Virus record (IMG/VR): IMGVR_UViG_3300000358_000010
Strand: one strand, 5' to 3'
Length of the DNA stretch: 61,575 nt
DNA from: a virus
Both the position numbers and the translations under genes were made by a program. Shown here in pieces: positions 1 through 61,575 of the stretch. The notes under the pieces were generated by a model. The model searched no databases. It saw nothing but the letters and a program-made list of their open reading frames with translations, and had not been told where the DNA came from. Each line of letters opens with the position of its first letter. Position 1 is the first letter of the stretch.

Positions 1-23
1 GGAAGCCCCATTACATTGAAGTA
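1..23. repeat. Terminal 23-bp direct repeat, left copy (GGAAGCCCCATTACATTGAAGTA). Either the att core (attL) or the DTR of a circularly assembled phage genome.
   Basis: 23/23 identity with 61553..61575. Everything between the two copies is phage. Confidence 0.9.
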
Positions 24-234
24 GCTAACAATACAATATACATACTTAATTATTAAGCAATTAACATCACGAAATAATATTCAATAAAACATTTGTAAAA
101 CAAATAACTATTTTAAAGCAAACCAAGTACTTCTCCTATTTTCTTTTGCGAATATATTGCATTACTGTTAAAAATCAAAATAATTAATAGACTACATAGA
201 TACGGTGGATATTATGATGATGAGAGGGTAATAG

Positions 235-259
235 TAAGGCAGCTTATTGGGCTGCCTTA
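235..259 (-). terminator. Hairpin downstream of the small ORF 328..552 (weak terminator candidate)
   Basis: 9-bp stem TAAGGCAGC/GCTGCCTTA with a 7-nt loop. No clear U-tract follows. Confidence 0.3.
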
Positions 260-327
260 TAAGTAATTCAAGGAATACCTGAAAGCAAAACCAAGAAAAA
301 AATTAGCTTTCTATAATTCAATTTCTA

Positions 328-552
328 CTAAAAATGGATTCTATTAGGAAATCCTGGAACAACAGCAGCAGGTAGCACAACTACATATGAATTTGTTGAC
401 TCTAAATCATAAAGAGTTGCGTTTCCAGCAGCTGCTCCAGTCAATGCTGTTGCCCCTGCAGCAGTACCCATATCAACCGTAATTGGTGGGGTCATAGTTA
501 CAACATGTCCAAAATAGGAACCACCACCGGCTATTCTAATTTCACATCTCAT
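328..552 (-). CDS. Hypothetical small Gly/Ala-rich protein (74 aa)
   Basis: ORF track. A TAtcTTTG -7-like box lies upstream on the minus strand (around 622..629). No recognisable domain and an unusual composition. Confidence 0.35.
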   Translation of the reverse strand: MRCEIRIAGGGSYFGHVVTMTPPITVDMGTAAGATALTGAAAGNATLYDLESTNSYVVVLPAAVVPGFPNRIHF

Positions 553-667
553 AATATAATAAAATTATTTCCTACTCTTTCAAAGGCTTTTCGGAACCCG
601 CCTATAAATTGACTATCTCTGTAAGCTTACGGTACAAAGATATAGGGATAGAGAACCGAGAACAATT

Positions 668-752
668 ATAAATTTTAGATAAGGGAATCAGTTTTTCGGG
701 TACAGAAAGATTTCTTTTGAATGAAAAAGCCCTGACTCTTTGGAGTCAGGGC
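668..752. repeat. Intergenic repeat, copy A (conserved segment plus terminator hairpin)
   Basis: Colinear similarity of roughly 75% by eye to 3084..3172, including the shared AATGAAAAAGCC and GGAATC blocks. Confidence 0.7.
724..752 (-). terminator. Intrinsic terminator after the lipoprotein operon
   Basis: 10-bp stem GCCCTGACTC/GAGTCAGGGC with a 4-nt loop, followed on the minus strand by TTTTT. Confidence 0.8.
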
Positions 753-792
753 AATTGATCTAAAACAATCCTATTACTAGTCTTAAAACACT

Positions 793-1362
793 CTAGTGCA
801 CCAATCCAAACCTAATCTTCAAAAGAACGCTTTTACATCCCTCCTGCGTGAGAAAGGTTTGGGTTGTCTCAAAATAGATGACTTGTTTATCCGTATTAAC
901 TATCATTTTTTCTGGATATTCAAATGTATACACACTGGCATCATCTGCTATTTTTTGCCCTTTATTCAATACATAACTGCTTGGAGTATCTGATTTAATA
1001 TCTACATAATACTGAATTGATACATTAACATAGTCGATTTTCATCCCTTCACTATAATGACAAGGTAACTCTTCAAGCAATTTTTGCTGATTGATTAAAG
1101 GCTCCGGCCATAAAAGATCAACAGAAGGATATTTATTGCCATAGAGAAATAAAGCACATGTGTTTAATGAACCGATCTCCTTTTTTAGATCAGTATGTTT
1201 AACCCCATCGAAATTAATATCGACAGGTTCGTTAGCTTCTATCTCCATCAATGTATACTTACCCCAAGTAATAGGCCTATCTTCAATCTCCTTTTTGTTG
1301 CAAGAAAAGAAAGCAAACACAGAAAACAGTAGCAGTACTTTTAATATATTTATCATAATCAA
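793..1362 (-). CDS. Lipoprotein (189 aa), function unknown
   Basis: Signal peptide plus lipobox (LLLFSVFAFFSC-NKKEIED). Overlaps the upstream gene by 4 nt (ATGA), consistent with an operon. Confidence 0.75.
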   Translation of the reverse strand: MIMINILKVLLLFSVFAFFSCNKKEIEDRPITWGKYTLMEIEANEPVDINFDGVKHTDLKKEIGSLNTCALFLYGNKYPSVDLLWPEPLINQQKLLEELPCHYSEGMKIDYVNVSIQYYVDIKSDTPSSYVLNKGQKIADDASVYTFEYPEKMIVNTDKQVIYFETTQTFLTQEGCKSVLLKIRFGLVH

Positions 1363-2921
1363 TAGATTTTCTTAGGAATTAAAGTCATTTCTACCATTGG
1401 ATTTTTAGCACTATAATAATTCTCGATATCCCTCGATGAACGATTATTTTTAAGTATCGGATCATAAAAATTAACCTCGAGTGTTCCCAAATGGTCAGAA
1501 CCCTTATTCATAACTTTTGTAAACGTATTCTCTTTTACTTTCTTGGCAGAACCTCCAAAGTTTAATCCAACTTTCTTTCCTATACCGACATTAAGTCCGA
1601 CATTACCAGCAAATTCTGTTGAAACTTTCTCCTGCGTAGTAAATACTTCCTGTTCATCAACTTCATATATATCAAACTTCCACGAAACAGAATTACTTTC
1701 TAAATCCCATCCAATTAAATCTATATCAGGATTATAACTATACGGTACTGATCCCGTGACTTTAAAGACCCACATATCTAAAATACGGTCTTTAACACTC
1801 GGTCTTGGCATAGGAATACCATCCCATGTAAGATGAAATAATTTCCATGGCTCTACTGAGAAATATTTTGTAATAACACTGCCAAGTCCAGAAGTATTTC
1901 CAATCAAAACGTCTATTTTAAATTCAAACCTACCTTCTCCCCAAAATGACCTATCTTTAGGAGAGGACTTCTCAAATCTTCTACTCCAATGTAGATCTTG
2001 ATAAAATTTAGGATCATTTGTTTGATCCGCAATCTTATACAATGCCTGTGTACTAAAATGCAAACATGCGATATTTTCTATTATATTTCTTTTTATTTCT
2101 CCTTCAGTGTTATTCCTATTTAATCCATAATAAATATTATCCCGCTGCCATAACCCATCATTTACCCCCATTTCTTTATAAGCTAAACGGATATGCTCTG
2201 TGGAGTAATTGTATTTCCATAACATAGCCTTTTCATCCTCTGAAGCCCTTGTAACCGCAACCTCACGCTTATTGATTCCGTCAAAAGCGCTATCAACAAA
2301 AGAGTAATCTCCATTTATTATATTAGGATTATTGCTTCTTGTAGTATTTGTTGTTTTAACAATACGCTCATTATTCTTTAGTACTAAGACAGGAAATCCA
2401 GGCACTAAATCAGATTCTAATTTAAAATGAAGATCGCCCCCAAAATAGAAAGAAATAGAATCATTCTCTACTAAGTTAGTACAAACATAAGGAGAATCAC
2501 CGAAAGAATTCCAATTTTCAGCATTAAACCCAGAGGGAAGCTCCGGAATATATATGGTCAATAGAGGTAATCTTTCTTCTACAGCGTCTAAACTATTATT
2601 AAAATCATAATCTTTAAGAACTTCTTTAAATGTTTTATCAGCTGTAACCTTTTTATTCTTAACTAACGGATAAAAAACGTCATAGTCATTATCTGTCATT
2701 TTTAAAGCTTCTTCTTTAATAAAGGCTCTGAGATCACTGTTATTAGAAACAGCTTTAGATAAAATCTTAGAAAAAGTATCAAAATCACTGAGAACAGATC
2801 CAGATTGAGGATGAATGTTGGTACTTTCTATTCCATCCCAAACGTCATCATTTGTACAAGAATAAATTAGAGTAAGAAACAGCAATCCATAGAATAAATT
2901 AGTTTTCATAATTAATGTCAT
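1359..2921 (-). CDS. Large lipoprotein (about 516-520 aa), function unknown
   Basis: MKTNLFYGLLFLTLIYSC-TNDD lipobox with acidic residues after the Cys. The alternative start at 2909 (MKTN) is more likely than 2921. Confidence 0.8.
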   Translation of the reverse strand: MTLIMKTNLFYGLLFLTLIYSCTNDDVWDGIESTNIHPQSGSVLSDFDTFSKILSKAVSNNSDLRAFIKEEALKMTDNDYDVFYPLVKNKKVTADKTFKEVLKDYDFNNSLDAVEERLPLLTIYIPELPSGFNAENWNSFGDSPYVCTNLVENDSISFYFGGDLHFKLESDLVPGFPVLVLKNNERIVKTTNTTRSNNPNIINGDYSFVDSAFDGINKREVAVTRASEDEKAMLWKYNYSTEHIRLAYKEMGVNDGLWQRDNIYYGLNRNNTEGEIKRNIIENIACLHFSTQALYKIADQTNDPKFYQDLHWSRRFEKSSPKDRSFWGEGRFEFKIDVLIGNTSGLGSVITKYFSVEPWKLFHLTWDGIPMPRPSVKDRILDMWVFKVTGSVPYSYNPDIDLIGWDLESNSVSWKFDIYEVDEQEVFTTQEKVSTEFAGNVGLNVGIGKKVGLNFGGSAKKVKENTFTKVMNKGSDHLGTLEVNFYDPILKNNRSSRDIENYYSAKNPMVEMTLIPKKIY

Positions 2922-3083
2922 TTAAAGGTTATTATACAAAAGAAAACAAGGTTAAATAAATTAATGTTTTCTGCATTACAATACATTAACAAATTGCAAA
3001 TACAAAGACCATAAAATCAAATTTTAAGCATACTCCCCTCATTTATATTAAAGTCTATAAATATAAAAGAATCAGGAGCGATC

Positions 3084-3172
3084 ATAAATTTGCGAGATAA
3101 TGGAATCGACCTTTCACGGATACAAGAAGACTTCTGTTAAATGAAAAAGCCTCGACTCCCAAGAATCGAGGC
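3084..3172. repeat. Intergenic repeat, copy B (conserved segment plus terminator hairpin)
   Basis: See copy A (668..752). Same order of blocks and same position relative to a terminator. Confidence 0.7.
3144..3172 (-). terminator. Intrinsic terminator after the ATPase-TIR gene
   Basis: 7-bp stem GCCTCGA/TCGAGGC followed by TTTTT on the minus strand. Confidence 0.7.
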
Positions 3173-3285
3173 CAGCAACTTAATGATAAGATGCTTCTAC
3201 AGTGCAAGAAAAATATATCTTTCCGATATGGGATAAAAACAGCCTAAACTAGAAAGATAAAACATTAGCAAACAAGAAGAATATG

Positions 3286-4779
3286 TTAATCTATTTTCAG
3301 CATTCGCTTGTCATTCAATTTCTCGTAAAGTAACTTAGCAAATAATTCTAATTGTTCATTCATGTCTTTTTGATGGTCATACATTAAATTACCTATTGAG
3401 AATAATGGATCAAATTGTGTCGGTTCACAACCTTTGAACAAGATAGGGATAACAGCATGTTCTCCAAATCGTTCCTTAAATCTATCTGATTCAAAATTTG
3501 TCCAAAGTTTTTTAGGATAGTTCTTATCGACCAAAACTATTATATAATCTGCATCTGATTTATATATAGGCTCAAAATACTCGCTTAAATCTTCTCCTAA
3601 AATTCGATGCTGCTCATTATAATCATAAAAAACACTACAAGAGTACTTAAATTCCAATATATCGACTAATTTAGCCGCAATAGTCCGTACTTCTCCAGCA
3701 AAAGAGATTGCGAAATCATAGTTTTTTACAAAATCAACATTACTAAAACCTATTTTACTTGCAAATGTATCCCAGTTAATGTTTTGTAAATAGAAAATAA
3801 ACTTAGGATCCTCCACTGTTAAGGTTTTTGAATTATCATCATAATGAATAACAGATTGTATGTTATCATTAGAGCTAATCAATTTTACCAGATAGCCTTT
3901 TTCTACTACTTGAGAAATACTAGCCTTATGAGTTGGATGGGATAAATAAACATCACTCATTCGGATAGACCATTCTTGGGAATCAGAAAGCCACTTTAAA
4001 AGATGAAAATATGGTGCTCTTCCTCCACTGCGTAATCTGGTTCCAACAGCAAAATCTTTTGCTTTATCATCAAAAACCCGACTTAAATCTTTCATCAAGC
4101 CTTGAATTACATAATTAATATCAACATTAAGAGTTTTTAAAGAGTCCAGAGAGTTTAAAACCCCTTCTTGTATACATAATTCTTTGCAAATCATTTGTGC
4201 TATATGAAAGCTTCCATTAGCTTTCTTTACAATTTGTTGTTTACAAGAAATATCTACATTTAAGACTTTTTCTCCCTTAGATATTAAGTCCATTATCTTA
4301 TTTTCTGGATTTACCTCAAATTTAACGGTAGTTACTCGATTATTTAAATCTGGAGATATTTTTATTAAACTATCTCCTGCCCTGTTAATGCCGATCAGAA
4401 CCAACTTCATATCATCCCTTTCTTCATCAGCAATAACCTTCATTAAACTCGCTAATTTCTCTTTAGTTTCATTGGGCAATAAATGAAAATCATCTATGAT
4501 TGCTATATTATTGCAAGCATTATCATTTATAATATTATCAATTCGACTCCTATCGTTTAGTTTTCTTGCAGATAATAGTTCAACATTATCTTTATCAAAA
4601 TGCAACGACTCTAAAACTTTCAATACACATGTAGTTTTCCCAATTCCAGATGGACCTTCAACTATAAGGCATCTTCCTCTTGTTCTCAATGAAACAACAA
4701 TTTTTGAGTATTCATTGGGTTCAACAAATGTATATGTTGGTATCCCAGAATCTTTAAAAACTTCCTCTAAATTGACCAT
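3286..4779 (-). CDS. P-loop NTPase with a C-terminal TIR domain (497 aa); candidate defence effector
   Basis: Track ORF 3286..4914 trimmed to the internal ATG at 4779, because the upstream 45 codons read through an AT-rich promoter. Walker A is GPSGIGKTT and Walker B-like is IAIIDDFH. The C-terminal 130 aa or so fit the bacterial TIR pattern (YDFAISFAGE..VFYD..IIVLVD..WTNFE). Confidence 0.8.
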   Translation of the reverse strand: MVNLEEVFKDSGIPTYTFVEPNEYSKIVVSLRTRGRCLIVEGPSGIGKTTCVLKVLESLHFDKDNVELLSARKLNDRSRIDNIINDNACNNIAIIDDFHLLPNETKEKLASLMKVIADEERDDMKLVLIGINRAGDSLIKISPDLNNRVTTVKFEVNPENKIMDLISKGEKVLNVDISCKQQIVKKANGSFHIAQMICKELCIQEGVLNSLDSLKTLNVDINYVIQGLMKDLSRVFDDKAKDFAVGTRLRSGGRAPYFHLLKWLSDSQEWSIRMSDVYLSHPTHKASISQVVEKGYLVKLISSNDNIQSVIHYDDNSKTLTVEDPKFIFYLQNINWDTFASKIGFSNVDFVKNYDFAISFAGEVRTIAAKLVDILEFKYSCSVFYDYNEQHRILGEDLSEYFEPIYKSDADYIIVLVDKNYPKKLWTNFESDRFKERFGEHAVIPILFKGCEPTQFDPLFSIGNLMYDHQKDMNEQLELFAKLLYEKLNDKRMLKID

Positions 4780-4806
4780 AATCCAAAAATACAAATGGTA
4801 TATTAA

Positions 4807-4822
4807 TATATTTGCAAATATA
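4807..4822 (-). promoter_or_regulatory. Perfect 16-nt palindrome TATATTTGCAAATATA carrying a -7 box (TAnnTTTG) on both strands; probable ATPase-TIR promoter
   Basis: The minus-strand TATATTTG lies 36 nt upstream of the ATG at 4779. Confidence 0.6.
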
Positions 4823-4990
4823 AATAAATTATGATATATAACAAATAAATTTTTAATTAAAATTTTATCGTCAAGAATTAACAAAAAATAGCTTACTCCT
4901 TTTTTATACATCAATTGTCATGTAATTATCCTTTCACTAACATAGCCAATGCCGGACAATCCATTAAAGAAATATGGTTTTATTGTTTCT

Positions 4991-5455
4991 TCACCACTCA
5001 AACAAATTACAACTCACCCCAACCCCAATATAGAGACTTGCCTTATTCCCGGAAAAACCGTATCCAGCCTGCACACCCAGCCCGAACCGTTTCCGCTTTG
5101 CCCGTTCTCTGATAAATACAGTCCTCGTTTTACTGTACACCTCTATACTATCCAGCTTTGCCCGGTAGCCTGACACATAAGCCGTATAAAGGCTGTCTTT
5201 GTAGATTTTCTGCGTAATAGGCAAATACACTGTATCCCGGACTGTATCGCCCGGCACTGGGACGGGAACAACGAACGGGAACGAATCTACAACGCTTTCA
5301 TAAACCGGAACGGGTATTGTATCCCGAACCGTATCAATACGATTTGTAATGATCGTGTCTCTGACTACTTCACCCGGTGCGTGTTCCACCCTTGCCGGGC
5401 GAAACACGATAAACAGGATAAGAACAATTATGATAATGTAAGGCAAATATTTCAT
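4991..5455 (-). CDS. Membrane-anchored lysis-cassette protein (spanin-like) with repeated TVRDT motifs
   Basis: N-terminal TM segment (YIIIIVLILFIVF). Motifs VVRDTI, DTVRDTI and DTVRDTV. Overlaps the amidase stop by 4 nt. Assignment is by position in the lysis cassette. Confidence 0.6.
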   Translation of the reverse strand: MKYLPYIIIIVLILFIVFRPARVEHAPGEVVRDTIITNRIDTVRDTIPVPVYESVVDSFPFVVPVPVPGDTVRDTVYLPITQKIYKDSLYTAYVSGYRAKLDSIEVYSKTRTVFIRERAKRKRFGLGVQAGYGFSGNKASLYIGVGVSCNLFEW

Positions 5456-5946
5456 GGACGTATGATTACAGGTTTCATAAAATTAGAGAACTCCTTCCGC
5501 ACATCAAAGCATGGGCAAACCTTGATATACTCAAACGGTTCTACCTCACCGTCATCATTCAGGTCAGGCGATGTATCCCGGTGTCCGAGCACTTCGATGA
5601 TAGGATACTCTTTACAAAGCTTTGCAACCAGATTACGAAGTGAAACTTTCTGCCAGTCAGTCCGGGTATCAGCTGGTTTCCCGTTGGCATCCAGACCACC
5701 AATATAGCAGATGCCAATGCTATGTTTGTTATACGAAAAATCTGAGAACCCTTTCGTATTACAGTGTGCACCATCGATGCTTAACGGACGTCCATTCTCG
5801 ACAGTACCGTCAAGGTCTACTACAAAATTGTACCCGATCTGGTTAAAACCTCTCTGGTTATGTATCCGGTCAATGTCTTTTGCACGCAGATCCTGTCCGG
5901 CACGTGTGGCCGAACAGTGAATAATGATTGAATCAATTGTTTTCAT
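5452..5946 (-). CDS. N-acetylmuramoyl-L-alanine amidase (endolysin, T7-lysozyme/PGRP type)
   Basis: IIIHCSAT..., GAHC..., SIGICYIGG and GHRD motifs. Adjacent to the holin. Confidence 0.85.
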   Translation of the reverse strand: MKTIDSIIIHCSATRAGQDLRAKDIDRIHNQRGFNQIGYNFVVDLDGTVENGRPLSIDGAHCNTKGFSDFSYNKHSIGICYIGGLDANGKPADTRTDWQKVSLRNLVAKLCKEYPIIEVLGHRDTSPDLNDDGEVEPFEYIKVCPCFDVRKEFSNFMKPVIIRP

Positions 5947-6395
5947 TTCTGTACCTCCTTTATTTTATTGATTAACTCCAACGCATCTTTCTCAGATGCA
6001 CATTTGATGATATTAGCTATTACACTGGGAAGCTCCGCAGCATGACTGCGTTTCCGTCTGTTATGTTCTATCAAACTACGGAACTCGATATAAAGCACAC
6101 CGGCAGTGATCAGCAAAGTAATGTATGGCAAAACATACCATGCAAACATCAATCCCAGTGTATCAAACATCAATCCAAACAGCATCAAGCGCCAGTAGTC
6201 ACCGGCCTTGGCCACAGTCTTTCTAAGCCCCTTGCTCTGTATAGGCTCTTTCAGCGCCTTTGCAGTCTGAATACCATCCCACATGTCTATAAGCGTGGAC
6301 AAAAACATAAGTAACCAGCATAGAAGAGTCACACAAGCATGTCGGTAAAGATTTGAAAAGTCTAACGCAGACACAAAATTCAAAATTTCATTCAT
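5943..6395 (-). CDS. Holin (150 aa, multi-TM)
   Basis: Hydrophobic helices (VTLLCWLLMFLSTLI; LMLFGLMFDTLGLMFAWYVLPYITLLITAGVLYI) and a charged C-terminus. Overlaps the lysin start. Confidence 0.7.
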   Translation of the reverse strand: MNEILNFVSALDFSNLYRHACVTLLCWLLMFLSTLIDMWDGIQTAKALKEPIQSKGLRKTVAKAGDYWRLMLFGLMFDTLGLMFAWYVLPYITLLITAGVLYIEFRSLIEHNRRKRSHAAELPSVIANIIKCASEKDALELINKIKEVQK

Positions 6396-6423
6396 CTATC
6401 CATTTATTTATAATATTGTTATT

Positions 6424-9400
6424 TCATATTTCATACAGTTTAGTAGGCATGTATCCGTTATATTCGGATAACGGGAAAATAATGGAAGCATAACCGGATA
6501 TTACACTGGATTTATAATCGCTTACAGCTGTATCAGGAACATATATGGCGACTACATTACCTAATCCGGCATACTCCAAGGTCGTAGGTGGAGTCGTAGA
6601 TTTAAAAATGACCGTCACAGAATTGCATCCGTTAAACATACGCGATCCTATAATATCAAGATTCCCCTCAAACACAACGGTCCTTATCTTTTTGCAGTTA
6701 GCGTAAGACTGAGAACCGGACTTTATTATGTTTACGGGAACACATGAAGCCGCTATCGGGGTATTCTGAAACATTTCATACGAAGTGCTGTTAACATAAC
6801 CTTTCAGTTCACCGAAATCACACTCTTCCAACGACACACAGTTTGAGAAAGAAAGTAAATTAAAGATTGTTGTCATTGAATCTTCCCCATATTCGAAAGA
6901 GTTGCACTTGAACCTTTTCAGTTTCGAACAATCGGAAAACCCTTTATTCATCGTATAGTGCCTTTCGGGAGGTATGATAAAGTCTTTCATCGTAAACTCC
7001 TCAAGCTCGGAACAATTATAAAAAGGCATATAATCACTCCCTCCTCCGGAAGATAAGAATGTGCAGGAATCCGGAAGATTCACTTTCTTTATCTTAGTTC
7101 CCATAAATGCACGTTGGTAGATCTGTTTAAGATTAGGGGGAAAGACAGCTGTTTCCAAATTGGTATTCTCAAAAGCCCCATATCCGATCTCCGTACAATT
7201 ACTCAGACTCTCAAACCCGACCAAGGAAGTGATATTCTTATAATTTTCATTTTTATCACCTGACAGAAAGTATCTTGGTATCGATGTAATCAAGTCGGCT
7301 TCATCCCGGGTTATTCCACCGTCACCGTTGACATCCCATAGCTCAAAGACTCTTTGAGCGACTATCTTATCGGTAAAACGAATAAAATACTTACCGATCA
7401 CATTCAGCTCTAACCTTTTAAAAGTTCCCCTCAAAGCCTGAATCGAATCCTCGTACGCATTCGCATACACATTTAAAGTACCGTCCAGCACCGGGTATTC
7501 ATCCTCACCGGCCACACCTTCGCTGTCAAGACCTACATACGAGCCATCCGCCAAAGCGGCCAGCTTATCCAGCATGTCGGAAGTGTTATACGTTTCATCA
7601 AAACCGACAGCACGGACACGCTTCAACGAATGTCCGGCGCCTTGTCCCTGCTGTGCGTCCATGATCTGTGTCAGGAGCTTGATAGGCTGCATAAGCGGGC
7701 AGTCTGAAATGAAAAAGTCAGTGATTACGGCTGCGCATTCATCTATCAAGACACCACTGTTCTTCATTAACGGATAGTTCTTAAGAACGAGGTAACGGGA
7801 CAAGGCGTTAAACTCTACCAGCTCCAATCCGCCGCCTGCCGGAAGACGAAGCTGGGTGATGGAAGTCCCGTCGATGTACACCTCCTTCAGGTGGCTGCAG
7901 GCGGTAAGGTTCAGAGTGCCCGCCAGCGTGGATATGCGTGAGAGCACAAGCTTCTGCAAGCTGACACAGTTGGAAAGTGTAAGCGACGAAATGGAAATCA
8001 CAATGCCGGCAGTCTTATGCCCAAGCCGGATCTCGCGTAGCATCTTACCCTGTACGATCATGGAACCGGTGACGTTCTTGTCGTGCCAGTCCCCGATATC
8101 CTGCAGGTAGCTTGCCGCCTGAATGGCGTTCTGCTGGTCACCCGTACCTCCCAATTCGATTTCCATATGACAGACCTCACCGGCTTTCGTCCGGGAGCCA
8201 CGGATGATACTCGTACCGTTGGCAATGGCAGGGTACATATCCATGGCCGGGGTGATGTCATAACCGATCGAGTTCCCGGCGGCACGTACTACGATGGTAT
8301 CCGTTCCATTGGCACTGAACAGGCCGAAACTATACTTCGACATCATGTACAGTATCCTCTTTGTTATCCACCGCTGTTCGGCGAGATAGTGATCTCCCAG
8401 TGATTGCGTGATAGGATCGGTATCGTTCGTGTACCGCCCGTCATTGTAAGCTATCTTACCGTTTTCGTAGCAATACTTCGCATCTGCGTTATAGGCGTTC
8501 TGAGGGAAGTATTCCTGCGCTACATCAAAGTAATACTTCTGGTAGAAAGCGTACAGTTTCTGTAAGTCGTTACCGGACTTCAACCCGCCTAATGTCTGCA
8601 TGGCTGTCATGGAACTTCGCATAGAAGCAATTTTCTCGTCCGGGAAAGCCAGTTCCATCAGGTTAAAGAAGTTATTTGTCTCACCGTTCCAGATAGCCGC
8701 CCCTGTTTCGTCCTTGTCATGTACCTCGACGCTGTATGACTTATCAGGCAATCCGCGGTTGGTGGTGTCGAAACGGGTGTCGGCATCATCCACACGCCAA
8801 CGCCATCGGCTGGTATCCGTTCCGAAGCTGTAGGGATAGGTATTTTTGGCACGTTCATCGGTACCGGCATTGAACTCGACGTTGTTCATGAAGAACAGAC
8901 AATCATTGATTTCCCAGTATTGCGGAGCGTCATTTCTGAACTTAGCTATACGGGAATTGATAAACAGTTCATTCAACTGGTCTGCCGTAAATGCGGACAG
9001 GTTTCCGGTATCCATGTAACCGGCCAGTTGCGTTTTCAAGTTTATGGTACCGTTCCCGATATCGGAAGCTATGAACTGACCGACGGAAGACTCGTAATAG
9101 TAGACATTATATTGGTTCACATCCCCGGCTTTCGCTATCCAGAACTCGTAGGGTTCGTTCTTGTAGGCGGAGGCCTGTCCGTTCAGTTCGGTCAACGTAC
9201 CGATGAACGGCTTCAACCGTGGAGAGCACTGGTAGACGCAATTGTATGCCGGGATGAACTTGGATATATTCTCCACTTCGCCTTCACCCAAATCGAAACA
9301 GTTCTGCCCGTTGTACTGATACGCCTCTTCGTCTTCATTGTAGGCTATCAATCCCCGTGCCGGATTCCAGGGGACACGGAACAGGGTGAGCAGCGGTGAG

Positions 9401-12021
9401 TTGTCAGAACCTTCAATGCTCAACAGGTTAGGATAAGTATCCGTATCATACCCGAACGTATCGGCATCCCCCTTATCAGGACCGAATGTGTACAGTCCGC
9501 GGAAAACGTATAGCGTTTCACCTTCCTCGTTGATCTGTTTTTCAAAACATACAAAAGGAGCTTCCCAAACTGAGACACGCACTTTCCCGTCGGCTTGCAT
9601 GGCTTCGTTCAGGATGCCAACCTCACGGATAAGGTCGGTATAGGAATTGACCGCACCGATCTTGTGGGATTGCATGGATGAAGCGTAGTTTTTCTTCGCT
9701 GTGAATTTACGCCCGGCAGGAAGATGGGGTGTCATCGCCCACTTCGCCCCCGCTGCGGAAGTTGTACCGTCCGCATAAGTGATGACAGACAGCTTCTTGT
9801 CGAGCTGGTAACGGGTATTCCAGATCCAGTATTTCATGGATGACGTACCTTGCCCCTTGGCCGTAACGTTATCGATAGATACGTTCCATTCAGGGTGCTC
9901 GTACCAGAACACCTCCAGCGTGCCTAACCGCTGAGTCTGGTCGGACATGGATGGGATGGTGTTGTCATACACCATCACATTCATCTGGTCTACGGTGTTG
10001 GCAAAGTCGATTTCCGAACCGTTGGAGTCAAGGATGTCATTGTAGGCTTTGGCAATCGCCTTGTCGGCACGCTCCACCAGCCAGTTGATGTAGTTTGTAA
10101 GTACACCGGCAGAGGTCAGACCGCTGTCATAGATGCGGATACCGTATACGTCAACGTCAGCATAGTCCGAGCCGATGGTTATCTTCCCGTCCTGCGCGAA
10201 GTAATCGTTGTTCTCATACGTGAACTCCCGGTTCTTAACGCCATTTACGTACAAGACGCACAGGTTGAAATCCTGATTCCCGTAAGCGTCCGGAATGATT
10301 GTCAATGTGAGCTTGGTACGCTTCTCCTCAAAAGTATGCAAACTCTGTACTTCATCATTGCGCTGCACTTGCGAGTGCATGATGATTTCGTCCGCATAGA
10401 TATTCAGGCCAATGAAATTGTCGCCGTTCGGAACGGACATGGTGATAAGCGGCTCCGTGTAATCAGTGACATTTGAAATCAAATAGTCAACCTCTATTGT
10501 CTTGCCTTTACGGGCCGCCTCCTTTTCAAATGGTTTGTAATCCACCGTCAGCAAACCGCCCGCCATGATACGAAGAACCTTGTTCCCGGCGCTGTCCGCT
10601 GTCCAGGCGTCATTGCCCCAGTTCATGCCTTCCCATGTACAGGGGATAGCCGTACCGGTTATCTCGTTGATGACAGACTGCCGGTTGGACTGCCCGTTGC
10701 TTCGGGTCTTCGGATTCATATAGAAAACCGCGCCGGCAACGGCGGAATAACCCAACGAGTTGTCCACCGGGATGACTACCGTACTGCCCAGTTGGCTGTA
10801 ACCGTCCATCACGGACACCTCGATGTTAAACTCCGAATTGTCCAAAGTGTCGATTTCCATCGGAATGGAAAAAGTATGTTTGGCCTGCGTGGTGATATTG
10901 TCCTCTTCAGAGGAATAGACCTGTTTCCCGTCCTTGTTCACGATAAATTCGGCGGAGGTATTTACTTCGTCACCGTTGTAGATCGAGTAATCAAACAGGG
11001 CATTCTCAGTCCAGTTTATAGCCTTTGACGTAACGTTGTTGATAGCGATCATCTTGACCGCTTCACCGGTAACGGCACACATCACATTAAAGGATACGAC
11101 TTTGGTGGCCACGCTGCCATCAACGGTACTGACGTATGCGGTAACCTTGAAAACACCCGTCTTTCCCGGATGGGGGATGGAATAGTTATAAGCGGTTTCG
11201 GTATAGATCTGCGTACCGATATTCTCATCGTATTCCCGGTTATATCCACTGCCAACCACTGTAACGTGCAATACTTTGTTCACATTACCACCTATGTAGA
11301 GCGGAAGCGTGATTGCCCCGGTATAGGCGGTCCACCACCGGAAGTTGCTCGCGTTGATGGTCAACGAGGTCAGGGTCACGGTCCATACGAACGCAGGGGT
11401 GGTGACTTCGGTCACTTCCCCGGTCACTTTTACCATGACGTTATTAGCACCCGATGTGAGGAACTCGGTCACGTCAACGGAAGTAATGCCGGTGGAGTTG
11501 ATATACATTTGCTTCTGAACAACATAGTCCCCATCACCGTTCTTTACCGAGACCTCACATAAGCCACGCTCGTTGGTGTTTTCGTAAGGGTCCAGTGCCG
11601 AGTAACGTTCCTGCGAGATGAACTTAAACTTGATGATACAAGGTTCGTCCTTGCTGGCCGAAAGTGTCTTCCCGTCCATTTCATTGACTACACGCACATA
11701 CCGCTGTACCACAGTCTGACCGCCGGTCGTGTTAAGCGGACCGCTGACTATCTCACCGTTCGCTTCCGCATACAGGTCAGTGCCCTCGATGAAGATATTG
11801 TCGATCTTCCGCGCCATTTCATCTTCCATTAGGCTCAAGGAACGCTTGAATGCGGTGATGGACTGGTTGATCTTCGTAATCTTATCCTGCAAGTCCTCCT
11901 CCCCGGAGGTGTCGTTCACCCCGTCCACCAGTTCGTTGATCTTGCTGACCATCTGGTTCAGTTCCGCCGCCTTCAACGAGTCGCCGGACGTGAACGTCTT
12001 TCTTAATTCGCTTACTGCCAT
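6424..12021 (-). CDS. Giant tail fibre / receptor-binding protein (1865 aa) with C-terminal BspA-type leucine-rich repeats
   Basis: N-terminal coiled coil and a beta-rich middle. CotH-like stretch (GQGTSSMKYW...SSMQSHK, tentative). Ca-loop WDVNGDGGITRDEA. C-terminal LRR_5-like repeats (SLSNCTEIGYGAFENTNLETAVFP...). Confidence 0.8.
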   Translation of the reverse strand: MAVSELRKTFTSGDSLKAAELNQMVSKINELVDGVNDTSGEEDLQDKITKINQSITAFKRSLSLMEDEMARKIDNIFIEGTDLYAEANGEIVSGPLNTTGGQTVVQRYVRVVNEMDGKTLSASKDEPCIIKFKFISQERYSALDPYENTNERGLCEVSVKNGDGDYVVQKQMYINSTGITSVDVTEFLTSGANNVMVKVTGEVTEVTTPAFVWTVTLTSLTINASNFRWWTAYTGAITLPLYIGGNVNKVLHVTVVGSGYNREYDENIGTQIYTETAYNYSIPHPGKTGVFKVTAYVSTVDGSVATKVVSFNVMCAVTGEAVKMIAINNVTSKAINWTENALFDYSIYNGDEVNTSAEFIVNKDGKQVYSSEEDNITTQAKHTFSIPMEIDTLDNSEFNIEVSVMDGYSQLGSTVVIPVDNSLGYSAVAGAVFYMNPKTRSNGQSNRQSVINEITGTAIPCTWEGMNWGNDAWTADSAGNKVLRIMAGGLLTVDYKPFEKEAARKGKTIEVDYLISNVTDYTEPLITMSVPNGDNFIGLNIYADEIIMHSQVQRNDEVQSLHTFEEKRTKLTLTIIPDAYGNQDFNLCVLYVNGVKNREFTYENNDYFAQDGKITIGSDYADVDVYGIRIYDSGLTSAGVLTNYINWLVERADKAIAKAYNDILDSNGSEIDFANTVDQMNVMVYDNTIPSMSDQTQRLGTLEVFWYEHPEWNVSIDNVTAKGQGTSSMKYWIWNTRYQLDKKLSVITYADGTTSAAGAKWAMTPHLPAGRKFTAKKNYASSMQSHKIGAVNSYTDLIREVGILNEAMQADGKVRVSVWEAPFVCFEKQINEEGETLYVFRGLYTFGPDKGDADTFGYDTDTYPNLLSIEGSDNSPLLTLFRVPWNPARGLIAYNEDEEAYQYNGQNCFDLGEGEVENISKFIPAYNCVYQCSPRLKPFIGTLTELNGQASAYKNEPYEFWIAKAGDVNQYNVYYYESSVGQFIASDIGNGTINLKTQLAGYMDTGNLSAFTADQLNELFINSRIAKFRNDAPQYWEINDCLFFMNNVEFNAGTDERAKNTYPYSFGTDTSRWRWRVDDADTRFDTTNRGLPDKSYSVEVHDKDETGAAIWNGETNNFFNLMELAFPDEKIASMRSSMTAMQTLGGLKSGNDLQKLYAFYQKYYFDVAQEYFPQNAYNADAKYCYENGKIAYNDGRYTNDTDPITQSLGDHYLAEQRWITKRILYMMSKYSFGLFSANGTDTIVVRAAGNSIGYDITPAMDMYPAIANGTSIIRGSRTKAGEVCHMEIELGGTGDQQNAIQAASYLQDIGDWHDKNVTGSMIVQGKMLREIRLGHKTAGIVISISSLTLSNCVSLQKLVLSRISTLAGTLNLTACSHLKEVYIDGTSITQLRLPAGGGLELVEFNALSRYLVLKNYPLMKNSGVLIDECAAVITDFFISDCPLMQPIKLLTQIMDAQQGQGAGHSLKRVRAVGFDETYNTSDMLDKLAALADGSYVGLDSEGVAGEDEYPVLDGTLNVYANAYEDSIQALRGTFKRLELNVIGKYFIRFTDKIVAQRVFELWDVNGDGGITRDEADLITSIPRYFLSGDKNENYKNITSLVGFESLSNCTEIGYGAFENTNLETAVFPPNLKQIYQRAFMGTKIKKVNLPDSCTFLSSGGGSDYMPFYNCSELEEFTMKDFIIPPERHYTMNKGFSDCSKLKRFKCNSFEYGEDSMTTIFNLLSFSNCVSLEECDFGELKGYVNSTSYEMFQNTPIAASCVPVNIIKSGSQSYANCKKIRTVVFEGNLDIIGSRMFNGCNSVTVIFKSTTPPTTLEYAGLGNVVAIYVPDTAVSDYKSSVISGYASIIFPLSEYNGYMPTKLYEI

Positions 12022-12024
12022 AAT

Positions 12025-12243
12025 CTACCCTAAATAATTAGCACTGTCCAGTGCGCTGTAATCCAACGTGAATACCGTTATCACTTCCACCTTTCCGCCC
12101 TTAGCCGAAAGTGCGTGCATGATCAGGTTCGTTTCAAGCGTACCCGTGCCCGGTAAGTCGCTTTCGATGCGGCAGATACGGGCGTTGGTAGTGTTACCAT
12201 GATCATCCGTGGTACGCCTGAGCACAAACTTGATATAACCCAT
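12025..12243 (-). CDS. Small tail-associated protein (72 aa)
   Basis: ORF track. Tightly packed between Tal and the fibre. Confidence 0.55.
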   Translation of the reverse strand: MGYIKFVLRRTTDDHGNTTNARICRIESDLPGTGTLETNLIMHALSAKGGKVEVITVFTLDYSALDSANYLG

Positions 12244-12247
12244 TACC

Positions 12248-12502
12248 CTATGCGTTTAATTGTTCGATGTCCGCCAAGATCTGTTCAGTTACTGACTTCT
12301 GTTCCTCCCAAGTCAGCGCGTCACTGTTGAAAGAGATACCCATCTCACCGTCTTTCTTCCAGTTCATATAGCAGACCGTCTCTTCGTCACGCACACACAT
12401 GCCGGACACTTCCTTTTTACCATTCTTTTCCGTAATGGTGTACTTGATTGTTACATCGCCCACCTTGCTGGTGGCGGATGTACTTACATTCTTCACTTCC
12501 AT
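12248..12502 (-). CDS. Small tail-associated protein (84 aa)
   Basis: ORF track. Tightly packed with a 2-nt gap to its neighbours. Confidence 0.55.
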   Translation of the reverse strand: MEVKNVSTSATSKVGDVTIKYTITEKNGKKEVSGMCVRDEETVCYMNWKKDGEMGISFNSDALTWEEQKSVTEQILADIEQLNA

Positions 12503-12504
12503 AA

Positions 12505-12789
12505 TTATTCCTTTCCTTCAATTAAGTCACATACCTGGCCATATCCGCCGGCTACTAAAAATTCGGCGCATACGTCCTTTACCAATGTTGCCTCTTCGGT
12601 GGAGATTTCCACTTCGGACGGGCTTTCGCTAATTCTCTTGCATACCTTATAGGCACTGTACTTCCTGTCATTTCCGACTTTCGATTCCGAGCCCAGCACA
12701 TACAACGCTTCGGACACCTTGTCAGCAATGATTTCATTTGTTTCCTGACCCTTGTAATTTTTAAAGGGAACATTAAAATTCACTTTCAT
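12505..12789 (-). CDS. Small tail-associated protein (94 aa)
   Basis: ORF track. First gene of the three-gene set upstream of the fibre. Confidence 0.55.
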   Translation of the reverse strand: MKVNFNVPFKNYKGQETNEIIADKVSEALYVLGSESKVGNDRKYSAYKVCKRISESPSEVEISTEEATLVKDVCAEFLVAGGYGQVCDLIEGKE

Positions 12790-12932
12790 AATCTATTTAT
12801 TTGAGTTTACTTAATATTTTACAATTATGTCCTCTATCTTAACTTATAAAGCAAATGATATTTACATACATCTCCCTATTTGTCAACACCTTCAATATTT
12901 CTAAATAAATTTTCATGTTATAATATTTTAAA

Positions 12933-15900
12933 TTACAATGATATCTTATTATAGGACCATGACTTGCCACCCCATACACAGATAGCAAGGTGATTGTCCT
13001 CTTTTAACAGGTCCGATGTTGCACCACCATTCAATGTACTTCCGTTTGCATGAACAATAGGACCACGTCCTGTACCCGGCCATCTTTTGATTAAGTATAC
13101 TTTGCCGACCGGCGGATCTTTTGGTAGGTATACATTTTGATCACTTCCGGTGAAGCTGCATGATACAAAACAGTCTTCCAAGGTCAGATATCCTCCTGAT
13201 GCTATTGAACGTAATTTAACCGCAAATCCGGAGATACACCCGGTTAAAGCAAGCGCGATGTTATTTTCTTTCTCGGAGGCTCCGGTAGCGGAAAAACGAG
13301 CGGCAATACATTTATCCGCTGAACTGTTATTATTAATCCACAACGGGACATTCAACCCTAAAGCGGCAGGTGCGGTATTAATACCTAAACCGGCAGTAAT
13401 GCCATCCCCAGAAAACTGAATATTCTGGGTTGATATAGTCATTGGACCGGAAGCTAAAGAAGTACCGGATATTTTAAAGCCACCAATCATGGACTCTCCG
13501 GTAACTGTAAGGTAATTAGCTGTAATTCTATCAGCCGCCAAAGCATTTGCGACGATAGTTTGGGCATCAATCAAGTCCGTCCGGATATACCCGCCATTGA
13601 TGAGCGTGGTTCCCAGCATGGCCTTCTCAACCGCACTCTTATACGCCAAACTTCCTAATGTATTTGACAGGGCATCCACCTTTGATTGCGCTGTGGAAGC
13701 GGCACTGTTTATCGCGTCGGTCTTTGCCGTGTCAACATAGCCTGTCGTTGCTTTTCCGTTGATGGTACCTTGCAGGTCAGCGTTGAAGGAGTTGAAGGTG
13801 ACAGCCCCGGTTATATCCAGGTATTTGGACGCTATCTTTACAGAAGTTCCTTCAAACACCACCTTATCGGCTCTGATTGAGGCGTTGGAAATCAGATTAC
13901 CGGCCTGATCGGCCGTGATGAAAGTACTGATGTCAGCCTGCTTGACTATCTTTCCGTCAACGACCGCATTGGCGAACAGCGTGGCAAATGTTCCGTTCCC
14001 CGTTACCAGACCGGACGTGTTCTTCAACGTGCCGTCAGAGTTGAACCTTCCTGCCACCACAGAGATGCTGTCCCTGTTTTGCTTGATAGCCGTAGCATTT
14101 GTCTCACCGGTTGCCTTTGCGGCATCGGCTGTGACACCCGCAGCGTCAGCGGCTTTCTGGGCGACACTTATCAAACGCTTTGCTTCCGTATCGTTCGCTC
14201 CGACCGTCAACAGGATACTATCGCCAAGGTTTTTTATGTAAGCGGTTGTAGCATTACTGGCAGGGGTCCAGTGAGAAATTGAAAACGCTGCTCCGACTGC
14301 CTTGGCGGTCACGCATCTCAAGGTATCATTTGAATAGTTTACACCGCTACCCGAGTAGGTGGCGTTCACCCATAAATCGCCAATGTCATAAGCTTTCTCG
14401 TTCGTTGGTTGGGCTACGAATACCCTACGTTTTCCGTCTGCGGTGTCCTGGGCTTTGGCGGCATCTTCCAACGCCTTGACGGTCTGCTGGTCCGTTATAC
14501 TGTTCCAGCTATACGCCCCGTTCGCATTCTTTTCGAAACGGTAGGCCAGTCCGGAAGCCCGGTTGTAAAACATATCCTGCTCGTGTAGAGCCTTTAAAGC
14601 GTCCGTAGTCCATTCTACCGCCGGGATGTTGCTCAAAGTCGGTGCGTACTCAAAGAACCAGATTGTAAACTCTCTGTCCACCTGATCCTTAACGATGTCA
14701 AAGTCAGCCTTAAGGTCGGAAAACATATCATCATAGCTCTTGCCTGTAGCCTCAGAGATAAACTGACCGAGAAACTTGTTAAGGGTTGGCGACAGGATGG
14801 TTACCTCTTTATTACGTAGCGTGTACCCGTTGATACCCTTGTACTGCTTGATCGAAGGCGCGTCATCGCCCACAGTGGAGAGGATGATCGCGTTCTGACG
14901 TGTCGTGTCGGTTCGATTACCGATCTGCACGATTTCGTCACCGGCAGACGGTTCCATGCTGCCGATGTCACAGTCGGCTTTACTCAAGTCTATGTAATCA
15001 TCACCGACAGCCGTTACCAGTCTCCAGTAATAGATATTGGAAACATTATGTGACGTACCTTCCTGAACATTGAATGTTCTGCGACATGCCTGATCGCCTG
15101 CCACAAACTCTTGCCGGATGGACCTTTCCCCGTCATTTTGCTTAAAGTAACAGCGGTACACGTCAGCAAGTTCCTCTACTTTCGTACATTCCATGCTTGC
15201 CGGGGTAAGAATAATTTCACCGCCTACATGACGAAGCTGTTTGATGATAAGTTCTATGAAATAAGCCACTTTTCGAACAAGTAAATCATCCACTTCAAGG
15301 TAACTCCGTCCAGTCTTCTGATCATATTTCAATACGTATCCGTTACCCAGATCTCCACTCACGAAATCGGGAGACACGATACTGAAGACATTCTTCAGTT
15401 CGTCAAAGACGGCCGTTACCGCACCACTGTCACTGACACTGATGCCATGACCTTTTTTGCCGATAAGGAGACCTTTGAGGAAGGTGATTATTTCTTTCGC
15501 AGTGTCGACCTGATCCTTGCGAAGAAACATGGCCAGTAACCGCAAGGCAGAGAATGTATTACTATCCGTTGCGGGTGTAGAATCATTCCTTCTGATAAGA
15601 TACACACCGTTGCCAACCCCACCGGTATAAGTCTGCCCAGCAAGCGTTACGCTGTCTATCTTTTCTTCCAGTTCTCCGATGCGGGAATAAGCGGCTGTCT
15701 CACCTACGGTATATTCAGGTGAATCAAAAGGATAGTCAAGGTTGAACTCGAAACCTATGATACGTGATTGTCTTCCGTTCTCAAAGTAGGCCTTGTTGAT
15801 AAGGTTCACCTTCTGTCCCATGCCGTAAAGGTTATGAATACCATCTTCACGATATGCGTCATCGGACATCATCTTGCAGTTGTAGGTATTCGGGTCTATC

Positions 15901-17156
15901 TTGGACTTGGTAACGCACTTCTCGGCCTTGGTCTTCAATTCCTGCTCTGCGACAGACACTAATCCAAGCTCTGTTATCTTTGTGCTGTCCCATCCCGATA
16001 ATACATACTTATCCCCGTTGACAGGGGCGAGTACTCCATCGGGCAAGGGTCTACCGTAGTCCTCGTTACGTACAATCTCCCAAAGCTGTTCATCCTTGCC
16101 ATCGGGGTCAAAGGTGACAGCGAACATCATACCGTTTAATTTTCCCGATTGGAAGGTAATTTTCAGTTCCTCACCAGGAAGAACATAATCCTTTGAGAAA
16201 GTGATACCTGTGTCCTTGAAACGGTAGGCGTTCCATTTCTTTTCGGTAGTCGTTCCATCAGCATTCTCGATGGTTTCGGTGTACTCTTTAGTGGTAATGT
16301 CCGACATCGTTCCAACTCTCCGTGGATAGACCTCATCGAAGATAACAACCTGTTCGATGGCTTCCTCGGTAGTCATATTAGGGTATGCGTCAATGTAGGG
16401 AATACCCTCGGGCAGCATTAATCTTTTCTGAACCACACCATTCACCACCACCGTTTCGTCAACGGGGCGGTAGTTAGTGGGAATATTCCTTGTCGAACCG
16501 AAAGCATAGATACGGGTAGCGTATGTTGACTGGGATTCGGAACGTGTCATTTCATCCACGTTCTTTGCTATCTCGAAGTCAACAGCCGTGCCAAACTCAC
16601 ATCTGCCGAAATGGATGATATTCTCTGTCACCCAACACTCACAATCCCATTTCTTCGCCATTTCAAAGCAAGCGTCAAGAATATTGATGTTGTTGTAAGA
16701 CATCAACTGAGCTTTGTTTTCAACCGTGCTGTCAATGGAAAAAACAAAATCCTGTCCTTTGTATGTGTAACCAAGAGCTTTCAAGTTTCTAAGGACTATA
16801 CCGGCTTGAACGTCAAGTGTGGCGGTCAGATTCCAGGACGCTTCCTGTCCGGCTGACTCGGGGGTATATTTGAAGATTTTGTTTTTCCATTTCCAGTAAT
16901 AGGCATCAAGTCTTAATTCGTAATCATAGCCTGCGGTACCGGTGTTAAATGTAGGCTTCTGCAAGTCGCACACCTCGAACAGCCCGAAATCGCATTCCAC
17001 ATAGTCGCCCAGCTTGAAGTGTACGGGATCATCCAAAGAGAATTTCAACAGAATGCAATCTTCTTTCTGAAGCGTGAACTTACGCTTGCAACCTTCGTTG
17101 ATTGGGGTTGTAAGGAGAATACTGCCAGATATGTCTTTGATGTCTACTCTTTCCAT
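12933..17156 (-). CDS. Tail-associated lysin-like / tip protein (Tal, 1407 aa)
   Basis: Lies after Dit. The N-terminal 350 aa or so resemble the siphovirus Tal/gp27-like domain. The long C-terminal region is beta-rich and fibre-like. Confidence 0.75.
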   Translation of the reverse strand: MERVDIKDISGSILLTTPINEGCKRKFTLQKEDCILLKFSLDDPVHFKLGDYVECDFGLFEVCDLQKPTFNTGTAGYDYELRLDAYYWKWKNKIFKYTPESAGQEASWNLTATLDVQAGIVLRNLKALGYTYKGQDFVFSIDSTVENKAQLMSYNNINILDACFEMAKKWDCECWVTENIIHFGRCEFGTAVDFEIAKNVDEMTRSESQSTYATRIYAFGSTRNIPTNYRPVDETVVVNGVVQKRLMLPEGIPYIDAYPNMTTEEAIEQVVIFDEVYPRRVGTMSDITTKEYTETIENADGTTTEKKWNAYRFKDTGITFSKDYVLPGEELKITFQSGKLNGMMFAVTFDPDGKDEQLWEIVRNEDYGRPLPDGVLAPVNGDKYVLSGWDSTKITELGLVSVAEQELKTKAEKCVTKSKIDPNTYNCKMMSDDAYREDGIHNLYGMGQKVNLINKAYFENGRQSRIIGFEFNLDYPFDSPEYTVGETAAYSRIGELEEKIDSVTLAGQTYTGGVGNGVYLIRRNDSTPATDSNTFSALRLLAMFLRKDQVDTAKEIITFLKGLLIGKKGHGISVSDSGAVTAVFDELKNVFSIVSPDFVSGDLGNGYVLKYDQKTGRSYLEVDDLLVRKVAYFIELIIKQLRHVGGEIILTPASMECTKVEELADVYRCYFKQNDGERSIRQEFVAGDQACRRTFNVQEGTSHNVSNIYYWRLVTAVGDDYIDLSKADCDIGSMEPSAGDEIVQIGNRTDTTRQNAIILSTVGDDAPSIKQYKGINGYTLRNKEVTILSPTLNKFLGQFISEATGKSYDDMFSDLKADFDIVKDQVDREFTIWFFEYAPTLSNIPAVEWTTDALKALHEQDMFYNRASGLAYRFEKNANGAYSWNSITDQQTVKALEDAAKAQDTADGKRRVFVAQPTNEKAYDIGDLWVNATYSGSGVNYSNDTLRCVTAKAVGAAFSISHWTPASNATTAYIKNLGDSILLTVGANDTEAKRLISVAQKAADAAGVTADAAKATGETNATAIKQNRDSISVVAGRFNSDGTLKNTSGLVTGNGTFATLFANAVVDGKIVKQADISTFITADQAGNLISNASIRADKVVFEGTSVKIASKYLDITGAVTFNSFNADLQGTINGKATTGYVDTAKTDAINSAASTAQSKVDALSNTLGSLAYKSAVEKAMLGTTLINGGYIRTDLIDAQTIVANALAADRITANYLTVTGESMIGGFKISGTSLASGPMTISTQNIQFSGDGITAGLGINTAPAALGLNVPLWINNNSSADKCIAARFSATGASEKENNIALALTGCISGFAVKLRSIASGGYLTLEDCFVSCSFTGSDQNVYLPKDPPVGKVYLIKRWPGTGRGPIVHANGSTLNGGATSDLLKEDNHLAICVWGGKSWSYNKISL

Positions 17157-17177
17157 AACACATCAAAGGTCGGAGAT

Positions 17178-17208
17178 AAAAAAAAGAAGCCCTAAAAATT
17201 CGGGCTTC
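17178..17208 (-). terminator. Intrinsic terminator-like hairpin between Dit and Tal
   Basis: 7-bp stem GAAGCCC/GGGCTTC with a 9-nt loop, followed on the minus strand by T8. Confidence 0.65.
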
Positions 17209-17238
17209 CTGTTGTGACATCAGAAATAAGGTCACAAA

Positions 17239-17655
17239 TTAAGTTCTATTTGCTGGATTAGGCTCCGAAAATTTACTTGAAATCTTACCAAATGTCCGGT
17301 CTATACTTTGCGCATAGGAAACACTTTTACCAAGATAGATTAGATGGTAGACTTCGTTACTATTAGCTGGAATCTTAATATCAATTACACCTCTGTACAA
17401 TTCCTCGAAGAAAGCTTTTTTCTTTGATTGATAATCAGATTGGGAACTGCCCTCAATAGTAAATGAAAGCGTTATTTCCCGTTCATCCACTTTGGGGTTA
17501 TTTATTATCACTCTCTTCCCATGTTCCAAACGGGATTTATTCTCGATGAACTCTTTCATAGGAGCAGGCGTTCCGATTACATCAAGAAAACTTTCTCCCA
17601 TTCTCACACCCCATGTGGCGTATGCGTCTTTATTGTTTATAAGTAAATCTGGCAT
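17239..17655 (-). CDS. Distal tail protein (Dit-like, 138 aa)
   Basis: Positioned between the tape measure and Tal. Size and beta-rich sequence fit. Confidence 0.6.
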   Translation of the reverse strand: MPDLLINNKDAYATWGVRMGESFLDVIGTPAPMKEFIENKSRLEHGKRVIINNPKVDEREITLSFTIEGSSQSDYQSKKKAFFEELYRGVIDIKIPANSNEVYHLIYLGKSVSYAQSIDRTFGKISSKFSEPNPANRT

Positions 17656-17673
17656 AAACTGTATTTTTATTGT

Positions 17674-17681
17674 TATATTTG
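17674..17681 (+). promoter_or_regulatory. -7 box TATATTTG for the plus-strand moron ORF
   Basis: Lies 24 nt upstream of the ATG at 17705. Confidence 0.6.
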
Positions 17682-17704
17682 CACATAATTCAAATTTATA
17701 TAAT

Positions 17705-17908
17705 ATGGAGGAAAAGCATATCTTAAAACTTAATTTTGGAGGAGAAGTAATTGAACATGATTTCAGTTATATGAAGATTCTCGAATTTACTAAACCCAAT
17801 GTTGTGTTCCATAGGAATAATAAGTCGTATTCATTGGATAAAACAGAAATATTTTTCGAGGATAATGATACAACAATCATAACAAAACTTTCCTTCAAAG
17901 AAATCTAA
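17705..17908 (+). CDS. Moron ORF (67 aa, MEEKHILKLNFGG...), function unknown
   Basis: Track ORF 17492..17908 trimmed to the ATG at 17705. Has its own promoter and terminator. Opposite strand to the tail operon. Confidence 0.6.
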   Translation: MEEKHILKLNFGGEVIEHDFSYMKILEFTKPNVVFHRNNKSYSLDKTEIFFEDNDTTIITKLSFKEI

Positions 17909-17911
17909 GCA

Positions 17912-17931
17912 AGGCAGGAAAATTCCTGCCT
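17912..17931. terminator. Hairpin terminator (AGGCAGGA/TCCTGCCT) shared by the moron and the tape-measure gene end
   Basis: 8-bp stem with a 4-nt loop, followed by TCTTCTTTT on the plus strand. Confidence 0.7.
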
Positions 17932-17938
17932 TCTTCTT

Positions 17939-20900
17939 TTAGGGAGCTAAGCCTACGATATTCTTTTTAACTTCTGCTATATCTTTCTGCATTTGTTGAA
18001 TAGGCTTCACTATAGCTCCAGTATTCTCCGAAATTTGCATCAGTTCAAGATAAGAATTAGCAATTAAATTCCTCGTATCATCCGCAATATTCCTTACCTC
18101 TGTATTCACAGAAAGAATTGTATCAGCCTTTGCCGTCAGCAGATTGAGCGCTTGGGATTGGACTACGCTCTGATTCTTGATCTCTTCCCCAGTTATCTGT
18201 AAAGCAGTAAAACGTCCGTTTAGTTCTTCTCCAGTATCTTGAGACATGGCCTCAAATCCTCTTTTTGTAGAATCCTGAGAGGAAGATTCGGATGTCCAGC
18301 CAAGCAACTCTTTCAATTTATCCCGCTCTTTAACCGCGTCGGTAACAATGTCGTTCCATTGCTCCTGCAACTTTTTATAATTTTCCTCAGAAATACCTGT
18401 TTTATTATCGTTAGCAGCAGCAAAAGCATCATACCATTTTTGTAGTTCGGCTTTATACTTATTACCAAGCATAGTGGTAAGCATAGCCTTCTGCATATAC
18501 CTCTCAAAATTATTAGCAAAGTCTTTTGCCGAACTATCCATATCCATCAAGGTATCGACAAAGTTATCAAATACACTATCAAATGAAACTTGGGTAAGCT
18601 GTTCTTTTACTTGGTTCTGTATATCCTCTAATTTCTCAGAGCCATTGACAATATCCTGTATGTATTTTACAAAGTCACCGTTTACAGTATTAAGGACAGA
18701 TACCAGTTTAGGATCGGCAAGCACTTCTTTTAGTTGTTCTGCAGAAAGATTAAGCAATGACTCTGCATTCGTGACAGATTCACCGACAGCACCGGATATC
18801 CTATCCCAATCCTTTTTACTAAGTCTTTTTTCTATTCGTTTGCCTAAAGAACTTGATCCAATACTTGAGCCGCTTTGCCTTAATTCATTCAGAAGTTCAT
18901 AATATCTTTGGGTTTGTTGCTTTATCAGGCTTTCGGCCTCTTTCCCTACTTTATAGGCTTCATCCCCATAGGATATTTTAATATACTCTTTCTTCTTGTC
19001 TATTAAAGTGTCCCACACGGAATTGAGTGCTTCATATTGAGACTTCATCTCATTGTATCGGGAATAATCAGCGCCAAACAAACCATCCAAGGCCTTTACA
19101 ACTGATGAAATACCGGAAACAGCACTCATGGCACCACCTACAATATCACCGGACATTATCTGGCCAACTCCCATGGCTGTTTGGCCAACTCCACCTAACG
19201 CATCAGAAATACCAGCTATTTTATTACCAAGATCGTCGTTGCCAAATATTGTACCAAGATCCTGACCAAACTGAGATATAGCAGGAGTAAATTGAACAAT
19301 AGCACTTCCGATCCCTGCAATCCCTCGAGCAATATTTTCCTGACCTCCTTTCGCTATTTCACCTGCCGCTTCTTTTACTTGCTTTTTGAAAAGCGCAAAA
19401 GGACTCTTTGCTCCCAATTCCTCTTTTAAACGACCAATAGCATTTCTTAGTGCCTCTGTTTGCTCGGTTGAAAGTTCTAAATTTTGAAGGGTATTGTCAC
19501 TTATCCCAAGACCTAAAATATCCTTCTTTGAAACTGTCTTTCCACCGATTTGAGCATTTCCCTGTTCATCCTTAATGGCAGCGAGGTATTGCATCAATAA
19601 TTCGGCTTTTTCAATGATGCCCTGAATCTCGTTCACACTCTTTTGGGAAGCATCAACAAAAAGCTGTCCCATTAAAGTCGTACTATTCTTTACGGAGTTG
19701 TCAAAATCATCAAGTGCATTAGCTTTCTCTTTCATCAAGATAGCTGCATCGCCTGCCGTTTCGGCCTCCTTTATGGCCTTATCATATTTCTCAATAATGG
19801 CCAGCCTTTTCTGTTGATAGTTGCCAAACTTGATAAGATATTCGTTCCAAGACGCCTCTTGATCGCGTATCTTATCATCAAGTTGCTTTTTGGACGTATT
19901 TTCTATAATGGTATCCCAGATAGAGCTAATCTTCCCTGTATCCACCTTAGAAGAATCAAAAGTTTTTTTCTGGTAATTATTATTTTCTTTAGCCTTCAAC
20001 TCTTCCTGAGCATCAAAAATCTCTTTCTCAGCTTGAATTACAGCCTGAATCATATCTTCTTTTTGTCTTTCCAGTGATTGGATCTCTTTCCGGTTATCCA
20101 ATTCCCTCTGCATACGCTTCTTCTCAGCTCCTTCAGTCATGGCATCGATCTCAGACTGTGAGATTTCCATTTCCATATCTTCAGCCTGCCTTTTACGCTG
20201 GATTGCCTGTTTGCGTTCTATTTCAGAGATCTTATCATTCTGGGAACGAATGCCTTCTTGCTGTTTGCGAAGCTTGTTAGCAGCAGATTCTTGCTTGGAA
20301 GAGGTGTCATAAACCTTTAATTCTTTTTCGGCTTCTTTCAGCTTCTTGACATTATCCTTGTAACTCTTTACAACAGCAGCATCTATACCTTTGAAGTTAC
20401 CAGCATCCATTAATTTCTTTTGAGAAGACGCAATAGATTCTAAGTTTTTTTCAGCTTCTTTCTTTTGATTAGTCCAATAAGATTTATTTTTTGTTTCCGT
20501 TTTAGAATTACGTGAATTTAATTCTGATTCAAGTACATCTATTCTGTTTTGTAACTCAGATTCAGTCGTAGCACCTTTCAATGAACCAACACCAACATTC
20601 AAGGAATACCACTTATTATTCTTCCTTGCTTGTTGAAGGCGTTTCATTTCATTCAGTTCTGATTTTATCTGAACATCAGTATTTTTCTTTAAATCAAGTT
20701 GCCATTGAGCGAGTTCATCAGAACGGACTTCTTTTTGATAATTTCTGAGGACATTTCTTTCTTCATCCAATTTTGATTTCAAAGTAGATAAAGTTTCATT
20801 CTTATATTTATCAGCAAGTTGCTTTTCTGATTCATTCAAACTATTTTTATGAAAATTCGGGTCTTCTCCAAACCTTTTCCATAATCCGATAACTTGTTCG

Positions 20901-22852
20901 TACTCACTAATTAATTTTTGAGAGTTGCTGTAATTGGATTTGTTTTCTTTTACCTTTTCTTTACCAACCTCTTCATTGTATTCTTTCCATAAAGCTATCA
21001 AATCCCTAATATGACCTTTTTCATCGATGTATTTTTGAAATAGAACTGGGTATTCATCTTTTATAGCTTTCATAGCCTTTACTCTATCCATAGAAGAGGT
21101 ATATTCGTTTTGAATAGCGGAAACCAGTTCTTCAAGTCTTTGTTTATGCTCTTGCTCTTTTTTTACAGACTGTTCCTTTTGTTCGTCAAATCTTTTTTGA
21201 GCTTTCTCGGCAGCAGACGTATGATCTGCAAGAATCCACATAGCAGCAGAAGCACCCACAATTAAAGTAGTAACTAAGACATACGGATTAGCAAGCATTG
21301 TTTTATTTAATAATGCCTGTTGCACAGTCATAGCTTTAGTTGCTGCAATATTTTTTATTGTTGCTGCAAATTGTAATTCTTTAGTGGCTATATCATAAAC
21401 GCCATAGGTTTTAGAAATTGCATAGTAAGCAATAGTTGCAGCACGGTATGCGCCATAAGTACCGATTAACCCAATTAAGATACGCCCGATTTCTTCATAG
21501 TGTTCTACAGCTATTGTAGCCATAGAAATGGTTTTAGATGAGAGGCTTTGAGTGTCTTCTCCTATTGAATTTAACATCCCATCCCACGCATCACCAAGAT
21601 TACTAATTTGCCCAGATAAAGTTTCAGATTGTTTCTGCATTAAATTGTAGAACTGCCCCCCTTCATCAGTCATTTTCTTAATAACTTTCTCTACTTCCGG
21701 GAAACCTATCTGCCCCGCAGTCACCATCTTGTTTATTTCTTGTTCGGTTTTACCAAGCATGGATGCGAGTTCCTTTACAAGAGGAATACCACGCCCCATG
21801 AACTGACGAACATCTTGAGTGAATAAACGCCCTTGCGTCTGAGTTGTGCCGTAGAGGTAAACCATATCGCCCAAAGGAATAGATAAACCAGATGCAATAT
21901 TACCAAGACGCACAAGAGTATCATTTACATCTTTGGCTTCTGTTCCATAAGCAAGTAGCTGTTTTGCACCATCCGCAACACCTTGAAGGTCAAACGGTGT
22001 TTTGGCAGCAGTTTGCACCATTTGAGACATTAAAGTATCTGCCTTCTCTTTACTTCCCAGCATGGTTTCAAAGGCAACTTGTGTTTTTTGAAATTCACCA
22101 CGAATCCGAATGACATCAGAGGCAAACTTTTGCAACGTGGCTATGCCTCCTATGCGCAAAAGTGATTTTTCAAAATGATCCATGACAAGAGTGGCTTCTT
22201 GTTGTGCACCAGCGGTCTTTCCCACAACCTTTTCATAATTGCGAGTTTCATCGGAAAGTCCCTTTACCGCAAGTTTTGCGCGTTCTTGTTCAGCTTTTAA
22301 CGCATTCAAAGTAACCCGTTGTTGTTCAAGTTCCTTTTGCTTTGAGGTTATCTGAGTTCGAATACCAACCTTATCACCTTTATCAGCATTCCTATATTCA
22401 GCATTCAATGAACGCACTTCCGATTGCAGATTGGCAACTACTTGCTTTTGTTTGATAAATCTTTCTGTTACTTCATCTGTAACCTTTTGAGCCTTTCCAA
22501 GAGTAGTAACTAAATTATCACAAGCCTTTCCGAATTTATTACTCAATGCAACAGTATCATCAATCAGAGCATCACGTTCTTTTGACGACTTAGAAAGTTG
22601 CGTATTTAATGAATCAAATTTATTTTTCTCCCAAATAGGATTAACTGTAAGGATATCCTTTTTAATACTATCAATCTGCGCACGCTTCTTCTCTAATTCA
22701 GTTTTTAATCGCTCAAATTCTTTCACCCAATGGTCGAAACTAAAGTTTTCGCCTTTGATACGAACCATAGTTTTTTCAATCTGTTCAATCTCTGTTCTGA
22801 ACTTTTTCACAGGGGATGTGTCGGCATCAACACGAAATACTAGTTTGGGCAT
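17939..22852 (-). CDS. Tail tape measure protein (1637 aa)
   Basis: Long coiled coils plus a TP901-type core (GLSIPLGDMVYLYGTTQTQGRLFTQDVRQFMGRGIPL) and TM-like segments. Confidence 0.9.
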   Translation of the reverse strand: MPKLVFRVDADTSPVKKFRTEIEQIEKTMVRIKGENFSFDHWVKEFERLKTELEKKRAQIDSIKKDILTVNPIWEKNKFDSLNTQLSKSSKERDALIDDTVALSNKFGKACDNLVTTLGKAQKVTDEVTERFIKQKQVVANLQSEVRSLNAEYRNADKGDKVGIRTQITSKQKELEQQRVTLNALKAEQERAKLAVKGLSDETRNYEKVVGKTAGAQQEATLVMDHFEKSLLRIGGIATLQKFASDVIRIRGEFQKTQVAFETMLGSKEKADTLMSQMVQTAAKTPFDLQGVADGAKQLLAYGTEAKDVNDTLVRLGNIASGLSIPLGDMVYLYGTTQTQGRLFTQDVRQFMGRGIPLVKELASMLGKTEQEINKMVTAGQIGFPEVEKVIKKMTDEGGQFYNLMQKQSETLSGQISNLGDAWDGMLNSIGEDTQSLSSKTISMATIAVEHYEEIGRILIGLIGTYGAYRAATIAYYAISKTYGVYDIATKELQFAATIKNIAATKAMTVQQALLNKTMLANPYVLVTTLIVGASAAMWILADHTSAAEKAQKRFDEQKEQSVKKEQEHKQRLEELVSAIQNEYTSSMDRVKAMKAIKDEYPVLFQKYIDEKGHIRDLIALWKEYNEEVGKEKVKENKSNYSNSQKLISEYEQVIGLWKRFGEDPNFHKNSLNESEKQLADKYKNETLSTLKSKLDEERNVLRNYQKEVRSDELAQWQLDLKKNTDVQIKSELNEMKRLQQARKNNKWYSLNVGVGSLKGATTESELQNRIDVLESELNSRNSKTETKNKSYWTNQKKEAEKNLESIASSQKKLMDAGNFKGIDAAVVKSYKDNVKKLKEAEKELKVYDTSSKQESAANKLRKQQEGIRSQNDKISEIERKQAIQRKRQAEDMEMEISQSEIDAMTEGAEKKRMQRELDNRKEIQSLERQKEDMIQAVIQAEKEIFDAQEELKAKENNNYQKKTFDSSKVDTGKISSIWDTIIENTSKKQLDDKIRDQEASWNEYLIKFGNYQQKRLAIIEKYDKAIKEAETAGDAAILMKEKANALDDFDNSVKNSTTLMGQLFVDASQKSVNEIQGIIEKAELLMQYLAAIKDEQGNAQIGGKTVSKKDILGLGISDNTLQNLELSTEQTEALRNAIGRLKEELGAKSPFALFKKQVKEAAGEIAKGGQENIARGIAGIGSAIVQFTPAISQFGQDLGTIFGNDDLGNKIAGISDALGGVGQTAMGVGQIMSGDIVGGAMSAVSGISSVVKALDGLFGADYSRYNEMKSQYEALNSVWDTLIDKKKEYIKISYGDEAYKVGKEAESLIKQQTQRYYELLNELRQSGSSIGSSSLGKRIEKRLSKKDWDRISGAVGESVTNAESLLNLSAEQLKEVLADPKLVSVLNTVNGDFVKYIQDIVNGSEKLEDIQNQVKEQLTQVSFDSVFDNFVDTLMDMDSSAKDFANNFERYMQKAMLTTMLGNKYKAELQKWYDAFAAANDNKTGISEENYKKLQEQWNDIVTDAVKERDKLKELLGWTSESSSQDSTKRGFEAMSQDTGEELNGRFTALQITGEEIKNQSVVQSQALNLLTAKADTILSVNTEVRNIADDTRNLIANSYLELMQISENTGAIVKPIQQMQKDIAEVKKNIVGLAP

Positions 22853-23064
22853 ATCTTCCGATTTTAAATAAGTTAATACTCAAAGTTACGACACGCCTAA
22901 TCTTTATAGCGACTTTTTTCAGTCAAATACGAAACAATCAGGCTGTTGTCACGAAATAAATGTGAAAGTAGATATTGGAAGATTATTTTGCTATTTCTAA
23001 GATAGCAAATCCACGACATTAGAATAATTGTCGTAAAATAATTGGGAGTGATTGGATTTCTTGG

Positions 23065-23072
23065 TAATTTTG
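23065..23072 (+). promoter_or_regulatory. -7 box TAATTTTG
   Basis: Lies 29 nt upstream of the ATG at 23101. Confidence 0.55.
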
Positions 23073-23100
23073 CGTATTGTTTAACTAAAAATATATTATT

Positions 23101-23436
23101 ATGGAAGGTATGTTCAACTTTGTAGGAATTATTATTATAGTGTTTGGTGTTCTCCAAATTATCTTATTTTTTAAAATATGGGGAATGACTGATGATATTA
23201 GATCCATCAAAAATAAATACATAGATAATATAGCAAAATCAACTATTTCTACTTCATCTAACAGGCTTCAATATAGAGTCGGTGACTTAGTTGTGAGCGT
23301 AAAAAATGACAAGCAAATGCGAATAAAAGAAATAAAAGGTGAAAAATATAGTTGCTATTCAAATAATGGCATGACTTATGAAGGAGATTTTTTTGAATCT
23401 GAAATAAGACTTTTTAATTCACTTTCAAGTATCTAA
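23101..23436 (+). CDS. Membrane-anchored protein (111 aa); N-terminus paralogous to 59221..59640
   Basis: N-terminal TM segment IIIIVFGVLQIILFFKIWGMTDDI compared with ILLIFGVLQIILFFKVWGMTNDV in the other gene. Confidence 0.65.
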   Translation: MEGMFNFVGIIIIVFGVLQIILFFKIWGMTDDIRSIKNKYIDNIAKSTISTSSNRLQYRVGDLVVSVKNDKQMRIKEIKGEKYSCYSNNGMTYEGDFFESEIRLFNSLSSI

Positions 23437-23458
23437 AATAAAGGGTGATTGTGATTAC

Positions 23459-23749
23459 TCACCCTTCCAAATTCTTCCTTATTAGTTCAATTGCATCACA
23501 TAGTTGCTCAACCTTCACATTCTCAATCTCTGTTTGAGCAAGCTCTTGCCCTACTTCAAGGGCTTTCTCTTCATCACCATCAAAAATGGCAGTTAGAATA
23601 AAGAGAATAGCATCACCAACATCCGTCTTGCCTTCTGAATCCAGATCAAGTATTGTTAGTCCTTTAATTTTTTCTGTAAGCACTTCTAATGTACTTGGAG
23701 GGATTGTTCCTAAAAGGAAAGGCCTATTGCCGATATAAATTTTATCCAT
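23459..23749 (-). CDS. Hypothetical acidic protein (96 aa)
   Basis: ORF track. No motif recognised. Confidence 0.5.
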   Translation of the reverse strand: MDKIYIGNRPFLLGTIPPSTLEVLTEKIKGLTILDLDSEGKTDVGDAILFILTAIFDGDEEKALEVGQELAQTEIENVKVEQLCDAIELIRKNLEG

Positions 23750-23828
23750 GAGTTTTTTGTTTTAAAGATACAAAGTTTTATGAAGATATATAATAGCGCA
23801 CGCCAACTTAATGACGTGCGCATTTATT

Positions 23829-24602
23829 TTAAGCCGCATCTTTACCCAAGAACTTTTCCACAAAGTAAATCTGCCCTTTACCTGTCACTTTGGTAGTGGT
23901 AGTTACCAATACAGAACCGTCCGGCTTGGTGATTGAGGTCTGTTTCAACTCAAACAATCCCAATTCCATAGCTTTTTGCGTTGGTTGATTGTAATACTGT
24001 CCTTTCTGACAGAGATAACCATTTTCACGCATCCAAGTAAACAAGCGGTTCTGACCGATATTAACCCCATTTTGCTGCAATATCTTCGCCAGTTCGGCAA
24101 CCAAACATGAGCGTTGAGAAGTTGAAACAGCGTCAGCAAAAAGAACTTTGGGCGCATCTTTCTGAATCTTCTGTTCTGCTTCGATACGTTTTTGCTTTTC
24201 TTCTTTCAGATTGGTCGCAAGTTGAATGAGAAAATCCGGTGAGGTGAGAGCCTTTTCAAGCGTTTCGTTCGTCATGTATGCACCATACTTACGAATGGAT
24301 GGCAGTACTTCATCGCATACCCAATCTTGAAATTTTTCAGCATCAGGCAAATTACTTCTCATTATCAAACGATATACATCTTTTTCTGGAATATATACCA
24401 TATTAATACCTCCAGCACTATTTTCGTGTGGGTGATATACCTTTTTGCCTGATTTACAATGCCTTTGAATGGCATCTGCTGTATCTATATATCCAAGTGC
24501 ATTAGCTACATCCTTTGCGCAAAACAAAGGTTCATCACTCTCATTCATCGCAATTCTCACTTTTCCGAACTGCTCATTTTGGAAAATCTGAATATTATTC
24601 AT
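23829..24602 (-). CDS. Antirepressor-type protein (Bro-N plus KilA-C/ANT-like)
   Basis: N-terminus FGKVRIAMNESDEPLFCAKDVANALGY is Bro-N-like. The C-terminal region is ANT/KilAC-like (LFTWMRENGYL). Confidence 0.75.
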   Translation of the reverse strand: MNNIQIFQNEQFGKVRIAMNESDEPLFCAKDVANALGYIDTADAIQRHCKSGKKVYHPHENSAGGINMVYIPEKDVYRLIMRSNLPDAEKFQDWVCDEVLPSIRKYGAYMTNETLEKALTSPDFLIQLATNLKEEKQKRIEAEQKIQKDAPKVLFADAVSTSQRSCLVAELAKILQQNGVNIGQNRLFTWMRENGYLCQKGQYYNQPTQKAMELGLFELKQTSITKPDGSVLVTTTTKVTGKGQIYFVEKFLGKDAA

Positions 24603-24908
24603 ACTTTTACACAGTTTTAAAAATTAGACCCCACCAAAGGCAAGCTCCTCACTTCTTACCAATGGCGGGGTTTATACTTTTCAGCCGTGAGGATAGCTGC
24701 GTTATTTCTGTTTGCGAATTTACCACTAACCGATTGCGTGACCTAAAAAGTGTCGTGCGTAGTCACGACAACCAATCCATTGTCGTAAATTCATTGCAAA
24801 CTTATCTTATAATCGTGTAAGAGAAGAATTTTCATCCACTTGGCTTGTGACATCAGAGCTATTGTCACAAAATAATTGGCGGTTCTCTAATTCTATGCTG
24901 TTTCATAC

Positions 24909-25160
24909 TCATTTCTTTAATACTTCATCAATCATATTACGAAGTTCTTTCAACTCTTCTTCGGTCAAGCCGTACACATTACCCAATGCAGAAGGTTTCT
25001 CTATTTTAAGAGCGTATTTTCCCCCCCCTATTGCTTTTATATTGGTATGATACCGATACTAAATCGTTTACTCATTTCTTGTTACTTTTAAGTTTATTAC
25101 TATGTTTCCAATCTCTGATTTGGTAGCTCGGTTTGGTGGTGGTCTGATATTAAGGTTCAT
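24909..25160 (-). pseudogene. Degenerate or frameshifted small-gene remnant containing a C8/G8 homopolymer
   Basis: Three short frames: a 30-aa ORF, a 12-aa ORF, and a start-less segment ...KAIGGGKYALKIEKPSALGNVYGLTEEELKELRNMIDEVLKK*. The run of 8 C lies at 25021..25028. Confidence 0.3.
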
Positions 25161-25162
25161 AA

Positions 25163-25411
25163 TCATTTCGTTAAAGTTTCAACCCTGCCACTCATTGTTG
25201 TGCCGATAATATACGCCACATCATTGGCACAGTTATTCAATCTGCCTACCGTTTCATCCATACAGTCCCATTGCCCGGCATCCCTCAGTTCTTTTTCATC
25301 CATTGCCGATTGTACGATATTACGAGCTTGATTGATAAGACACATCGCTTTCAGTAATTCAGAGTGAACAGCTTTGTTCTTTATCTCTTCAATGTTTATT
25401 TCTGGTATCAT
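25163..25411 (-). CDS. Hypothetical protein (82 aa), divergent from the HTH gene
   Basis: ORF track. ACGATTATG start context. Promoter box at 25470..25477. Confidence 0.6.
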   Translation of the reverse strand: MIPEINIEEIKNKAVHSELLKAMCLINQARNIVQSAMDEKELRDAGQWDCMDETVGRLNNCANDVAYIIGTTMSGRVETLTK

Positions 25412-25448
25412 AATCGTTATATTTTATGTGTTAGTATTCTATTTTATC

Positions 25449-25485
25449 TTATGTGATAATTTTACAATGCAAATATATCACATAA
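25449..25485. promoter_or_regulatory. Operator-like 10-bp inverted repeat (TTATGTGATA / TATCACATAA) bracketing a minus-strand -7 box (25470..25477)
   Basis: Exact inverted repeat with a 17-nt spacer containing CAAATATA (reverse complement TATATTTG). Lies in the divergent intergenic region. Confidence 0.6.
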
Positions 25486-25583
25486 AGCAAATATAAACCA
25501 AATAAAAGAATAGTTATTTTTATCCCAAATGATATTTTTAACAATTAATCATATCATATATAGCAATTATTGGATTTTATATG

Positions 25584-25591
25584 TATATTTG
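25584..25591 (+). promoter_or_regulatory. -7 box TATATTTG for the HTH gene
   Basis: Lies 26 nt upstream of the ATG at 25617. Confidence 0.6.
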
Positions 25592-25616
25592 CATCATCAT
25601 AATTAATATATCATAT

Positions 25617-25901
25617 ATGAAATATAGAATTAAGGAGCTTTGCAAGGAAAAAGGCATTACATTGGAGTCTTTAGCCTTAGGAATTGGAACATCTCAAGCA
25701 AGTATTAGCCGAATCATTACGGGTAATGGAAATCCTACAATGGACAGTTTAGAAAGAATAGCTAAATTTCTCAATGTTGAAGTACCTGAATTATTCGTCA
25801 ATGACGGTGTGATGGGATTTATTAAAGCTAAAGGACAATTATTTGAAATAAATTCAATATCGGATATTGAAACTACATTAGAGACAATAAAACTATTGTA
25901 A
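25617..25901 (+). CDS. XRE-family HTH regulator (94 aa)
   Basis: Track ORF trimmed to MKYRIKELCKEKGITLESLALGIGTSQASISRIITG (HTH_3 pattern). Confidence 0.8.
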   Translation: MKYRIKELCKEKGITLESLALGIGTSQASISRIITGNGNPTMDSLERIAKFLNVEVPELFVNDGVMGFIKAKGQLFEINSISDIETTLETIKLL

Positions 25902-26054
25902 CTGTTTGCCCCATTTTCGGTACTAAATTCAAACTAAAGTAAAAAGAGGACTAAAAGCGGATGAATTTGAGTACAAAGGAGTAGTTTACACGATAAAATC
26001 ACGTTCTGACTTGGAAAATTTACTAAAAATAGTTGGTTAGTTAAAAATAGTATA

Positions 26055-26062
26055 TACTTTTG
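26055..26062 (+). promoter_or_regulatory. -7 box TACTTTTG
   Basis: Lies 31 nt upstream of the ATG at 26093. Confidence 0.55.
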
Positions 26063-26092
26063 CAATTTGTTTAATATTAAAAATACACGATT

Positions 26093-26779
26093 ATGAAGAA
26101 AATTTTATTCTTAGTGATTGCCTTATGTTGTTATACTTCTATTAATGCTCAAGTAATGAGGGCAGAAGAGTTAGAAGAATATGCCAAAGAGAGATATGGA
26201 GATAAGTGGACTGAAGCAGCAGCAACGTTAGGTTCTCAACTTGCTCTTGACAAGAACAATTCTCTGACTTATACCCAAATAATAGAATGCGGAGAATCGA
26301 ATAAAGAGCAGTTATATGTAACATTGAACTATTGGTTTACTGCTACATTCAATGACGCAAATTCCGTTATAAAATTAAATGATAAGGACACAGGAGTTAT
26401 AATAGCCGAAGGATACGTATCGGATATTGCCGGTCATGTAGGGGGAATGAACGCTTATAATATTAGTATTCGTCCAATTATAAAAGTGGATATAAAAGAT
26501 AAAAAAATACGCATTACTTACACAGTACAATATTATGATGTAATAAAGTCTTCAGGTGGTGGTATTATGGGAGCAATAGGAGGAACCATACCTGTAAATG
26601 GAAATGAGAAATGGGCCCTTGAGAGTTGCTATCCTTTTGTTGAAAAGGATCAGCATAAAGCTAAGAAAACATCATCAAAAGCACTTGTTATGACACATGC
26701 TTACTCTAATGTCATAATGGACAAAATTGAAGAAGCTGTAAAAAATGGAATTGTCGGAAATGAAAACGATAATTGGTAA
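26093..26779 (+). CDS. Secreted protein (228 aa), DUF4468-like (tentative)
   Basis: Signal peptide MKKILFLVIALCCYTSINA-Q. The N-terminal domain pattern is typical of Bacteroides DUF4468 proteins, recalled from memory. ACGATTATG start context. Confidence 0.7.
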   Translation: MKKILFLVIALCCYTSINAQVMRAEELEEYAKERYGDKWTEAAATLGSQLALDKNNSLTYTQIIECGESNKEQLYVTLNYWFTATFNDANSVIKLNDKDTGVIIAEGYVSDIAGHVGGMNAYNISIRPIIKVDIKDKKIRITYTVQYYDVIKSSGGGIMGAIGGTIPVNGNEKWALESCYPFVEKDQHKAKKTSSKALVMTHAYSNVIMDKIEEAVKNGIVGNENDNW

Positions 26780-26802
26780 TTTGCAATAACATATAAGGTT
26801 TC

Positions 26803-26832
26803 GCCCCGTTCCTTCTGATTCGGGGCTTTTTT
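26803..26832 (+). terminator. Intrinsic terminator
   Basis: Stem GCCCCG/CGGGGC followed by TTTTTT. Confidence 0.8.
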
Positions 26833-26918
26833 ATTGTTCACATAACTAAGTGCCGGTCCAATCTCAACTCTCAGAAAGCGTATAAATAGGATATGTCCCT
26901 TCACATGATTTTATAGCC

Positions 26919-26958
26919 GGTTCACATAAGAAACGCGCCGGTACTTCTTGTGTGAACC
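26919..26958. other. Strong 14-bp hairpin / inverted repeat, function unknown
   Basis: GGTTCACATAAGAA, a 12-nt GC-rich loop, then TTCTTGTGTGAACC. The single mismatch is a G-U pair in RNA. Confidence 0.6.
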
Positions 26959-27053
26959 TTCCTCTTATTAATTCTGTTTTATATGATAATAGATGTGATT
27001 TAGCTGATAGTCATGTTGATATTGGTTAAAAAGCTCGTTTTGAAAGTGCTATC

Positions 27054-27188
27054 ATGAGTAAGCCACCGGAAGAGATACAAAAGTATGGAAAAAGGATTAG
27101 TAAAACGACATTGCAATCTTTGTTTACCATTATTTCGACATTGATAGTCACATTTGTTTTTGTACTACAATTACTAAAGCTAACATAA
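27054..27188 (+). CDS. Small tail-anchored membrane peptide (44 aa), not in the ORF track
   Basis: MSKPPEEIQKYGKRISKTTLQSLFTIISTLIVTFVFVLQLLKLT*, followed directly by a terminator. Confidence 0.45.
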   Translation: MSKPPEEIQKYGKRISKTTLQSLFTIISTLIVTFVFVLQLLKLT

Positions 27189-27192
27189 TAAA

Positions 27193-27215
27193 AGCCGGAT
27201 TTCTCCGGCTTTTTC
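27193..27215. terminator. Bidirectional intrinsic terminator
   Basis: Stem AGCCGGA/TCCGGCT with a 4-nt loop. T-runs on both strands. Confidence 0.75.
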
Positions 27216-27220
27216 TTTAC

Positions 27221-27502
27221 CTATCTCTTTTTTCTACGATTTGCCAATTCCTTACCACTGATTTTCCTTACCTTTTGACCACTATATACTGCGTGTAACT
27301 TATCTCGTTGCATCATCAACAGATTTCTATAAGGGATAACCTCAAACACTTCTGTATAACTCAGATGAAGCGTATCAACCAAATGGGCTATCTGCCCGAA
27401 GAACGTTGTGTTTCCTACTGTTTCGGTCTTGCAGCCAGCATCGACACGTTCCTCATCGAGCTGACACACTGAAAAGCCGAAATATCCACCATAGAGAAAC
27501 AC
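27221..27502 (-). CDS. ORF overlapping the tail assembly chaperone; possible frameshift extension (T-like part)
   Basis: Overlaps 27415..27801 by 88 nt in the -1 frame. This is the classic G/GT position, but no canonical slippery heptamer was found. Confidence 0.45.
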   Translation of the reverse strand: MFLYGGYFGFSVCQLDEERVDAGCKTETVGNTTFFGQIAHLVDTLHLSYTEVFEVIPYRNLLMMQRDKLHAVYSGQKVRKISGKELANRRKKR

Positions 27503-27801
27503 ACCTCCAAAGCGTCCTTTACTTCTTCAAAAGTTCCATTTTCCAAGGCCTTAGCCAGCTTCTCGTTACCACAGATGAAACACGATAACCCATTCAATAG
27601 ACCTTCAGTTAGTTCCGGTATCTCTTTCATGGCTTCTACTATATTCTCTCCCTTCATATCGACAGTAGAGAAGTGACGTATGGCCCGGCAGATAATTTTA
27701 ATCGTTGGCGGCTTGATAGTGTAGACCACATCGCCGATTACCACATTCTTGAAATCTAATCCTAACAGGGAATCAGATACTATTTTTGCTGCTTGATTCA
27801 T
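27415..27801 (-). CDS. Tail assembly chaperone (128 aa)
   Basis: Lies directly after the major tail gene. Acidic, helical protein. Confidence 0.6.
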   Translation of the reverse strand: MNQAAKIVSDSLLGLDFKNVVIGDVVYTIKPPTIKIICRAIRHFSTVDMKGENIVEAMKEIPELTEGLLNGLSCFICGNEKLAKALENGTFEEVKDALEVCFSMVDISAFQCVSSMRNVSMLAARPKQ

Positions 27802-27872
27802 TCGATTAAATTAAAAAAAGGAGAAGGTGACAAATACCACCTCCTCCCTTTCAATTACACAATCTTTTTACC

Positions 27873-28415
27873 TTATCCCGCCGAAACCACAACTTCAGAT
27901 TCATCGAACCATTTCTCGGAAGCCAAACCATCCACACCTGTAGTCAGCGGAGATGCAGATACGGCCAAACCAATAGCCTTATCCGTATTGGCACCACGTC
28001 CATTTATAGCCGCCTTCGGAAATACAACATATACACCGTCCTTAGTTTTACCAATTACACATTTATGGATAGGTTTGTATTTACCTCTTTCCCAAGATTT
28101 ATCAGTAGATTTACCACCTTGCAAATCAGCTTTAGTAGCGTAATCATACTCGCCGATAGTGAAGTTAAGTTTCACTTCTCCCGGTTCTGATGTCTCTCTA
28201 TAATACTCACCAGTCAAGGCATTCTTATACCGGGTAGTACTCGCCTCTGACTCCTCGTATTGGAATGTATCACCATGCACATTTTTCACTTGCTTTGTAG
28301 CCGCATTTTTCAGGATAGCAGCAACTTCCGCACCTGACAAACCTGTTGCTTTATTGGTAACCGATGCTATTGGTTCTGCATAATACAGTTCATCTATTTC
28401 TACTGCTGTAATCAT
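27873..28415 (-). CDS. Major tail protein (180 aa)
   Basis: Position, size and beta-rich sequence. Confidence 0.65.
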   Translation of the reverse strand: MITAVEIDELYYAEPIASVTNKATGLSGAEVAAILKNAATKQVKNVHGDTFQYEESEASTTRYKNALTGEYYRETSEPGEVKLNFTIGEYDYATKADLQGGKSTDKSWERGKYKPIHKCVIGKTKDGVYVVFPKAAINGRGANTDKAIGLAVSASPLTTGVDGLASEKWFDESEVVVSAG

Positions 28416-28417
28416 AA

Positions 28418-28810
28418 CTATTTTATATTTAACACATTAAACAAAATTCTCACATTCACATAATGACACTTCAAAGCTGCATCCGCTTCCGTGCCGATCG
28501 AATCAATCGAGTAACGATAGGTTGTGCCGTCATAGGTGCTTACCACATCATCAAATCGTTTGTTTGCTTCTCTTTCAAGCTCATTCAGACGGATGGTGTT
28601 CGCTTCATTCTCGCTTAAATCGGGCACGCAAAGATTCACTTCAGCAAAAGACTTCTTCCAATAGGTGCCTGGCTGTTGCTTCTTTGCGTGGATGACAATT
28701 CTTTCGGAAGTCAATTCACCGACCAGTTTTTCACCAGAGGGTACTATGTCTATTCCGAAAGCCTTGCAATCCCGGTAGATAATGTTTCCTATGTCGGTAG
28801 TTACTATCAT
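28418..28810 (-). CDS. Tail completion / terminator protein (130 aa)
   Basis: Position in the neck module. Confidence 0.5.
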   Translation of the reverse strand: MIVTTDIGNIIYRDCKAFGIDIVPSGEKLVGELTSERIVIHAKKQQPGTYWKKSFAEVNLCVPDLSENEANTIRLNELEREANKRFDDVVSTYDGTTYRYSIDSIGTEADAALKCHYVNVRILFNVLNIK

Positions 28811-29103
28811 TCAAATTCTTCTTTTAATCGTTTCTCCGCAAATAAAGCGGCACTACTTAAAACATCATATCCCTTAGATTCCACGAATGAAGCATATTCC
28901 GCTTCGTTTTTCAGAGTTAAACCGTCTTTATCAACATCGTAATCATTGGATGTTCTCAAAGCGAGTGTGTGGTCTTGATAATCGCCATGTTCCTCCGCGT
29001 ACTTCACGGCTTCATCACCGACATCTATCATTTTCTTCTCGACTTCCCATTCTCCTTCATCGAAGAAAGCATCGACATCAGAGAAATCAAAGTCTACATC
29101 CAT
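28807..29103 (-). CDS. HK97 gp10-like neck protein (98 aa)
   Basis: Position, plus the DHTLALRTS motif resembling gp10-family TGxLRxS. Confidence 0.5.
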   Translation of the reverse strand: MDVDFDFSDVDAFFDEGEWEVEKKMIDVGDEAVKYAEEHGDYQDHTLALRTSNDYDVDKDGLTLKNEAEYASFVESKGYDVLSSAALFAEKRLKEEFE

Positions 29104-29417
29104 AATTCCGAGTAATTAAAGTAGTTCGTACTCTTCACTGTGTAAACCTTGCCTTGCCCTCTCACGTTGTCGCCATCCATGCAACGAACCTCCTGCCCTA
29201 CTTTGATAGTTATTCTTTTCTCACACACTACATGGAAATTAGGACGATATACAGAGCCATTGTCAGAAGAAAACTCTTTCGTAGTGTTATCATCACATCG
29301 GCACTTGCATACATCTTGCCAGCTTTCACCACCTGTTCCGGAAATAGGCCGGCCGAACTCATCCTTTTCCATCGGGGTGATAACCTTTACCTGCAACATG
29401 TGTGGAGCGAATATCAT
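29094..29417 (-). CDS. Head closure / head-tail adaptor (107 aa)
   Basis: Position and size. Confidence 0.5.
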   Translation of the reverse strand: MIFAPHMLQVKVITPMEKDEFGRPISGTGGESWQDVCKCRCDDNTTKEFSSDNGSVYRPNFHVVCEKRITIKVGQEVRCMDGDNVRGQGKVYTVKSTNYFNYSELWM

Positions 29418-29728
29418 AAGAATGTCACTTTAGGTTTGTTACTCAGTTCGTCTTTCAATCCGTACTGTTTACACAGAAGTGAATAGTAGTCCTTAATACC
29501 TTGAATGTTCCAAGACATAGAGAAACCGCTTTCACTGATTGAAGTGGCACGAAGCAATAGAGAGGGGATGAACTTCGCAATTGCCACAGAAACACGACTG
29601 TAGTAACCCTCGTTCATTTCATCCCCTCTGCTAACCTTCGCATTCAGATACATATCCAAAAGGTCAGCCTCCGACAACTGGATGCCGAAAGTCTGAAACT
29701 TTTGCTGTATGTATTCATTTACCGTCAT
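29414..29728 (-). CDS. Head-tail connector (104 aa)
   Basis: Lies immediately after the capsid gene. Confidence 0.5.
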   Translation of the reverse strand: MTVNEYIQQKFQTFGIQLSEADLLDMYLNAKVSRGDEMNEGYYSRVSVAIAKFIPSLLLRATSISESGFSMSWNIQGIKDYYSLLCKQYGLKDELSNKPKVTFL

Positions 29729-30804
29729 GCGTTCATCGTTGAAAGATCAAAGTTCACAATCTTATTCGGAGAGATAAATTCAGGAATCCACTCAGCGGTG
29801 TATTCCATGTATCGACCTTCTTCGTCACGATAGTTGCAAACCGACATCTGACCTTCAGCAGTATTGTAAGAACGTCCCGGAACAGGGTCCGTCATTACAT
29901 ACGGCTTATGGTGACGCATCTTCATCACCTTGTCCGTCTGCAACAGGGTGATACGGTTGTCGGCGTAAATCTGCACGTTCTCGCCCGCCTGATTCTCTAC
30001 GTAGTCCTCTTTGATCTCAATTGCAGGAAGCCCGATTCCAGTAAATACGCTGGATGCCATCTGGTCAGTCACCAACCCTGCATTAACCATGAACTCACGC
30101 TCACCAAGAATCATCTTGAATTTATCACCGAACTCAGAAGCCCCTACAATGTTCTTCATAAACGTACCACGAGACATAATCATTTTGGAGAATACACCGT
30201 ATTTGGCTTTCAATTTCTGAATCTCCTGCTGCAAGTAAGAGATAAATACATTCTTTGCTGAAGCGTCAGGAGTAAGGAAGTGGAACGGTAGCTCGATGTC
30301 CAACAATTCGATGTTTTCCTTATTATCGGCCAAATGAACCTGCGCCTTACCAGTCATCAACAATTCAGGAACGATAATATCCATACGCTTGTGCGGAGCA
30401 AGCAGAATCTGACGGTAATCATCAACTATAAAATCGATAATCTCCTGCAAGATTGTACGTTGATCAGCTGTATTGGCTGCATTGAACTTGTCAATGATAT
30501 CCTGTAACTGTGACAGGCGCTCAATATCCATTTGATAACGGTCGCCCAAGTAAGCAATTTCAGTATAACCACTTCCAAGGCTACGTCTTTCACGAATAGG
30601 CTTCTGATCATTCTTACCCAGAATGGAACCGGCAACAACACCCGTTACTGTCCCAAGATAAGTCTTAAAAACACGGGTTTTAGTTTCCAAGAAATCTCCG
30701 TATTGCTTCCAGTAGATTGTGTCCAGTCTCAACTGGAGGACACGGTCAATAATCGCCTGAACGATATTGGGATCTGTAAATAAAGTTTGTATGGTCAAAT
30801 TCAT
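29725..30804 (-). CDS. Major capsid protein (359 aa)
   Basis: Size and position after the scaffold. Resembles the capsid-protein-E-like family (tentative). Confidence 0.7.
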   Translation of the reverse strand: MNLTIQTLFTDPNIVQAIIDRVLQLRLDTIYWKQYGDFLETKTRVFKTYLGTVTGVVAGSILGKNDQKPIRERRSLGSGYTEIAYLGDRYQMDIERLSQLQDIIDKFNAANTADQRTILQEIIDFIVDDYRQILLAPHKRMDIIVPELLMTGKAQVHLADNKENIELLDIELPFHFLTPDASAKNVFISYLQQEIQKLKAKYGVFSKMIMSRGTFMKNIVGASEFGDKFKMILGEREFMVNAGLVTDQMASSVFTGIGLPAIEIKEDYVENQAGENVQIYADNRITLLQTDKVMKMRHHKPYVMTDPVPGRSYNTAEGQMSVCNYRDEEGRYMEYTAEWIPEFISPNKIVNFDLSTMNA

Positions 30805-30821
30805 ATCTAAACTTTTAATGA

Positions 30822-31421
30822 TTAATACTCAAACTGGAAACGGCTTGTCAATCCCACCTTATCCAGCTCATGGATCGGAAGAACCAACTTGCTTTCCTTT
30901 ACCTCATAGGCTTGCATTAAGAGAGTGCAGAGAACCGCTCCATCGCTCTCAACTTTCTTCGCATCATAAAGAACGAAGTTTGCAGTGTTCTTCTTCACTG
31001 TTCCACCCACTGCGGTAGCTTCGAAAAGAACCGTATCCTTAGCGATATTTTCTCCGAAAGCCGCTTTGATGGTTAATACATCATAATCCTTGGTTGACTT
31101 GTCGATAGATGCTACCTCTGCGCCTTTCTTTCCGCTTCCGATGAACATACCCTGATAAGCCAAAGAATCTTTTGCCACCTTGATGGTGAGATTAGAGTCT
31201 CCTGTGGTATAAGCTTCAACCACTTTCACATTGCGGACGGGAACGAGTGTCCGTTTCTTCAAGTCCGCTTGTACAGGTGTGAATACAGGAAGAACAGAGC
31301 CTACTACAAGGTTGGTAATATCCAACTTCCACGGTCCGCTCTTTCTGACACCCGTCTCAACACGGTAGAACTCTTCCGGTTTGTATTCCGGGGTCAAGTT
31401 ATACTTAGTACCTGCTGCCAT
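30822..31421 (-). CDS. Head decoration / auxiliary capsid protein (199 aa)
   Basis: Lies between the scaffold and the capsid gene. Beta-rich. Confidence 0.5.
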   Translation of the reverse strand: MAAGTKYNLTPEYKPEEFYRVETGVRKSGPWKLDITNLVVGSVLPVFTPVQADLKKRTLVPVRNVKVVEAYTTGDSNLTIKVAKDSLAYQGMFIGSGKKGAEVASIDKSTKDYDVLTIKAAFGENIAKDTVLFEATAVGGTVKKNTANFVLYDAKKVESDGAVLCTLLMQAYEVKESKLVLPIHELDKVGLTSRFQFEY

Positions 31422-31426
31422 AAATT

Positions 31427-32062
31427 TTACTTTTTAGATTCAACAATAGTTTTTGTTCCTTCCGAAATCATATTCGCAATAGATTCAGCTTCCTTCTCCA
31501 TCTTTGTTTCCGCTGATTCAGGAGGAGTCACACCACTAAAGCCGATATTGGCAAGTTCCTGTTTAGCGTCCTTGAAATAAATGTCTAAGTCTGCATCATC
31601 AGGAATCGCATAACGCTTTGCGAATGTTTCGGGAATACCATACTCCTTTGCCTTTGCCAAAATCTGCTCTTGTCGGGTAGCCTGTGACTTCTCAGCCTTA
31701 AACTGAGCGAGTTCATCGGAAAGAGGCTGAACAGCAGCACTCACCGCATTCGCAATGATGGTAGCCATGTCATCTTTCTTATCTTCCGGCTTTGGATTTG
31801 GGTTAGGATTGGGATTAGGGTTCTCGATTTTATTTTTCAATTCGTCCAATTGTTTTTGCAGACCCGATTTTTCGTTTCTAACAGTATCAATGTCTCCTTG
31901 AAAAGCTTTTAAAAGTCCTTCGACCCCACTAATAGCAGTTTCTATTTGACTTTCTTCAGTAACGGTTTTAGATAAGTAGTCAGCCACCCCGTCAAATGCT
32001 TTATCACCAAACCCAAAGGTTTTATACTTCGTTTTTAGTGCTACTAAGATTTTTCCTTTCAT
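31427..32062 (-). CDS. Scaffolding protein (211 aa) with an (NP)5 repeat
   Basis: Trimmed to the ATG at 32062 (MKGKILVALKTKY). Coiled coil. The NPNPNPNPNPKPEDKK linker is encoded by a GGATTTGGGTTAGGATTGGGATTAGGG repeat at about 31794..31823. Confidence 0.65.
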   Translation of the reverse strand: MKGKILVALKTKYKTFGFGDKAFDGVADYLSKTVTEESQIETAISGVEGLLKAFQGDIDTVRNEKSGLQKQLDELKNKIENPNPNPNPNPKPEDKKDDMATIIANAVSAAVQPLSDELAQFKAEKSQATRQEQILAKAKEYGIPETFAKRYAIPDDADLDIYFKDAKQELANIGFSGVTPPESAETKMEKEAESIANMISEGTKTIVESKK

Positions 32063-32266
32063 ACCGTATGAATTATTAAATTTGAAATTCAATTTGCGGA
32101 AGTAAAAATACCACCAATACGGATGATTAATAAATATTTGAACTTCTGATTCGTGACCTTCGCTTTGATGTCACAAATGCGGTATAAAAGTAGTGAGTAA
32201 GTAGGTGGAAGGGAAATAATTAGGAAGTTAGAAAACCACAATTAGAGAATTGTGGAAAACGAGTAT

Positions 32267-32297
32267 AAAAAAAGCGTGATTCCACTTGGTCTCACGC
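32267..32297 (-). terminator. Intrinsic terminator after the DUF4062-like gene
   Basis: Stem GCGTGA/TCACGC followed by T7 on the minus strand. Confidence 0.7.
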
Positions 32298-32323
32298 CTA
32301 TAATAAATCATCTTTAGATATTT

Positions 32324-33325
32324 TTATTTCTTTATAGCCTTCAATTTAACCATCTCTGCACGTCCATACGGAGTTAAAGTACAGTAGGTATATACACCAT
32401 TCTCTATAACCTTATCAGTTTCTATAAGTCCTAAAGCTAAAAGCTGTATTTCAATTACCTCCTGATTCTTTTCATCAATAATATAATCCAGCTCACTAAT
32501 TCCCAATAATTTGTGTATAGGTTTAAATAAATAGTTTTGAATCTCAGTATAAGGAACAGGATTAAATAGCCCAGGAGCTATTGATAAAAATATTTCATTC
32601 CATGAAACATCCCTCTGAATATCATCTTTTTCTTCATATTCTTTATCATCCCCCCACGGAAAAGATGGACGTTTATGGAAAATTATATTATATGTATCAT
32701 TCCCCTGTTGAAAGTTCTCAGAACCAATAGGCGCTCGTAATGAAAGTCGATTAACTTGCTCTAGCAATTTCTCATTTTCCTTTTTCAGAAACAATATTTC
32801 CTTATTTGCTTCAGCCGAAGATATTGCATCTGCTTTCACCCAACCCACACGAGGAGAATTTTCAAATAAATAATCTAAACTTCTACTAACTTTGAACGCT
32901 AATTCATAAGGTTCCTTCCATGAATCACATAATTTTTCTTGAACATTTTTTAAAAATTCCCCTAGTTTTTGTTTTCCCACTTCCGTTGATTCAACTCTTT
33001 CTGCAGGCAATTTACTTGGTTCTGCATGATAAAATGAAGCAACAGGAATACCCCTGCTTATAGCATATTCAAATTCCAGTTGAGTGTAACTCTTCCCTGA
33101 CTTAGGTTCTATTGAGCCATAACGTCCTCCAATAATTAAAATATAATAATCACATCTATCTATTAATTTCTTGATAACTGTAAATTGGTCCTCATTAGCC
33201 GCAGGGAAATACTCCATTCCAACAGGAAAACAATTTTTGCCCAATAATGCTTCAATAACCTTTTGCCGTTCTTCAATTAAATCTTGATATGTTGAACTAA
33301 CAAATACTTGATATTTCTTTTCCAT
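32324..33325 (-). CDS. DUF4062-like (TIR / deoxyribosyltransferase-like fold) protein with an unknown C-terminal domain (333 aa)
   Basis: N-terminus YQVFVSSTYQDLIEERQKVIEAL...CDYYILIIGGRYGS...YTQLEFEYA matches the DUF4062 signature as I remember it. A coiled coil lies at about aa 170-195. Confidence 0.75.
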   Translation of the reverse strand: MEKKYQVFVSSTYQDLIEERQKVIEALLGKNCFPVGMEYFPAANEDQFTVIKKLIDRCDYYILIIGGRYGSIEPKSGKSYTQLEFEYAISRGIPVASFYHAEPSKLPAERVESTEVGKQKLGEFLKNVQEKLCDSWKEPYELAFKVSRSLDYLFENSPRVGWVKADAISSAEANKEILFLKKENEKLLEQVNRLSLRAPIGSENFQQGNDTYNIIFHKRPSFPWGDDKEYEEKDDIQRDVSWNEIFLSIAPGLFNPVPYTEIQNYLFKPIHKLLGISELDYIIDEKNQEVIEIQLLALGLIETDKVIENGVYTYCTLTPYGRAEMVKLKAIKK

Positions 33326-33343
33326 AGTAGTTTATCGCATTAT

Positions 33344-33736
33344 TTATAAAAGATTAATAGCAGCCAACTCTTTAGTCAAAGACTGAATACCTTTCTGAAT
33401 CTTCTCCAACTGCTGTTTGCGCGGTTTATGTACTCCGGCAGCATAATGCCATAACTGACGCTCATTGATTCCTGTAATCCGACTCAGAGCAGCTTTAGTA
33501 AAAATGTTGCTGTAGTAGTTGATAAAGGTAGCAGCATCAATTTTGAACTTTAATTCAAATTCCCCAGACAACACCTCGCAAGGATTAGTATTATCTTCCA
33601 GATACAACTCGATTGCTTCCTTCATATTATCTTCTAACTCTTTCATATCATTACCAACTGTAATGACGGGAGCACCTTCAATATAAGCACTCAGGTTCTT
33701 TCCTGCGTGTTCAACGATAACTTCTACTGTTTTCAT
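33344..33736 (-). CDS. hicB: HicB-family antitoxin (130 aa)
   Basis: HicB-like N-terminal fold pattern (VIVEHAGKNLSAYIEGAPVITVGNDMKELEDNMKEAIELYLED) plus a C-terminal HTH. Lies downstream of hicA. Confidence 0.8.
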   Translation of the reverse strand: MKTVEVIVEHAGKNLSAYIEGAPVITVGNDMKELEDNMKEAIELYLEDNTNPCEVLSGEFELKFKIDAATFINYYSNIFTKAALSRITGINERQLWHYAAGVHKPRKQQLEKIQKGIQSLTKELAAINLL

Positions 33737-33769
33737 ATTACCTCCTTTTAAATTAAGAGAACAAGGGGG

Positions 33770-33958
33770 CTACTTTAGCCCCGCTTGCCTCAAAATGCTG
33801 TAATAAGTGCCTTTCTCAACGCCTTTGCTGTTATGATTCGGTACGATAACTACTTTACCGTCTTTTTCAAACTTCATGTGGCTACCTCTCTGACTCTTTA
33901 GAACAAAGCCGTTTTCTTGCAACATAGTTACAACGTCTTTTACTGATTTGTAACTCAT
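33770..33958 (-). CDS. hicA: HicA-family mRNA interferase toxin (62 aa)
   Basis: LQENGFVLKSQRGSHMKF... is the typical HicA/YcfA pattern. Confidence 0.85.
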   Translation of the reverse strand: MSYKSVKDVVTMLQENGFVLKSQRGSHMKFEKDGKVVIVPNHNSKGVEKGTYYSILRQAGLK

Positions 33959-33982
33959 AACGCTTTGGACTTAATTACCATG

Positions 33983-33990
33983 CAAATATA
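33983..33990 (-). promoter_or_regulatory. -7 box (reverse complement TATATTTG) for the hicA operon
   Basis: Lies 25 nt upstream of the hicA ATG. Confidence 0.6.
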
Positions 33991-34126
33991 GTAATAATAT
34001 GAATACTAACAAATAATTTATTCATTATTTTACTATGAATAAAAAAATAGCGGCAACTCTGAAGAATCACCGCTAAAGGTCCTATTTTTCATGTACCCGA
34101 ATTATAAGCCCCATATTTTTTCTGAC

Positions 34127-35623
34127 TTAAGAAGCGTTTTTCTGTTCTTTATTTCCGATTTGCTTATTCTTAGCTTCTTGTTCTTCCTTGATTTCAGTAA
34201 GCTCTTCTTCGATGCGGTCAATATTTCCAGCAAACATTACCCCATGTCGTTGCGACCATACACCACCTGACACAGCTTTTACAGCTACATTGACCTTATC
34301 TTCTAAATTGTCAAGGCGATACGGAACAACTTCTGTACCAATATCTATCGTTTCAGATGCTTTGTTAAATTCAGATGGATTTATAGAGCCTAAAGCAGAC
34401 ACAATGAAGTTTACACGTCTTTGCAAGAACTCACCTATCACCTCGGCATGATTTTGAACTTGCAAATGTGTCGAAAGGAACACGTAATCGAAAGCCACTC
34501 CCGACAAGGCATTTCCAGCACCGCTCAACTTTTCAAAACTGATTTGCGGTGTATTCGTCATAGAATATGCTTTCTCAAAGAGGGTTTCTACCTCAAATTT
34601 CACGGTGTCATTTGCCTGGTTCCACGTCAGATATTGGGCATCAGCACCTTCTCCTATAAGTTTGACCATTCTATCCTTAACCTTACCCATGAAGCCCTCT
34701 ACATCTCCAATTAGCTTCAGCAGTGGGAAGAAATGATAGTCAATGCAATCGGCATAGTTGGATAGTAGTTTCTCCAAGCGGACCCGGAAGGTCTTAATCT
34801 TCTTGCAATAAGGTTCGGGACGGTAGGCATAGAGAACCGGCAGTTTGGGAAAGCCATGAGCGAAAGAAGTTCTTTCTTCATACCCTTTAGACAGATCCCA
34901 TTGATAGACCATTCTGTCTGTAATAGTCATAAAGCAGGTAATTTCCGAATCGTCCATGAGTTTTTTCTTATACTCACGGGAGAAAGCAATCATCTTACCT
35001 TCATCGTTGAAGAACGGATAAAGTTTATCCCCTCTGAATGGTGACCACAATACACTTTTCAGCTTCTTGGTTGGCTTCACCTTACCTCCGAAGGTAGTCT
35101 TCACCTTCTTCCAAAACTTCGCCCAGAACGAATCATCATCGGTCGCATACCAATACTCGGCAACTTCCTGCTCAGAAAGCCAAGCGCGGACTATCTTCTT
35201 GTTCTGATACTTGATTTTGTTGGATTTGAATACAGCCTTGACAGCATCCAACAGCTTCTTTTCGTCATCATCCGCAGGAGTACAATCCATTGACGGTTCA
35301 GTGCCGACAGTAAAAGCCGTTTGAATGTTCACTATATCTTGTTCCAAAGGAATAGAGATACGGTTTACCGGTTCGGTCTTATACTGAGCTTCGATTTCGT
35401 AGGTCTTGCCGGTCTTTTCATCGAAAACCTTCTCCGCTTCCTTTTCAAGCACTTTTCTATCCGGATACTTCTCTTTATCCACCATGATTTCATGGCGTCC
35501 CGGATTCCAATCGTCCCAAAGTTTACAACGGTCGGGAAGTTCGGTTTTCCTACCTTTCTTCAGGTAGCTTATCTTCTGCCCAATATCGGGCAATACTAAT
35601 ATTTCTTCTAAACTCAATGGCAT
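34127..35623 (-). CDS. Portal protein (498 aa)
   Basis: Lies directly after the terminase large subunit. Size and SPP1 gp6-like character. Confidence 0.8.
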   Translation of the reverse strand: MPLSLEEILVLPDIGQKISYLKKGRKTELPDRCKLWDDWNPGRHEIMVDKEKYPDRKVLEKEAEKVFDEKTGKTYEIEAQYKTEPVNRISIPLEQDIVNIQTAFTVGTEPSMDCTPADDDEKKLLDAVKAVFKSNKIKYQNKKIVRAWLSEQEVAEYWYATDDDSFWAKFWKKVKTTFGGKVKPTKKLKSVLWSPFRGDKLYPFFNDEGKMIAFSREYKKKLMDDSEITCFMTITDRMVYQWDLSKGYEERTSFAHGFPKLPVLYAYRPEPYCKKIKTFRVRLEKLLSNYADCIDYHFFPLLKLIGDVEGFMGKVKDRMVKLIGEGADAQYLTWNQANDTVKFEVETLFEKAYSMTNTPQISFEKLSGAGNALSGVAFDYVFLSTHLQVQNHAEVIGEFLQRRVNFIVSALGSINPSEFNKASETIDIGTEVVPYRLDNLEDKVNVAVKAVSGGVWSQRHGVMFAGNIDRIEEELTEIKEEQEAKNKQIGNKEQKNAS

Positions 35624-35634
35624 AGCTTATATTT

Positions 35635-36903
35635 TTAGTGTGTGAATATTCCAGTTAAATCTTTCGGCTTCTGAATCTTTCCCAGAAGCTCACCCAAAAC
35701 ATAATAACGGGCAGCATCTATCCCGTGGTTGTCATGGTCTTCGGGTTCATTGATATACTTTCCATCCTTGTCTTTCGCCCACACATACTTTCGGAACTCG
35801 CTTTGCAAGTCATACGAATGCTTGGTTATGTATATCTCCATGTCCTGCATCTTATCAATACCTGCGCTAATGGAGCCTGCACCTTTTTCCACCGCATATA
35901 TCTTAATACCTCCGTTATGTATTTCTTGAATCAAACGAGGGTCTGCGCTATCGGCAATAACCTTCAATCCCCATGGTCGAAGCGTTTTGATAATGTCGGA
36001 AGAAAGAAGTCCGGTCCGGTAATCTACTTCGTCCAGATAAAGAGCGTTACCTACAATACCGCACCGAATGGAAGCGGACGGGTCGTGTGTGTAGCCAAAG
36101 TCTTGCCCGATAGCCACCTTCTTAGCCCAAGCCGGGAATTCATCAACAATTCCCCACTTCTTGAATACAGCACCTTCCGCAACGTCAGCCCACCGACCGA
36201 TAACCACGTGAGCATACTTTTTGGGATTATTCGCCTTCATATCCTCAACCTCCTTCAGAAACTCTGGAGAAAGATTCTCCAAGTTATCAAGATAGGTAGT
36301 ATGGATATGAAGTACATTCGGGTGCGTGGAGATTTGGACTTGCACCCCATCAATCTCTACGAGTTTATGGGTATTTTCGATGTACTTTTTGTAAATGAAG
36401 TGATTGGAATCACAAGGATTCATTATGATGATTATCCGGTTCTGAATCCCTTTCTTACGGATGGAGAGCATAATCTTGTCAAACTCTTCTTCATTCGTCC
36501 ACTCTTCCGCTTCATCACAGACGAAAGTGGTTATACCCTGAATAGATTTCAGTTTCGCCGTCTGATTACCTGAAGAAGTCTTGATGCCCCGAAACATGAT
36601 ACGACTCTTAGTCATTTTGTTGACTATATCTGTCTTGGTGGTCTTGAAATACTTTGTAGTTCCGTCAAGGTCTATCTTCTCCATCATTTCCGGAATGATA
36701 GACATACCGGCAGAAACCATCGTGTAACGGGTATAGAGAATCTGATGCACAATCTTCTCTACCGGGGTCATTTCAAAAGTCAGACGCTCTATAAAGGTGG
36801 AAGCGTTAAAAGACTTTCCCGAACCACGTCCACCGGTGATAAGAATTATGAACTTTTCCTTATCCTCGTACAATGGATGATATATAATCTGAGGTACTAT
36901 CAT
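35635..36903 (-). CDS. terL: Terminase large subunit (422 aa)
   Basis: Walker A ILITGGRGSGKS and Walker B FVCDEAEEW. The C-terminal region is nuclease-like. Confidence 0.9.
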   Translation of the reverse strand: MIVPQIIYHPLYEDKEKFIILITGGRGSGKSFNASTFIERLTFEMTPVEKIVHQILYTRYTMVSAGMSIIPEMMEKIDLDGTTKYFKTTKTDIVNKMTKSRIMFRGIKTSSGNQTAKLKSIQGITTFVCDEAEEWTNEEEFDKIMLSIRKKGIQNRIIIIMNPCDSNHFIYKKYIENTHKLVEIDGVQVQISTHPNVLHIHTTYLDNLENLSPEFLKEVEDMKANNPKKYAHVVIGRWADVAEGAVFKKWGIVDEFPAWAKKVAIGQDFGYTHDPSASIRCGIVGNALYLDEVDYRTGLLSSDIIKTLRPWGLKVIADSADPRLIQEIHNGGIKIYAVEKGAGSISAGIDKMQDMEIYITKHSYDLQSEFRKYVWAKDKDGKYINEPEDHDNHGIDAARYYVLGELLGKIQKPKDLTGIFTH

Positions 36904-37313
36904 TTCAGCTTGTCTTTAATCCAAGAATCAATGTTGATGCCATGCTCTATGTCTGTTGGAATATCGGCATCTTCAGATTCTTCTCCAAAGCCTTCGTTTC
37001 TTCCTAATGTAGAAAGGATATAACGAATCATATTCCCGTCTGGACGTTCACGCCAACCTACGAAATTCCCATTTTCATCTTTTTCAGGAATACCTAAAGC
37101 AAGTATACGAGCGGAAACTAAACATTCATCAACCAAAGAACCACGTTCATCAGATATTGCCTCTTTAAACCCTGTATCTTCCTTTGCCCACTGGTATATG
37201 GTTTTCCGAGCCACCTTAAATGTAGCGGCTACTTTAGTCAGATTTCCTCCAGATTTACGAACTATCTTCCTAAACTCTTCTATATCGGGTTTCTTTGCCA
37301 TATCCTTGCGCAC
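36900..37313 (-). CDS. terS: Terminase small subunit (about 133-137 aa)
   Basis: HTH (LTKVAATFKVARKTIYQWAKED). Overlaps the terL start. Confidence 0.7.
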   Translation of the reverse strand: MRKDMAKKPDIEEFRKIVRKSGGNLTKVAATFKVARKTIYQWAKEDTGFKEAISDERGSLVDECLVSARILALGIPEKDENGNFVGWRERPDGNMIRYILSTLGRNEGFGEESEDADIPTDIEHGINIDSWIKDKLK

Positions 37314-37325
37314 GGGCGCGTGCGC
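37308..37325. other. GC-rich hairpin GCGCACG-GGCG-CGTGCGC at the terS start
   Basis: 7-bp all-G/C-rich stem in an AT-rich context, overlapping the terS start codon. Confidence 0.5.
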
Positions 37326-37343
37326 GTGTACTTGTTACTTTCG

Positions 37344-38072
37344 TTACTTAATCAATCTCAAAACATCTTCCCCTTTGACAAACTTATCATCTGTACTAAT
37401 GCCAAGTAAGTCGCAAAAGTCATCTTTAGCTTCATGGGAAGAAAAAGATAATGTTATAAAGGCTTCTTCGTTCTGTTGCCTTTCTATTGCGGATTCTTTT
37501 ACCTGCTGTTTGATAAATTTCATGTGTTCTTTTTTAGCTTCGTATGTCTTTTCATCCATTACAGGAGTTTCTATTTCATCGAACGATGATACAGGAGATA
37601 ATAAATCATCCAAAGAATCTGAGAAAGAAGGAATAGCTGTATTTATAGAAAGGATATCGTTGAGCTCCCCAATATCCAATCCAACATCCGTATAATCTAT
37701 ATCAGAGATATAGCCAGCTATAAGGTCTATATCCGGCTTCGTGTTTCCTACCGCCATGTATGTAAGCTGTTCCTTTTCTGCTTTATCGTCTAAATTCACG
37801 ACTTCAACCTTTACGTCATAATCAGTGCTTGGAGTACCATTATACTTGTAATGCAAATCCATTGCCTTTATTCTACGATGACCGTCTATTAGATTTCCTG
37901 ATTTTTCATTCCATACAATACCACCGAGAAAACCAATTTTCTGCAAATTTTTCTTTTGCAGCTTCACCTTTTCATCCGAATGTCTTTTAGGATTAATCGG
38001 ATTAAGGTTTATTTGGGAGCGTTTTATGACCCTTGTCTCACTTTGCTTTAGCTCTTTCATAATCGTATTCAA
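37344..38072 (-). CDS. ParB N-terminal-domain (ParB-like nuclease) protein (242 aa)
   Basis: NPINPKRHSDEKVKLQKKNLQKIGFLGGIVWNEKSGNLIDGHRRIKAM fits the ParBc pattern. Confidence 0.75.
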   Translation of the reverse strand: MNTIMKELKQSETRVIKRSQINLNPINPKRHSDEKVKLQKKNLQKIGFLGGIVWNEKSGNLIDGHRRIKAMDLHYKYNGTPSTDYDVKVEVVNLDDKAEKEQLTYMAVGNTKPDIDLIAGYISDIDYTDVGLDIGELNDILSINTAIPSFSDSLDDLLSPVSSFDEIETPVMDEKTYEAKKEHMKFIKQQVKESAIERQQNEEAFITLSFSSHEAKDDFCDLLGISTDDKFVKGEDVLRLIK

Positions 38073-38727
38073 ATAGTTTTCGTTCTACCAACGGATATTC
38101 GTTTATAACTCTTCCTAAATCTTTTGGGAAATTGTTACGAAGGAATAACAAGTAATTAATATCGGTAATATCTGTTCCGGATGATTGATGTTTTAAATCG
38201 TACGACTCCGGCTTTATTAAATTTTTCCGGCTGATATATTCTAATACATCCTTATTCTTGTATTCGGATAATGGATAACACTTCTTTTGCTCCTCATTAA
38301 TTCCATTCATGCCGTATGTACGTAGCATCAAACGCCTATTCATTGAATCAGACTGCTTGAACCCGAAGAAAGCCCATTCAATATTATATTTCTCCCGTAC
38401 TATATCGGTAAGTTGAGCCATATTGTACAGTTTCTGCTTCTCGTTCTTAACACAGCCTAAGTAACCAATACGCCTAAATGAATAAACAGAAAAATGTGGT
38501 ATCTGAATGTATTTCACATTCAGGTATTTGTTGCAGGTATAGTTGATATATCGATTAATGTGAGATAAGTCTTTGACAACATACATATAAACACATACAA
38601 TTTCTTTGAAATAGGGTGATATAAGGTCTAAAAGGGCTATACTGTCCTTACCCGATGCCGAGTGAAACAATATAACCCTGTCAGTCTTTTTTGCGACAGC
38701 TTTAATTATATCTATCGCTTTCTTCAT
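38038..38727 (-). CDS. PAPS-reductase-like / PP-loop ATP pyrophosphatase family protein (229 aa)
   Basis: VILFHSASGKDSIALLDL PP-loop motif. Paired with the ParB-like gene. Confidence 0.7.
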   Translation of the reverse strand: MKKAIDIIKAVAKKTDRVILFHSASGKDSIALLDLISPYFKEIVCVYMYVVKDLSHINRYINYTCNKYLNVKYIQIPHFSVYSFRRIGYLGCVKNEKQKLYNMAQLTDIVREKYNIEWAFFGFKQSDSMNRRLMLRTYGMNGINEEQKKCYPLSEYKNKDVLEYISRKNLIKPESYDLKHQSSGTDITDINYLLFLRNNFPKDLGRVINEYPLVERKLFEYDYERAKAK

Positions 38728-38870
38728 TAGACAACTCTACCTCCTATACGGCGGTTAATTCTCGCTCTTTGAGCGGCATTTCTACCGGTAGATTGAAAAC
38801 GACCTGCTTCATAATCTTTTCGACTTCGGTATTTTCTACCACTCGCATCAGTAGCATAAACTTCTGGCAT
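38727..38870 (-). CDS. Small Arg-rich ORF (47 aa), not in the track
   Basis: MPEVYATDASGRKYRSRKDYEAGRFQSTGRNAAQRARINRRIGGRVV*. Its stop overlaps the next ATG (TAATG). Confidence 0.4.
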   Translation of the reverse strand: MPEVYATDASGRKYRSRKDYEAGRFQSTGRNAAQRARINRRIGGRVV

Positions 38871-38932
38871 AATCCCTTTTTTTAGTTAAACAATCTTTTT
38901 ACCTACAAATGGAGCCACCTAAGCGGCTCGTA

Positions 38933-39385
38933 TTATTTCAATCCCGAATGGCTGATAATTTCACAAATATGCAAATAATAGAATAATGGCAACTCTTTAG
39001 GCGGGTTCTTTTTAAACGCTTCTAATTGTTTGTCGAAATCGTGAAAATCAAATTCGTCGTGCATGAATTTTATGCCTTCTTCTGTTATTTCGCCTATACC
39101 AATTTCATCAATGGCGACATCAAGTATCCATGGTGCACCAGTACTATAAAAATGAATAGCTTCTATATCAGTCCTCAAAATAGGTTGACATTCTTGCTCG
39201 CGTCCAGCTTTTCTCAATTCCTCATTTTCGTCAACTTGCGCAAAGTCCGTGAACATCTTCTCATATTTGGCACTAAGCATACGTGTTTCTATGCTCTTTT
39301 TGCCATTCAAAATATCTAAAGCGTTTTCTTTTGTCATTATGAGCGAATACGCTTCTATCTCTTGACCATTATAATTAATCTTCAT
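38933..39385 (-). CDS. ASCH-domain-like protein (150 aa)
   Basis: ALDILNGKKSIETR resembles the ASCH G-x-K-x-x-E-x-R motif (tentative). Confidence 0.5.
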   Translation of the reverse strand: MKINYNGQEIEAYSLIMTKENALDILNGKKSIETRMLSAKYEKMFTDFAQVDENEELRKAGREQECQPILRTDIEAIHFYSTGAPWILDVAIDEIGIGEITEEGIKFMHDEFDFHDFDKQLEAFKKNPPKELPLFYYLHICEIISHSGLK

Positions 39386-39497
39386 ATCACTATATCGTTA
39401 TAAAATTTATACTATAAAAGATAGTACCCCAAAGATACTACCACAACCAAAGATAACGAAATATCTTCAAATTCTATCTGTGACAATCAGTTTTAAG

Positions 39498-39704
39498 TCA
39501 CAAAATCTTTTTCAACCAGGCATCTCTTTTCTCTCTGCACGCCCCTAAAGTCGATGCACAACAGCTAAACAATTCACCACTTTCAATACGATAGTCATAC
39601 TGGTACATTCTCACTTTCTTACCTTTCAACCTAGTGTTGTAGGTGCAATAGTTTTCTTTACCAGGTTGGCATACGCTGTAACCGTTTTTGTTTATTGAGT
39701 TCAT
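39498..39704 (-). CDS. DUF3873-like small protein (68 aa)
   Basis: The YQYDYR..GELFSCCASTL..CREKRDAWL pattern, recalled from memory. Confidence 0.55.
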   Translation of the reverse strand: MNSINKNGYSVCQPGKENYCTYNTRLKGKKVRMYQYDYRIESGELFSCCASTLGACREKRDAWLKKIL

Positions 39705-40318
39705 CTTGATAATGGATTTAATTTGTTATATGTCCAACCGGCTTGTTTTAGCTTCTCTAAACCATCGGGTGATATTGCATAGTCTACTGGATGGGCAGAG
39801 CTATCACCAAAACCGCCAGAATAGAAAGTATCCATATGAAGAACACCAAGCGACTTAACTTCTTTTACTTTAGATTCTGTGTTACGCCAAAGGTGTTCTC
39901 TGTACTTCGAATTGCTCTCTTTATCTATTTTGACAAAATAGCCTTGCACGCCATAATAATCAAATTCAGAGATATGGATATACTTTGCCTTATCAACAAT
40001 CTGCTTCTGCAACCATTCTTCAGTTCTGAAATTATATTCAGGTGAAAGATATACCTGTTCAATACCCAATCCAAGATTCTTACTTTTTATTCTGTCAGTG
40101 TCTTTAAACTTCACGCCAGACATTGTACGATAAACAACTTTATCCTTATACGACCACTGGTTATCAATGTGGAATAACTTCGGATTATCAAGTATAAACA
40201 GCATCAAATCAGTTTTACTTACCTTCAGTTCTTTTGCCAGTTCGGGTATAAGGCAGTATTTTGAATTGTTTGCCATCTTAAGCAAATCTACTCTTCTTTT
40301 GATTTCTGCTATATCCAT
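39701..40318 (-). CDS. Hypothetical early protein (205 aa)
   Basis: ORF track. Overlapping stop/start with its neighbours. Confidence 0.6.
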   Translation of the reverse strand: MDIAEIKRRVDLLKMANNSKYCLIPELAKELKVSKTDLMLFILDNPKLFHIDNQWSYKDKVVYRTMSGVKFKDTDRIKSKNLGLGIEQVYLSPEYNFRTEEWLQKQIVDKAKYIHISEFDYYGVQGYFVKIDKESNSKYREHLWRNTESKVKEVKSLGVLHMDTFYSGGFGDSSAHPVDYAISPDGLEKLKQAGWTYNKLNPLSR

Positions 40319-40320
40319 AA

Positions 40321-40521
40321 TTATTCAGTTCTATAAGTTTTACCACAAAACTTTTCATCACCATCTACCAATATATGATAACCGATATAAGGCTTGTTCT
40401 CTTTATCGTTATGCTCTTTGCATTTAACCCTTGCTTCTTCGATTGTATCACATTTACACATGGTGTATTCGGGATAACCATCGAAGTATCTTACAACTCT
40501 ATATACCTTACTCATAATCAT
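40321..40521 (-). CDS. Hypothetical (66 aa)
   Basis: ORF track; tightly packed. Confidence 0.5.
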   Translation of the reverse strand: MIMSKVYRVVRYFDGYPEYTMCKCDTIEEARVKCKEHNDKENKPYIGYHILVDGDEKFCGKTYRTE

Positions 40522-40579
40522 TTATATTGCGGTAGCCCGAAGGCTATCGGGTTAAACCTTAATTAATTCTTTCTAATCT

Positions 40580-40771
40580 TTAAAAAAAACTCAAAGGTCT
40601 GCCATCATATATACCGCAATCATTTTCAACGAAACCACTTATTGCAATATTGTTGGCTACCATTCTATATTCTGCTACAATTTCACCGTCATATCTTTCG
40701 TACGTCCTTAATATTGTATATACAATCTCGATGCGACCGGGTAAAACTACTTCTTTATATTTTTCATTCAT
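40580..40771 (-). CDS. Hypothetical (63 aa)
   Basis: ORF track. Confidence 0.45.
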   Translation of the reverse strand: MNEKYKEVVLPGRIEIVYTILRTYERYDGEIVAEYRMVANNIAISGFVENDCGIYDGRPLSFF

Positions 40772-40795
40772 CGTAGTGTACGTTATGCAAGGCTT

Positions 40796-41002
40796 TCACC
40801 CTGCCAGTTCAACTTGTGCTATGTTTAATCTCTTGCCTCTCATTGCATTCAGTTCTGCTGCCATCTTATTTGCTGCTTCTTCTGTCACTTCTAAAGATGC
40901 CATGCTATTATCATATCCATCTATTACCAGATAATAGCCTCTTAACTTCTTTACATAGAACTCATTTGATTTATGCTTTTTCATATAACTCGTTACTTTC
41001 AT
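40796..41002 (-). CDS. Hypothetical (68 aa)
   Basis: ORF track. ACACGATTATG start context. Confidence 0.55.
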   Translation of the reverse strand: MKVTSYMKKHKSNEFYVKKLRGYYLVIDGYDNSMASLEVTEEAANKMAAELNAMRGKRLNIAQVELAG

Positions 41003-41014
41003 AATCGTGTGTAT

Positions 41015-41197
41015 TTAAGCGTTAATACCAATTGCTTTTCTCATAAAGTCACTTGCTTGCTCTACTGACATATTCAGCTTCTTTTGAATCAGGATAAGCA
41101 TACAGCTTACTTGTTCTTCTGTATCTAAGTTACCTTGTACAAACTCTGACATGATGAACTTTTCTATTGTTCTTTGCTTAATCACTGATGCTGCCAT
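41015..41197 (-). CDS. Hypothetical (60 aa)
   Basis: ORF track. ACGATTATG start context. Confidence 0.5.
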   Translation of the reverse strand: MAASVIKQRTIEKFIMSEFVQGNLDTEEQVSCMLILIQKKLNMSVEQASDFMRKAIGINA

Positions 41198-41227
41198 AAT
41201 CGTATATTTTTTAATTGTTATTCAAAC

Positions 41228-41389
41228 TTATGCTTCTCTATACCCCCTTGCATTCAACCAAGCTATTGCACCTTTGAGAGTTTTGAATCTTTTACTACTT
41301 TCTACTGCCGTACAAGCTGAATAGTTCTTTTCATCATGAATAAACAATGCACCTTCATTCTCACCTTTCTTATAAGAAATAATATTCAT
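41228..41389 (-). CDS. Small ORF (53 aa), not in the track
   Basis: MNIISYKKGENEGALFIHDEKNYSACTAVESSKRFKTLKGAIAWLNARGYREA*. Promoter box at 41431..41438. Confidence 0.4.
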   Translation of the reverse strand: MNIISYKKGENEGALFIHDEKNYSACTAVESSKRFKTLKGAIAWLNARGYREA

Positions 41390-41430
41390 ATCTTTAAGTT
41401 TTAATTGTTATTACTTCGTTTCTGATGATG

Positions 41431-41438
41431 CAAATATA
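41431..41438 (-). promoter_or_regulatory. -7 box (reverse complement TATATTTG) for the leftward early small-gene operon
   Basis: Lies 42 nt upstream of the ATG at 41389. Divergent from the promoter at 41606. Confidence 0.55.
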
Positions 41439-41605
41439 ATGATTAAAATCATACACACAATAAATAAGCGTATTGTTTGTATGGTTATTATCATACATTA
41501 ACAAAAAACAGCACAAGTATGACTATAATCTAAACATATTTTAAAATAAATGACTATATTCAATCAAAACAATAACAATTCATTTGTATATCCAGATTTT
41601 ACTAC

Positions 41606-41613
41606 TATATTTG
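41606..41613 (+). promoter_or_regulatory. -7 box TATATTTG for the HTH/TM pair
   Basis: Lies 24 nt upstream of the ATG at 41637. Confidence 0.6.
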
Positions 41614-41636
41614 CAACTGATTAAAATCATACATGT

Positions 41637-41891
41637 ATGGAAGTAAAGACAATAATCAAGCAGAAAGGCTTCACAATGGAAGCCGTTGCAAAAAAAATGG
41701 GAATAACAAGGGTTACACTTGCTCAAAACCTTAGTAGAAATCCGACAGTAGGAACATTGCAGAAAATAGCGGATGTTATCGGATGTAAGGTTGGTGACTT
41801 CTTTATCGATGATATGGATATTAAAGAGGATGAGAACACCATTATCTGCCCTCACTGTGGAAAGAAAATTAAAATAGAAAAAGGAGAATAG
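41637..41891 (+). CDS. XRE-family HTH protein (84 aa) with a C-terminal CxxC
   Basis: KQKGFTMEAVAKKMGITRVTLAQNLSRNPTVGTLQKIADVIG, and ICPHCGKKIKIE at the C-terminus. Confidence 0.8.
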   Translation: MEVKTIIKQKGFTMEAVAKKMGITRVTLAQNLSRNPTVGTLQKIADVIGCKVGDFFIDDMDIKEDENTIICPHCGKKIKIEKGE

Positions 41892-41893
41892 CT

Positions 41894-42571
41894 GTGGATG
41901 TTAATACAATTATCAATATTGTTGCTATTATCTTAGCAGTAGGCAACTTTATATGCCTTTATAGCATATCTCGAAAGAAAGCTTACAATGAAGAGAAAGG
42001 AAAGAATCTTGCCACTAAAGAAGATATAGGTAATATTACCAATGAGATAAAATCTGTTGAAAGTAAATTCACAATACTTACAAATCTGCATTCTGGAATA
42101 TTATCTGAAGAAAGAAATACAATTATCGAGTTCAATGAAAAATATTCTTTATGGGTTGGAAGTTATATGATTAATTGGAGGCTCAATAGCAATAATAATA
42201 TTGATGTTGATGAATTCTCAAGAATATTAGAAAAAAATCAAGAATTATGTTATATATCCCTTTCTAAATTTGAACTTTTCATAGAAGACGAGGAATTAAA
42301 TCGCTTAGCTCAAGAATTAATTATTAAGGCGGCACAATTAGAAGGATTAAGGAGTATTATTGAAGAGATACGTCCTTTAAATATCTTGTTAAATTCTGCT
42401 GAAGCGCAAGAAAGAAAAATCCAAGAAGAGCTAATAAAAAGAAAAGTGGAATTCCTTAAATCATACAATAATCAATATACATCATTATATAGAGAAATAC
42501 CTGCAATCTTAAATGTCTTTCAACAGAAATGCCGAGACAGAATTTATAAATTATTAAAGCCGGAGCATTAA
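41894..42571 (+). CDS. Membrane-anchored coiled-coil protein (225 aa), function unknown
   Basis: GTG start 2 nt after the HTH stop. N-terminal TM segment IINIVAIILAVGNFICLYSI. The rest is helical. Confidence 0.65.
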   Translation: MDVNTIINIVAIILAVGNFICLYSISRKKAYNEEKGKNLATKEDIGNITNEIKSVESKFTILTNLHSGILSEERNTIIEFNEKYSLWVGSYMINWRLNSNNNIDVDEFSRILEKNQELCYISLSKFELFIEDEELNRLAQELIIKAAQLEGLRSIIEEIRPLNILLNSAEAQERKIQEELIKRKVEFLKSYNNQYTSLYREIPAILNVFQQKCRDRIYKLLKPEH

Positions 42572-42581
42572 ACTCCGGCTT

Positions 42582-43019
42582 TCAATTGATTAGTCCTTTG
42601 AATCTTAACCGATTAATAATCTCGGTATAAAGATAGTCTATATCTGCACGATAATCCTTATAATTGTTATAGTAAAACATGACATCAACGCAAAGGTTAG
42701 AAATTCCTGTCGGAGCTTTAAAGCCCAATATACCGGCAAGTATATCACGAATCCCCTTTGCAATCTTACCACCAGCCAATGTACTGGGGGAATAAAGAAA
42801 CAGAATAATGAAAATGAATTTCTGGCGGAAGCTGGCACCGGCCCTTCTTTCGGGTAATCCGCAATTCCCCACAACCTCACAGTACCATTTGTATATTACA
42901 GGAATAATATTAAGATCCGATAAAATAGGTTTGATCAGTTCTTGCTCTCTCTCCGAGAGTCTTGATTTCTGCTCTCTGATAAATTTAAGCTCCGATATTG
43001 CTGAAAATTCTCTCACCAT
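42582..43019 (-). CDS. Hypothetical protein (145 aa)
   Basis: ORF track. Convergent with the TM gene. Confidence 0.6.
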   Translation of the reverse strand: MVREFSAISELKFIREQKSRLSEREQELIKPILSDLNIIPVIYKWYCEVVGNCGLPERRAGASFRQKFIFIILFLYSPSTLAGGKIAKGIRDILAGILGFKAPTGISNLCVDVMFYYNNYKDYRADIDYLYTEIINRLRFKGLIN

Positions 43020-43020
43020 A

Positions 43021-43067
43021 ACACGATTATTTTAAAAGTAAATAGTATATTTGCATCATAATCGTGT
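43021..43067. promoter_or_regulatory. 10-bp inverted repeat ACACGATTAT / ATAATCGTGT flanking a plus-strand -7 box (43046..43053)
   Basis: Exact inverted repeat with a 27-nt spacer containing TATATTTG. Confidence 0.55.
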
Positions 43068-43070
43068 AAG

Positions 43071-43113
43071 AGAGGAAGAATCTTGATTGGTCGTGCGGTC
43101 TGGTTCTTCCTCT
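43071..43113. terminator. 10-bp-stem hairpin AGAGGAAGAA / TTCTTCCTCT (23-nt loop)
   Basis: Lies about 20 nt downstream of the predicted plus-strand start. Also sits directly after the minus-strand ORF at 43115. Confidence 0.5.
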
Positions 43114-43114
43114 T

Positions 43115-43291
43115 CTATTTTAAAGACTTATCTCTTTCCTGAATAATCTTGTTTCTTTCATCAATATTCCTCCCCCAGATTGCAGCCGAGTAAAGTGCTC
43201 TAGAATACAAAAAAAGTTCCTTACTTGACGAAAGGAACTCAACTTTCAAAGCAGACTTTATTGAGTCTGTCAATAAATCATTGTCTATCAT
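43115..43291 (-). CDS. Small ORF (58 aa), not in the track
   Basis: MIDNDLLTDSIKSALKVEFLSSSKELFLYSRALYSAAIWGRNIDERNKIIQERDKSLK*. Confidence 0.3.
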   Translation of the reverse strand: MIDNDLLTDSIKSALKVEFLSSSKELFLYSRALYSAAIWGRNIDERNKIIQERDKSLK

Positions 43292-43311
43292 AATTATTGA
43301 GTTAATTTTTA

Positions 43312-43485
43312 TTTTCTGAAAAACATATCTCCACTGATCGCTCGTGCGGTATCATCTCCTGTAAGACGTATGTACCGGAAGAAGTTATGCTCACTCCGGT
43401 GCCCAGTGAGTTTCATAATCTCCAGTGTTTTCATCCGGCCGGTGAGATACATGTTAGTGGCGGCTGATCTCCTGCCAGAAGTGAT
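43312..43485 (-). pseudogene. Remnant of a tyrosine recombinase C-terminus (catalytic box II region)
   Basis: Minus-strand translation SGRRSAATNMYLTGRMKTLEIMKLTGHRSEHNFFRYIRLTGDD... fits the Bacteroidetes integrase motif RRSxATN..Y......iM..TGH......Y. Bounded by a stop upstream. No N-terminal part is present. Confidence 0.7.
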
Positions 43486-43606
43486 TTATATAGTCCTTTC
43501 TCGCTTGGCGGGACTGGACCGGTTGTGATAATTGTAATGCTTTGATCATATCATTTAAAAGGTTATTAACTATTTAATTCTTTATCGGGCTATTTTTTTA
43601 TTGAAA

Positions 43607-43786
43607 TCAAGCCCAATATTTTCCAAAACGATTGCATTTTATTATTTCATCTAATTTCAATTGTTTCCGACGGAACTTATTTATAGCCCGTTTCTCAAAC
43701 TTTCTTTTTTTAGAACTGCAATGCTTCTTATCCATTCGACATTGGCGGCAATGGCATATCCCAATGCCTGTATGTGATTCCTTCAT
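43607..43786 (-). CDS. Small basic Cys-rich protein (59 aa), not in the track
   Basis: MKESHTGIGICHCRQCRMDKKHCSSKKRKFEKRAINKFRRKQLKLDEIIKCNRFGKYWA*. Starts 4 nt after the upstream stop. Confidence 0.45.
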   Translation of the reverse strand: MKESHTGIGICHCRQCRMDKKHCSSKKRKFEKRAINKFRRKQLKLDEIIKCNRFGKYWA

Positions 43787-43790
43787 ATCT

Positions 43791-44267
43791 TTATTGTTGA
43801 ATTATTCTACAAATACACTCAACTAATAGAACGAAAAAAGTAATGATAAAAAGAGATTTCCAAAACCTTATTCTCTTTTTATTTCTTTCTTCTAATTCCC
43901 TGTAAATTTTGTCAAATATCTTTTGGCAATCGTCTTTATAATGCTTAAATTTCTCTTCAACATAACCTGCGATGTCATCAACAATAGCATACTTTATCTT
44001 TTCCGGAACAGACATAGGGTATTCCCTTTCACTATAATTTAGTTCGGATACAACAGAATGCCCCCTTAGCTCATCCACGCCTCTTATTTTAAACTCCAGT
44101 TTGATAGGATTCATACCATTATTAAGATAAGCTCTGAATTTCTTTTCAGCAAGCTTCTCTATTTTCTCACCATTAATTTTTGCCATACGTTCTATTTCAA
44201 GAAAATATTTCTCATCTACAACATAGGCGGTTGAATTAAATTTATATCTAAACTTTATCTCACTCAT
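43791..44267 (-). CDS. Hypothetical protein with a C-terminal TM anchor (158 aa)
   Basis: ORF track. C-terminal segment FWKSLFIITFFVLLVECICRII. Confidence 0.6.
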   Translation of the reverse strand: MSEIKFRYKFNSTAYVVDEKYFLEIERMAKINGEKIEKLAEKKFRAYLNNGMNPIKLEFKIRGVDELRGHSVVSELNYSEREYPMSVPEKIKYAIVDDIAGYVEEKFKHYKDDCQKIFDKIYRELEERNKKRIRFWKSLFIITFFVLLVECICRIIQQ

Positions 44268-44277
44268 TTCTGTTTAG

Positions 44278-44472
44278 TTAGAAATTAATATACTCACGTC
44301 CTTTGTTGGTGGGACGATAAACAACATCACCGAACGGTCCAGCCTCTTTTGTCAATAAGCCGTTTTCTACCATTTCATCTAATTCATCAAACGGTTTACT
44401 ATAACCACCCCATCCTTTTTTACAGATGTTTCCTAAATGGATTATCTGCATTTTACTTAATTTTATATTCAT
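44278..44472 (-). CDS. Hypothetical (64 aa)
   Basis: ORF track. Confidence 0.5.
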   Translation of the reverse strand: MNIKLSKMQIIHLGNICKKGWGGYSKPFDELDEMVENGLLTKEAGPFGDVVYRPTNKGREYINF

Positions 44473-44502
44473 AATATCCCTTTCTATTTGGTTATACGTT
44501 AT

Positions 44503-44664
44503 TTACTTCTTCTCGCCCTCATACACCAACAGAATCCTATCACAAAGCATCAATCTGTGTAATTTCTTGCGGGTTTGTTCAATACTGTCGGTCTCGATAT
44601 TTACGTTGTGAATATCACGGACTGCGCCAGTGACATACTCAACTTTAGCTATTAGGTGTTTCAT
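44503..44664 (-). CDS. Small ORF (53 aa), not in the track
   Basis: MKHLIAKVEYVTGAVRDIHNVNIETDSIEQTRKKLHRLMLCDRILLVYEGEKK*. Heads the leftward operon, divergent from the HNH gene. Confidence 0.4.
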   Translation of the reverse strand: MKHLIAKVEYVTGAVRDIHNVNIETDSIEQTRKKLHRLMLCDRILLVYEGEKK

Positions 44665-44712
44665 TGGAATAATTATTTTTCTATTTTAATTTATATACTC
44701 GAAGAAAACTTA

Positions 44713-44720
44713 TATATTTG
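44713..44720 (+). promoter_or_regulatory. -7 box TATATTTG for the HNH gene
   Basis: Lies 26 nt upstream of the ATG at 44746. Confidence 0.6.
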
Positions 44721-44745
44721 TTCTCAAACTAAAAGAGTTAATACT

Positions 44746-45522
44746 ATGTACGCTATCATAACCGAGAATGACTTATCACAATGGAAAGACAAGACTGGGG
44801 AATTATATCATCATCCCAAACGGCATTTGAAATCTCTTGTACCTGGAACTAAGGTTATTTATTATAAAGGTAATCTTACAGATAAACAATATGAGAAACA
44901 TCGCTTGACATCGAAAGCTCATTATTTTGGAATTGGAGAGATTGGCAAACAATATCCTGATCCTAATTCTACTAAGAATGATTATTTCTCTGAGATAATA
45001 AATTTCCAAGCATTTGATAGTCCAATTTTTATAAAGGATAAAGATGGTCATTATTTAGAGACCATTCCAACTTCACGCCAAACAAACTATTGGCGAGATG
45101 GGACAAGACCTATAACCAAGGAAGTCTATGAAAAAATACTTTCTCAATCTTGTATTTCAATTGCAATAGATCAAAATGAAGAATTAACATCCAATGTAAC
45201 AGAGGGAAAGCAAAAAAAGACTTACTCAACTACATATGAAAGAAAACCTAAACTACGTCAACAGGCACTAAACATCCATGGTTATACATGTATGGTATGT
45301 GGATTTAATTTTCTCGAATCTTATGGAGAAGTCGGTCGTGGTTTTATTCATATCCACCATATAAAACCTCTTTCTGAAACTGGAGAACAAATTGTTGATC
45401 CCCAAACTGATCTAATGCCTGTATGTCCTAATTGCCATTGTATGATTCACCGAGGAAAAGACCGCGTTTTAGCAATTGAAGAACTAAAACAGATGTTGAA
45501 AAAGAATAAACTCACTCCATAA
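44746..45522 (+). CDS. HNH endonuclease with an N-terminal beta-rich reader-like domain (258 aa); candidate type IV or type II restriction nuclease
   Basis: Trimmed to the ATG at 44746. C-terminal HNH: CMVCGFNF...IHIHHIKPLSETG...PVCPNCHCMIH. The PUA/EVE-like assignment of the N-terminal 150 aa or so (WKDKTGELYHHP...GTKVIYYKG...YFGIGEIG) is tentative. Confidence 0.75.
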   Translation: MYAIITENDLSQWKDKTGELYHHPKRHLKSLVPGTKVIYYKGNLTDKQYEKHRLTSKAHYFGIGEIGKQYPDPNSTKNDYFSEIINFQAFDSPIFIKDKDGHYLETIPTSRQTNYWRDGTRPITKEVYEKILSQSCISIAIDQNEELTSNVTEGKQKKTYSTTYERKPKLRQQALNIHGYTCMVCGFNFLESYGEVGRGFIHIHHIKPLSETGEQIVDPQTDLMPVCPNCHCMIHRGKDRVLAIEELKQMLKKNKLTP

Positions 45523-45575
45523 TACATCTTGAATCTACTGATATGTCTGATTTATTATGAACATAATATTATAAT

Positions 45576-45806
45576 ATGAAAAATATACAGTTTTTTTTAA
45601 AGAGACTAAATCGCTACATACAATACCATTATCCGTCTGATCGGGATTATATTTTAAAGATACTGAAACCTTGGATTGCTATTGGATTAATAATCACAAT
45701 TTGCTATTTAGCTTTTTGCTTTGGAATAGATTGGGTTCTTAGTAGAATAGCTTTTTGGGGAATCATTGGCACTCTTGTATGGTGGGGAAATTTGGGAAGC
45801 AAATAA
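45576..45806 (+). CDS. Small two-TM membrane protein (76 aa)
   Basis: ORF track. Hydrophobic segments WIAIGLIITICYLAFCFGI and IAFWGIIGTLVWW. Confidence 0.5.
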   Translation: MKNIQFFLKRLNRYIQYHYPSDRDYILKILKPWIAIGLIITICYLAFCFGIDWVLSRIAFWGIIGTLVWWGNLGSK

Positions 45807-45835
45807 ATTCACCTCTTTATTGGTTTGGAGATTTA

Positions 45836-46516
45836 TTAGAAAGTTTGTTGTATGCGGGATAACACAAATTTATTCGCATCAGCATAAAAATTCTTCTTGA
45901 TTTCAAATCCATATGCTTTGCGTCCTACTTGAACTGCTGCGAGTAAGGTGGAACCACTACCAGCGCATGGATCAATTACGACATCGCCTTTATCGGTAAA
46001 TATCTCTATCAACCTTCGAAGAAGCGGAACAGGCTTTTGTGTCGGGTGAATTTTGGGAGTTTCATTATCTACCACCCAATCGAAGCAGTTGAAAATCATT
46101 CGCCCATCATTATTGAATTTGGGAAGTTTTTCACGGTACAAGAGCAAACCATACTCACAGTTACCAACTACTTTCATATTTGCCTTGAGAACCTGAGCGG
46201 AGAAATTCTTTCTGAATACAAGGTTGATATAGTTGTTCAGCCCGTATCGTTTACCGAGTTCGATGTATCTGAACTGGTCTTCAAATTCACAGAAGATAAT
46301 CATACATGGAGCTTTACCTTTTTCTTTCGGCTCCTTTACAAGCATCTGACTGCAAAAGTACATGAACTCGGCAGGTCGAAAATCTTTATCAGTATCAAAG
46401 AACTCTTTACCGGCTTTATCACTTTCTCCGTTTTTGTTATTACCATCCACATACCATAAAGGGTTAGAAGCATAAGCATTATTCCCTAAATTATAGGGAA
46501 CATCGGCAATTATCAA
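45836..46516 (-). CDS. DNA methyltransferase, beta class (N6-adenine or N4-cytosine)
   Basis: Motif IV-like ADVPYN sits at the N-terminus and motif I VIDPCAGSGSTLLAA near the C-terminus. Only a TTG start is available, and the frame stays open for 28 more codons upstream without a start codon. Confidence 0.8.
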   Translation of the reverse strand: MIIADVPYNLGNNAYASNPLWYVDGNNKNGESDKAGKEFFDTDKDFRPAEFMYFCSQMLVKEPKEKGKAPCMIIFCEFEDQFRYIELGKRYGLNNYINLVFRKNFSAQVLKANMKVVGNCEYGLLLYREKLPKFNNDGRMIFNCFDWVVDNETPKIHPTQKPVPLLRRLIEIFTDKGDVVIDPCAGSGSTLLAAVQVGRKAYGFEIKKNFYADANKFVLSRIQQTF

Positions 46517-46562
46517 TTGAGCTTTGGGGATACCGTAAACCTTATAGTTTGGGAAATGATCG

Positions 46563-46775
46563 TTAAATTGTGGATAATTGCGTTTTGTCGACGTCCTGTT
46601 TCAATTTACGGATGGCGGAAATCGCAGTGTTGAAATTACGTTTCGCGTCGTAACATAATTCATAGCCTTGTTTTCCCATTTCACTTCTCAAATCGTAGAG
46701 AAGCGTTTCTACGATATCGGTCAACACATAGGTTAGGTTGAGCGTCGTATTAAGATTTGTTGTTCCTACTAACAT
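46563..46775 (-). CDS. Hypothetical (70 aa)
   Basis: ORF track. Confidence 0.45.
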   Translation of the reverse strand: MLVGTTNLNTTLNLTYVLTDIVETLLYDLRSEMGKQGYELCYDAKRNFNTAISAIRKLKQDVDKTQLSTI

Positions 46776-46779
46776 GATT

Positions 46780-46965
46780 TTATTTATTTCTTAAGCTTAT
46801 AAAGCCTCGTTTAACCAACTCTATCAGATCCGACATATTTTCTTCACTTATTTCTGCCTGAGTCTCACCATTTACAGACATATAGTGAGGAATGCCAAAT
46901 CGATCACGGATTCTCTTACGGATAACAGGAGTAGACTTATTCTCCCAGTAGATAGTTACTTTCAT
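46780..46965 (-). CDS. Hypothetical (61 aa)
   Basis: ORF track. Overlaps the upstream stop. Confidence 0.5.
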   Translation of the reverse strand: MKVTIYWENKSTPVIRKRIRDRFGIPHYMSVNGETQAEISEENMSDLIELVKRGFISLRNK

Positions 46966-47555
46966 TTTCGTAAGCTTTCTCCCTTAAACTTTACCCTCGT
47001 AGTAATGGCTACCAACCTGTCCATGGTACGTTCTCCATATTTTTGAGAAATTTCGTCAAGTGATAGATTGGTAGTCAGCATAAGAAGCTTCCCCCTCTTT
47101 TCTGCTTCATCAACAATTTCACAGAAAGCAAGTCTTTTTTCTCCAAATTTCACGCTTAAATTTTCTGTACCGATATCATCAATGTAAATGATATGTTTTG
47201 CCTTCACAGCGTCTATATCTGCGTTCATTTGTTGTGCATCATAACATGCTACTATCTTTCTGCAATAGTGGTTAAGCAACAGAGGAATGATTTTCCAACA
47301 GATAAGTGACTTTCCACGTCCACAATTACCATGACATAAAAGTCCACGCCCATTATTTCCGGAAAGCCATGCAGCTATTTCTTCGTACTCCGGCAACCAT
47401 TCAGCATTTCTCGTGAAATAATTCAGTCCCCTCAAAAGTACATCCTTTGAATCTGGTATAGCTATGTCCACAAGATTGGGCATAGGATTAAACCCAGTTC
47501 CTTTGAGACTATCAATTGTTTTTTTGAAGTCTATTTGTTCCATCTTTCCTCCCAT
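46962..47555 (-). CDS. DnaC/IstB-like helicase loader ATPase (197 aa)
   Basis: Walker A HGNCGRGKS and Walker B IIYIDDIGTE. Confidence 0.8.
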   Translation of the reverse strand: MGGKMEQIDFKKTIDSLKGTGFNPMPNLVDIAIPDSKDVLLRGLNYFTRNAEWLPEYEEIAAWLSGNNGRGLLCHGNCGRGKSLICWKIIPLLLNHYCRKIVACYDAQQMNADIDAVKAKHIIYIDDIGTENLSVKFGEKRLAFCEIVDEAEKRGKLLMLTTNLSLDEISQKYGERTMDRLVAITTRVKFKGESLRK

Positions 47556-48340
47556 TTCCTTTCTCGTGGTGAATCATATTTATTCGGAGTATTATCATTG
47601 AGAACTACTCCAATATCAATGACCGATTTAGAAGACATTTTTTCGCGGTTTGCCCATGTTGCCAGCCTTTTAGAAAGCTCCCAAGTTTTCTCAAGTTCAT
47701 AACGCATCTTAGTTTCTGATTTATTCAGCTCTGACCAATAATCGAAGAAAGCCCTTATCATGTCTTTCGGGTATTTACCAACATAGGGAACTAAGGACTG
47801 ATAGAAAGAATCTTTTCGAGTGAGAGTAGCGGCTTTAGCCGCGTCCCTGTCTTTGGGTTTCTTTTTCTCTACGATAGTAGAGTTTTCTTTATTTTCTTCT
47901 AATTCTTTCTCTTTATTATCTTTATTTATTTTGTTTCCCTGCTGTTTCCAAGGTGTTTCCTCACTGTTTCCCTGCTGTTTCTTTTGCGTTTCCAGCTCTT
48001 GTAATACGAAGTTGTATTTATCGTAATTACAGATAGTTACAACGGTCTGTCCTGTTTCCTTTGGTGTTTCTTTTATAATCATATTGTCCTGTATCAGTAA
48101 GTCGAGGAAAGAATTTACTTTCTTGGTTGACCACTGCCAACGACCAGCTAAAAACCGCAATGAAACAAGTATCTGCCCGCGCTTAACTTCTATGAACCTA
48201 TTACCAATAAGTTGCTTCGTGTCTTCAAATCGTGCGCTACGAACTAAATCAAGCCATGCTTCAAACCTCGAAAATACGCGCTCTTCGCACCAAAATGGGT
48301 GCTCAAATAGCCGTCTGCTAATAGGTATGTAATATTTCAT
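47531..48340 (-). CDS. Replication initiator / replisome organiser (269 aa)
   Basis: N-terminal winged-helix-like region, a low-complexity linker carrying the iterons, and a C-terminal domain. Lies upstream of the loader. Confidence 0.7.
   Translation of the reverse strand: MKYYIPISRRLFEHPFWCEERVFSRFEAWLDLVRSARFEDTKQLIGNRFIEVKRGQILVSLRFLAGRWQWSTKKVNSFLDLLIQDNMIIKETPKETGQTVVTICNYDKYNFVLQELETQKKQQGNSEETPWKQQGNKINKDNKEKELEENKENSTIVEKKKPKDRDAAKAATLTRKDSFYQSLVPYVGKYPKDMIRAFFDYWSELNKSETKMRYELEKTWELSKRLATWANREKMSSKSVIDIGVVLNDNTPNKYDSPRERKWEERWNK
47932..47992. repeat. Iteron array: six (T/C)GTTTC(C) repeats at exact 11-bp spacing (candidate ori)
   Basis: Copies start at 47932, 47943, 47954, 47965, 47976 and 47987. 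Includes a 17-nt exact duplicate TGTTTCCCTGCTGTTTC. An AT-rich tract lies at 47881..47930. Confidence 0.75.
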
Positions 48341-48343
48341 AAA

Positions 48344-49516
48344 TCAAAACCTCACATTAGTTAATTGTCTTCCCTTAGAGAATACAGCCCATTTCCCATT
48401 GCCGCTATCAAATAACCGCAAATCCGACACCTCTCCGAAACGTTTGATGTTACCACATAAATCAACAATCCACCCACACTCTTTCTGAGGATGTGGACGA
48501 ATAGCCCGACCAACTATCTGATACCACATAGCAAGTGACATCGTAGGACGGGCCATAACAACCGTATCAAGCTCGGGATAATCAAAACCAGTAGTCAGAA
48601 CTCCGACATTGGCAACGACCGGGATTTCACCAGATTTGAACGCAGCAAGGATTCTTTCACGAGTAGATTTGGGAGTATCACCCGAAACAATAGCGCATCC
48701 GGGAATGGACCACGTAAGCTGTTCGGCTTCTTTCAAGAACCGGGTAAATACCAGTATTCCCTTTCGTTTACCTCCAGCTTTTGGATTCATCAGCCTTTGG
48801 ACGATATGGACGAGATAACTGTAAAAGTCGATTCGTTCATATTCCTTTTGGATTGATTTATCCGTATAGTCGGCACCAGTAGTGTTCACCCGTAAGTTGA
48901 GTTCATTCCATCCCGAAGGATTCATCGGATAGTAATTCAACTTTGCCAAATATCCCATATCTAAGAGAGTTGATACCTGTACATGGTAAATGACCTCTGA
49001 AAAGACATGAGGCTTTGTCCGGGTGATGAATTTCAGCATGGATCCGAAGTCACGTGAGGAAGACAATCTATAAGGAGTTGCCGTCAAGCCAAGAACCTTG
49101 CACTTCACTGCATCAAAAAAATCCTTGTACATTCCCTCTTTGGGGTTAACAAGGTGGCATTCGTCCACGATGATGTTCTTGAAGTGGATGAACAGTTCGG
49201 GATGATTCTTTACCGATCCGATTGTTGCGAATGTTATCCGGCTTATTTCCTTTGAGTTGAAAGAAGCCGAATAAATGCTACAGTCAAGAATACCATACGA
49301 GCAGAGCTTTTTAAAATTTTGTTCGACAATCTCTTTTGAAGGCTGGAACACTAAAGTATGTCCGTCAAGTCTTGCGGCTATATCCGCTATGATAAGGCTC
49401 TTTCCGCTTCCGGTCGGTAACACCATAATGGCATTTGTTTTCTTCGCCTTATTGTTAAAGAAAGAAACGGCAGCATCAGAGGCTTTCTGTTGATAATCTC
49501 GTAATACATAACTCAT
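48344..49516 (-). CDS. SF2 DEAD/DEAH-box DNA helicase (390 aa)
   Basis: VLPTGSGKS, IIVDECH, LGLTATP and QIVGRAIR motifs. Confidence 0.85.
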   Translation of the reverse strand: MSYVLRDYQQKASDAAVSFFNNKAKKTNAIMVLPTGSGKSLIIADIAARLDGHTLVFQPSKEIVEQNFKKLCSYGILDCSIYSASFNSKEISRITFATIGSVKNHPELFIHFKNIIVDECHLVNPKEGMYKDFFDAVKCKVLGLTATPYRLSSSRDFGSMLKFITRTKPHVFSEVIYHVQVSTLLDMGYLAKLNYYPMNPSGWNELNLRVNTTGADYTDKSIQKEYERIDFYSYLVHIVQRLMNPKAGGKRKGILVFTRFLKEAEQLTWSIPGCAIVSGDTPKSTRERILAAFKSGEIPVVANVGVLTTGFDYPELDTVVMARPTMSLAMWYQIVGRAIRPHPQKECGWIVDLCGNIKRFGEVSDLRLFDSGNGKWAVFSKGRQLTNVRF

Positions 49517-49992
49517 AAACCTTTCTCCTTTCGTAACTTCTTATTAAGTGCTTTGTAATACTTGATTAGTTGCTCATACTCAAAATCTGACATCTTAGTA
49601 TTTGATGCAGCTTTCACTTTTAGCAAGTCAAAATGCTGTTGTCCGATTTTGGCTATCAAATTCTCACGGTAGCCTTCAAGGTGGTCGGCACGGAAACGGT
49701 TGCACGCACGGCATTCGGCATGGCAATTGTTCTCATCAAATCGGGTAGCCAGATGCGTGCGGCTGAAATAGTGACCACAGTCGGCTTGCCCGAACGGTTT
49801 TATCTGTCCACATGATATACATCGGAAGAAACCGTTTGGCATACAATCACGAAGCCGGATGAAAAGGGAAAACTCTTTATCGAGCTTAGCTTTCAAATCC
49901 GGCTTCTTCTTTACTGTTACCCCTGCTTTATCAAACAGAGGTAAAGGATTGTCTTTTTTCTTAGCCTTGGTTCGTTTTATGTAGTATGGCAT
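49513..49992 (-). CDS. ninG: NinG/Rap-like recombination endonuclease (159 aa)
   Basis: CISCGQ...CGHYFSR...RFDENNCHAECRACN pattern of the NinG family. Confidence 0.7.
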   Translation of the reverse strand: MPYYIKRTKAKKKDNPLPLFDKAGVTVKKKPDLKAKLDKEFSLFIRLRDCMPNGFFRCISCGQIKPFGQADCGHYFSRTHLATRFDENNCHAECRACNRFRADHLEGYRENLIAKIGQQHFDLLKVKAASNTKMSDFEYEQLIKYYKALNKKLRKEKGL

Positions 49993-50396
49993 TCTACTAT
50001 TGGTTTACACAATTCAACAACTCGTTTACAATCCTCCACATCAAACATTCCTATGTGGCAAACTTCATATGGTATTCCTAATTGAATGGATAACCACAAA
50101 TAAGCTTTATTTCTATTTGAAGTGTTGGGGATATGTTTCTTCCAAATTTTATTGATAAGATTGGTCTTAGCTATTTGGTCAAAGTAGAAGTGGGCTTCCT
50201 TCTTGGCTTCTCTTAGCTCAGCATTTGCCAAACGTCCTAATGCTTGGTCTGTACCTTTATGCACACCTACATAAGCCCTGCAATCATGACACAGATAAAT
50301 CATACCGTAGGAACGTCCGTAGATTATGGAGCTATCCACGTATTCAGTAGGCTTACCGCAATAAGGGCAAATCTTTCCAGTTAATATTTCATTCAT
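49977..50396 (-). CDS. Zinc-ribbon protein (139 aa)
   Basis: CPYCGKPT...CHDCRAYV. Confidence 0.6.
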   Translation of the reverse strand: MNEILTGKICPYCGKPTEYVDSSIIYGRSYGMIYLCHDCRAYVGVHKGTDQALGRLANAELREAKKEAHFYFDQIAKTNLINKIWKKHIPNTSNRNKAYLWLSIQLGIPYEVCHIGMFDVEDCKRVVELCKPIVECHTT

Positions 50397-50400
50397 AATT

Positions 50401-50436
50401 TTTTAATTAAAAGCCCCGAAGCATATTCTCCGGGGC
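50401..50436 (-). terminator. Intrinsic terminator
   Basis: Stem GCCCCG/CGGGGC (12-nt loop) followed by TTTTAATTAAAA on the minus strand. Confidence 0.7.
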
Positions 50437-50688
50437 ACAACCATTATTTATTAACCCATGCCATTGATGTGTGGCTCACATTATTCCATCGGGAACACTA
50501 TCTGTATGCGCATTACAGAAATATCCATTTGCAACTGAATACTTTCATGTTCCCTTTCCAACACAAGTTTGTGGACGGGACCGGTAACGATCCGGCATAC
50601 ACACTTCCGGCTGTGCGCAGTGCATTCCATACGCCCGCCCATGTTTGCCTGCTATATCTTCACAGACCTTGCAGGCAGGTTAACAAAG

Positions 50689-51561
50689 TTATTCCATATA
50701 AGCCATTGAGAACTCTTTCGGAATAAACCGCCCGACTGGGATAGGTTTAGCAGATTCAATAGCCGTGTGAATTTCTCTCTTTCTGAACTCATGTCCCTTT
50801 TCTTTGGCTTGTTTCTCACATTCTTCCTCTTTGTTTTTGAGATAGTGGGTAATAAGCATCATCGCTCTATCAACATTGAAGGTATTCACGACAAAGGTTT
50901 GGACTCTTTCGTCTTCGTTATCTCCTTCCGTAAAGGTGATTTTCGTCTCAATTTGATAGAATTTCTTTTCATTCGGTTTAGATTCTTCGTCACGATCTTC
51001 AGTCTCATCGTCCATCTTATCAACGTATTCTGCCATAGTGATTTCATTTTTAAGATAGGCAAGCGAAGCATCGTCAACCTTGCGTTCTTTCAAGTTGTCA
51101 GTAAGAATCACGCAGGAATCGAACTCCTTTATCATTGTCGGGGTGAATCCGAACTGGTAATTGAGTTCAATGTAGTCTTTCAATATGATGCAAGCGTTCT
51201 GTATTCCGGTGGCATATAGCAAGAACTTATGTTTCTTGTCACCTATTTGCGCTTGAGCGATGTACGGATACAGATAATTGTTCTCATTCTCGAACGCCAA
51301 GCGGTTCTGGTTACTGACTTCCACTTCCTTGATACCGTCTGCTTCCATACTGAAACGAATTTTCGCCAAAGTGTCTTGGTCTATCAGCGTACCACGGTCG
51401 AAAAGAATTTCATTCCGTTCGATGATTACTGTTTCACCGGTATCTTCATCAATGAAAGATTCCTCCCATGTTTTGAGGACACGTTTTGCAAGGTACATGT
51501 TAAGCATCTTTTTCGGGTCAGATGTCACATACCGGATTTCTGTTTTTCTTGTTTCTATCAT
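50689..51561 (-). CDS. Hypothetical early protein (290 aa)
   Basis: ORF track. Acidic central region. No motif recognised. Confidence 0.65.
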   Translation of the reverse strand: MIETRKTEIRYVTSDPKKMLNMYLAKRVLKTWEESFIDEDTGETVIIERNEILFDRGTLIDQDTLAKIRFSMEADGIKEVEVSNQNRLAFENENNYLYPYIAQAQIGDKKHKFLLYATGIQNACIILKDYIELNYQFGFTPTMIKEFDSCVILTDNLKERKVDDASLAYLKNEITMAEYVDKMDDETEDRDEESKPNEKKFYQIETKITFTEGDNEDERVQTFVVNTFNVDRAMMLITHYLKNKEEECEKQAKEKGHEFRKREIHTAIESAKPIPVGRFIPKEFSMAYME

Positions 51562-51563
51562 AA

Positions 51564-52001
51564 CTAAATAAATTCTTGATTTCTTTGTATTTCCTGCTGG
51601 GCGTAAATCAGCATTTGATGTTCATTCGCAGCAGGCAGGTAAATTCCAGCTTGTGCCGCGCTCCAATTACGGAAGCGGTCAATACTCAGGGTCATTTCAC
51701 CTGTTGTCAGTTCGGCTGAACTGCGCAAGTAGATTACTTCCTTGCCCTTCTTGTTGACCGTTTTACGTTCAAATAAATCACGGTTGCAAGTCCTCTTATA
51801 GAAGTCTATTTTGGCTTCGTCAAGGCTGCAACCATACTCACTACCGAAATACCCTAAAAGAAGATGTAAATAGCTGTTTTGGGCAAGCGTGCGGTTAGGT
51901 AGTTTCTTTTTCACTTCCACCACCGCACGTTCACTAAACAGCTTGTTTACATACTCCTTGAACTTGGGTATTTGATATTCATTCTTCAAGTCGAACAGCA
52001 T
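51564..52001 (-). CDS. NinB/Orf-like recombination mediator (145 aa, tentative)
   Basis: RTLAQNSYLHLLLGYF resembles the NinB xxQNxxxH motif. Lies next to the SSB and exonuclease genes. Confidence 0.45.
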   Translation of the reverse strand: MLFDLKNEYQIPKFKEYVNKLFSERAVVEVKKKLPNRTLAQNSYLHLLLGYFGSEYGCSLDEAKIDFYKRTCNRDLFERKTVNKKGKEVIYLRSSAELTTGEMTLSIDRFRNWSAAQAGIYLPAANEHQMLIYAQQEIQRNQEFI

Positions 52002-52004
52002 ACG

Positions 52005-52469
52005 CTAAAAAGGCAAATCGTCCTTTACATTGCCATTAGCATCAATCGGAGGCGGAAAGTTCTGCGGCTGTTGCTGATAAGTCGGCTGCGGTGTAGGTTG
52101 TTGAATTGGTTGCTGTGCCAGTGTAGCTTGTGGGGATTGCGACACACCGCCACGCGCATCTATTTTGTAACACCGAATAGATGCCATACGTTTGAGTTCT
52201 CCGTCCTGATTCGTCCAAGAACGCCCTTGTAAGACAAATGATACAGTAACAACATCACCGGTTTTAAAGCGGTCCAGTTCGGTGCATTTATCGCCTGAGA
52301 ACTCTAAGGGAATAATATTTTCATACTCGCTACGCTCACCCGTATAAGGGTCATAAGTGGTAGCATCTAAAATAAATTCCCGTTTAGTAAATGGGGAACC
52401 ACCACTTTTAGATGGAATTTGGACGATCTGACCGATTTCGATTATCCGTCCGGTTATCTGATTTGCCAT
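52005..52469 (-). CDS. ssb: Single-stranded DNA-binding protein (DUF3127-type OB fold, 154 aa)
   Basis: OB-fold N-terminus, a Q/P-rich linker and an acidic tail ending DDLPF. Confidence 0.75.
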   Translation of the reverse strand: MANQITGRIIEIGQIVQIPSKSGGSPFTKREFILDATTYDPYTGERSEYENIIPLEFSGDKCTELDRFKTGDVVTVSFVLQGRSWTNQDGELKRMASIRCYKIDARGGVSQSPQATLAQQPIQQPTPQPTYQQQPQNFPPPIDANGNVKDDLPF

Positions 52470-53251
52470 TAATTTTCTCCTCCAAATATCTTTTTATCGG
52501 TGATTAATTCTCTGTTTTCTTCCAAGAACCGGATAAATTCCTCACAATGATTAGTGAGAATAGGTATATCACGTTCCGGGTTGAAAACGTATGTCTCAGT
52601 ATAGGTGTCCACCATATAACCGCCTTTGTTGAACTCTACGATATTGTATTCAAACGTCCGCACATCCGAACCGTTCTGCATAAGAGCGTATGGATAAACC
52701 AGATGTTGGTGATGGTCTTTGAACTTTCCTACAGTATAACTGCCAGTTGTCTTGATGTCATGAACACTGGTCGGCATCAATTCGTCTATCAGACCGTATA
52801 CCAATACGTCACCGAAAGCAGTATGCAGGATTGCTTCTACCCTCTGTTGGGTCAATGCGCCTTTAAAGTAATCGGCAAACTCACGGCAAAGAGAAATAGG
52901 GAAAACAAATGTACGGTTGTTATAAACAACTGTATAACAAGTATTTTCTGTATTCCTTTCTACATACATCTCGTTTGGCTTGCGATTTTCGATTAGAGCA
53001 TCTACCAATTCATTAAAGGCTGTGCCCTTATCAGCAGCTTCACTATCAAAAGGCTTGCGATTGATACGGTCTATTAGTTCGTGAAACTGTTGTTCGTGAA
53101 ATTCTTCGGGAGTGTGGGGTGGATTTTCTGACCACCCCCAATACTTATCCCAAATCACATCACTATTCAGATATCCCCAAAAGGCATCAAGAATCGTGGC
53201 GTAAAAACGATATTTAGGCTGCATCTGAATAAGTTTTTGTTTCTTTATCAA
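52469..53251 (-). CDS. PD-(D/E)XK exonuclease (RecB/Cas4-like, 260 aa)
   Basis: GLIDEL...VHDIKTTGSY...QHLVYPY, matching the D..ExK and QxxxY motifs. Confidence 0.7.
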   Translation of the reverse strand: MIKKQKLIQMQPKYRFYATILDAFWGYLNSDVIWDKYWGWSENPPHTPEEFHEQQFHELIDRINRKPFDSEAADKGTAFNELVDALIENRKPNEMYVERNTENTCYTVVYNNRTFVFPISLCREFADYFKGALTQQRVEAILHTAFGDVLVYGLIDELMPTSVHDIKTTGSYTVGKFKDHHQHLVYPYALMQNGSDVRTFEYNIVEFNKGGYMVDTYTETYVFNPERDIPILTNHCEEFIRFLEENRELITDKKIFGGEN

Positions 53252-54152
53252 ATACTAACCCCAAAGAGTTCACTTTGGCGGCAAACAAACTTCTCGCTTT
53301 CATCAAAGAACTACCAACGTGTTCAAATTCATTAATGTGAGAAGCAAATTCATTAGCAGAATTGGCATCGGTGATAAATTCAATACTCTCTTTGATTTCT
53401 TCTATCACCTTATCGTATTTCTCTTGTGCTTCTTTCTTGGCGGCAAGCATACCCAAATACGAATTGATTATTCTGGTAGTGATAAAGTCGTTTTTGGCAG
53501 TCGGATTGCCATTCTTGTCAAGGATGGTAGGAACCTCCATCACTGAAGGAAGATTGCAAGTGTTCTTACCGTCATTTCTTGAAGTAGGATCAAAAGTTAT
53601 AGTGCGTCTCTGTATGCCTCTCTCGCTCTTCATTTCGAGATAACCGAGCAAATCCAGTTCAGTAACGATGGAGTTGTAGGACTTCTCACGCAAAGCAGGG
53701 ATAAACACAGTGTCGTCACCCTCTTTTCTCGTGTCACGGTGGGCGACAAAAATAATATGCTTATTCAGACTTGAGAGTGTTCTTGCCATCCATGAAAACT
53801 CAGCATTAATACCACTCCAATCCCTGATAGACGGTTGCCGGCTGCCACATTTATAAGTAATAATGAAATCCATCATCTTCCCAATGGTATCTACTACCAT
53901 TGTCTGATAATCCGATAAATCTTCTTGCAAAACCTGTTGAACATCATTCCATGAAGTGACCTGTACGGTATCTATGTTTTCCAGATGCGCCATATTCATG
54001 CGTTTAACACCATTATCAAAGTCTAATAACAAAGGCTTCGGAGCACTCAATGCTACTGTACTCTTTCCCATACCTGCTTGACCGTAAATCATCATCTTTA
54101 CGGTGGTGGGGATTACTAATTCATTCGATTTCTTAATTAAGGACATAATCAT
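53214..54152 (-). CDS. AAA_24-type phage ATPase (Sak4/RecA-like, 312 aa)
   Basis: VKMMIYGQAGMGKSTVALSAPKPLLLDFDNG. Confidence 0.75.
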   Translation of the reverse strand: MIMSLIKKSNELVIPTTVKMMIYGQAGMGKSTVALSAPKPLLLDFDNGVKRMNMAHLENIDTVQVTSWNDVQQVLQEDLSDYQTMVVDTIGKMMDFIITYKCGSRQPSIRDWSGINAEFSWMARTLSSLNKHIIFVAHRDTRKEGDDTVFIPALREKSYNSIVTELDLLGYLEMKSERGIQRRTITFDPTSRNDGKNTCNLPSVMEVPTILDKNGNPTAKNDFITTRIINSYLGMLAAKKEAQEKYDKVIEEIKESIEFITDANSANEFASHINEFEHVGSSLMKARSLFAAKVNSLGLVFDKETKTYSDAA

Positions 54153-54165
54153 AAAATTTAAAGGG

Positions 54166-54486
54166 TTATTTACTAATTTCTTTCATTTCAGCTTTCGCCA
54201 GTGGAGACAACGTTTTCATATAATTACACTTGAAAGCTGCCGCATCCAGTTCAACTACATTGTATCGAACACCTGAGCGAACCTTTCCATCGGCATCCTT
54301 GTACCTCTTTACAATGCCTTCTTTGACCCATTTTGCAACATTCCCCTTTCCATAAGAAATGTGAGCTTGATTTTGGGTTATAAATTTGGGCTCTTTGAAC
54401 GAATCAATGCGTTCTTCCTTTCTACCTAATCCCTTAGCGTAGTCCACCAGTTTAAATAAAACTTCCTCCGGCATCTGTATTATCAT
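54166..54486 (-). CDS. Hypothetical (106 aa)
   Basis: ORF track. Confidence 0.55.
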   Translation of the reverse strand: MIIQMPEEVLFKLVDYAKGLGRKEERIDSFKEPKFITQNQAHISYGKGNVAKWVKEGIVKRYKDADGKVRSGVRYNVVELDAAAFKCNYMKTLSPLAKAEMKEISK

Positions 54487-54844
54487 AAGACCTCCTTATT
54501 CTTTCTGTTCGTTCCACTCTCGTTCTTCTTCCTTTTCTCATATCGCCTTGTTCGTGATAAAGCGAAAAAGAAAACACACATAATAGACAGCAGGCAACCA
54601 CCGTACGGCTAATGGGTGAAAAGTTCATCGTTAAACTTATACCCGATATTCTCTCAAACACAAGCGTTGCAAGCTCTCTCCCGTTCCTTAATTGAAGAAC
54701 CTCAAATGCTTTTTGTAGTTGGTTGTTTATCGTGCTAACCGCCCGGCATTTGAGATCAGCAATTTCTTTCTTTTCATACCCTTGTGCATACATCCGTGCT
54801 GTAATCTCGCATTCGGGTGTTAGTTCAGTTAATACTCTTTCCAT
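54452..54844 (-). CDS. LuxR/GerE-type HTH regulator with a C-terminal TM segment (130 aa)
   Basis: LTPECEITARMYAQGYEKKEIADLKCRAVSTINNQLQKAF, then VVACCLLCVFSFSLY. ACACGATTATG start context. Confidence 0.7.
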   Translation of the reverse strand: MERVLTELTPECEITARMYAQGYEKKEIADLKCRAVSTINNQLQKAFEVLQLRNGRELATLVFERISGISLTMNFSPISRTVVACCLLCVFSFSLYHEQGDMRKGRRTRVERTERIRRSYDNTDAGGSFI

Positions 54845-54863
54845 AATCGTGTAAATTAGACCA

Positions 54864-55085
54864 CTACTTAGTCATGTTATTGACGATATACATAGAATTG
54901 GTGTACTTATTCTTCGAAATGGTATATACATTCTTACCACCCGGAGCTACAACACCTTTTTCTCTCAATTCCTTGTTTATCTCATGGGCCTCTTGCCTGT
55001 AGCCAGTTACCTCAACTTCTGATAGCGGGATAATCTTCTGTTTTCCCGGCTTTACTTTTAAAATCGTTTCTCTGATTGTTGCCAT
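54864..55085 (-). CDS. Hypothetical (73 aa)
   Basis: ORF track. Confidence 0.55.
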   Translation of the reverse strand: MATIRETILKVKPGKQKIIPLSEVEVTGYRQEAHEINKELREKGVVAPGGKNVYTISKNKYTNSMYIVNNMTK

Positions 55086-55112
55086 AAAACTTATTGTTTA
55101 ATTAATGATTTG

Positions 55113-55194
55113 TGGATGGTAGAGGAGTCGAACCTCTCTCAATCATGCCAATTGGTTGCGCAACACGAAGCTCTAACCGATAAGCTAACCATCC
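55113..55194 (-). tRNA. tRNA-like gene with canonical acceptor, D and T arms but a 16-nt anticodon loop (non-canonical or pseudo-tRNA)
   Basis: Minus strand: GGATGGT-TA-GCTT/ATCGGTTA/GAGC-T-TCGTG[TTGCGCAACCAATTGG]CATGA-TTGAG-AGAGG/TTCGACT/CCTCT-ACCATCC-A. No 5-bp stem with a 7-nt loop can be drawn. Confidence 0.5.
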
Positions 55195-55272
55195 GGAATA
55201 AGAAAGGTGTACTATTCTCACGAACGGCACACCCAGTACAAACACAAAATAAAACACGACAAACAAAACATC

Positions 55273-55372
55273 TAAACGTCTGCCTGTACGGTATTTCCTT
55301 GCTATCGGCCGGATAGTAGGTCGCTAAGCATACAGAGTTCAAGCTCAAAGACTACCAGCCCTCAGACGTTTA
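55273..55372 (-). other. Long hairpin: 10-bp stem TAAACGTCTG/CAGACGTTTA enclosing 80 nt with an inner CTATC/GATAG hairpin, then a T-rich tract
   Basis: Exact inverted repeat at 55273..55282 and 55363..55372. Starts at the stop codon of the 59-aa ORF. Confidence 0.6.
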
Positions 55373-55549
55373 ATTTGTTCTTAATTCCCTGAATGCAAGT
55401 ATCACAAACGAAACGCATCCAATAAAAATGATACTCATTATTGTAATAGAGAATGTTTTCATAGGACTGTAAGTAGTAATAGCCCCATATAGCATACCAA
55501 TAGCACATATTGTCACCAGTATAGCTAAGATAAATTGAATTAGTTTCAT
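55370..55549 (-). CDS. Small two-TM membrane protein (59 aa), not in the track
   Basis: MKLIQFILAILVTICAIGMLYGAITTYSPMKTFSITIMSIIFIGCVSFVILAFRELRTN*. More plausible than the overlapping 84-aa Tyr/Trp/Asn-rich track ORF in another frame. Confidence 0.55.
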   Translation of the reverse strand: MKLIQFILAILVTICAIGMLYGAITTYSPMKTFSITIMSIIFIGCVSFVILAFRELRTN

Positions 55550-55920
55550 AATTATGTATATTAGTTAGTGCCTGTACCCCCATTGAAGAAAAGCTGTTAT
55601 GCTTGGTAGAACTCATATTTCAAGTTCAGTACAGGCTATATGTTCGAAAACAGTACGGACGCCCAACCCGTTTTCTTACTGCTCTGGGACGATTCTTTGC
55701 GGTGTTTTCTATTAATTGTTATACATTGTACAGCTCGCAAGCTCCAACTTGCTTATGTACGTTCGTTATCTTTGGTCAACCTTGTACAGCTTATAGTATT
55801 ACACCGTAAAGGTTTTCACAATCTTGTCAAAGAGCTTAATCAATAGCGCCCTACCCGATTCTCGCTATCGGTTGCCGTTCAATCCGTCAGTAGGGCTGTC
55901 GTGCGTTGCATAACCGTGTA

Positions 55921-56166
55921 TTATGCGTATCGGCTCAAACCTTGAACCTCACAAAGAGCATCGTAATCCATACCGCTATCTTCACCTGAGTCAGAACCTA
56001 AAAGAATAGTTTCATAAGTCTCAATCTCTTCTTTTATCACCTCAATAATATCAGCCTTACAATCTACGTTGTAAACTCTACAAGCAGTTTCTTCGTCCAT
56101 GCCCTCAACTGCTACCAAGTCCCTGCGAAGAGCATTTAAACCTTGTTCTAATTCATAAGTAGTCAT
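55921..56166 (-). CDS. Hypothetical acidic protein (81 aa)
   Basis: ORF track. ACGATTATG start context. Confidence 0.55.
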   Translation of the reverse strand: MTTYELEQGLNALRRDLVAVEGMDEETACRVYNVDCKADIIEVIKEEIETYETILLGSDSGEDSGMDYDALCEVQGLSRYA

Positions 56167-56177
56167 AATCGTAAGTA

Positions 56178-56504
56178 TTAAGCAATTGATAATAAATTAG
56201 CTTTTTTATAGCACCTGAACTCGCCACGCTCTGTATCATAGTAAGTCTGGACGGTATCATTCTTCGCTCTCTTGTCATTGCCTGTTATGGCGGGCATCAA
56301 CTTTTCATTGAGTGTACCATACGCCTCTCTTACAGAACCGTCTACTTTTTTGAAATAAAACTTGACGATCTTCTTTTTCATCTCAGCTTTCAATTTCATG
56401 TTTACCCAAGCAGACCTTAGAGCTTCAGACATTGAAAAGCCATTCTTTCTTACGAACTGCCAAGCCAATGACATTACTTCGTGTAAAAATTCTCTTGTTT
56501 TCAT
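56178..56504 (-). CDS. First rightmost early gene (108 aa), DUF2693/SH3-like (tentative)
   Basis: The KFYFKKVDGSVREAYGTL...YYDTERGEFRCYK pattern. Divergent from the repressor. ACGATTATG start context. Confidence 0.55.
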   Translation of the reverse strand: MKTREFLHEVMSLAWQFVRKNGFSMSEALRSAWVNMKLKAEMKKKIVKFYFKKVDGSVREAYGTLNEKLMPAITGNDKRAKNDTVQTYYDTERGEFRCYKKANLLSIA

Positions 56505-56597
56505 AATCGTGCGTTTTTAATATGTTTATACTATTGCTTATAAGAAGCAAAATTCGTTTCTTTGCAAAAGTGATTAGGTTATCACTGTTTGATGATG

Positions 56598-56605
56598 CAA
56601 ATATA
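56598..56605 (-). promoter_or_regulatory. -7 box (reverse complement TATATTTG) of the leftward early promoter
   Basis: Lies in the divergent region between the repressor and the early genes. Confidence 0.55.
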
Positions 56606-56620
56606 CTATCTTATTGCAAT

Positions 56621-56694
56621 ATATCGCTAAATATCGCAATAAAATATTGCTATATTGACAATATTTAACATTATGAATAAGATTAATATCGCAA
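56621..56694. promoter_or_regulatory. Operator candidates: three ATATCGC copies, including a 2x AATATCGCAA direct repeat
   Basis: ATATCGC at 56621, 56631 and 56686. AATATCGCAA at 56630..56639 and 56685..56694. The third site lies inside the repressor's 5' end. Confidence 0.5.
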
Positions 56695-57371
56695 GTTTAA
56701 GGAAGTCTCTGAGACTAAGGCAAAAGGATTTTGGTGAAAAAATTGGTATCAAACAAGCCTATTTGTCAGAAATAGAAAGTGGCAAAAAGCCTCTTACAGA
56801 GGAATTATATAATAATATTATAGAAGTATTTGGCATGGATAAAGTTTCTGAACACTTTATCAGCACGAATGATAGCGATATTATCGCAAATAAAAATACA
56901 AACGAAGCAGTACCTTTAAATCAGAACTTTATAATAAATGTACCTCTCGTGAACCAATACGCACAAGCCGGATATATATGCGGCTTCCAAGATGCTGCAT
57001 ACATAGCTACACTACCTACTATACCATTCATTATTGACCATGAAGCAAAAGGAAACTATGTAGCCTTTGAGGTCAGAGGAGACAGTATGAATGATGGAAC
57101 AGAAGAAAGCTATCTTGAAGGAGATAGGCTTCTTTGTAGAGAAATAGCTCCCTATCTATGGGCAGAGTCTAAATTGCATATTCGGAAATGGGATTTCGTT
57201 ATTGTACATGAAGGCGGAATTTTGGTAAAACGAATAATAGATCATAATGTAGAAAATCATACTATCACAATACACTCTTTGAATGACATGTATCCTGACA
57301 GAGTTATTGATTTGGCAGAAGTTAAACAAATCTTCAATGTGATAGAATTGCAAAGGCCAAGAAGGAGGTAG
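56673..57371 (+). CDS. cI/LexA-like repressor (XRE HTH plus S24 peptidase, 232 aa)
   Basis: Trimmed to the ATG at 56673. HTH is LRQKDFGEKIGIKQAYLSEIESGKK. S24 motifs are RGDSMNDG and ILVKRII. Confidence 0.85.
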   Translation: MNKINIASLRKSLRLRQKDFGEKIGIKQAYLSEIESGKKPLTEELYNNIIEVFGMDKVSEHFISTNDSDIIANKNTNEAVPLNQNFIINVPLVNQYAQAGYICGFQDAAYIATLPTIPFIIDHEAKGNYVAFEVRGDSMNDGTEESYLEGDRLLCREIAPYLWAESKLHIRKWDFVIVHEGGILVKRIIDHNVENHTITIHSLNDMYPDRVIDLAEVKQIFNVIELQRPRRR

Positions 57372-57455
57372 TTTAAAAGTTTAATATACAAACTATTAAA
57401 ACTGATGCTATGAAATTCAATCAATACACATGGAACTTATAAACAATAGAATATT

Positions 57456-58496
57456 ATGGAAGATATAACTTCAGAACTCAATGAGCAAAAAAGAAAAGTA
57501 GATTTTAATTCTTACGATATGAGTGTAAAGGAATTAATATCTATGGTAAATGATGGACTTATTGACATAGCCCCTGAATACCAAAGACAATTCAGATGGG
57601 ACACATTTAGGCAATCAACTCTTATTGAGTCTATTTTCTTGGGTATTCCAGTGCCTTCTTTGTTCATGGCAACCAATCCAGACGGCACATGGGAAGTGAT
57701 AGATGGGGTACAAAGACTTAGTTCCATCATTAATTTCGCTGCAGAAAAAGACTCTTCAGCAAGAAAGAAAATTAAAAAAGAAACTCCATTACAACTTTGC
57801 GAACTGAAGAAAATGAAGTCTTTTAATGGAAAGGATTTCAAAAGCTTACCGCGTTCATTACAAATTGACTTTTTGCTAAAACCGTTAAAAATAACAACAT
57901 TAAGTGACAAAAGTGACAAATCCATAAGATTTGACCTATTTGAAAGATTAAACACCGGAGGCATAAAATTATCAGACCAAGAGATTAGAAGCTGTATTTT
58001 CAGAGGTCAATTTAATGATTTTTTAAAAAGACTATCCTTAAATAACAATTTCAGAAAGGTTGTAAAACTTTCTAAAGGTGCAGAAAATGATGGGACAAGA
58101 GAAGAACTGATTCTTCGTTTCTTTTCATGTTTGAATAATAAAAGTTCCTTTGATCATAGTGTTGTTGACTTTCTGAACGATTACATGAATGATTCTTGCA
58201 GGAATTTTAATTATGAAATAAATGAGCGTATATTTAATAATGTGTTTACTCAATTATCCGGTTTAAGCCATGGCATAGTAAAAAGCAGAACAAGCACCAT
58301 AACTTCAGTTGTTCTTTTTGAAGCTGTTTCTGTTGGAGCCGCAGAGGCTTTGAAAGAAAAAGACTCCATTAACATTTCAGCCTTTTACGATTGGGTAACA
58401 GATAAAGACTTTAATAAATTAATCACTGGAGCTACAAACTCAAAACCTAAACTCCTTGCAAGAATAAAATTTTGTAGAAGCAAATTTTTAGAATAA
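57456..58496 (+). CDS. DUF262 (ParB/GmrSD N-terminal-like) protein (346 aa)
   Basis: DIAPEYQRQFRWDTFRQSTLIESIFLGIPVPSLF...VIDGVQRLSSI fits the DUF262 pattern. No DUF1524/HNH tail is present. Confidence 0.8.
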   Translation: MEDITSELNEQKRKVDFNSYDMSVKELISMVNDGLIDIAPEYQRQFRWDTFRQSTLIESIFLGIPVPSLFMATNPDGTWEVIDGVQRLSSIINFAAEKDSSARKKIKKETPLQLCELKKMKSFNGKDFKSLPRSLQIDFLLKPLKITTLSDKSDKSIRFDLFERLNTGGIKLSDQEIRSCIFRGQFNDFLKRLSLNNNFRKVVKLSKGAENDGTREELILRFFSCLNNKSSFDHSVVDFLNDYMNDSCRNFNYEINERIFNNVFTQLSGLSHGIVKSRTSTITSVVLFEAVSVGAAEALKEKDSINISAFYDWVTDKDFNKLITGATNSKPKLLARIKFCRSKFLE

Positions 58497-59143
58497 TGTT
58501 CGAAGATGTAAATGCTGAAGTCAATAGACGGTTAAAGGAGGTGAAATCATTTTATTCCCTAATAAAAGCCAACCCTGAAACTGAAGTTTTCGACATGAAG
58601 GTGTTCAAAGGTACATGTTTTGTAATACTGTATGGCGTTTTAGAATACACAATAACTGCTTCAGTTCAAAAATGCTTATCTATTATTAATCAAAAAAAGT
58701 ATGATATAATACATCTTAAACCGACATTGTATTCAATGGTTTTCAATGATGAATGTAATGCTATGATGGAAGCAAGAGACAAAAAATGGATGAAAAGACA
58801 TGATTTATTTTCCCAAATAAATTGCAGTCAAGTTTGTCATATAGAAGATAACTTATTTCCTGCAGGTTCAGGGAATATAAAATACCAACAAATAGAATCT
58901 ATATGGAAAATTTTTGGTATATCCGCTCCTGCAGTAAATGAAGACAAAATGAAAGGGCGTTTATCGACATTGGCAGATAATAGAAACGCAATAGCCCATG
59001 GACGGGAATTGGCTTCAGTTATAGGAGGAAGATATACTATAAGCGAAATAGAAAATATATATAATGACATTAGTACATACTGCAGCTATATAACTTCAGC
59101 ATTTGAAGAATACATTAATAATGAGGATTGTTTAATCCACTAA
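58496..59143 (+). CDS. HEPN-domain protein (MAE_28990/MAE_18760-like, 215 aa)
   Basis: Rx4H motif LADNRNAIAHGRE near the C-terminal third. All-helical. The start overlaps the DUF262 stop (TAATG). Confidence 0.7.
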   Translation: MFEDVNAEVNRRLKEVKSFYSLIKANPETEVFDMKVFKGTCFVILYGVLEYTITASVQKCLSIINQKKYDIIHLKPTLYSMVFNDECNAMMEARDKKWMKRHDLFSQINCSQVCHIEDNLFPAGSGNIKYQQIESIWKIFGISAPAVNEDKMKGRLSTLADNRNAIAHGRELASVIGGRYTISEIENIYNDISTYCSYITSAFEEYINNEDCLIH

Positions 59144-59220
59144 AATTATTAGAACAAGTCTTTTCAACTGGAGTGAATTAGAGAACCCCAATTTATTTAA
59201 AAAATTAAACAACTAAAATT

Positions 59221-59640
59221 ATGATTGACTTTTTAACTATCATACTTCTTATATTCGGAGTACTACAAATTATCCTCTTTTTTAAAGTGTGGGGAATGAC
59301 GAATGACGTAAACAACATTAAGCAAAAGCTGGAAACCAAGCCGGAAGATTTGCTAATTACCGAAGCTCAAACAAAAGCCCTGAACGGAAATAAAATGGAA
59401 GCTTTTGAGTTATACCAAAAGGCGTTCTACAAAAGTGTGATAGAACTCTTCAATAAGACTATCAAAGAATATGGGGACGAAGATAATTTAGATTATAAAG
59501 AAAGAAATGAATATTACCGCTCAGAGTACAATAAAGTAGTTAAATACTTTTCAAAAAGGACAAAAAAATTAGACATGGAATTACATTCTGAGAAATTAGA
59601 TTCATACGATAAGGTATATTCTATTATATGTAAATCATAA
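59221..59640 (+). CDS. Membrane-anchored helical protein (139 aa); N-terminus paralogous to 23101..23436
   Basis: N-terminus MIDFLTIILLIFGVLQIILFFKVWGMTNDV. Confidence 0.65.
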   Translation: MIDFLTIILLIFGVLQIILFFKVWGMTNDVNNIKQKLETKPEDLLITEAQTKALNGNKMEAFELYQKAFYKSVIELFNKTIKEYGDEDNLDYKERNEYYRSEYNKVVKYFSKRTKKLDMELHSEKLDSYDKVYSIICKS

Positions 59641-59753
59641 TATTAACACTTCGCCCTCACCATAAAAAAAATTATAAGTAAGTATAGTTATAACTTTATT
59701 TGAAAGCCCTATTATATTCAACCGATAAAAACAATCTAAACTTTTAATATACA

Positions 59754-60092
59754 ATGAAAAAGTATTTATTCGCATTAACATTATTACTGCCCCTCCTCCT
59801 TGGTGGGTGTTCCAGTGACGATCAATCAGATGACAACAACTCTCCGTTAATCGGATCTTGGATATCCATAGATGATGATGTCGAGATTTTCTATCTTGAC
59901 CTCAAAAAAGACGGGACAGGGAAATGGACCGGAACCTACGCCGGAGAAGTGGAAAATGTACTAAGGCTCACTTGGAGTGCAACCGAAACCACTTACCATG
60001 TCAAATATGAAAACGGCAATTCTGAAACAAAACAGTATAGAATAGAAGGAAACCGCCTCTATTTAGGAGATGTGATATATACCAGGAAGTAA
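59754..60092 (+). CDS. Lipoprotein (112 aa), probably surface-exposed
   Basis: LLLPLLLGGC-SSDDQSDDNN: a lipobox followed by an acidic, export-signal-like stretch. Confidence 0.75.
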   Translation: MKKYLFALTLLLPLLLGGCSSDDQSDDNNSPLIGSWISIDDDVEIFYLDLKKDGTGKWTGTYAGEVENVLRLTWSATETTYHVKYENGNSETKQYRIEGNRLYLGDVIYTRK

Positions 60093-60096
60093 AGCC

Positions 60097-60118
60097 AGCC
60101 GGGGATCACTCCCCGGCT
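60097..60118 (+). terminator. Intrinsic terminator embedded in the integrase 3' coding end
   Basis: Stem AGCCGGGGA/TCCCCGGCT with a 4-nt loop, followed by TTTTT. Confidence 0.75.
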
Positions 60119-61380
60119 TTTTCTTCGTCCTTCTTTTTTGGATGGAACACAAAATCAATTACCTTCCGATTTGCCTTATCAATCCTGCTCCAGTCCTTTT
60201 TAACATAAGTATCTGTGACATTATACCCAGACTTATGATTCAATGACATTGCTACATCATCCATCGAAATACCGCAGTCGTTCCTTGCTATTGTAGCCCA
60301 AGAGTGGCGCGCAGCATAAAGAGTTAAATCGGGAATACCTAAAGCAATCCCTATCTTTTTCAGATTAAGATTCACCTTATGCACAAATTGCTTATGGCTC
60401 GCATATCTTATAAAGAAATTAAACGCTCTATCCCCTACTGAATCCTTATATCTTTCCAAATAAGGCTCAAGCTCCGGTTCTACTTTAATGGAAATAAAAG
60501 CCCTATCATCCCGCCTGGTTCTTGTCTTCCTCCGCTCGTACTCAAATCTATCATCAACAGGAGGATTCAAATAAAACATATCAACGGTATTCATTCCAAC
60601 CATAAAGAACGACATCAGAAACACATCTCTGGCAATAATGACACCCAACATATTTTCCGGTATTCGATACTCTTTTATAGCTCTTATCTGTTCATCCGTT
60701 AAAGAACGCTTTCTTGTAATCGGTTGCTTTGGAATTTTGTATTTAGCAAAGGGATTATTGGAAATGCGGATTATTCCGACATCTTCATCGTTATATTCAA
60801 GCTTTGCCCGATTAAATAACGCTTGTATCTTCGACATATAAAGCCGAACCCCAGAATCAGAAATATTTCCAATACCACATTTTGACCGTTGACTCTTTAA
60901 ATCTTCTTCGAATTTAATTAAGAGAGAAGATGTGATATCCGAGAAACATAAATTTCGATTTCCCACGAATGCCTCAAACTTGCTAATAGCAATTCGATAA
61001 TTTTCCCCTATCCGCCTACCTTCTTTCAAAACCTTATCCGCATAAGCATAACCAAAGTCGAAGAAGTTAATTCCTTCAGGCTTATTAGAAAGTTTATCTT
61101 TCATCAGTTCACATAATCCTTTAGCAGAATACAAATCAATAGAGTGACCCAATTTTGAAAGTTCGGCTCTAATTTTAAGAACATCGAGCATTACTTGGTC
61201 ATAAATCGGATTATTCCTTTCTTTTAGCTCAAAAGTCTTCTTGTTTATCAACTCACTTCCCACATAGTGAGTGGTCGCAATATATGAAGATTGACGTTCG
61301 TGCGTAATCCGTATCTTCACATTCCAGGTATTATCTTCTCGCCTTTGATGCTTGAGGATGATTATTTTAACTGTAGCCAT
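60106..61380 (-). CDS. int: Tyrosine integrase (425 aa)
   Basis: Trimmed to the ATG at 61380 (MATVKIIILKHQRRED). C-terminal motifs are AARHSWAT and LNHKSGYNVTDTYV. Confidence 0.9.
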   Translation of the reverse strand: MATVKIIILKHQRREDNTWNVKIRITHERQSSYIATTHYVGSELINKKTFELKERNNPIYDQVMLDVLKIRAELSKLGHSIDLYSAKGLCELMKDKLSNKPEGINFFDFGYAYADKVLKEGRRIGENYRIAISKFEAFVGNRNLCFSDITSSLLIKFEEDLKSQRSKCGIGNISDSGVRLYMSKIQALFNRAKLEYNDEDVGIIRISNNPFAKYKIPKQPITRKRSLTDEQIRAIKEYRIPENMLGVIIARDVFLMSFFMVGMNTVDMFYLNPPVDDRFEYERRKTRTRRDDRAFISIKVEPELEPYLERYKDSVGDRAFNFFIRYASHKQFVHKVNLNLKKIGIALGIPDLTLYAARHSWATIARNDCGISMDDVAMSLNHKSGYNVTDTYVKKDWSRIDKANRKVIDFVFHPKKKDEEKAGE

Positions 61381-61435
61381 CGTTGTAAAACATTTAATCG
61401 TGCATTCCTGTTTTTCGTAAAACGTTCGTAAAACA

Positions 61436-61481
61436 ATTGCGCAAAGATAGCAAATTAATTTAGATATGCTATCTTTGCGCA
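61436..61481. promoter_or_regulatory. Perfect 16-bp inverted repeat TTGCGCAAAGATAGCA / TGCTATCTTTGCGCAA with a -7 box (TATCTTTG) on each strand; integrase promoter/operator
   Basis: Arms at 61436..61451 and 61466..61481 with a 14-nt AT spacer. The minus-strand box lies about 60 nt upstream of the int ATG. Confidence 0.65.
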
Positions 61482-61552
61482 ATACAAAGAGAAACAGTTA
61501 ATTACATCTAAAAAGCTATAGCTTAAGTAGTTCTCTATACAGTTTTTGCACC

Positions 61553-61575
61553 GGAAGCCCCATTACATTGAAGTA
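61553..61575. repeat. Terminal 23-bp direct repeat, right copy (attR core or DTR)
   Basis: Identical to 1..23. The integrase start lies 173 bp inside it. Confidence 0.9.

Follow-up and report, generated by a model that had tools for sequence, protein, structure and literature searches.

The minus strand of the DNA analysed here (61,575 nt of viral sequence, referred to as the window) carries an 82-nt element, termed type A, that has the body of a tRNA and a 16-nt loop in place of the 7-nt anticodon loop. We propose, with middling confidence, that type A is a functional, non-decoding tRNA-shaped RNA gene, one of many interchangeable cassettes in temperate Bacteroides phages, and, as we infer in part, a tRNA mimic. 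A preliminary description of the element had left several readings side by side: a tRNA with a 9-nt insertion or mini-intron, a tRNA mimic or decoy, a dimerising RNA, and a decaying tRNA. The evidence presented below favors the mimic. Coordinates of the features are given in Table 1.

Table 1. Position of the tRNA-shaped elements and associated features in the window.
Feature	Position	Strand	Size or composition	Evidence or remark
Type A tRNA-shaped RNA gene	55113..55194	-	82 nt	sequence, ARAGORN, Rfam, covariation
Type A acceptor stem	55188-55194 paired with 55114-55120	-	7 bp	
Type A D arm	55170-55185	-		
Type A anticodon-like stem	55164-55168 paired with 55143-55147	-	5 bp	
Loop replacing the 7-nt anticodon loop	55148..55163	-	16 nt, TTGCGCAACCAATTGG	sequence and family alignment
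Type A variable region	55138-55142	-	5 nt	
Type A T arm	55121-55137	-		
Type A discriminator A	55113	-		
Conserved leader hairpin	55206..55233	-		sequence; covariation of both stems
T-rich, C-poor tract	55235..55267	-	TTTTGTTTGTCGTGTTTTATTTTGTGTTTGTACT	5' of hairpin; conserved where flanks diverge
DUF2693-FD RNA (RF02926)	55848..55896	-		77.9 bits against a gathering score of 44.5
Second tRNA-shaped element	50572..50640	-	69 nt	sequence comparison
Second leader hairpin copy	50646..50677	-	outer stem TGCCTGC/GCAGGCA, apical motif GTCTGTGAAGATAT	

Structure and detection of type A

Read from 55194 down to 55113, type A is laid out as GGATGGT-TA-GCTT-ATCGGTTA-GAGC-T-TCGTG-TTGCGCAACCAATTGG-CATGA-TTGAG-AGAGG-TTCGACT-CCTCT-ACCATCC-A. 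The perfect acceptor, D and T arms, the 5-nt variable loop, the 5-bp stem and the 16-nt loop of the preliminary description are all present, with G29.U50 as the sole G.U pair in the anticodon-like stem, and the nucleotides associated with the tertiary fold of class I tRNAs (U8, A14, G18G19, A21 and the T-loop TTCGANT) are in place. ARAGORN, which had been suggested as a check, detected a single gene in the 61.5-kb window, at 55112-55194 on the minus strand, and labelled it 'tRNA-??? (tgcg)'. The Rfam tRNA model (RF00005) scored type A at 42.6 bits against a gathering score of 29 (E = 2.3e-7), which far exceeds chance, and counted 13 loop bases as an insertion; a default gathering-mode Rfam scan misses the element because of its speed filters. 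There is no Rfam family dedicated to the type A tRNA-like element, and no account of such elements was found in the literature searched (DUF2693; phage and Bacteroides tRNA-like elements; BV01 and Salyersviridae).

When all registers between positions 25 and 58 were enumerated, none gave a 5-bp stem with a 7-nt loop, and the best formed 4 of 5 pairs, in agreement with what had been claimed from the sequence of the window. Across the family, the loop follows the consensus Y-T-G-Y-G-C-A-R-N-M-A-A-T-T-N-N, in which U33, GCA and AAUU are invariant (8 of 16 positions), and the variants AACC, AAAC, AATC and AAAT were observed, with AAAC the commonest. The loop had also been described as built from two palindromes, and both TTGCGCAA and CCAATTGG do occur in it as 8-nt palindromes; across the family, only the first is largely kept, and nothing of the second is retained except its invariant AATT core. 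With regard to a dimerising RNA, one double change (TTGCGCAA to CTGCGCAG) preserves the first palindrome and two variants destroy it. The motif GYGCA(A)CCAAU is common to the type A loop and to the 17-nt loop of a diverged sister, type D, which keeps the motif although its D stem has decayed. Two candidate roles for the loop as a molecular mimic were rejected: as a copy of the NCCA 3' end, because the CC is not conserved, and as a copy of the 16S rRNA sequence 'GCGCAACC', because by our estimate chance alone would produce an 8-mer match to rRNA.

For the unmodified type A sequence, RNAfold returns a minimum-free-energy structure other than the cloverleaf, with a z-score of only -2.1. That structure, in which the 5' half of the D arm pairs with the 3' half of the loop, was not adopted, since its pairing is disrupted in the AAAC variant and the anticodon-like stem shows covariation (a C-G pair replaced by U-A). 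A protein-coding reading was also rejected; short ORFs overlap type A on both strands, but substitutions in the stems are compensatory and not codon-like.

Conservation, covariation and absence of an anticodon

Type A was also found in Bacteroides phage BS-TP2, where the GenBank record is blank at this locus, and in more than 120 gut viral contigs, each time with the enlarged loop. The elements extracted for comparison numbered 122 (120 viral contigs, BS-TP2 and MT839827). Our search pattern permitted a spacing of 20-45 nt, and all 122 elements fell at 35-36 nt, corresponding to a loop of 16-17 nt. When the 29 distinct sequences were aligned, 97% of cells were paired and 12 pairs were altered on both sides; none of 500 shuffles matched the observed score, and slid controls fell to 39-51% paired. 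G.U intermediates were frequent, which indicates that selection acts on this RNA strand. The alignment thus shows a cloverleaf that is maintained by covariation on this strand, within a conserved family found in phage contigs only, and the comparison with homologues that had been recommended reveals stems that covary in place of arms that decay at random. Within type A, the constancy of the D arm is in part an artefact of the search pattern; loci that were anchored on the downstream HTH gene and retrieved with a covariance model also keep the D arm, the model itself having been built from sequences found with the D-arm pattern.

No relative with a conventional loop was found. The same D arm with canonical spacing had no matches in 241 million metagenome records, and siblings with a normal loop were absent from both the viral and the metagenome collections. 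A pattern combining the loop and the T arm gave 17 matches in 185,579 species-representative genomes, none of them more than a chance match in an unrelated context. We therefore set aside host-genome copies and a canonical ancestor as candidates, only chance matches being present in the representative genomes and none with canonical spacing in the metagenomes.

Type A resembles canonical bacterial and phage tRNAs (RF00005) in its 7-bp acceptor, its D arm with G18G19, its 5-bp T stem and TTCGANT loop, its 5-nt variable region and its discriminator A. It differs from them in its 16-nt loop and in having no conserved anticodon, and, since in addition CCA is encoded by few of the variants, it is not classifiable as a decoding tRNA. 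Among near-identical type A bodies, the 'anticodon' triplet changes between GCG, GUG, GAG and UCG, and the isotype assigned by ARAGORN to members of the family is inconsistent (???, Arg or Thr). A decoding tRNA could not tolerate such changes between close relatives. Because the triplet drifts and no 9-nt excision yields a legal loop, we conclude that type A, as judged from these alignments, does not decode. Position 3:70 also varies across type A, being A-U, G.U or G-C.

Leader hairpin, early operon and interchangeable cassettes

Type A is located in the early operon, just downstream of the repressor/DUF2693 switch region. The order of genes is a CI-like repressor and, divergently, WYL_2/DUF2693, FD RNA, hairpin and tRNA-like element, a small ORF, an HTH protein, Sak4, a nuclease and SSB. 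The DUF2693-FD RNA lies ∼650 nt upstream of type A, on the same strand of the same early operon, in an RNA-rich stretch; in some relatives (L082, L083), it is found directly 5' of the T-rich tract, hairpin and tRNA-like element.

The outer stem of the leader hairpin has 7 bp (GGTGTGC/GTACACC); inside it are a 1x1 internal loop, an inner stem of 4 bp and a GUGA tetraloop, and the apical motif GTTCGTGAGAATAG spans 55212-55225. On the 3' side of the hairpin, TTTCTT (55200-55205) forms a T-rich run, and type A begins 11 nt past the stem. More than 100 distinct phage contexts have the same apical motif, for which there is no Rfam entry, on outer stems that are unrelated. We rejected a plain intrinsic terminator as the identity of the hairpin because tRNAs or tRNA-like elements start 5-12 nt later, leaving no room for a promoter, because two copies have no U-run, and because the terminator scan was negative. 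The T-rich tract 5' of the hairpin recurs ahead of each module of one tandem locus (L220, described below), and in the 20 nt upstream of the hairpin in 121 contexts, C makes up 2-8% and TTTG peaks at -8 and -14. The tract may be the -7 region of a putative Bacteroides-type promoter or a U/G-rich leader.

The slot after the hairpin can be filled in several ways. Eighty loci anchored on the downstream HTH gene comprised 36 with type A, 36 with type B and 3 with type C; the others had an HNH gene (3), the hairpin alone (1) or a contig end (1). Type B is 68 nt long, with the anticodon arm shrunk to CCTC-ATTT-GAGG (a 4-nt loop), and type C is 127 nt long. Neither contains the type A loop motif, suggesting that the loop may not be the core of the function, if all types share one. 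Type C may be charged with leucine, given that LeuRS of E. coli ignores the anticodon. In the three contigs with an HNH endonuclease gene, that gene substitutes exactly for the element, and this replacement, together with the one hairpin that has nothing after it, suggests that the element may be dispensable.

In related phages, the elements filling this slot are unrelated to one another and have in common only the 7-bp acceptor stem, a canonical T arm and discriminator A; those without an anticodon loop span 61-166 nt. An element with acceptor stem and T arm stood directly 3' of the hairpin in 64 of 142 distinct contexts, and these 64 contexts represented 52 distinct sequences, just 4 of which were canonical tRNAs. 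At one locus (L220), four different tRNA-like elements are arranged in tandem with no sizeable ORF between them, an array that points to small-RNA genes rather than simple mRNA punctuation. We propose to group such elements as phage hairpin-linked tRNA-like cassettes, defined by a 7-bp acceptor stem, a canonical T arm, discriminator A and no 7-nt anticodon loop, and by a position 5-15 nt past a hairpin with the apical motif GTYYGYGARRATAG. Type A has all of these features, its hairpin being at 55206-55233 and the motif at 55212-55225. Most of the sister cassette types are invisible to tRNA finders.

The window contains a second module of this kind. Its tRNA-shaped element combines an acceptor, GGGCGGG/CCCGTCC, that includes a G3.U70 pair and is accompanied by discriminator A, with a T-like arm (GCCGG-ATCGTTA-CCGGT); the D arm is minimal, and the 'anticodon' stem has 7 bp and an 8-nt loop. 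It was called neither by ARAGORN nor by the Rfam gathering scan. The hairpin copy that precedes it is without a U-run and ends 5 nt ahead of the element. A search for variants with a 15-mer from the T arm returned mostly chance matches and otherwise identical copies only; in MT838892, identical flanks enclose another tRNA-like element at this slot, 166 nt long and with a D arm resembling that of tRNA-Leu.

Proposed function and alternative explanations

If its shape is a guide, type A would be transcribed together with the early genes and would fold to an L-shape. Host RNase P would then free the 5' end, and RNase Z or exonucleases, with the CCA-adding enzyme, would complete the 3' end, giving a stable RNA of ∼82-85 nt; the same cuts would split the early mRNA at type A. 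Since it is unable to pair with a codon, the product is best regarded as a tRNA mimic, in which the acceptor/T-arm half may bind a tRNA-recognising factor, possibly a host tRNA-directed enzyme or defence protein, and the enlarged loop may provide a type-specific recognition surface. The preliminary description had mentioned a decoy against anticodon nucleases, which is not especially favored, as the loop is unlike a natural anticodon loop. A broader proposal, speculative and on balance unlikely, is that gut Bacteroides phages hold a swappable set of tRNA mimics without anticodons, some of them in tandem arrays. Expressed from the beginning of the early operon, these mimics would act in trans on host factors able to recognise the tRNA body or 3' end. 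Such RNAs might act as decoys for, or inhibit, tRNA-directed defence toxins whose sites of modification or cleavage are the acceptor end or elbow, or they might be carriers charged by anticodon-independent synthetases for non-ribosomal use. If this were true, the turnover of cassettes at fixed slots would reflect an arms race, and the leader hairpin would serve either as a common signal for expression or processing or as a second small RNA.

The strongest alternative, a real but minority possibility, is that the fold is a cis-acting processing handle ('tRNA punctuation') that recruits RNase P and RNase Z to cut the early transcript between the hairpin and the ORFs, so that the cut fixes where a hairpin RNA ends or where the downstream mRNA begins, and the excised RNA is a by-product with no function in trans. 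What all the cassette types share (acceptor stem, T arm and discriminator) is the minimal substrate of these enzymes, and genuine tRNAs occupy the same post-hairpin position in other phages. The two hairpins that lie directly 5' of tRNA-like elements and have no U-run fit a 3' end made by RNase P and not one made by termination; the next ORF begins 28 nt past type A, with an AU-rich leader; and the element can be lost or replaced. However, the four tandem elements of L220 exceed what punctuation needs, and within type A the D arm, the elbow nucleotides and half of the loop positions (8/16) are invariant, with the loop motif persisting in type D. A mere handle should leave the loop unconstrained, and its conservation argues against this explanation.

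In the MHV68 vtRNA/TMER units and MALAT1 mascRNA, which are non-aminoacylated tRNA look-alikes with aberrant anticodon arms, cuts by RNase P and RNase Z determine where an adjacent hairpin or long RNA begins or ends. Type A likewise adjoins a conserved hairpin, but these are eukaryotic Pol III and Pol II systems, whereas in type A the hairpin is 5' of the tRNA-like element, the host is bacterial, and processing is predicted from shape. Temperate phages also make RNase P-processed, tRNA-like immunity RNAs, namely the C4 antisense RNA of P1 and P7 and the CI RNA of P4, and type A resembles them in being small, structured and embedded in an operon where a temperate phage has its immunity region; its tRNA-like features, too, would be expected to draw RNase P. 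It is nevertheless improbable that type A is an antisense RNA of this kind, with a loop that pairs with its own operon to cause termination or block translation and with cassette types as immunity specificities. The adjoining immunity region, the long conserved single-stranded segment offered by the loop, and the likeness of cassette exchange to immunity-module swapping would all suit such a role, but no complementary target was found in the operon: the best loop duplex with the minus-strand RNA of 49000-57600 reached -14.9 kcal/mol, a value no better than those of shuffled controls (-13.4 to -17.5), and in the RNAduplex scan of the rest of the window only the element's own antisense strand stood out. 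The Rfam C4 model (RF01695) had no match at E <= 10 in 54800-56200, type A adopts a full cloverleaf fold unlike C4 and CI RNAs, and the type B loop in that arm has just 4 nt.

Functionless drift from an ancestral phage tRNA, the decaying tRNA of the preliminary description, is very unlikely. A usable anticodon is indeed absent, and some lineages have lost or replaced the element, but the persistence of type A in more than 120 contigs and the compensatory, not disruptive, nature of its stem changes contradict decay, as do the lack of indels apart from one +1 subgroup and the retention of acceptor and T arms in many unrelated cassette types. We give equally little credence to a DNA-level site, whose palindromes would serve as an operator, as a core for recombination or attachment, or as a homing-endonuclease target, with the tRNA shape incidental. 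The survival of the first palindrome through its one double change (CTGCGCAG), the exact replacement by an HNH endonuclease gene, and the presence, upstream of the integrase gene, of a perfect inverted repeat of 16 bp with TTGCGCAA at its boundaries speak for such a site. Against it, covariation that tolerates G.U is strand-specific and hence acts on RNA, the second palindrome is not conserved, and the element is ∼5 kb from the integrase gene, inside an operon; TTGCGCAA was also rejected as a repeated operator, as it shows no enrichment, with 19 occurrences in the window at up to 1 mismatch where 25.8 would be expected. Least credible of all is a decoding tRNA, either a tRNA-Arg(GCG) from which a 9-nt intron is removed or one whose expanded loop the ribosome tolerates: the body is a perfect class I tRNA and ARAGORN gives tRNA-Arg (gcg) for some members by assuming an intron, but excision at the canonical 37/38 site leaves C37, no 9-nt excision that keeps U33 gives a purine at 37 in all variants, triplets shift on otherwise identical bodies that have no normal-loop siblings, and other types in the slot have no anticodon arm at all. 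No splicing endonuclease for mini-introns of this kind is known in bacteria, and an insert of 9 nt rules out a group I intron.

The tRNA mimic that we favor has further parallels among bacterial and phage RNAs. Type A, like the tRNA-like domain of tmRNA and like YrlA, mimics the acceptor/T-arm 'top half' without an anticodon, and the tRNA-like part of YrlA, a bacterial Y RNA, is recognised by tRNA enzymes (PMC4201824). In contrast to tmRNA, type A has 82 nt, no tag reading frame, no pseudoknots and no conserved G3.U70, and unlike YrlA it has no Ro-binding stem; ARAGORN did not call it a tmRNA, and the Rfam tmRNA and Y RNA models did not match it. Non-decoding or odd tRNA-related small RNAs are encoded beside or among tRNA genes in phage T4 ('species 1 and 2' RNAs) and in Bacillus cereus (tRNA-Other). 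These are unrelated to type A in sequence and have no leader hairpin, cassette exchange or enlarged conserved loop.

Phage tRNAs are usually attributed to codon usage or to the replacement of tRNAs cleaved by host defences, and neither fits tRNA-shaped RNAs that do not decode. The presence of conserved, diverse and swapped early-operon cassettes in abundant human-gut phages suggests that the tRNA shape itself is used, whether to signal processing or to mimic tRNA towards host factors that bind it. Such elements fall into an annotation gap, as illustrated by the inconsistent ARAGORN isotypes, the undetected sister types and the unannotated BS-TP2 locus, and the leader hairpin motif, with its many phage contexts, is a second unexplained RNA element. 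BS-TP2, which grows on Bacteroides salyersiae, offers a cultured system in which the element is short and easily deleted or mutated.

Structure of the type A element and its enlarged loop

Read 5' to 3' on the minus strand (55194 to 55113), the type A element, a tRNA-shaped RNA gene, has the sequence GGATGGT TA GCTT ATCGGTTA GAGC T TCGTG TTGCGCAACCAATTGG CATGA TTGAG AGAGG TTCGACT CCTCT ACCATCC A. All of the acceptor, D, T and anticodon-like arms named in the preliminary description were found on this strand, the anticodon-like stem containing one G.U pair. That description had also held that no 5-bp stem with a 7-nt loop can form, and enumeration of all registers over positions 25-58 of the element agreed, the best giving 4 of 5 pairs. 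When the whole window was searched with ARAGORN, the sole gene reported was at 55112-55194 (-), with its isotype unassigned ('tRNA-??? (tgcg)'), and the Rfam tRNA model scored the element at 42.6 bits (gathering score 29, E = 2.3e-7), taking 13 loop bases as an insertion; the default Rfam gathering scan missed it owing to speed filters. By these two tools, the element is tRNA-like far beyond chance.

The loop follows the consensus Y-T-G-Y-G-C-A-R-N-M-A-A-T-T-N-N, with U33, GCA and AATT invariant. The triplet after U33 is GCG in most copies and GTG, GAG or TCG in others with otherwise identical bodies, and ARAGORN isotypes across family members vary among ???, Arg and Thr. Of the two palindromes from which the loop was said to be built, the first is mostly kept across the family, being preserved by one double change (CTGCGCAG) and broken in TTGAGCAA and TTTCGCAA; the second is not conserved, its position being occupied by ACAATTGG, CCAATTAT, TCAATTCA and others. 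No D stem can any longer be recognised in type D, a diverged sister that still has the acceptor stem, T arm and a 5-bp stem closing a 17-nt loop in which G-Y-G-C-A-(A)-C-C-A-A-U persists. This sharing of a motif between types A and D is, from sequence comparison, the best sign that the loop is functional rather than filler.

The earlier suggestion of a 9-nt insertion or mini-intron is not supported, since excision at 37/38 leaves C37 and no one excision rule fits all variants; bacteria are not known to possess a mini-intron endonuclease, and a group I intron was rejected because the 9-nt insert is far too short. Type A passes the tRNA covariance model but lacks the anticodon-loop features that define a tRNA, so functionally it is not one; it is non-decoding.

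RNAfold paired the D region with the loop in preference to the cloverleaf, because GCUUAUCGGUU, from the 5' half of the D arm and D loop, is complementary at 9 of 11 positions to AACCAAUUGGC, from the 3' half of the enlarged loop. The D region and loop of type D show a similar match. Such complementarity could reflect chance, a tertiary contact or a switch between conformations. As an alternative fold this pairing was rejected, since it is broken in the commonest variant and the anticodon-like stem covaries.

Breadth and covariation of the type A family

The DNA around the element is 77% identical to that of BS-TP2, a temperate Bacteroides phage of B. salyersiae, and to a phage scaffold from human faeces; type A is present in both, unannotated in the BS-TP2 record. 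Scanning IMG/VR for the D arm, 20-45 free bases and GGTTCGA matched at least 120 contigs, and all 122 extracted elements (from the 120 IMG/VR contigs listed and 2 phage records) had the 35-36 nt spacing of the enlarged loop. With canonical spacing (22-30), this D arm matched none of 241 million metagenome records, and a pattern of loop plus T arm gave chance matches only in 185,579 species-representative genomes, so that the family resides in phage contigs, without a canonical sibling. The invariance of the type A D arm is fixed by the search pattern itself; a conserved D arm was also present in loci reached via a neighbouring protein and the covariance model, which was built from pattern-selected sequences.

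The preliminary description had named a homologue search for covariation in the expanded loop as a check; the homologues recovered form a family with covarying stems. Among 29 distinct sequences, 97% of the cells in the cloverleaf and upstream hairpin were paired and 12 pairs had changed on both sides, with a covariation score reached by none of 500 shuffles; sliding the 3' partners by 1-3 columns as a control dropped pairing to 39-51%. Such conservation and pairing speak against the decaying tRNA that had been offered as one reading, and the frequent G.U intermediates point to selection on this RNA strand.

The cassette slot, its leader hairpin and the early operon

To survey the slot, 80 related loci were anchored on the downstream HTH gene and searched with the type A covariance model. 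Type A filled the slot in 36 loci. In another 36, the same leader hairpin was followed at this position by the 68-nt type B, in which a D arm and a canonical T arm accompany the 7-bp acceptor stem and the anticodon arm is shrunk to CCTC-ATTT-GAGG. Type B, which ARAGORN did not detect, encodes CCA in these loci but lacks it in other copies (e.g., L226, L259). The 127-nt type C, which combines a large insert with a D arm like that of tRNA-Leu, was present in three loci, and three more (L143, L144 and L146) carried a 398-bp segment with a free-standing gene for a 120-aa HNH endonuclease (L143 positions 2326-2723). The hairpin is kept in these three, and the segment takes the place of the element from 4 nt upstream of the 5' end as far as 11 nt short of the 3' end, leaving the last 11 nt; the flanks are 90-99% identical to element-bearing loci, which suggests homing-endonuclease traffic at the slot. 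One locus had the hairpin alone, without a tRNA-like element, and one ended at a contig edge.

Motif search located a second hairpin in the window, without a U-run, followed 5 nt later by a 69-nt cloverleaf with acceptor GGGCGGG/CCCGTCC, a T-like arm GCCGG-ATCGTTA-CCGGT whose T loop is non-canonical, and an 'anticodon' arm of a 7-bp stem and 8-nt loop; neither ARAGORN nor Rfam detected this element. MT838892 has identical flanks and a 166-nt type C element in this slot, and therefore cassettes are exchanged at two slots.

Positions of features in the window
Feature	Position	Strand
DUF805b RNA motif (RF02914)	569-604	-
Second cloverleaf	50572-50640	-
Second motif hairpin	50646-50677	-
Sak4-type ATPase, PD-(D/E)XK nuclease, SSB	after HTH protein	-
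73-aa ORF, next HTH protein	ORF start 28 nt past type A	-
T-rich tract, hairpin, tRNA-like type A	hairpin 55206-55233; type A 55113-55194	-
Complementary segments of type A, D region and loop	55170-55185; 55148-55158	-
DUF2693-FD RNA (RF02926), then 84-aa ORF	RNA 55848-55896	-
WYL_2/DUF2693 protein, then 81-aa ORF	divergent from CI-like repressor	-
CI-like repressor (HTH_3 + Peptidase_S24)	56655-57371	+
GmrSD_N (DUF262-type) protein and partner ORF	57456-59143	+
Inverted repeat	61437-61482

In the leader hairpin the outer stem can be of any sequence and covaries fully; inside it lie a 1x1 internal loop and an inner 4-bp stem (G.U/U-A/C-G/U-A) with a GUGA or GCGA tetraloop (GNRA), and a U-run usually comes after the hairpin. 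Its apical motif GTYYGYGARRATAG is conserved in both window copies and in loci L220-L336, and a search with the apical 14-mer plus T-run found at least 120 further contigs, with 104 distinct contexts among the matches listed. The hairpin occurs in over 100 different gut-phage contexts, where it lies ahead of ORFs, tRNAs or tRNA-like elements. Rfam has no family for it, and it may constitute a separate RNA element, e.g., a leader bound by protein, a regulated terminator or a small RNA. In the 20 nt 5' of the hairpins T is abundant, C makes up 2-8% and TTTG peaks at -8 and -14, a pattern compatible with a candidate Bacteroides -7 promoter element that would place the transcription start at the hairpin base.

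Using the generalised motif on all fetched loci, and requiring a 7-bp acceptor stem, a 5-bp T stem with T-loop and a discriminator, we found a tRNA-like element within 30 nt past the hairpin in 64 of 142 distinct contexts; these comprise 52 distinct sequences of 61-171 nt, with only four canonical tRNAs. In one contig (L220, 800-1700, minus strand) four different tRNA-like elements of 71, 98, 67 and 83 nt lie in tandem without a sizeable intervening ORF. None has a 7-nt anticodon loop, and two are preceded by a T-rich tract and motif hairpin, one such hairpin lacking the U-run. For the non-A cassette types Rfam gave only weak to moderate tRNA matches, with no Y RNA or C4 match and a single 17-bit tmRNA match (gathering score 47).

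Followed along the minus strand, the early operon comprises the tabulated features from the plus-strand CI-like repressor through the divergent WYL_2/DUF2693 gene to SSB. Small structured RNAs are unusually abundant in it. The DUF2693-FD RNA lies downstream of the WYL_2/DUF2693 gene, in the Cro-like position of the switch region, and has two copies in some relatives (L189, L305). Directly after the repressor gene, the GmrSD_N protein and its partner look like a prophage-borne, lysogen-expressed defence module, and at the far end of the window the DUF805b motif scored 44.2 bits.

Possible roles of the type A RNA

As a tRNA-shaped RNA gene, type A is conserved, structured, phage-specific and non-decoding, and it occupies a cassette slot behind a conserved early-operon hairpin. 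The acceptor/T-arm half is the feature common to the cassette types, and the enlarged loop is also constrained within the A/D lineage. We infer that the RNA would be excised by RNase P and RNase Z and receive CCA, acting as a tRNA mimic whose loop would provide specificity, and that the same cuts would split the early mRNA; as a whole, this scheme has about an even chance of being correct. The main alternative, that type A is a pure processing handle, is a possibility we consider rather unlikely: it accounts for the minimal features common to cassette types, for real tRNAs at the same position and for hairpins without a U-run, but leaves the tandem arrays and the loop conservation unexplained.

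An antisense RNA in the manner of P1 C4 or P4 CI is very improbable, since the loop's best pairing with early-region RNA (-14.9 kcal/mol) falls within shuffled controls (-13.4 to -17.5), no outstanding loop partner occurs in the rest of the window, and the Rfam C4 model gave no match. We give similarly little credence to a decoding tRNA, given the triplet drift, C37 and lack of a common excision rule, or to a pseudogene, given a conserved family with covarying stems. A DNA-level site is scarcely credible, as TTGCGCAA is not enriched as expected of an operator, and the ∼5 kb between type A and the integrase gene make a role as attachment site unlikely. TTGCGCAA does bound a perfect 16-bp inverted repeat, TTGCGCAAAGATAGCA...TGCTATCTTTGCGCAA, just upstream of the integrase ORF or overlapping its start; the outer 8 bases of the repeat equal the first loop palindrome, which may be coincidence.

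Type A resembles in principle, without being a member of, the tRNA mimics P1 C4 and P4 CI, the tRNA-like processing modules of MHV68 vtRNAs and mascRNA, and the tRNA-like domains of tmRNA and YrlA (PMC4201824). The literature searched contained no description of it. A specialist would be surprised by how widespread anticodon-less tRNA look-alikes are in gut phages and by their behaviour as cassettes, and a cultured phage makes the question of function, itself inferred, testable. Among the motifs of a viral structured-RNA survey, DNAVirus_2961 'only sometimes' overlaps an ARAGORN tRNA-Arg call (PMC10690425), and it could be the same element.

Follow-up and report, generated by a model that had tools for sequence, protein, structure and literature searches.

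What two overlapping genes are doing between the lysogeny repressor and the integrase of a temperate phage is the question raised by this locus. The window analysed is a stretch of 61,575 nucleotides of viral DNA (IMG/VR record IMGVR_UViG_3300000358_000010) and holds a complete Bacteroides siphophage, with the prophage end marked by the integrase. The first gene, A (57456..58496, + strand), encodes a 346-residue ParB-DUF262 NTPase-like protein, and the second, B (58496..59143, + strand), a 215-residue HEPN protein of the RiboL-PSP/MAE_28990 type. One base is shared between the stop of A and the start of B (TAATG). Reading frames and junction are as an earlier note on this DNA had given them. 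The two genes probably make up a DUF262+HEPN anti-phage cassette that is complete in itself and inherited as a unit, carried as a moron in the lysogeny operon; this reading draws on analogy with characterised defence systems.

The pair belongs to a block of + strand genes headed by the repressor. Upstream, the operator-like palindromic repeats TATTGCAATAT, ATATCGCAATA and TATTGCTATAT (56607..56694), located by a repeat search and putative in function, lie in the regulatory stretch from which the early genes (− strand) and the repressor diverge. The CI/LexA-type lysogeny repressor (56655..57371, + strand; Pfam Peptidase_S24 6.9e-09, HTH_3 1e-08) is the first gene of the block, with its true start likely at the ATG at 56673, and is separated from A by 84 nt (57372..57455, + strand) that lack a terminator hairpin. 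Beyond B, the ORF list gives a co-oriented 139-codon frame, orf139 (59221..59640, + strand), whose product has a hydrophobic N-terminus and no significant match in Pfam or PADLOC profile searches; it may belong to the lysogeny operon as well. The block ends with orf112 (59754..60092, + strand), which encodes a 112-residue predicted lipoprotein (beginning MKKYLFALTLLLPLLLGGC) with only weak matches to Lipocalin_4 and lipoprotein models, and whose slot is taken in relatives by a BDI_0842 small protein. Both orf139 and orf112 fall outside the conserved pair. A strong bidirectional hairpin terminator at 60097..60118 (9 bp, 7 of them GC, dG about -22 kcal/mol) closes the + strand block and also the convergent integrase gene (60106..61482, − strand), which encodes a Bacteroidota-type tyrosine integrase (Pfam Phage_int_SAM_5 1.1e-08, Arm-DNA-bind_5). 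Elsewhere in the window, the phage encodes an N6/N4 methylase (45836-46516).

Placement of the pair in the lysogeny operon, integrase-proximal and between repressor and integrase, is supported by this arrangement and by its recurrence. No hairpin terminator is predicted from the repressor up to the one at 60097-60118. Nowhere in the + strand block, not even upstream of the repressor itself, is there a match to TAnnTTTG, the Bacteroides -7 motif, and the 84-nt gap holds only a weak sigma-70-like match, a consensus that is not applicable to Bacteroides. Five further phage or prophage lineages show the order repressor, A, B, which backs the operon position proposed in the earlier note. These include Moraxella phage Mcat24, two Pasteurellaceae loci (L039 and L040), the Bacteroidales prophages L089-L092, where the gap from repressor to A is 21 nt, and Akkermansia phage Chambord, in which a methyltransferase is inserted into the layout. 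The recurrent position behind a CI/S24 repressor in temperate phages that are unrelated, together with the short Bacteroidales gap, supports expression of the pair in lysogens. Such repeated placement in phages of Bacteroidales, Pasteurellaceae, Moraxella and Akkermansia points to superinfection defence by prophages, here in gut Bacteroides, a group in which few defence systems have been tested.

The protein encoded by A is predicted to be the sensor. It matches the Pfam family GmrSD_N/DUF262 (PF03235) with an E-value of 2.8e-30 and 106 bits, far above the cut-off of 33.2, and it consists of a ParB-DUF262 NTPase-like domain (residues 25-181) followed by a helical ParBDB-like C-terminal domain (about residues 185-346). 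The three DUF262 motifs, as defined in PMC12065111, are each kept in 77/77 homologues: QRxxxW (QRQFRW, 57582..57599, + strand), DGxQR (DGVQR, 57702..57716, + strand; DGVQR in 74 homologues and DGLQR in 3), and FxxxN (FERLN, 57939..57953, + strand). Of these, DGVQR is the predicted nucleotide-binding centre. A DUF1524/HNH family is absent from the Pfam matches of A at E<=1, which agrees with the earlier note's view that the nuclease half is lacking. Among PADLOC models, A is matched over its full length by NsnA (2.9e-65, the best) and by PD-T4-2_A (1.9e-50, profile positions 39-354 of 363), while the models SspE, HEC-05 and HEC-06 cover only about its first 70-90 residues. The AF2 model of A (pLDDT 84) was compared with the PDB and is closest in fold to BrxU (7p9k), then to the CTP-binding proteins ParB, Noc and KorB; sulfiredoxin was also matched, in line with the ParB/Srx-like fold of DUF262 proteins. 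A profile of A searched against PDB sequences gave a sole, weak match, to an 818-residue DUF262 protein.

The protein encoded by B is predicted to be an RNase effector. It passes two Pfam HEPN families over its full length, HEPN_MAE_28990 (PF18737; E 1.8e-16, 61.4 bits, cut-off 26.8) and HEPN_RiboL-PSP (PF18735; E 1.7e-15, 57.8 bits, cut-off 28.4), and like A it has no DUF1524/HNH family among its Pfam matches at E<=1. The Rx4H motif RNAIAH (R163-H168; 58982..58999, + strand) is invariant in the alignment of homologues, recurs in the corresponding place in 77/77 full-length homologues, and is followed directly by an invariant G169 and R170. Invariance of the motif argues for a catalytic role. 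HEPN domains are all-alpha and carry an Rx4-6H motif, and the AF2 model of B is all-helical (pLDDT 82); a Foldseek comparison with the PDB gave no significant match, the HEPN domain of sacsin ranking 12th (E 1.5), and a profile search against PDB sequences found nothing. The partner family already carries a name in NCBI PGAP, "MAE_28990/MAE_18760 family HEPN-like nuclease". Both domain calls of the earlier note, DUF262 for A and Rx4H HEPN for B, thus hold above curated thresholds, and the motifs that it had quoted from the two proteins lie at the positions given here.

Across genomes the two genes behave as a unit. In all of the loci that could be evaluated (79/79), which span more than 10 phyla, a homologue of B lies immediately 3' of A. 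The phyla include Bacteroidota, Bacillota, Pseudomonadota, Planctomycetota, Acidobacteriota, Chloroflexota and Actinomycetota, and start-to-stop distances run from -37 to +13 nt. Linkage in other genomes, which the earlier note had proposed as a check, is complete in this set. The two proteins have diverged together (Mantel r = 0.85, with 0/999 permutations as high), and B evolves faster than A: in pairwise comparison, homologues of A are on average 55% identical and those of B 30%. A Pfam scan of 68 upstream neighbours found a heterogeneous set and no conserved third gene; only scattered integrases, HTH/S24 repressors and restriction genes recur. The pair is an obligate, strictly two-gene cassette. 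Its clade is large, with about 1,300 clusters at 50% identity for B and more than 2,400 matches in 90%-identity clusters for A, and a blastn 'distant' search with a Buttiauxella pair (L028) as probe detected no member of it among 5,426 complete E. coli genomes.

The earlier note had taken a DUF262-HEPN pair to be neither characterised nor named, and on this point it must be corrected. PD-T4-2, listed as 'DUF262, HEPN' and validated in E. coli ECOR65 (Vassallo et al. 2022, Table S1), protects against T4 both natively and when cloned, its deletion from ECOR65 restores T4 plaquing (Vassallo et al. 2022), and PADLOC models for it exist. A sensor (A) coupled to an RNase (B) is the reasonable reading of the window pair. 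The mechanism is drawn by analogy from GmrSD, BrxU and SspE, from the published model of NsnA in Menshen, and from PD-T4-2, DARNA and other HEPN defences. In a lysogen, repressor and pair would be expressed jointly. DNA of a superinfecting phage would be bound by A, which may recognise the modification state or another feature of the incoming or replicating DNA. NTP binding or hydrolysis by A would then turn on B, which would otherwise be inhibited. Active B, probably a dimer whose Rx4H site is composite, would cut RNA (tRNA or mRNA) so that translation stops and the infection is aborted. The conservation of A, at 55% mean identity across phyla, is unusual for a defence sensor and counts against a defence reading.

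It is possible, if doubtful, that the long-HEPN clade is a distinct, bacteria-wide defence family in which A serves as an NTP-gated DNA clamp or switch that licenses the HEPN RNase. A would work in the manner of the CTP-dependent proteins ParB, Noc and KorB, respond to some generic property of the invading DNA, and license the RNase directly, with no ATPase transducer in between. Temperate phages of several phyla would independently have put the pair under repressor-linked expression for superinfection immunity. If true, this would make the pair a minimal two-protein pathway from DNA sensing to RNA cleavage.

The gene order also suits a toxin-antitoxin or addiction module, with B as a HEPN RNase toxin and A as its antitoxin, in which case the main task of the pair would be to stabilise its prophage or plasmid through post-segregational killing, and not to sense phage. 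In favour of this, the putative neutraliser is the upstream one of two overlapping genes, B evolves faster than A, HEPN toxins are commonly paired with a protein (as in HepT-MNT), and relatives sit on plasmids beside replication genes (IncX1, L085) or beside a RelE/ParE toxin-antitoxin pair (Roseomonas, L086). This explanation is nevertheless unlikely. A highly conserved NTPase-type protein of 346 residues, with a DNA-binding-type domain and strict nucleotide-pocket motifs, far exceeds what an antitoxin needs, and PD-T4-2, the nearest relative that has been validated, defends against phage and could be deleted from its native host. The two roles are in any case compatible, many Abi systems being toxin-antitoxin-like.

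A restriction-like function is less likely again. A would be a DNA-targeting nuclease or nickase, type IV-like or guided by methylation, and B either an accessory RNase or else a non-catalytic partner. Among PDB folds, that of the type IV enzyme BrxU is indeed the best match to A, but in GmrSD, BrxU and SspE the DUF262 part is the NTPase/sensor domain and cleavage is done by DUF1524/HNH, the domain that A lacks. Methyltransferases directly precede the more distant pairs of Chambord (L084) and Roseomonas (L086), lie near the pair in a P2-like phage (L081), and are represented in the window phage by the N6/N4 methylase at 45836-46516; among the 68 upstream neighbours, however, no DNA methyltransferase appears in the 25 commonest Pfam families. 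A non-catalytic B also sits poorly with an invariant Rx4H. In PD-T4-2, a plasmid with the HEPN substitution H127A in the B protein was built and is listed, and the mutated residues are stated to be essential in the four systems tested (Vassallo et al. 2022).

Decay of a Menshen (NsnABC) locus to an orphan NsnA, with the ATPase and effector genes lost, is effectively refuted: NsnA is the best PADLOC match of A (2.9e-65, full length), but the reference PD-T4-2A is also strong on that model (1.6e-58), as are the A proteins of every other DUF262-HEPN pair examined, no neighbour matches NsnB or NsnC, and the same HEPN partner behind A in 79/79 loci indicates a stable architecture and not decay. On these matches, what the NsnA model captures is the shared ParB-DUF262+ParBDB architecture. 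Readings of the locus as Menshen, GmrSD or Dazbog were likewise rejected, since Pfam and PADLOC searches show that their components are missing.

The probable anti-phage cassette can be set beside the systems whose parts it resembles. HEPN defences such as DARNA (PD-T7-3), ApeA, HepS and the PrrC type restrain an Rx4H HEPN effector until an infection-linked nucleic-acid signal arises, and DARNA shows that activation of a HEPN anticodon nuclease by DNA is possible. DARNA, however, is a single polypeptide that binds ssDNA through its own C-terminal domain, whereas the putative DNA-binding component of the window pair is a separate ParB-like NTPase; no sequence similarity between the window pair and DARNA or other HEPN Abi RNases was detected beyond the HEPN motif. 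That DARNA might be PD-T4-2 under a new name was considered and rejected, DARNA being PD-T7-3. With GmrSD, BrxU and SspE, A shares the N-terminal DUF262 NTPase/sensor domain with its DGxQR motif. Those enzymes carry a DUF1524/His-Me nuclease half, whereas the effector of the window pair is a separate predicted RNase and not a fused DNase.

Menshen is parallel in its proposed logic. Window A has the architecture of NsnA (ParB-DUF262 plus ParBDB), with NsnA its best PADLOC match, and Menshen is likewise proposed to couple a DUF262 sensor to an RNase effector. It does so with an ABC-ATPase, NsnB (DUF3696), and an inPIN nuclease, NsnC, neither of which the window pair has: B, orf139 and orf112 give no PADLOC match to either. 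In place of NsnC, the effector next to A is a stand-alone HEPN protein. Control of an RNase by a ParB-like NTPase has been hypothesised for Menshen, and the window family, with its strongly conserved A and variable B, would offer a tractable model for it. The MAE_28990-type neighbourhood (2013, PF18737) is of the same gene-neighbourhood type as the window pair, as predicted by comparative genomics, and the association is a computational note only. Its annotated pairs sit on E. coli and Roseomonas plasmids, and the window clade differs from it in having no methylase among the 25 most frequent upstream Pfam families.

The closest comparison is with PD-T4-2, whose reference locus was recovered through a 50-nt lambda-red primer arm (Vassallo Table S8), the copy being L087:6001-7603. 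In each, a DUF262 gene is followed by a HEPN gene in a two-gene operon that lacks DUF1524/HNH, and the operon lies at the edge of a mobile element nearest to the integrase, to which it is convergent. PD-T4-2A and window A are full-length homologues (29% identity, E 4e-38 by BLASTP) with the same motifs QRxxxW, DGxQR and FxRLN, although for window A the NsnA model gives a higher score than PD-T4-2_A does. Both B proteins pass PF18735 (57.8 bits for window B and 31.4 for PD-T4-2B, cut-off 28.4) and share the catalytic helix L..L...RNxxAH, with RNAIAH in the window and RNAAAH in PD-T4-2B. Window B is about 50 residues longer (215 against 167), and matches PF18737 (MAE_28990) in addition. The PADLOC PD-T4-2_B models PDLC04028, PDLC04029 and PDLC04030 score 213, 111 and 126 bits on the reference protein, and none matches window B at E<=1. 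BLASTP between the two B proteins gives only a local match of 54 residues (E 0.002), and hhalign (15 vs 1, 15 vs 22 and 223 vs 32 sequences) aligns only the motif helix, the two larger comparisons giving probabilities of 5-7% over 18-59 columns around Rx4H. Direct homology of B and PD-T4-2B was rejected on these grounds, the link between them being shared membership of PF18735, and extrapolation from PD-T4-2 rests mainly on A and on that Pfam-level HEPN membership.

Since B is missed by the PD-T4-2_B models of PADLOC v2 and A is best on Menshen NsnA, automated annotation probably leaves such pairs uncalled or mislabels them. The carriers differ as well, the window pair lying in the lysogeny operon of a Bacteroides siphophage and PD-T4-2 in a P4-like satellite hotspot, where the reference adjoins the satellite integrase. 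Because DUF262+HEPN is already named and validated as PD-T4-2, the window pair is not a new kind of system. It is a divergent 'long-HEPN' (MAE_28990-type) variant of PD-T4-2 and not a copy, the architecture being known and the clade a distinct and very widespread form of it.

The A and B gene pair is well supported. Gene A (57456-58496, + strand) encodes a 346-aa protein and gene B (58496-59143, + strand) a 215-aa protein, with one base common to the A stop codon (TAA) and the B start codon (ATG), the TAATG overlap described in the earlier note. The motifs quoted there likewise translate as claimed, with QRQFRW at 57582-57599 and DGVQR at 57702-57716 in A, and RNAIAH at 58982-58999 in B; A also has FERLN at 57939-57953 (all + strand). 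A carries a GmrSD_N/DUF262 domain (PF03235, residues 25-181, E = 2.8e-30) and lacks any DUF1524/HNH family at E ≤ 1 in a Pfam profile search, both as the note had proposed. B matches over its full length two related HEPN families, HEPN_MAE_28990 (PF18737, 1.8e-16) and HEPN_RiboL-PSP (PF18735, 1.7e-15), which together with the invariant motif bears out the Rx4H HEPN call. The Pfam scores of both proteins far exceed the gathering thresholds.

In its AF2 model (pLDDT 84), A folds into an alpha/beta N-terminal domain followed by a C-terminal half made of helices. The closest PDB folds are BrxU (probability 0.98), then CTP-binding ParB/Noc/KorB, PadC, and sulfiredoxin. The model fits a ParB/Srx-type nucleotide switch joined to a ParBDB-type helical domain, a domain described for NsnA, DndB, GmrSD, and SspE. 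B is all-helical in its model (pLDDT 82), which finds no significant structural neighbour in the PDB; the predicted HEPN identity of B rests on profiles and the invariant motif. Among PADLOC models, A has full-length matches to NsnA of Menshen (2.9e-65) and PD-T4-2_A (1.9e-50), and B matches no defence model. The absence of NsnB and NsnC excludes Menshen, and that of DUF1524 excludes GmrSD, BrxU, and SspE.

Relatives of A are abundant, with ~2,500 matches (clusters at 90% identity), the best 120 of which are 58-100% identical; a word-indexed search with B gave 36, many sharing contigs with A relatives. Scanning a single genome per species confirmed 182 A homologues, and linkage was surveyed in the best 80 (46-73% identity), which span Bacteroidota, Bacillota, Pseudomonadota, Planctomycetota, Acidobacteriota, Chloroflexota, Actinomycetota, Deinococcota, and others. 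The linkage is obligate: in 79 of 79 loci with continuing sequence, an ORF of 213-243 aa begins -37 to +13 nt from the A stop and matches the B-relative profile (E 3e-16 to 2e-101), so that the co-occurrence implied by the note's two-gene module holds throughout, with a B homologue directly 3' of A. Motif integrity is equally complete, Rx4H lying at the equivalent position in all 77 full-length B copies (the 2 exceptions are truncated) and the three published DUF262 motifs being retained in 77/77 A homologues. The two proteins co-diverge (Mantel r = 0.85 between pairwise identities, equalled in 0/999 permutations), with B evolving ~2x faster (mean identity 30% vs 55% for A). An exhaustive profile search places 1,293 clusters at 50% identity in the B family, nearly all of 210-240 aa. 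Upstream neighbours of 68 loci include no recurrent Pfam family, nor does any methyltransferase, ATPase, or third component occur there consistently. A and B form one unit.

The window is a complete temperate Bacteroides siphophage, with large terminase, portal, major head, tape measure, Sak4, and helicase genes. Bacteroides phage BS-TP2 is 84% identical in DNA over ~39.4-56.5 kb, ending at the repressor boundary. Nearly all genes lie on the - strand; the sole + strand block comprises the repressor, A, B, and two further genes. As the earlier note had it, a lysogeny repressor stands beside the pair in the same orientation (CI/LexA-type, 56655/56673-57371, +, HTH_3 and Peptidase_S24 in Pfam), probably starting at ATG 56673 rather than TTG 56655. 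At 56607-56694, in the stretch separating the repressor start from the divergent early genes, short palindromic repeats (TATTGCAATAT, ATATCGCAATA, TATTGCTATAT, and AATATCGCAA twice) cluster and look like putative CI operators. The two genes downstream of B may be superinfection-exclusion-type morons; they encode a 139-aa protein whose N-terminus is hydrophobic (59221-59640, +) and a 112-aa lipoprotein (59754-60092, +; signal MKKYLFALTLLLPLLLGGC). The lysogeny block ends at a strong bidirectional hairpin terminator (60097-60118, ~-22 kcal/mol) common to the convergent Bacteroidota-type integrase, and no terminator is predicted inside it. The Bacteroides -7 promoter motif is absent even 5' of the repressor, and is hence blind to co-transcription.

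This layout recurs in other phages, with prophage examples from several phyla. In Bacteroidales prophages whose A is 73-75% identical to that of the window, an S24 repressor lies 21 nt upstream of A, and the early regions otherwise differ (ERF vs AAA_24/Sak4 recombinases). There, a BDI_0842 (PF21903) small protein fills the slot of the 139-aa and 112-aa genes after B, followed in three (L090-L092) by an integrase remnant. CI-type or S24-type repressors end ~95 nt 5' of A in two Pasteurellaceae loci of the window's clade, and in Moraxella phage Mcat24 80 nt separate an S24-HTH repressor from A, which B follows. The genes preceding A differ on a contig with a 92%-identical A, where they encode a Cro/C1-type HTH protein and an uncharacterised protein of 305 aa. 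Recurring repressor-A-B loci with differing flanks indicate that the cassette moves among immunity regions and that its linkage to repressor operons is a repeated solution, which supports the predicted expression of A and B in lysogens.

Elsewhere in the window, a 542-aa protein (3286-4914, -) has an AAA/STAND-type NTPase and, at its C-terminus, a TIR domain (Pfam TIR_2 1e-06, nSTAND3). Its matches to the PADLOC candidate families PDC-S59 (8e-20) and PDC-S66 and its location in a 29-34% GC stretch (low-GC region 1-5000), at the prophage end opposite A and B, make it a second candidate defence gene; its neighbours at 1359-2921 (520 aa) and 793-1362 (189 aa) have no profile matches. Rfam detects two RNA motifs. 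DUF2693-FD (55848-55896, -; 77.9 bits vs a gathering score of 44.5) belongs to the leftward early operon, 3' of a WYL_2/DUF2693-type gene (56178-56504) and an 81-aa ORF (55921-56166); DUF805b, a cis-regulatory motif (569-604, -; 44.2 bits vs a gathering score of 35.6), is near the left end. A tRNA-like gene found by ARAGORN (55112-55194, -), with a four-base anticodon 'tgcg' and no identity assigned, does not appear among the Rfam gathering-level matches and may represent an unusual phage tRNA or suppressor, or else a spurious call. In the early region, which is otherwise on the - strand, a 288-aa HNH protein (44656-45522, +; weak PADLOC mREase_IV match, 1.9e-07) adjoins an N6/N4 DNA methylase (45836-46516, -; PF01555, 6.3e-23). 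With this methylase the phage would modify its own genome, a feature of possible relevance if it is modification that A senses.

By analogy, we infer that A would sense the DNA of a superinfecting phage and bind or hydrolyse an NTP, and that B, a predicted HEPN RNase, would then be released or activated to cut tRNA or mRNA and abort the infection. Anti-phage activity and the HEPN requirement are taken from PD-T4-2, the DUF262 sensor/NTPase role from GmrSD, BrxU, and SspE, and DNA-activated HEPN anticodon cleavage from DARNA. The pair would offer a minimal system in which to study how a ParB-like protein controls an RNase. Among the rival readings, a toxin-antitoxin-like addiction module is compatible with such a defence role, the two not being mutually exclusive. 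A restriction-like system with A as the DNase draws on methyltransferase-linked relatives, but is weakened by the missing nuclease domain of A and the invariant HEPN site of B. A decayed Menshen system is ruled out because of the 79/79 A-HEPN linkage.

Those methyltransferase-linked relatives are among the distant pairs of the same broad class, whose A is 27-34% identical to that of the window; PGAP names such partners 'MAE_28990/MAE_18760 family HEPN-like nuclease', and a ParB-HEPN neighbourhood was noted computationally in 2013. Distant pairs occur in P2-like coliphage P24B2 (B of 239 aa, MAE_28990 type), one E. coli IncF and one IncX1 plasmid, nine Moraxella catarrhalis Mcat phage records, a Roseomonas plasmid (methyltransferase, A, B), and Akkermansia phage Chambord (repressor, methyltransferase, A, B, with a short B weakly matching PD-T4-2_B). 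The methyltransferase is directly 5' of the pair in the latter two and nearby in P24B2, which suggests a three-gene, restriction-modification-like subtype, unlike the stand-alone two-gene clade of the window.

The earlier note erred in considering the association unnamed and experimentally uncharacterised, as PD-T4-2 is a named, validated DUF262 and HEPN system. Vassallo et al. (2022) list it as 'DUF262, HEPN', and its deletion from the native host ECOR65 restored T4 plaquing. A PD-T4-2B H127A plasmid is listed, and the paper states that the residues mutated in the four systems tested were essential; a 2026 preprint lists PD-T4-2 among HEPN-containing systems. The HHpred table of Vassallo et al. 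(A, DUF262, DndB, and ParBc; B, RiboL-PSP and MAE_28990 as top two) gives the same domain composition as the window pair. To locate the reference locus, the 50-nt homology arm of a published lambda-red primer served as query against complete E. coli genomes; its exact sequence is present in 17 of 5,426. In this locus (L087, E. coli NZ_CP013025.1 3553868-3555503), PADLOC scores for A (6001-7095, 538 bits) and B (7100-7603, 213 bits) confirm the identity, and the system is carried by a P4-like satellite at ssrA, flanked by psu and a convergent integrase. Window A aligns with PD-T4-2A over its full length (29% identity, E 4e-38), with all three motifs common. The B proteins differ in length (215 aa vs 167 aa) and share only the catalytic helix, L..L...RNAIAH vs L..L...RNAAAH; BLASTP gives a 54-aa local match, and hhalign, given as many as 223 vs 32 sequences, aligns 18-59 columns with a probability of 5-7%. 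Both pass the PF18735 gathering threshold. The pair falls outside the strict PADLOC definition of PD-T4-2, exposing a detection gap in PADLOC v2. We conclude that the pair probably works like PD-T4-2 and has in common with it the A lineage and, at Pfam level, the HEPN family; its B represents a separate, 'long' subfamily. The pair is a widespread long-HEPN variant of a named, validated DUF262 and HEPN class.
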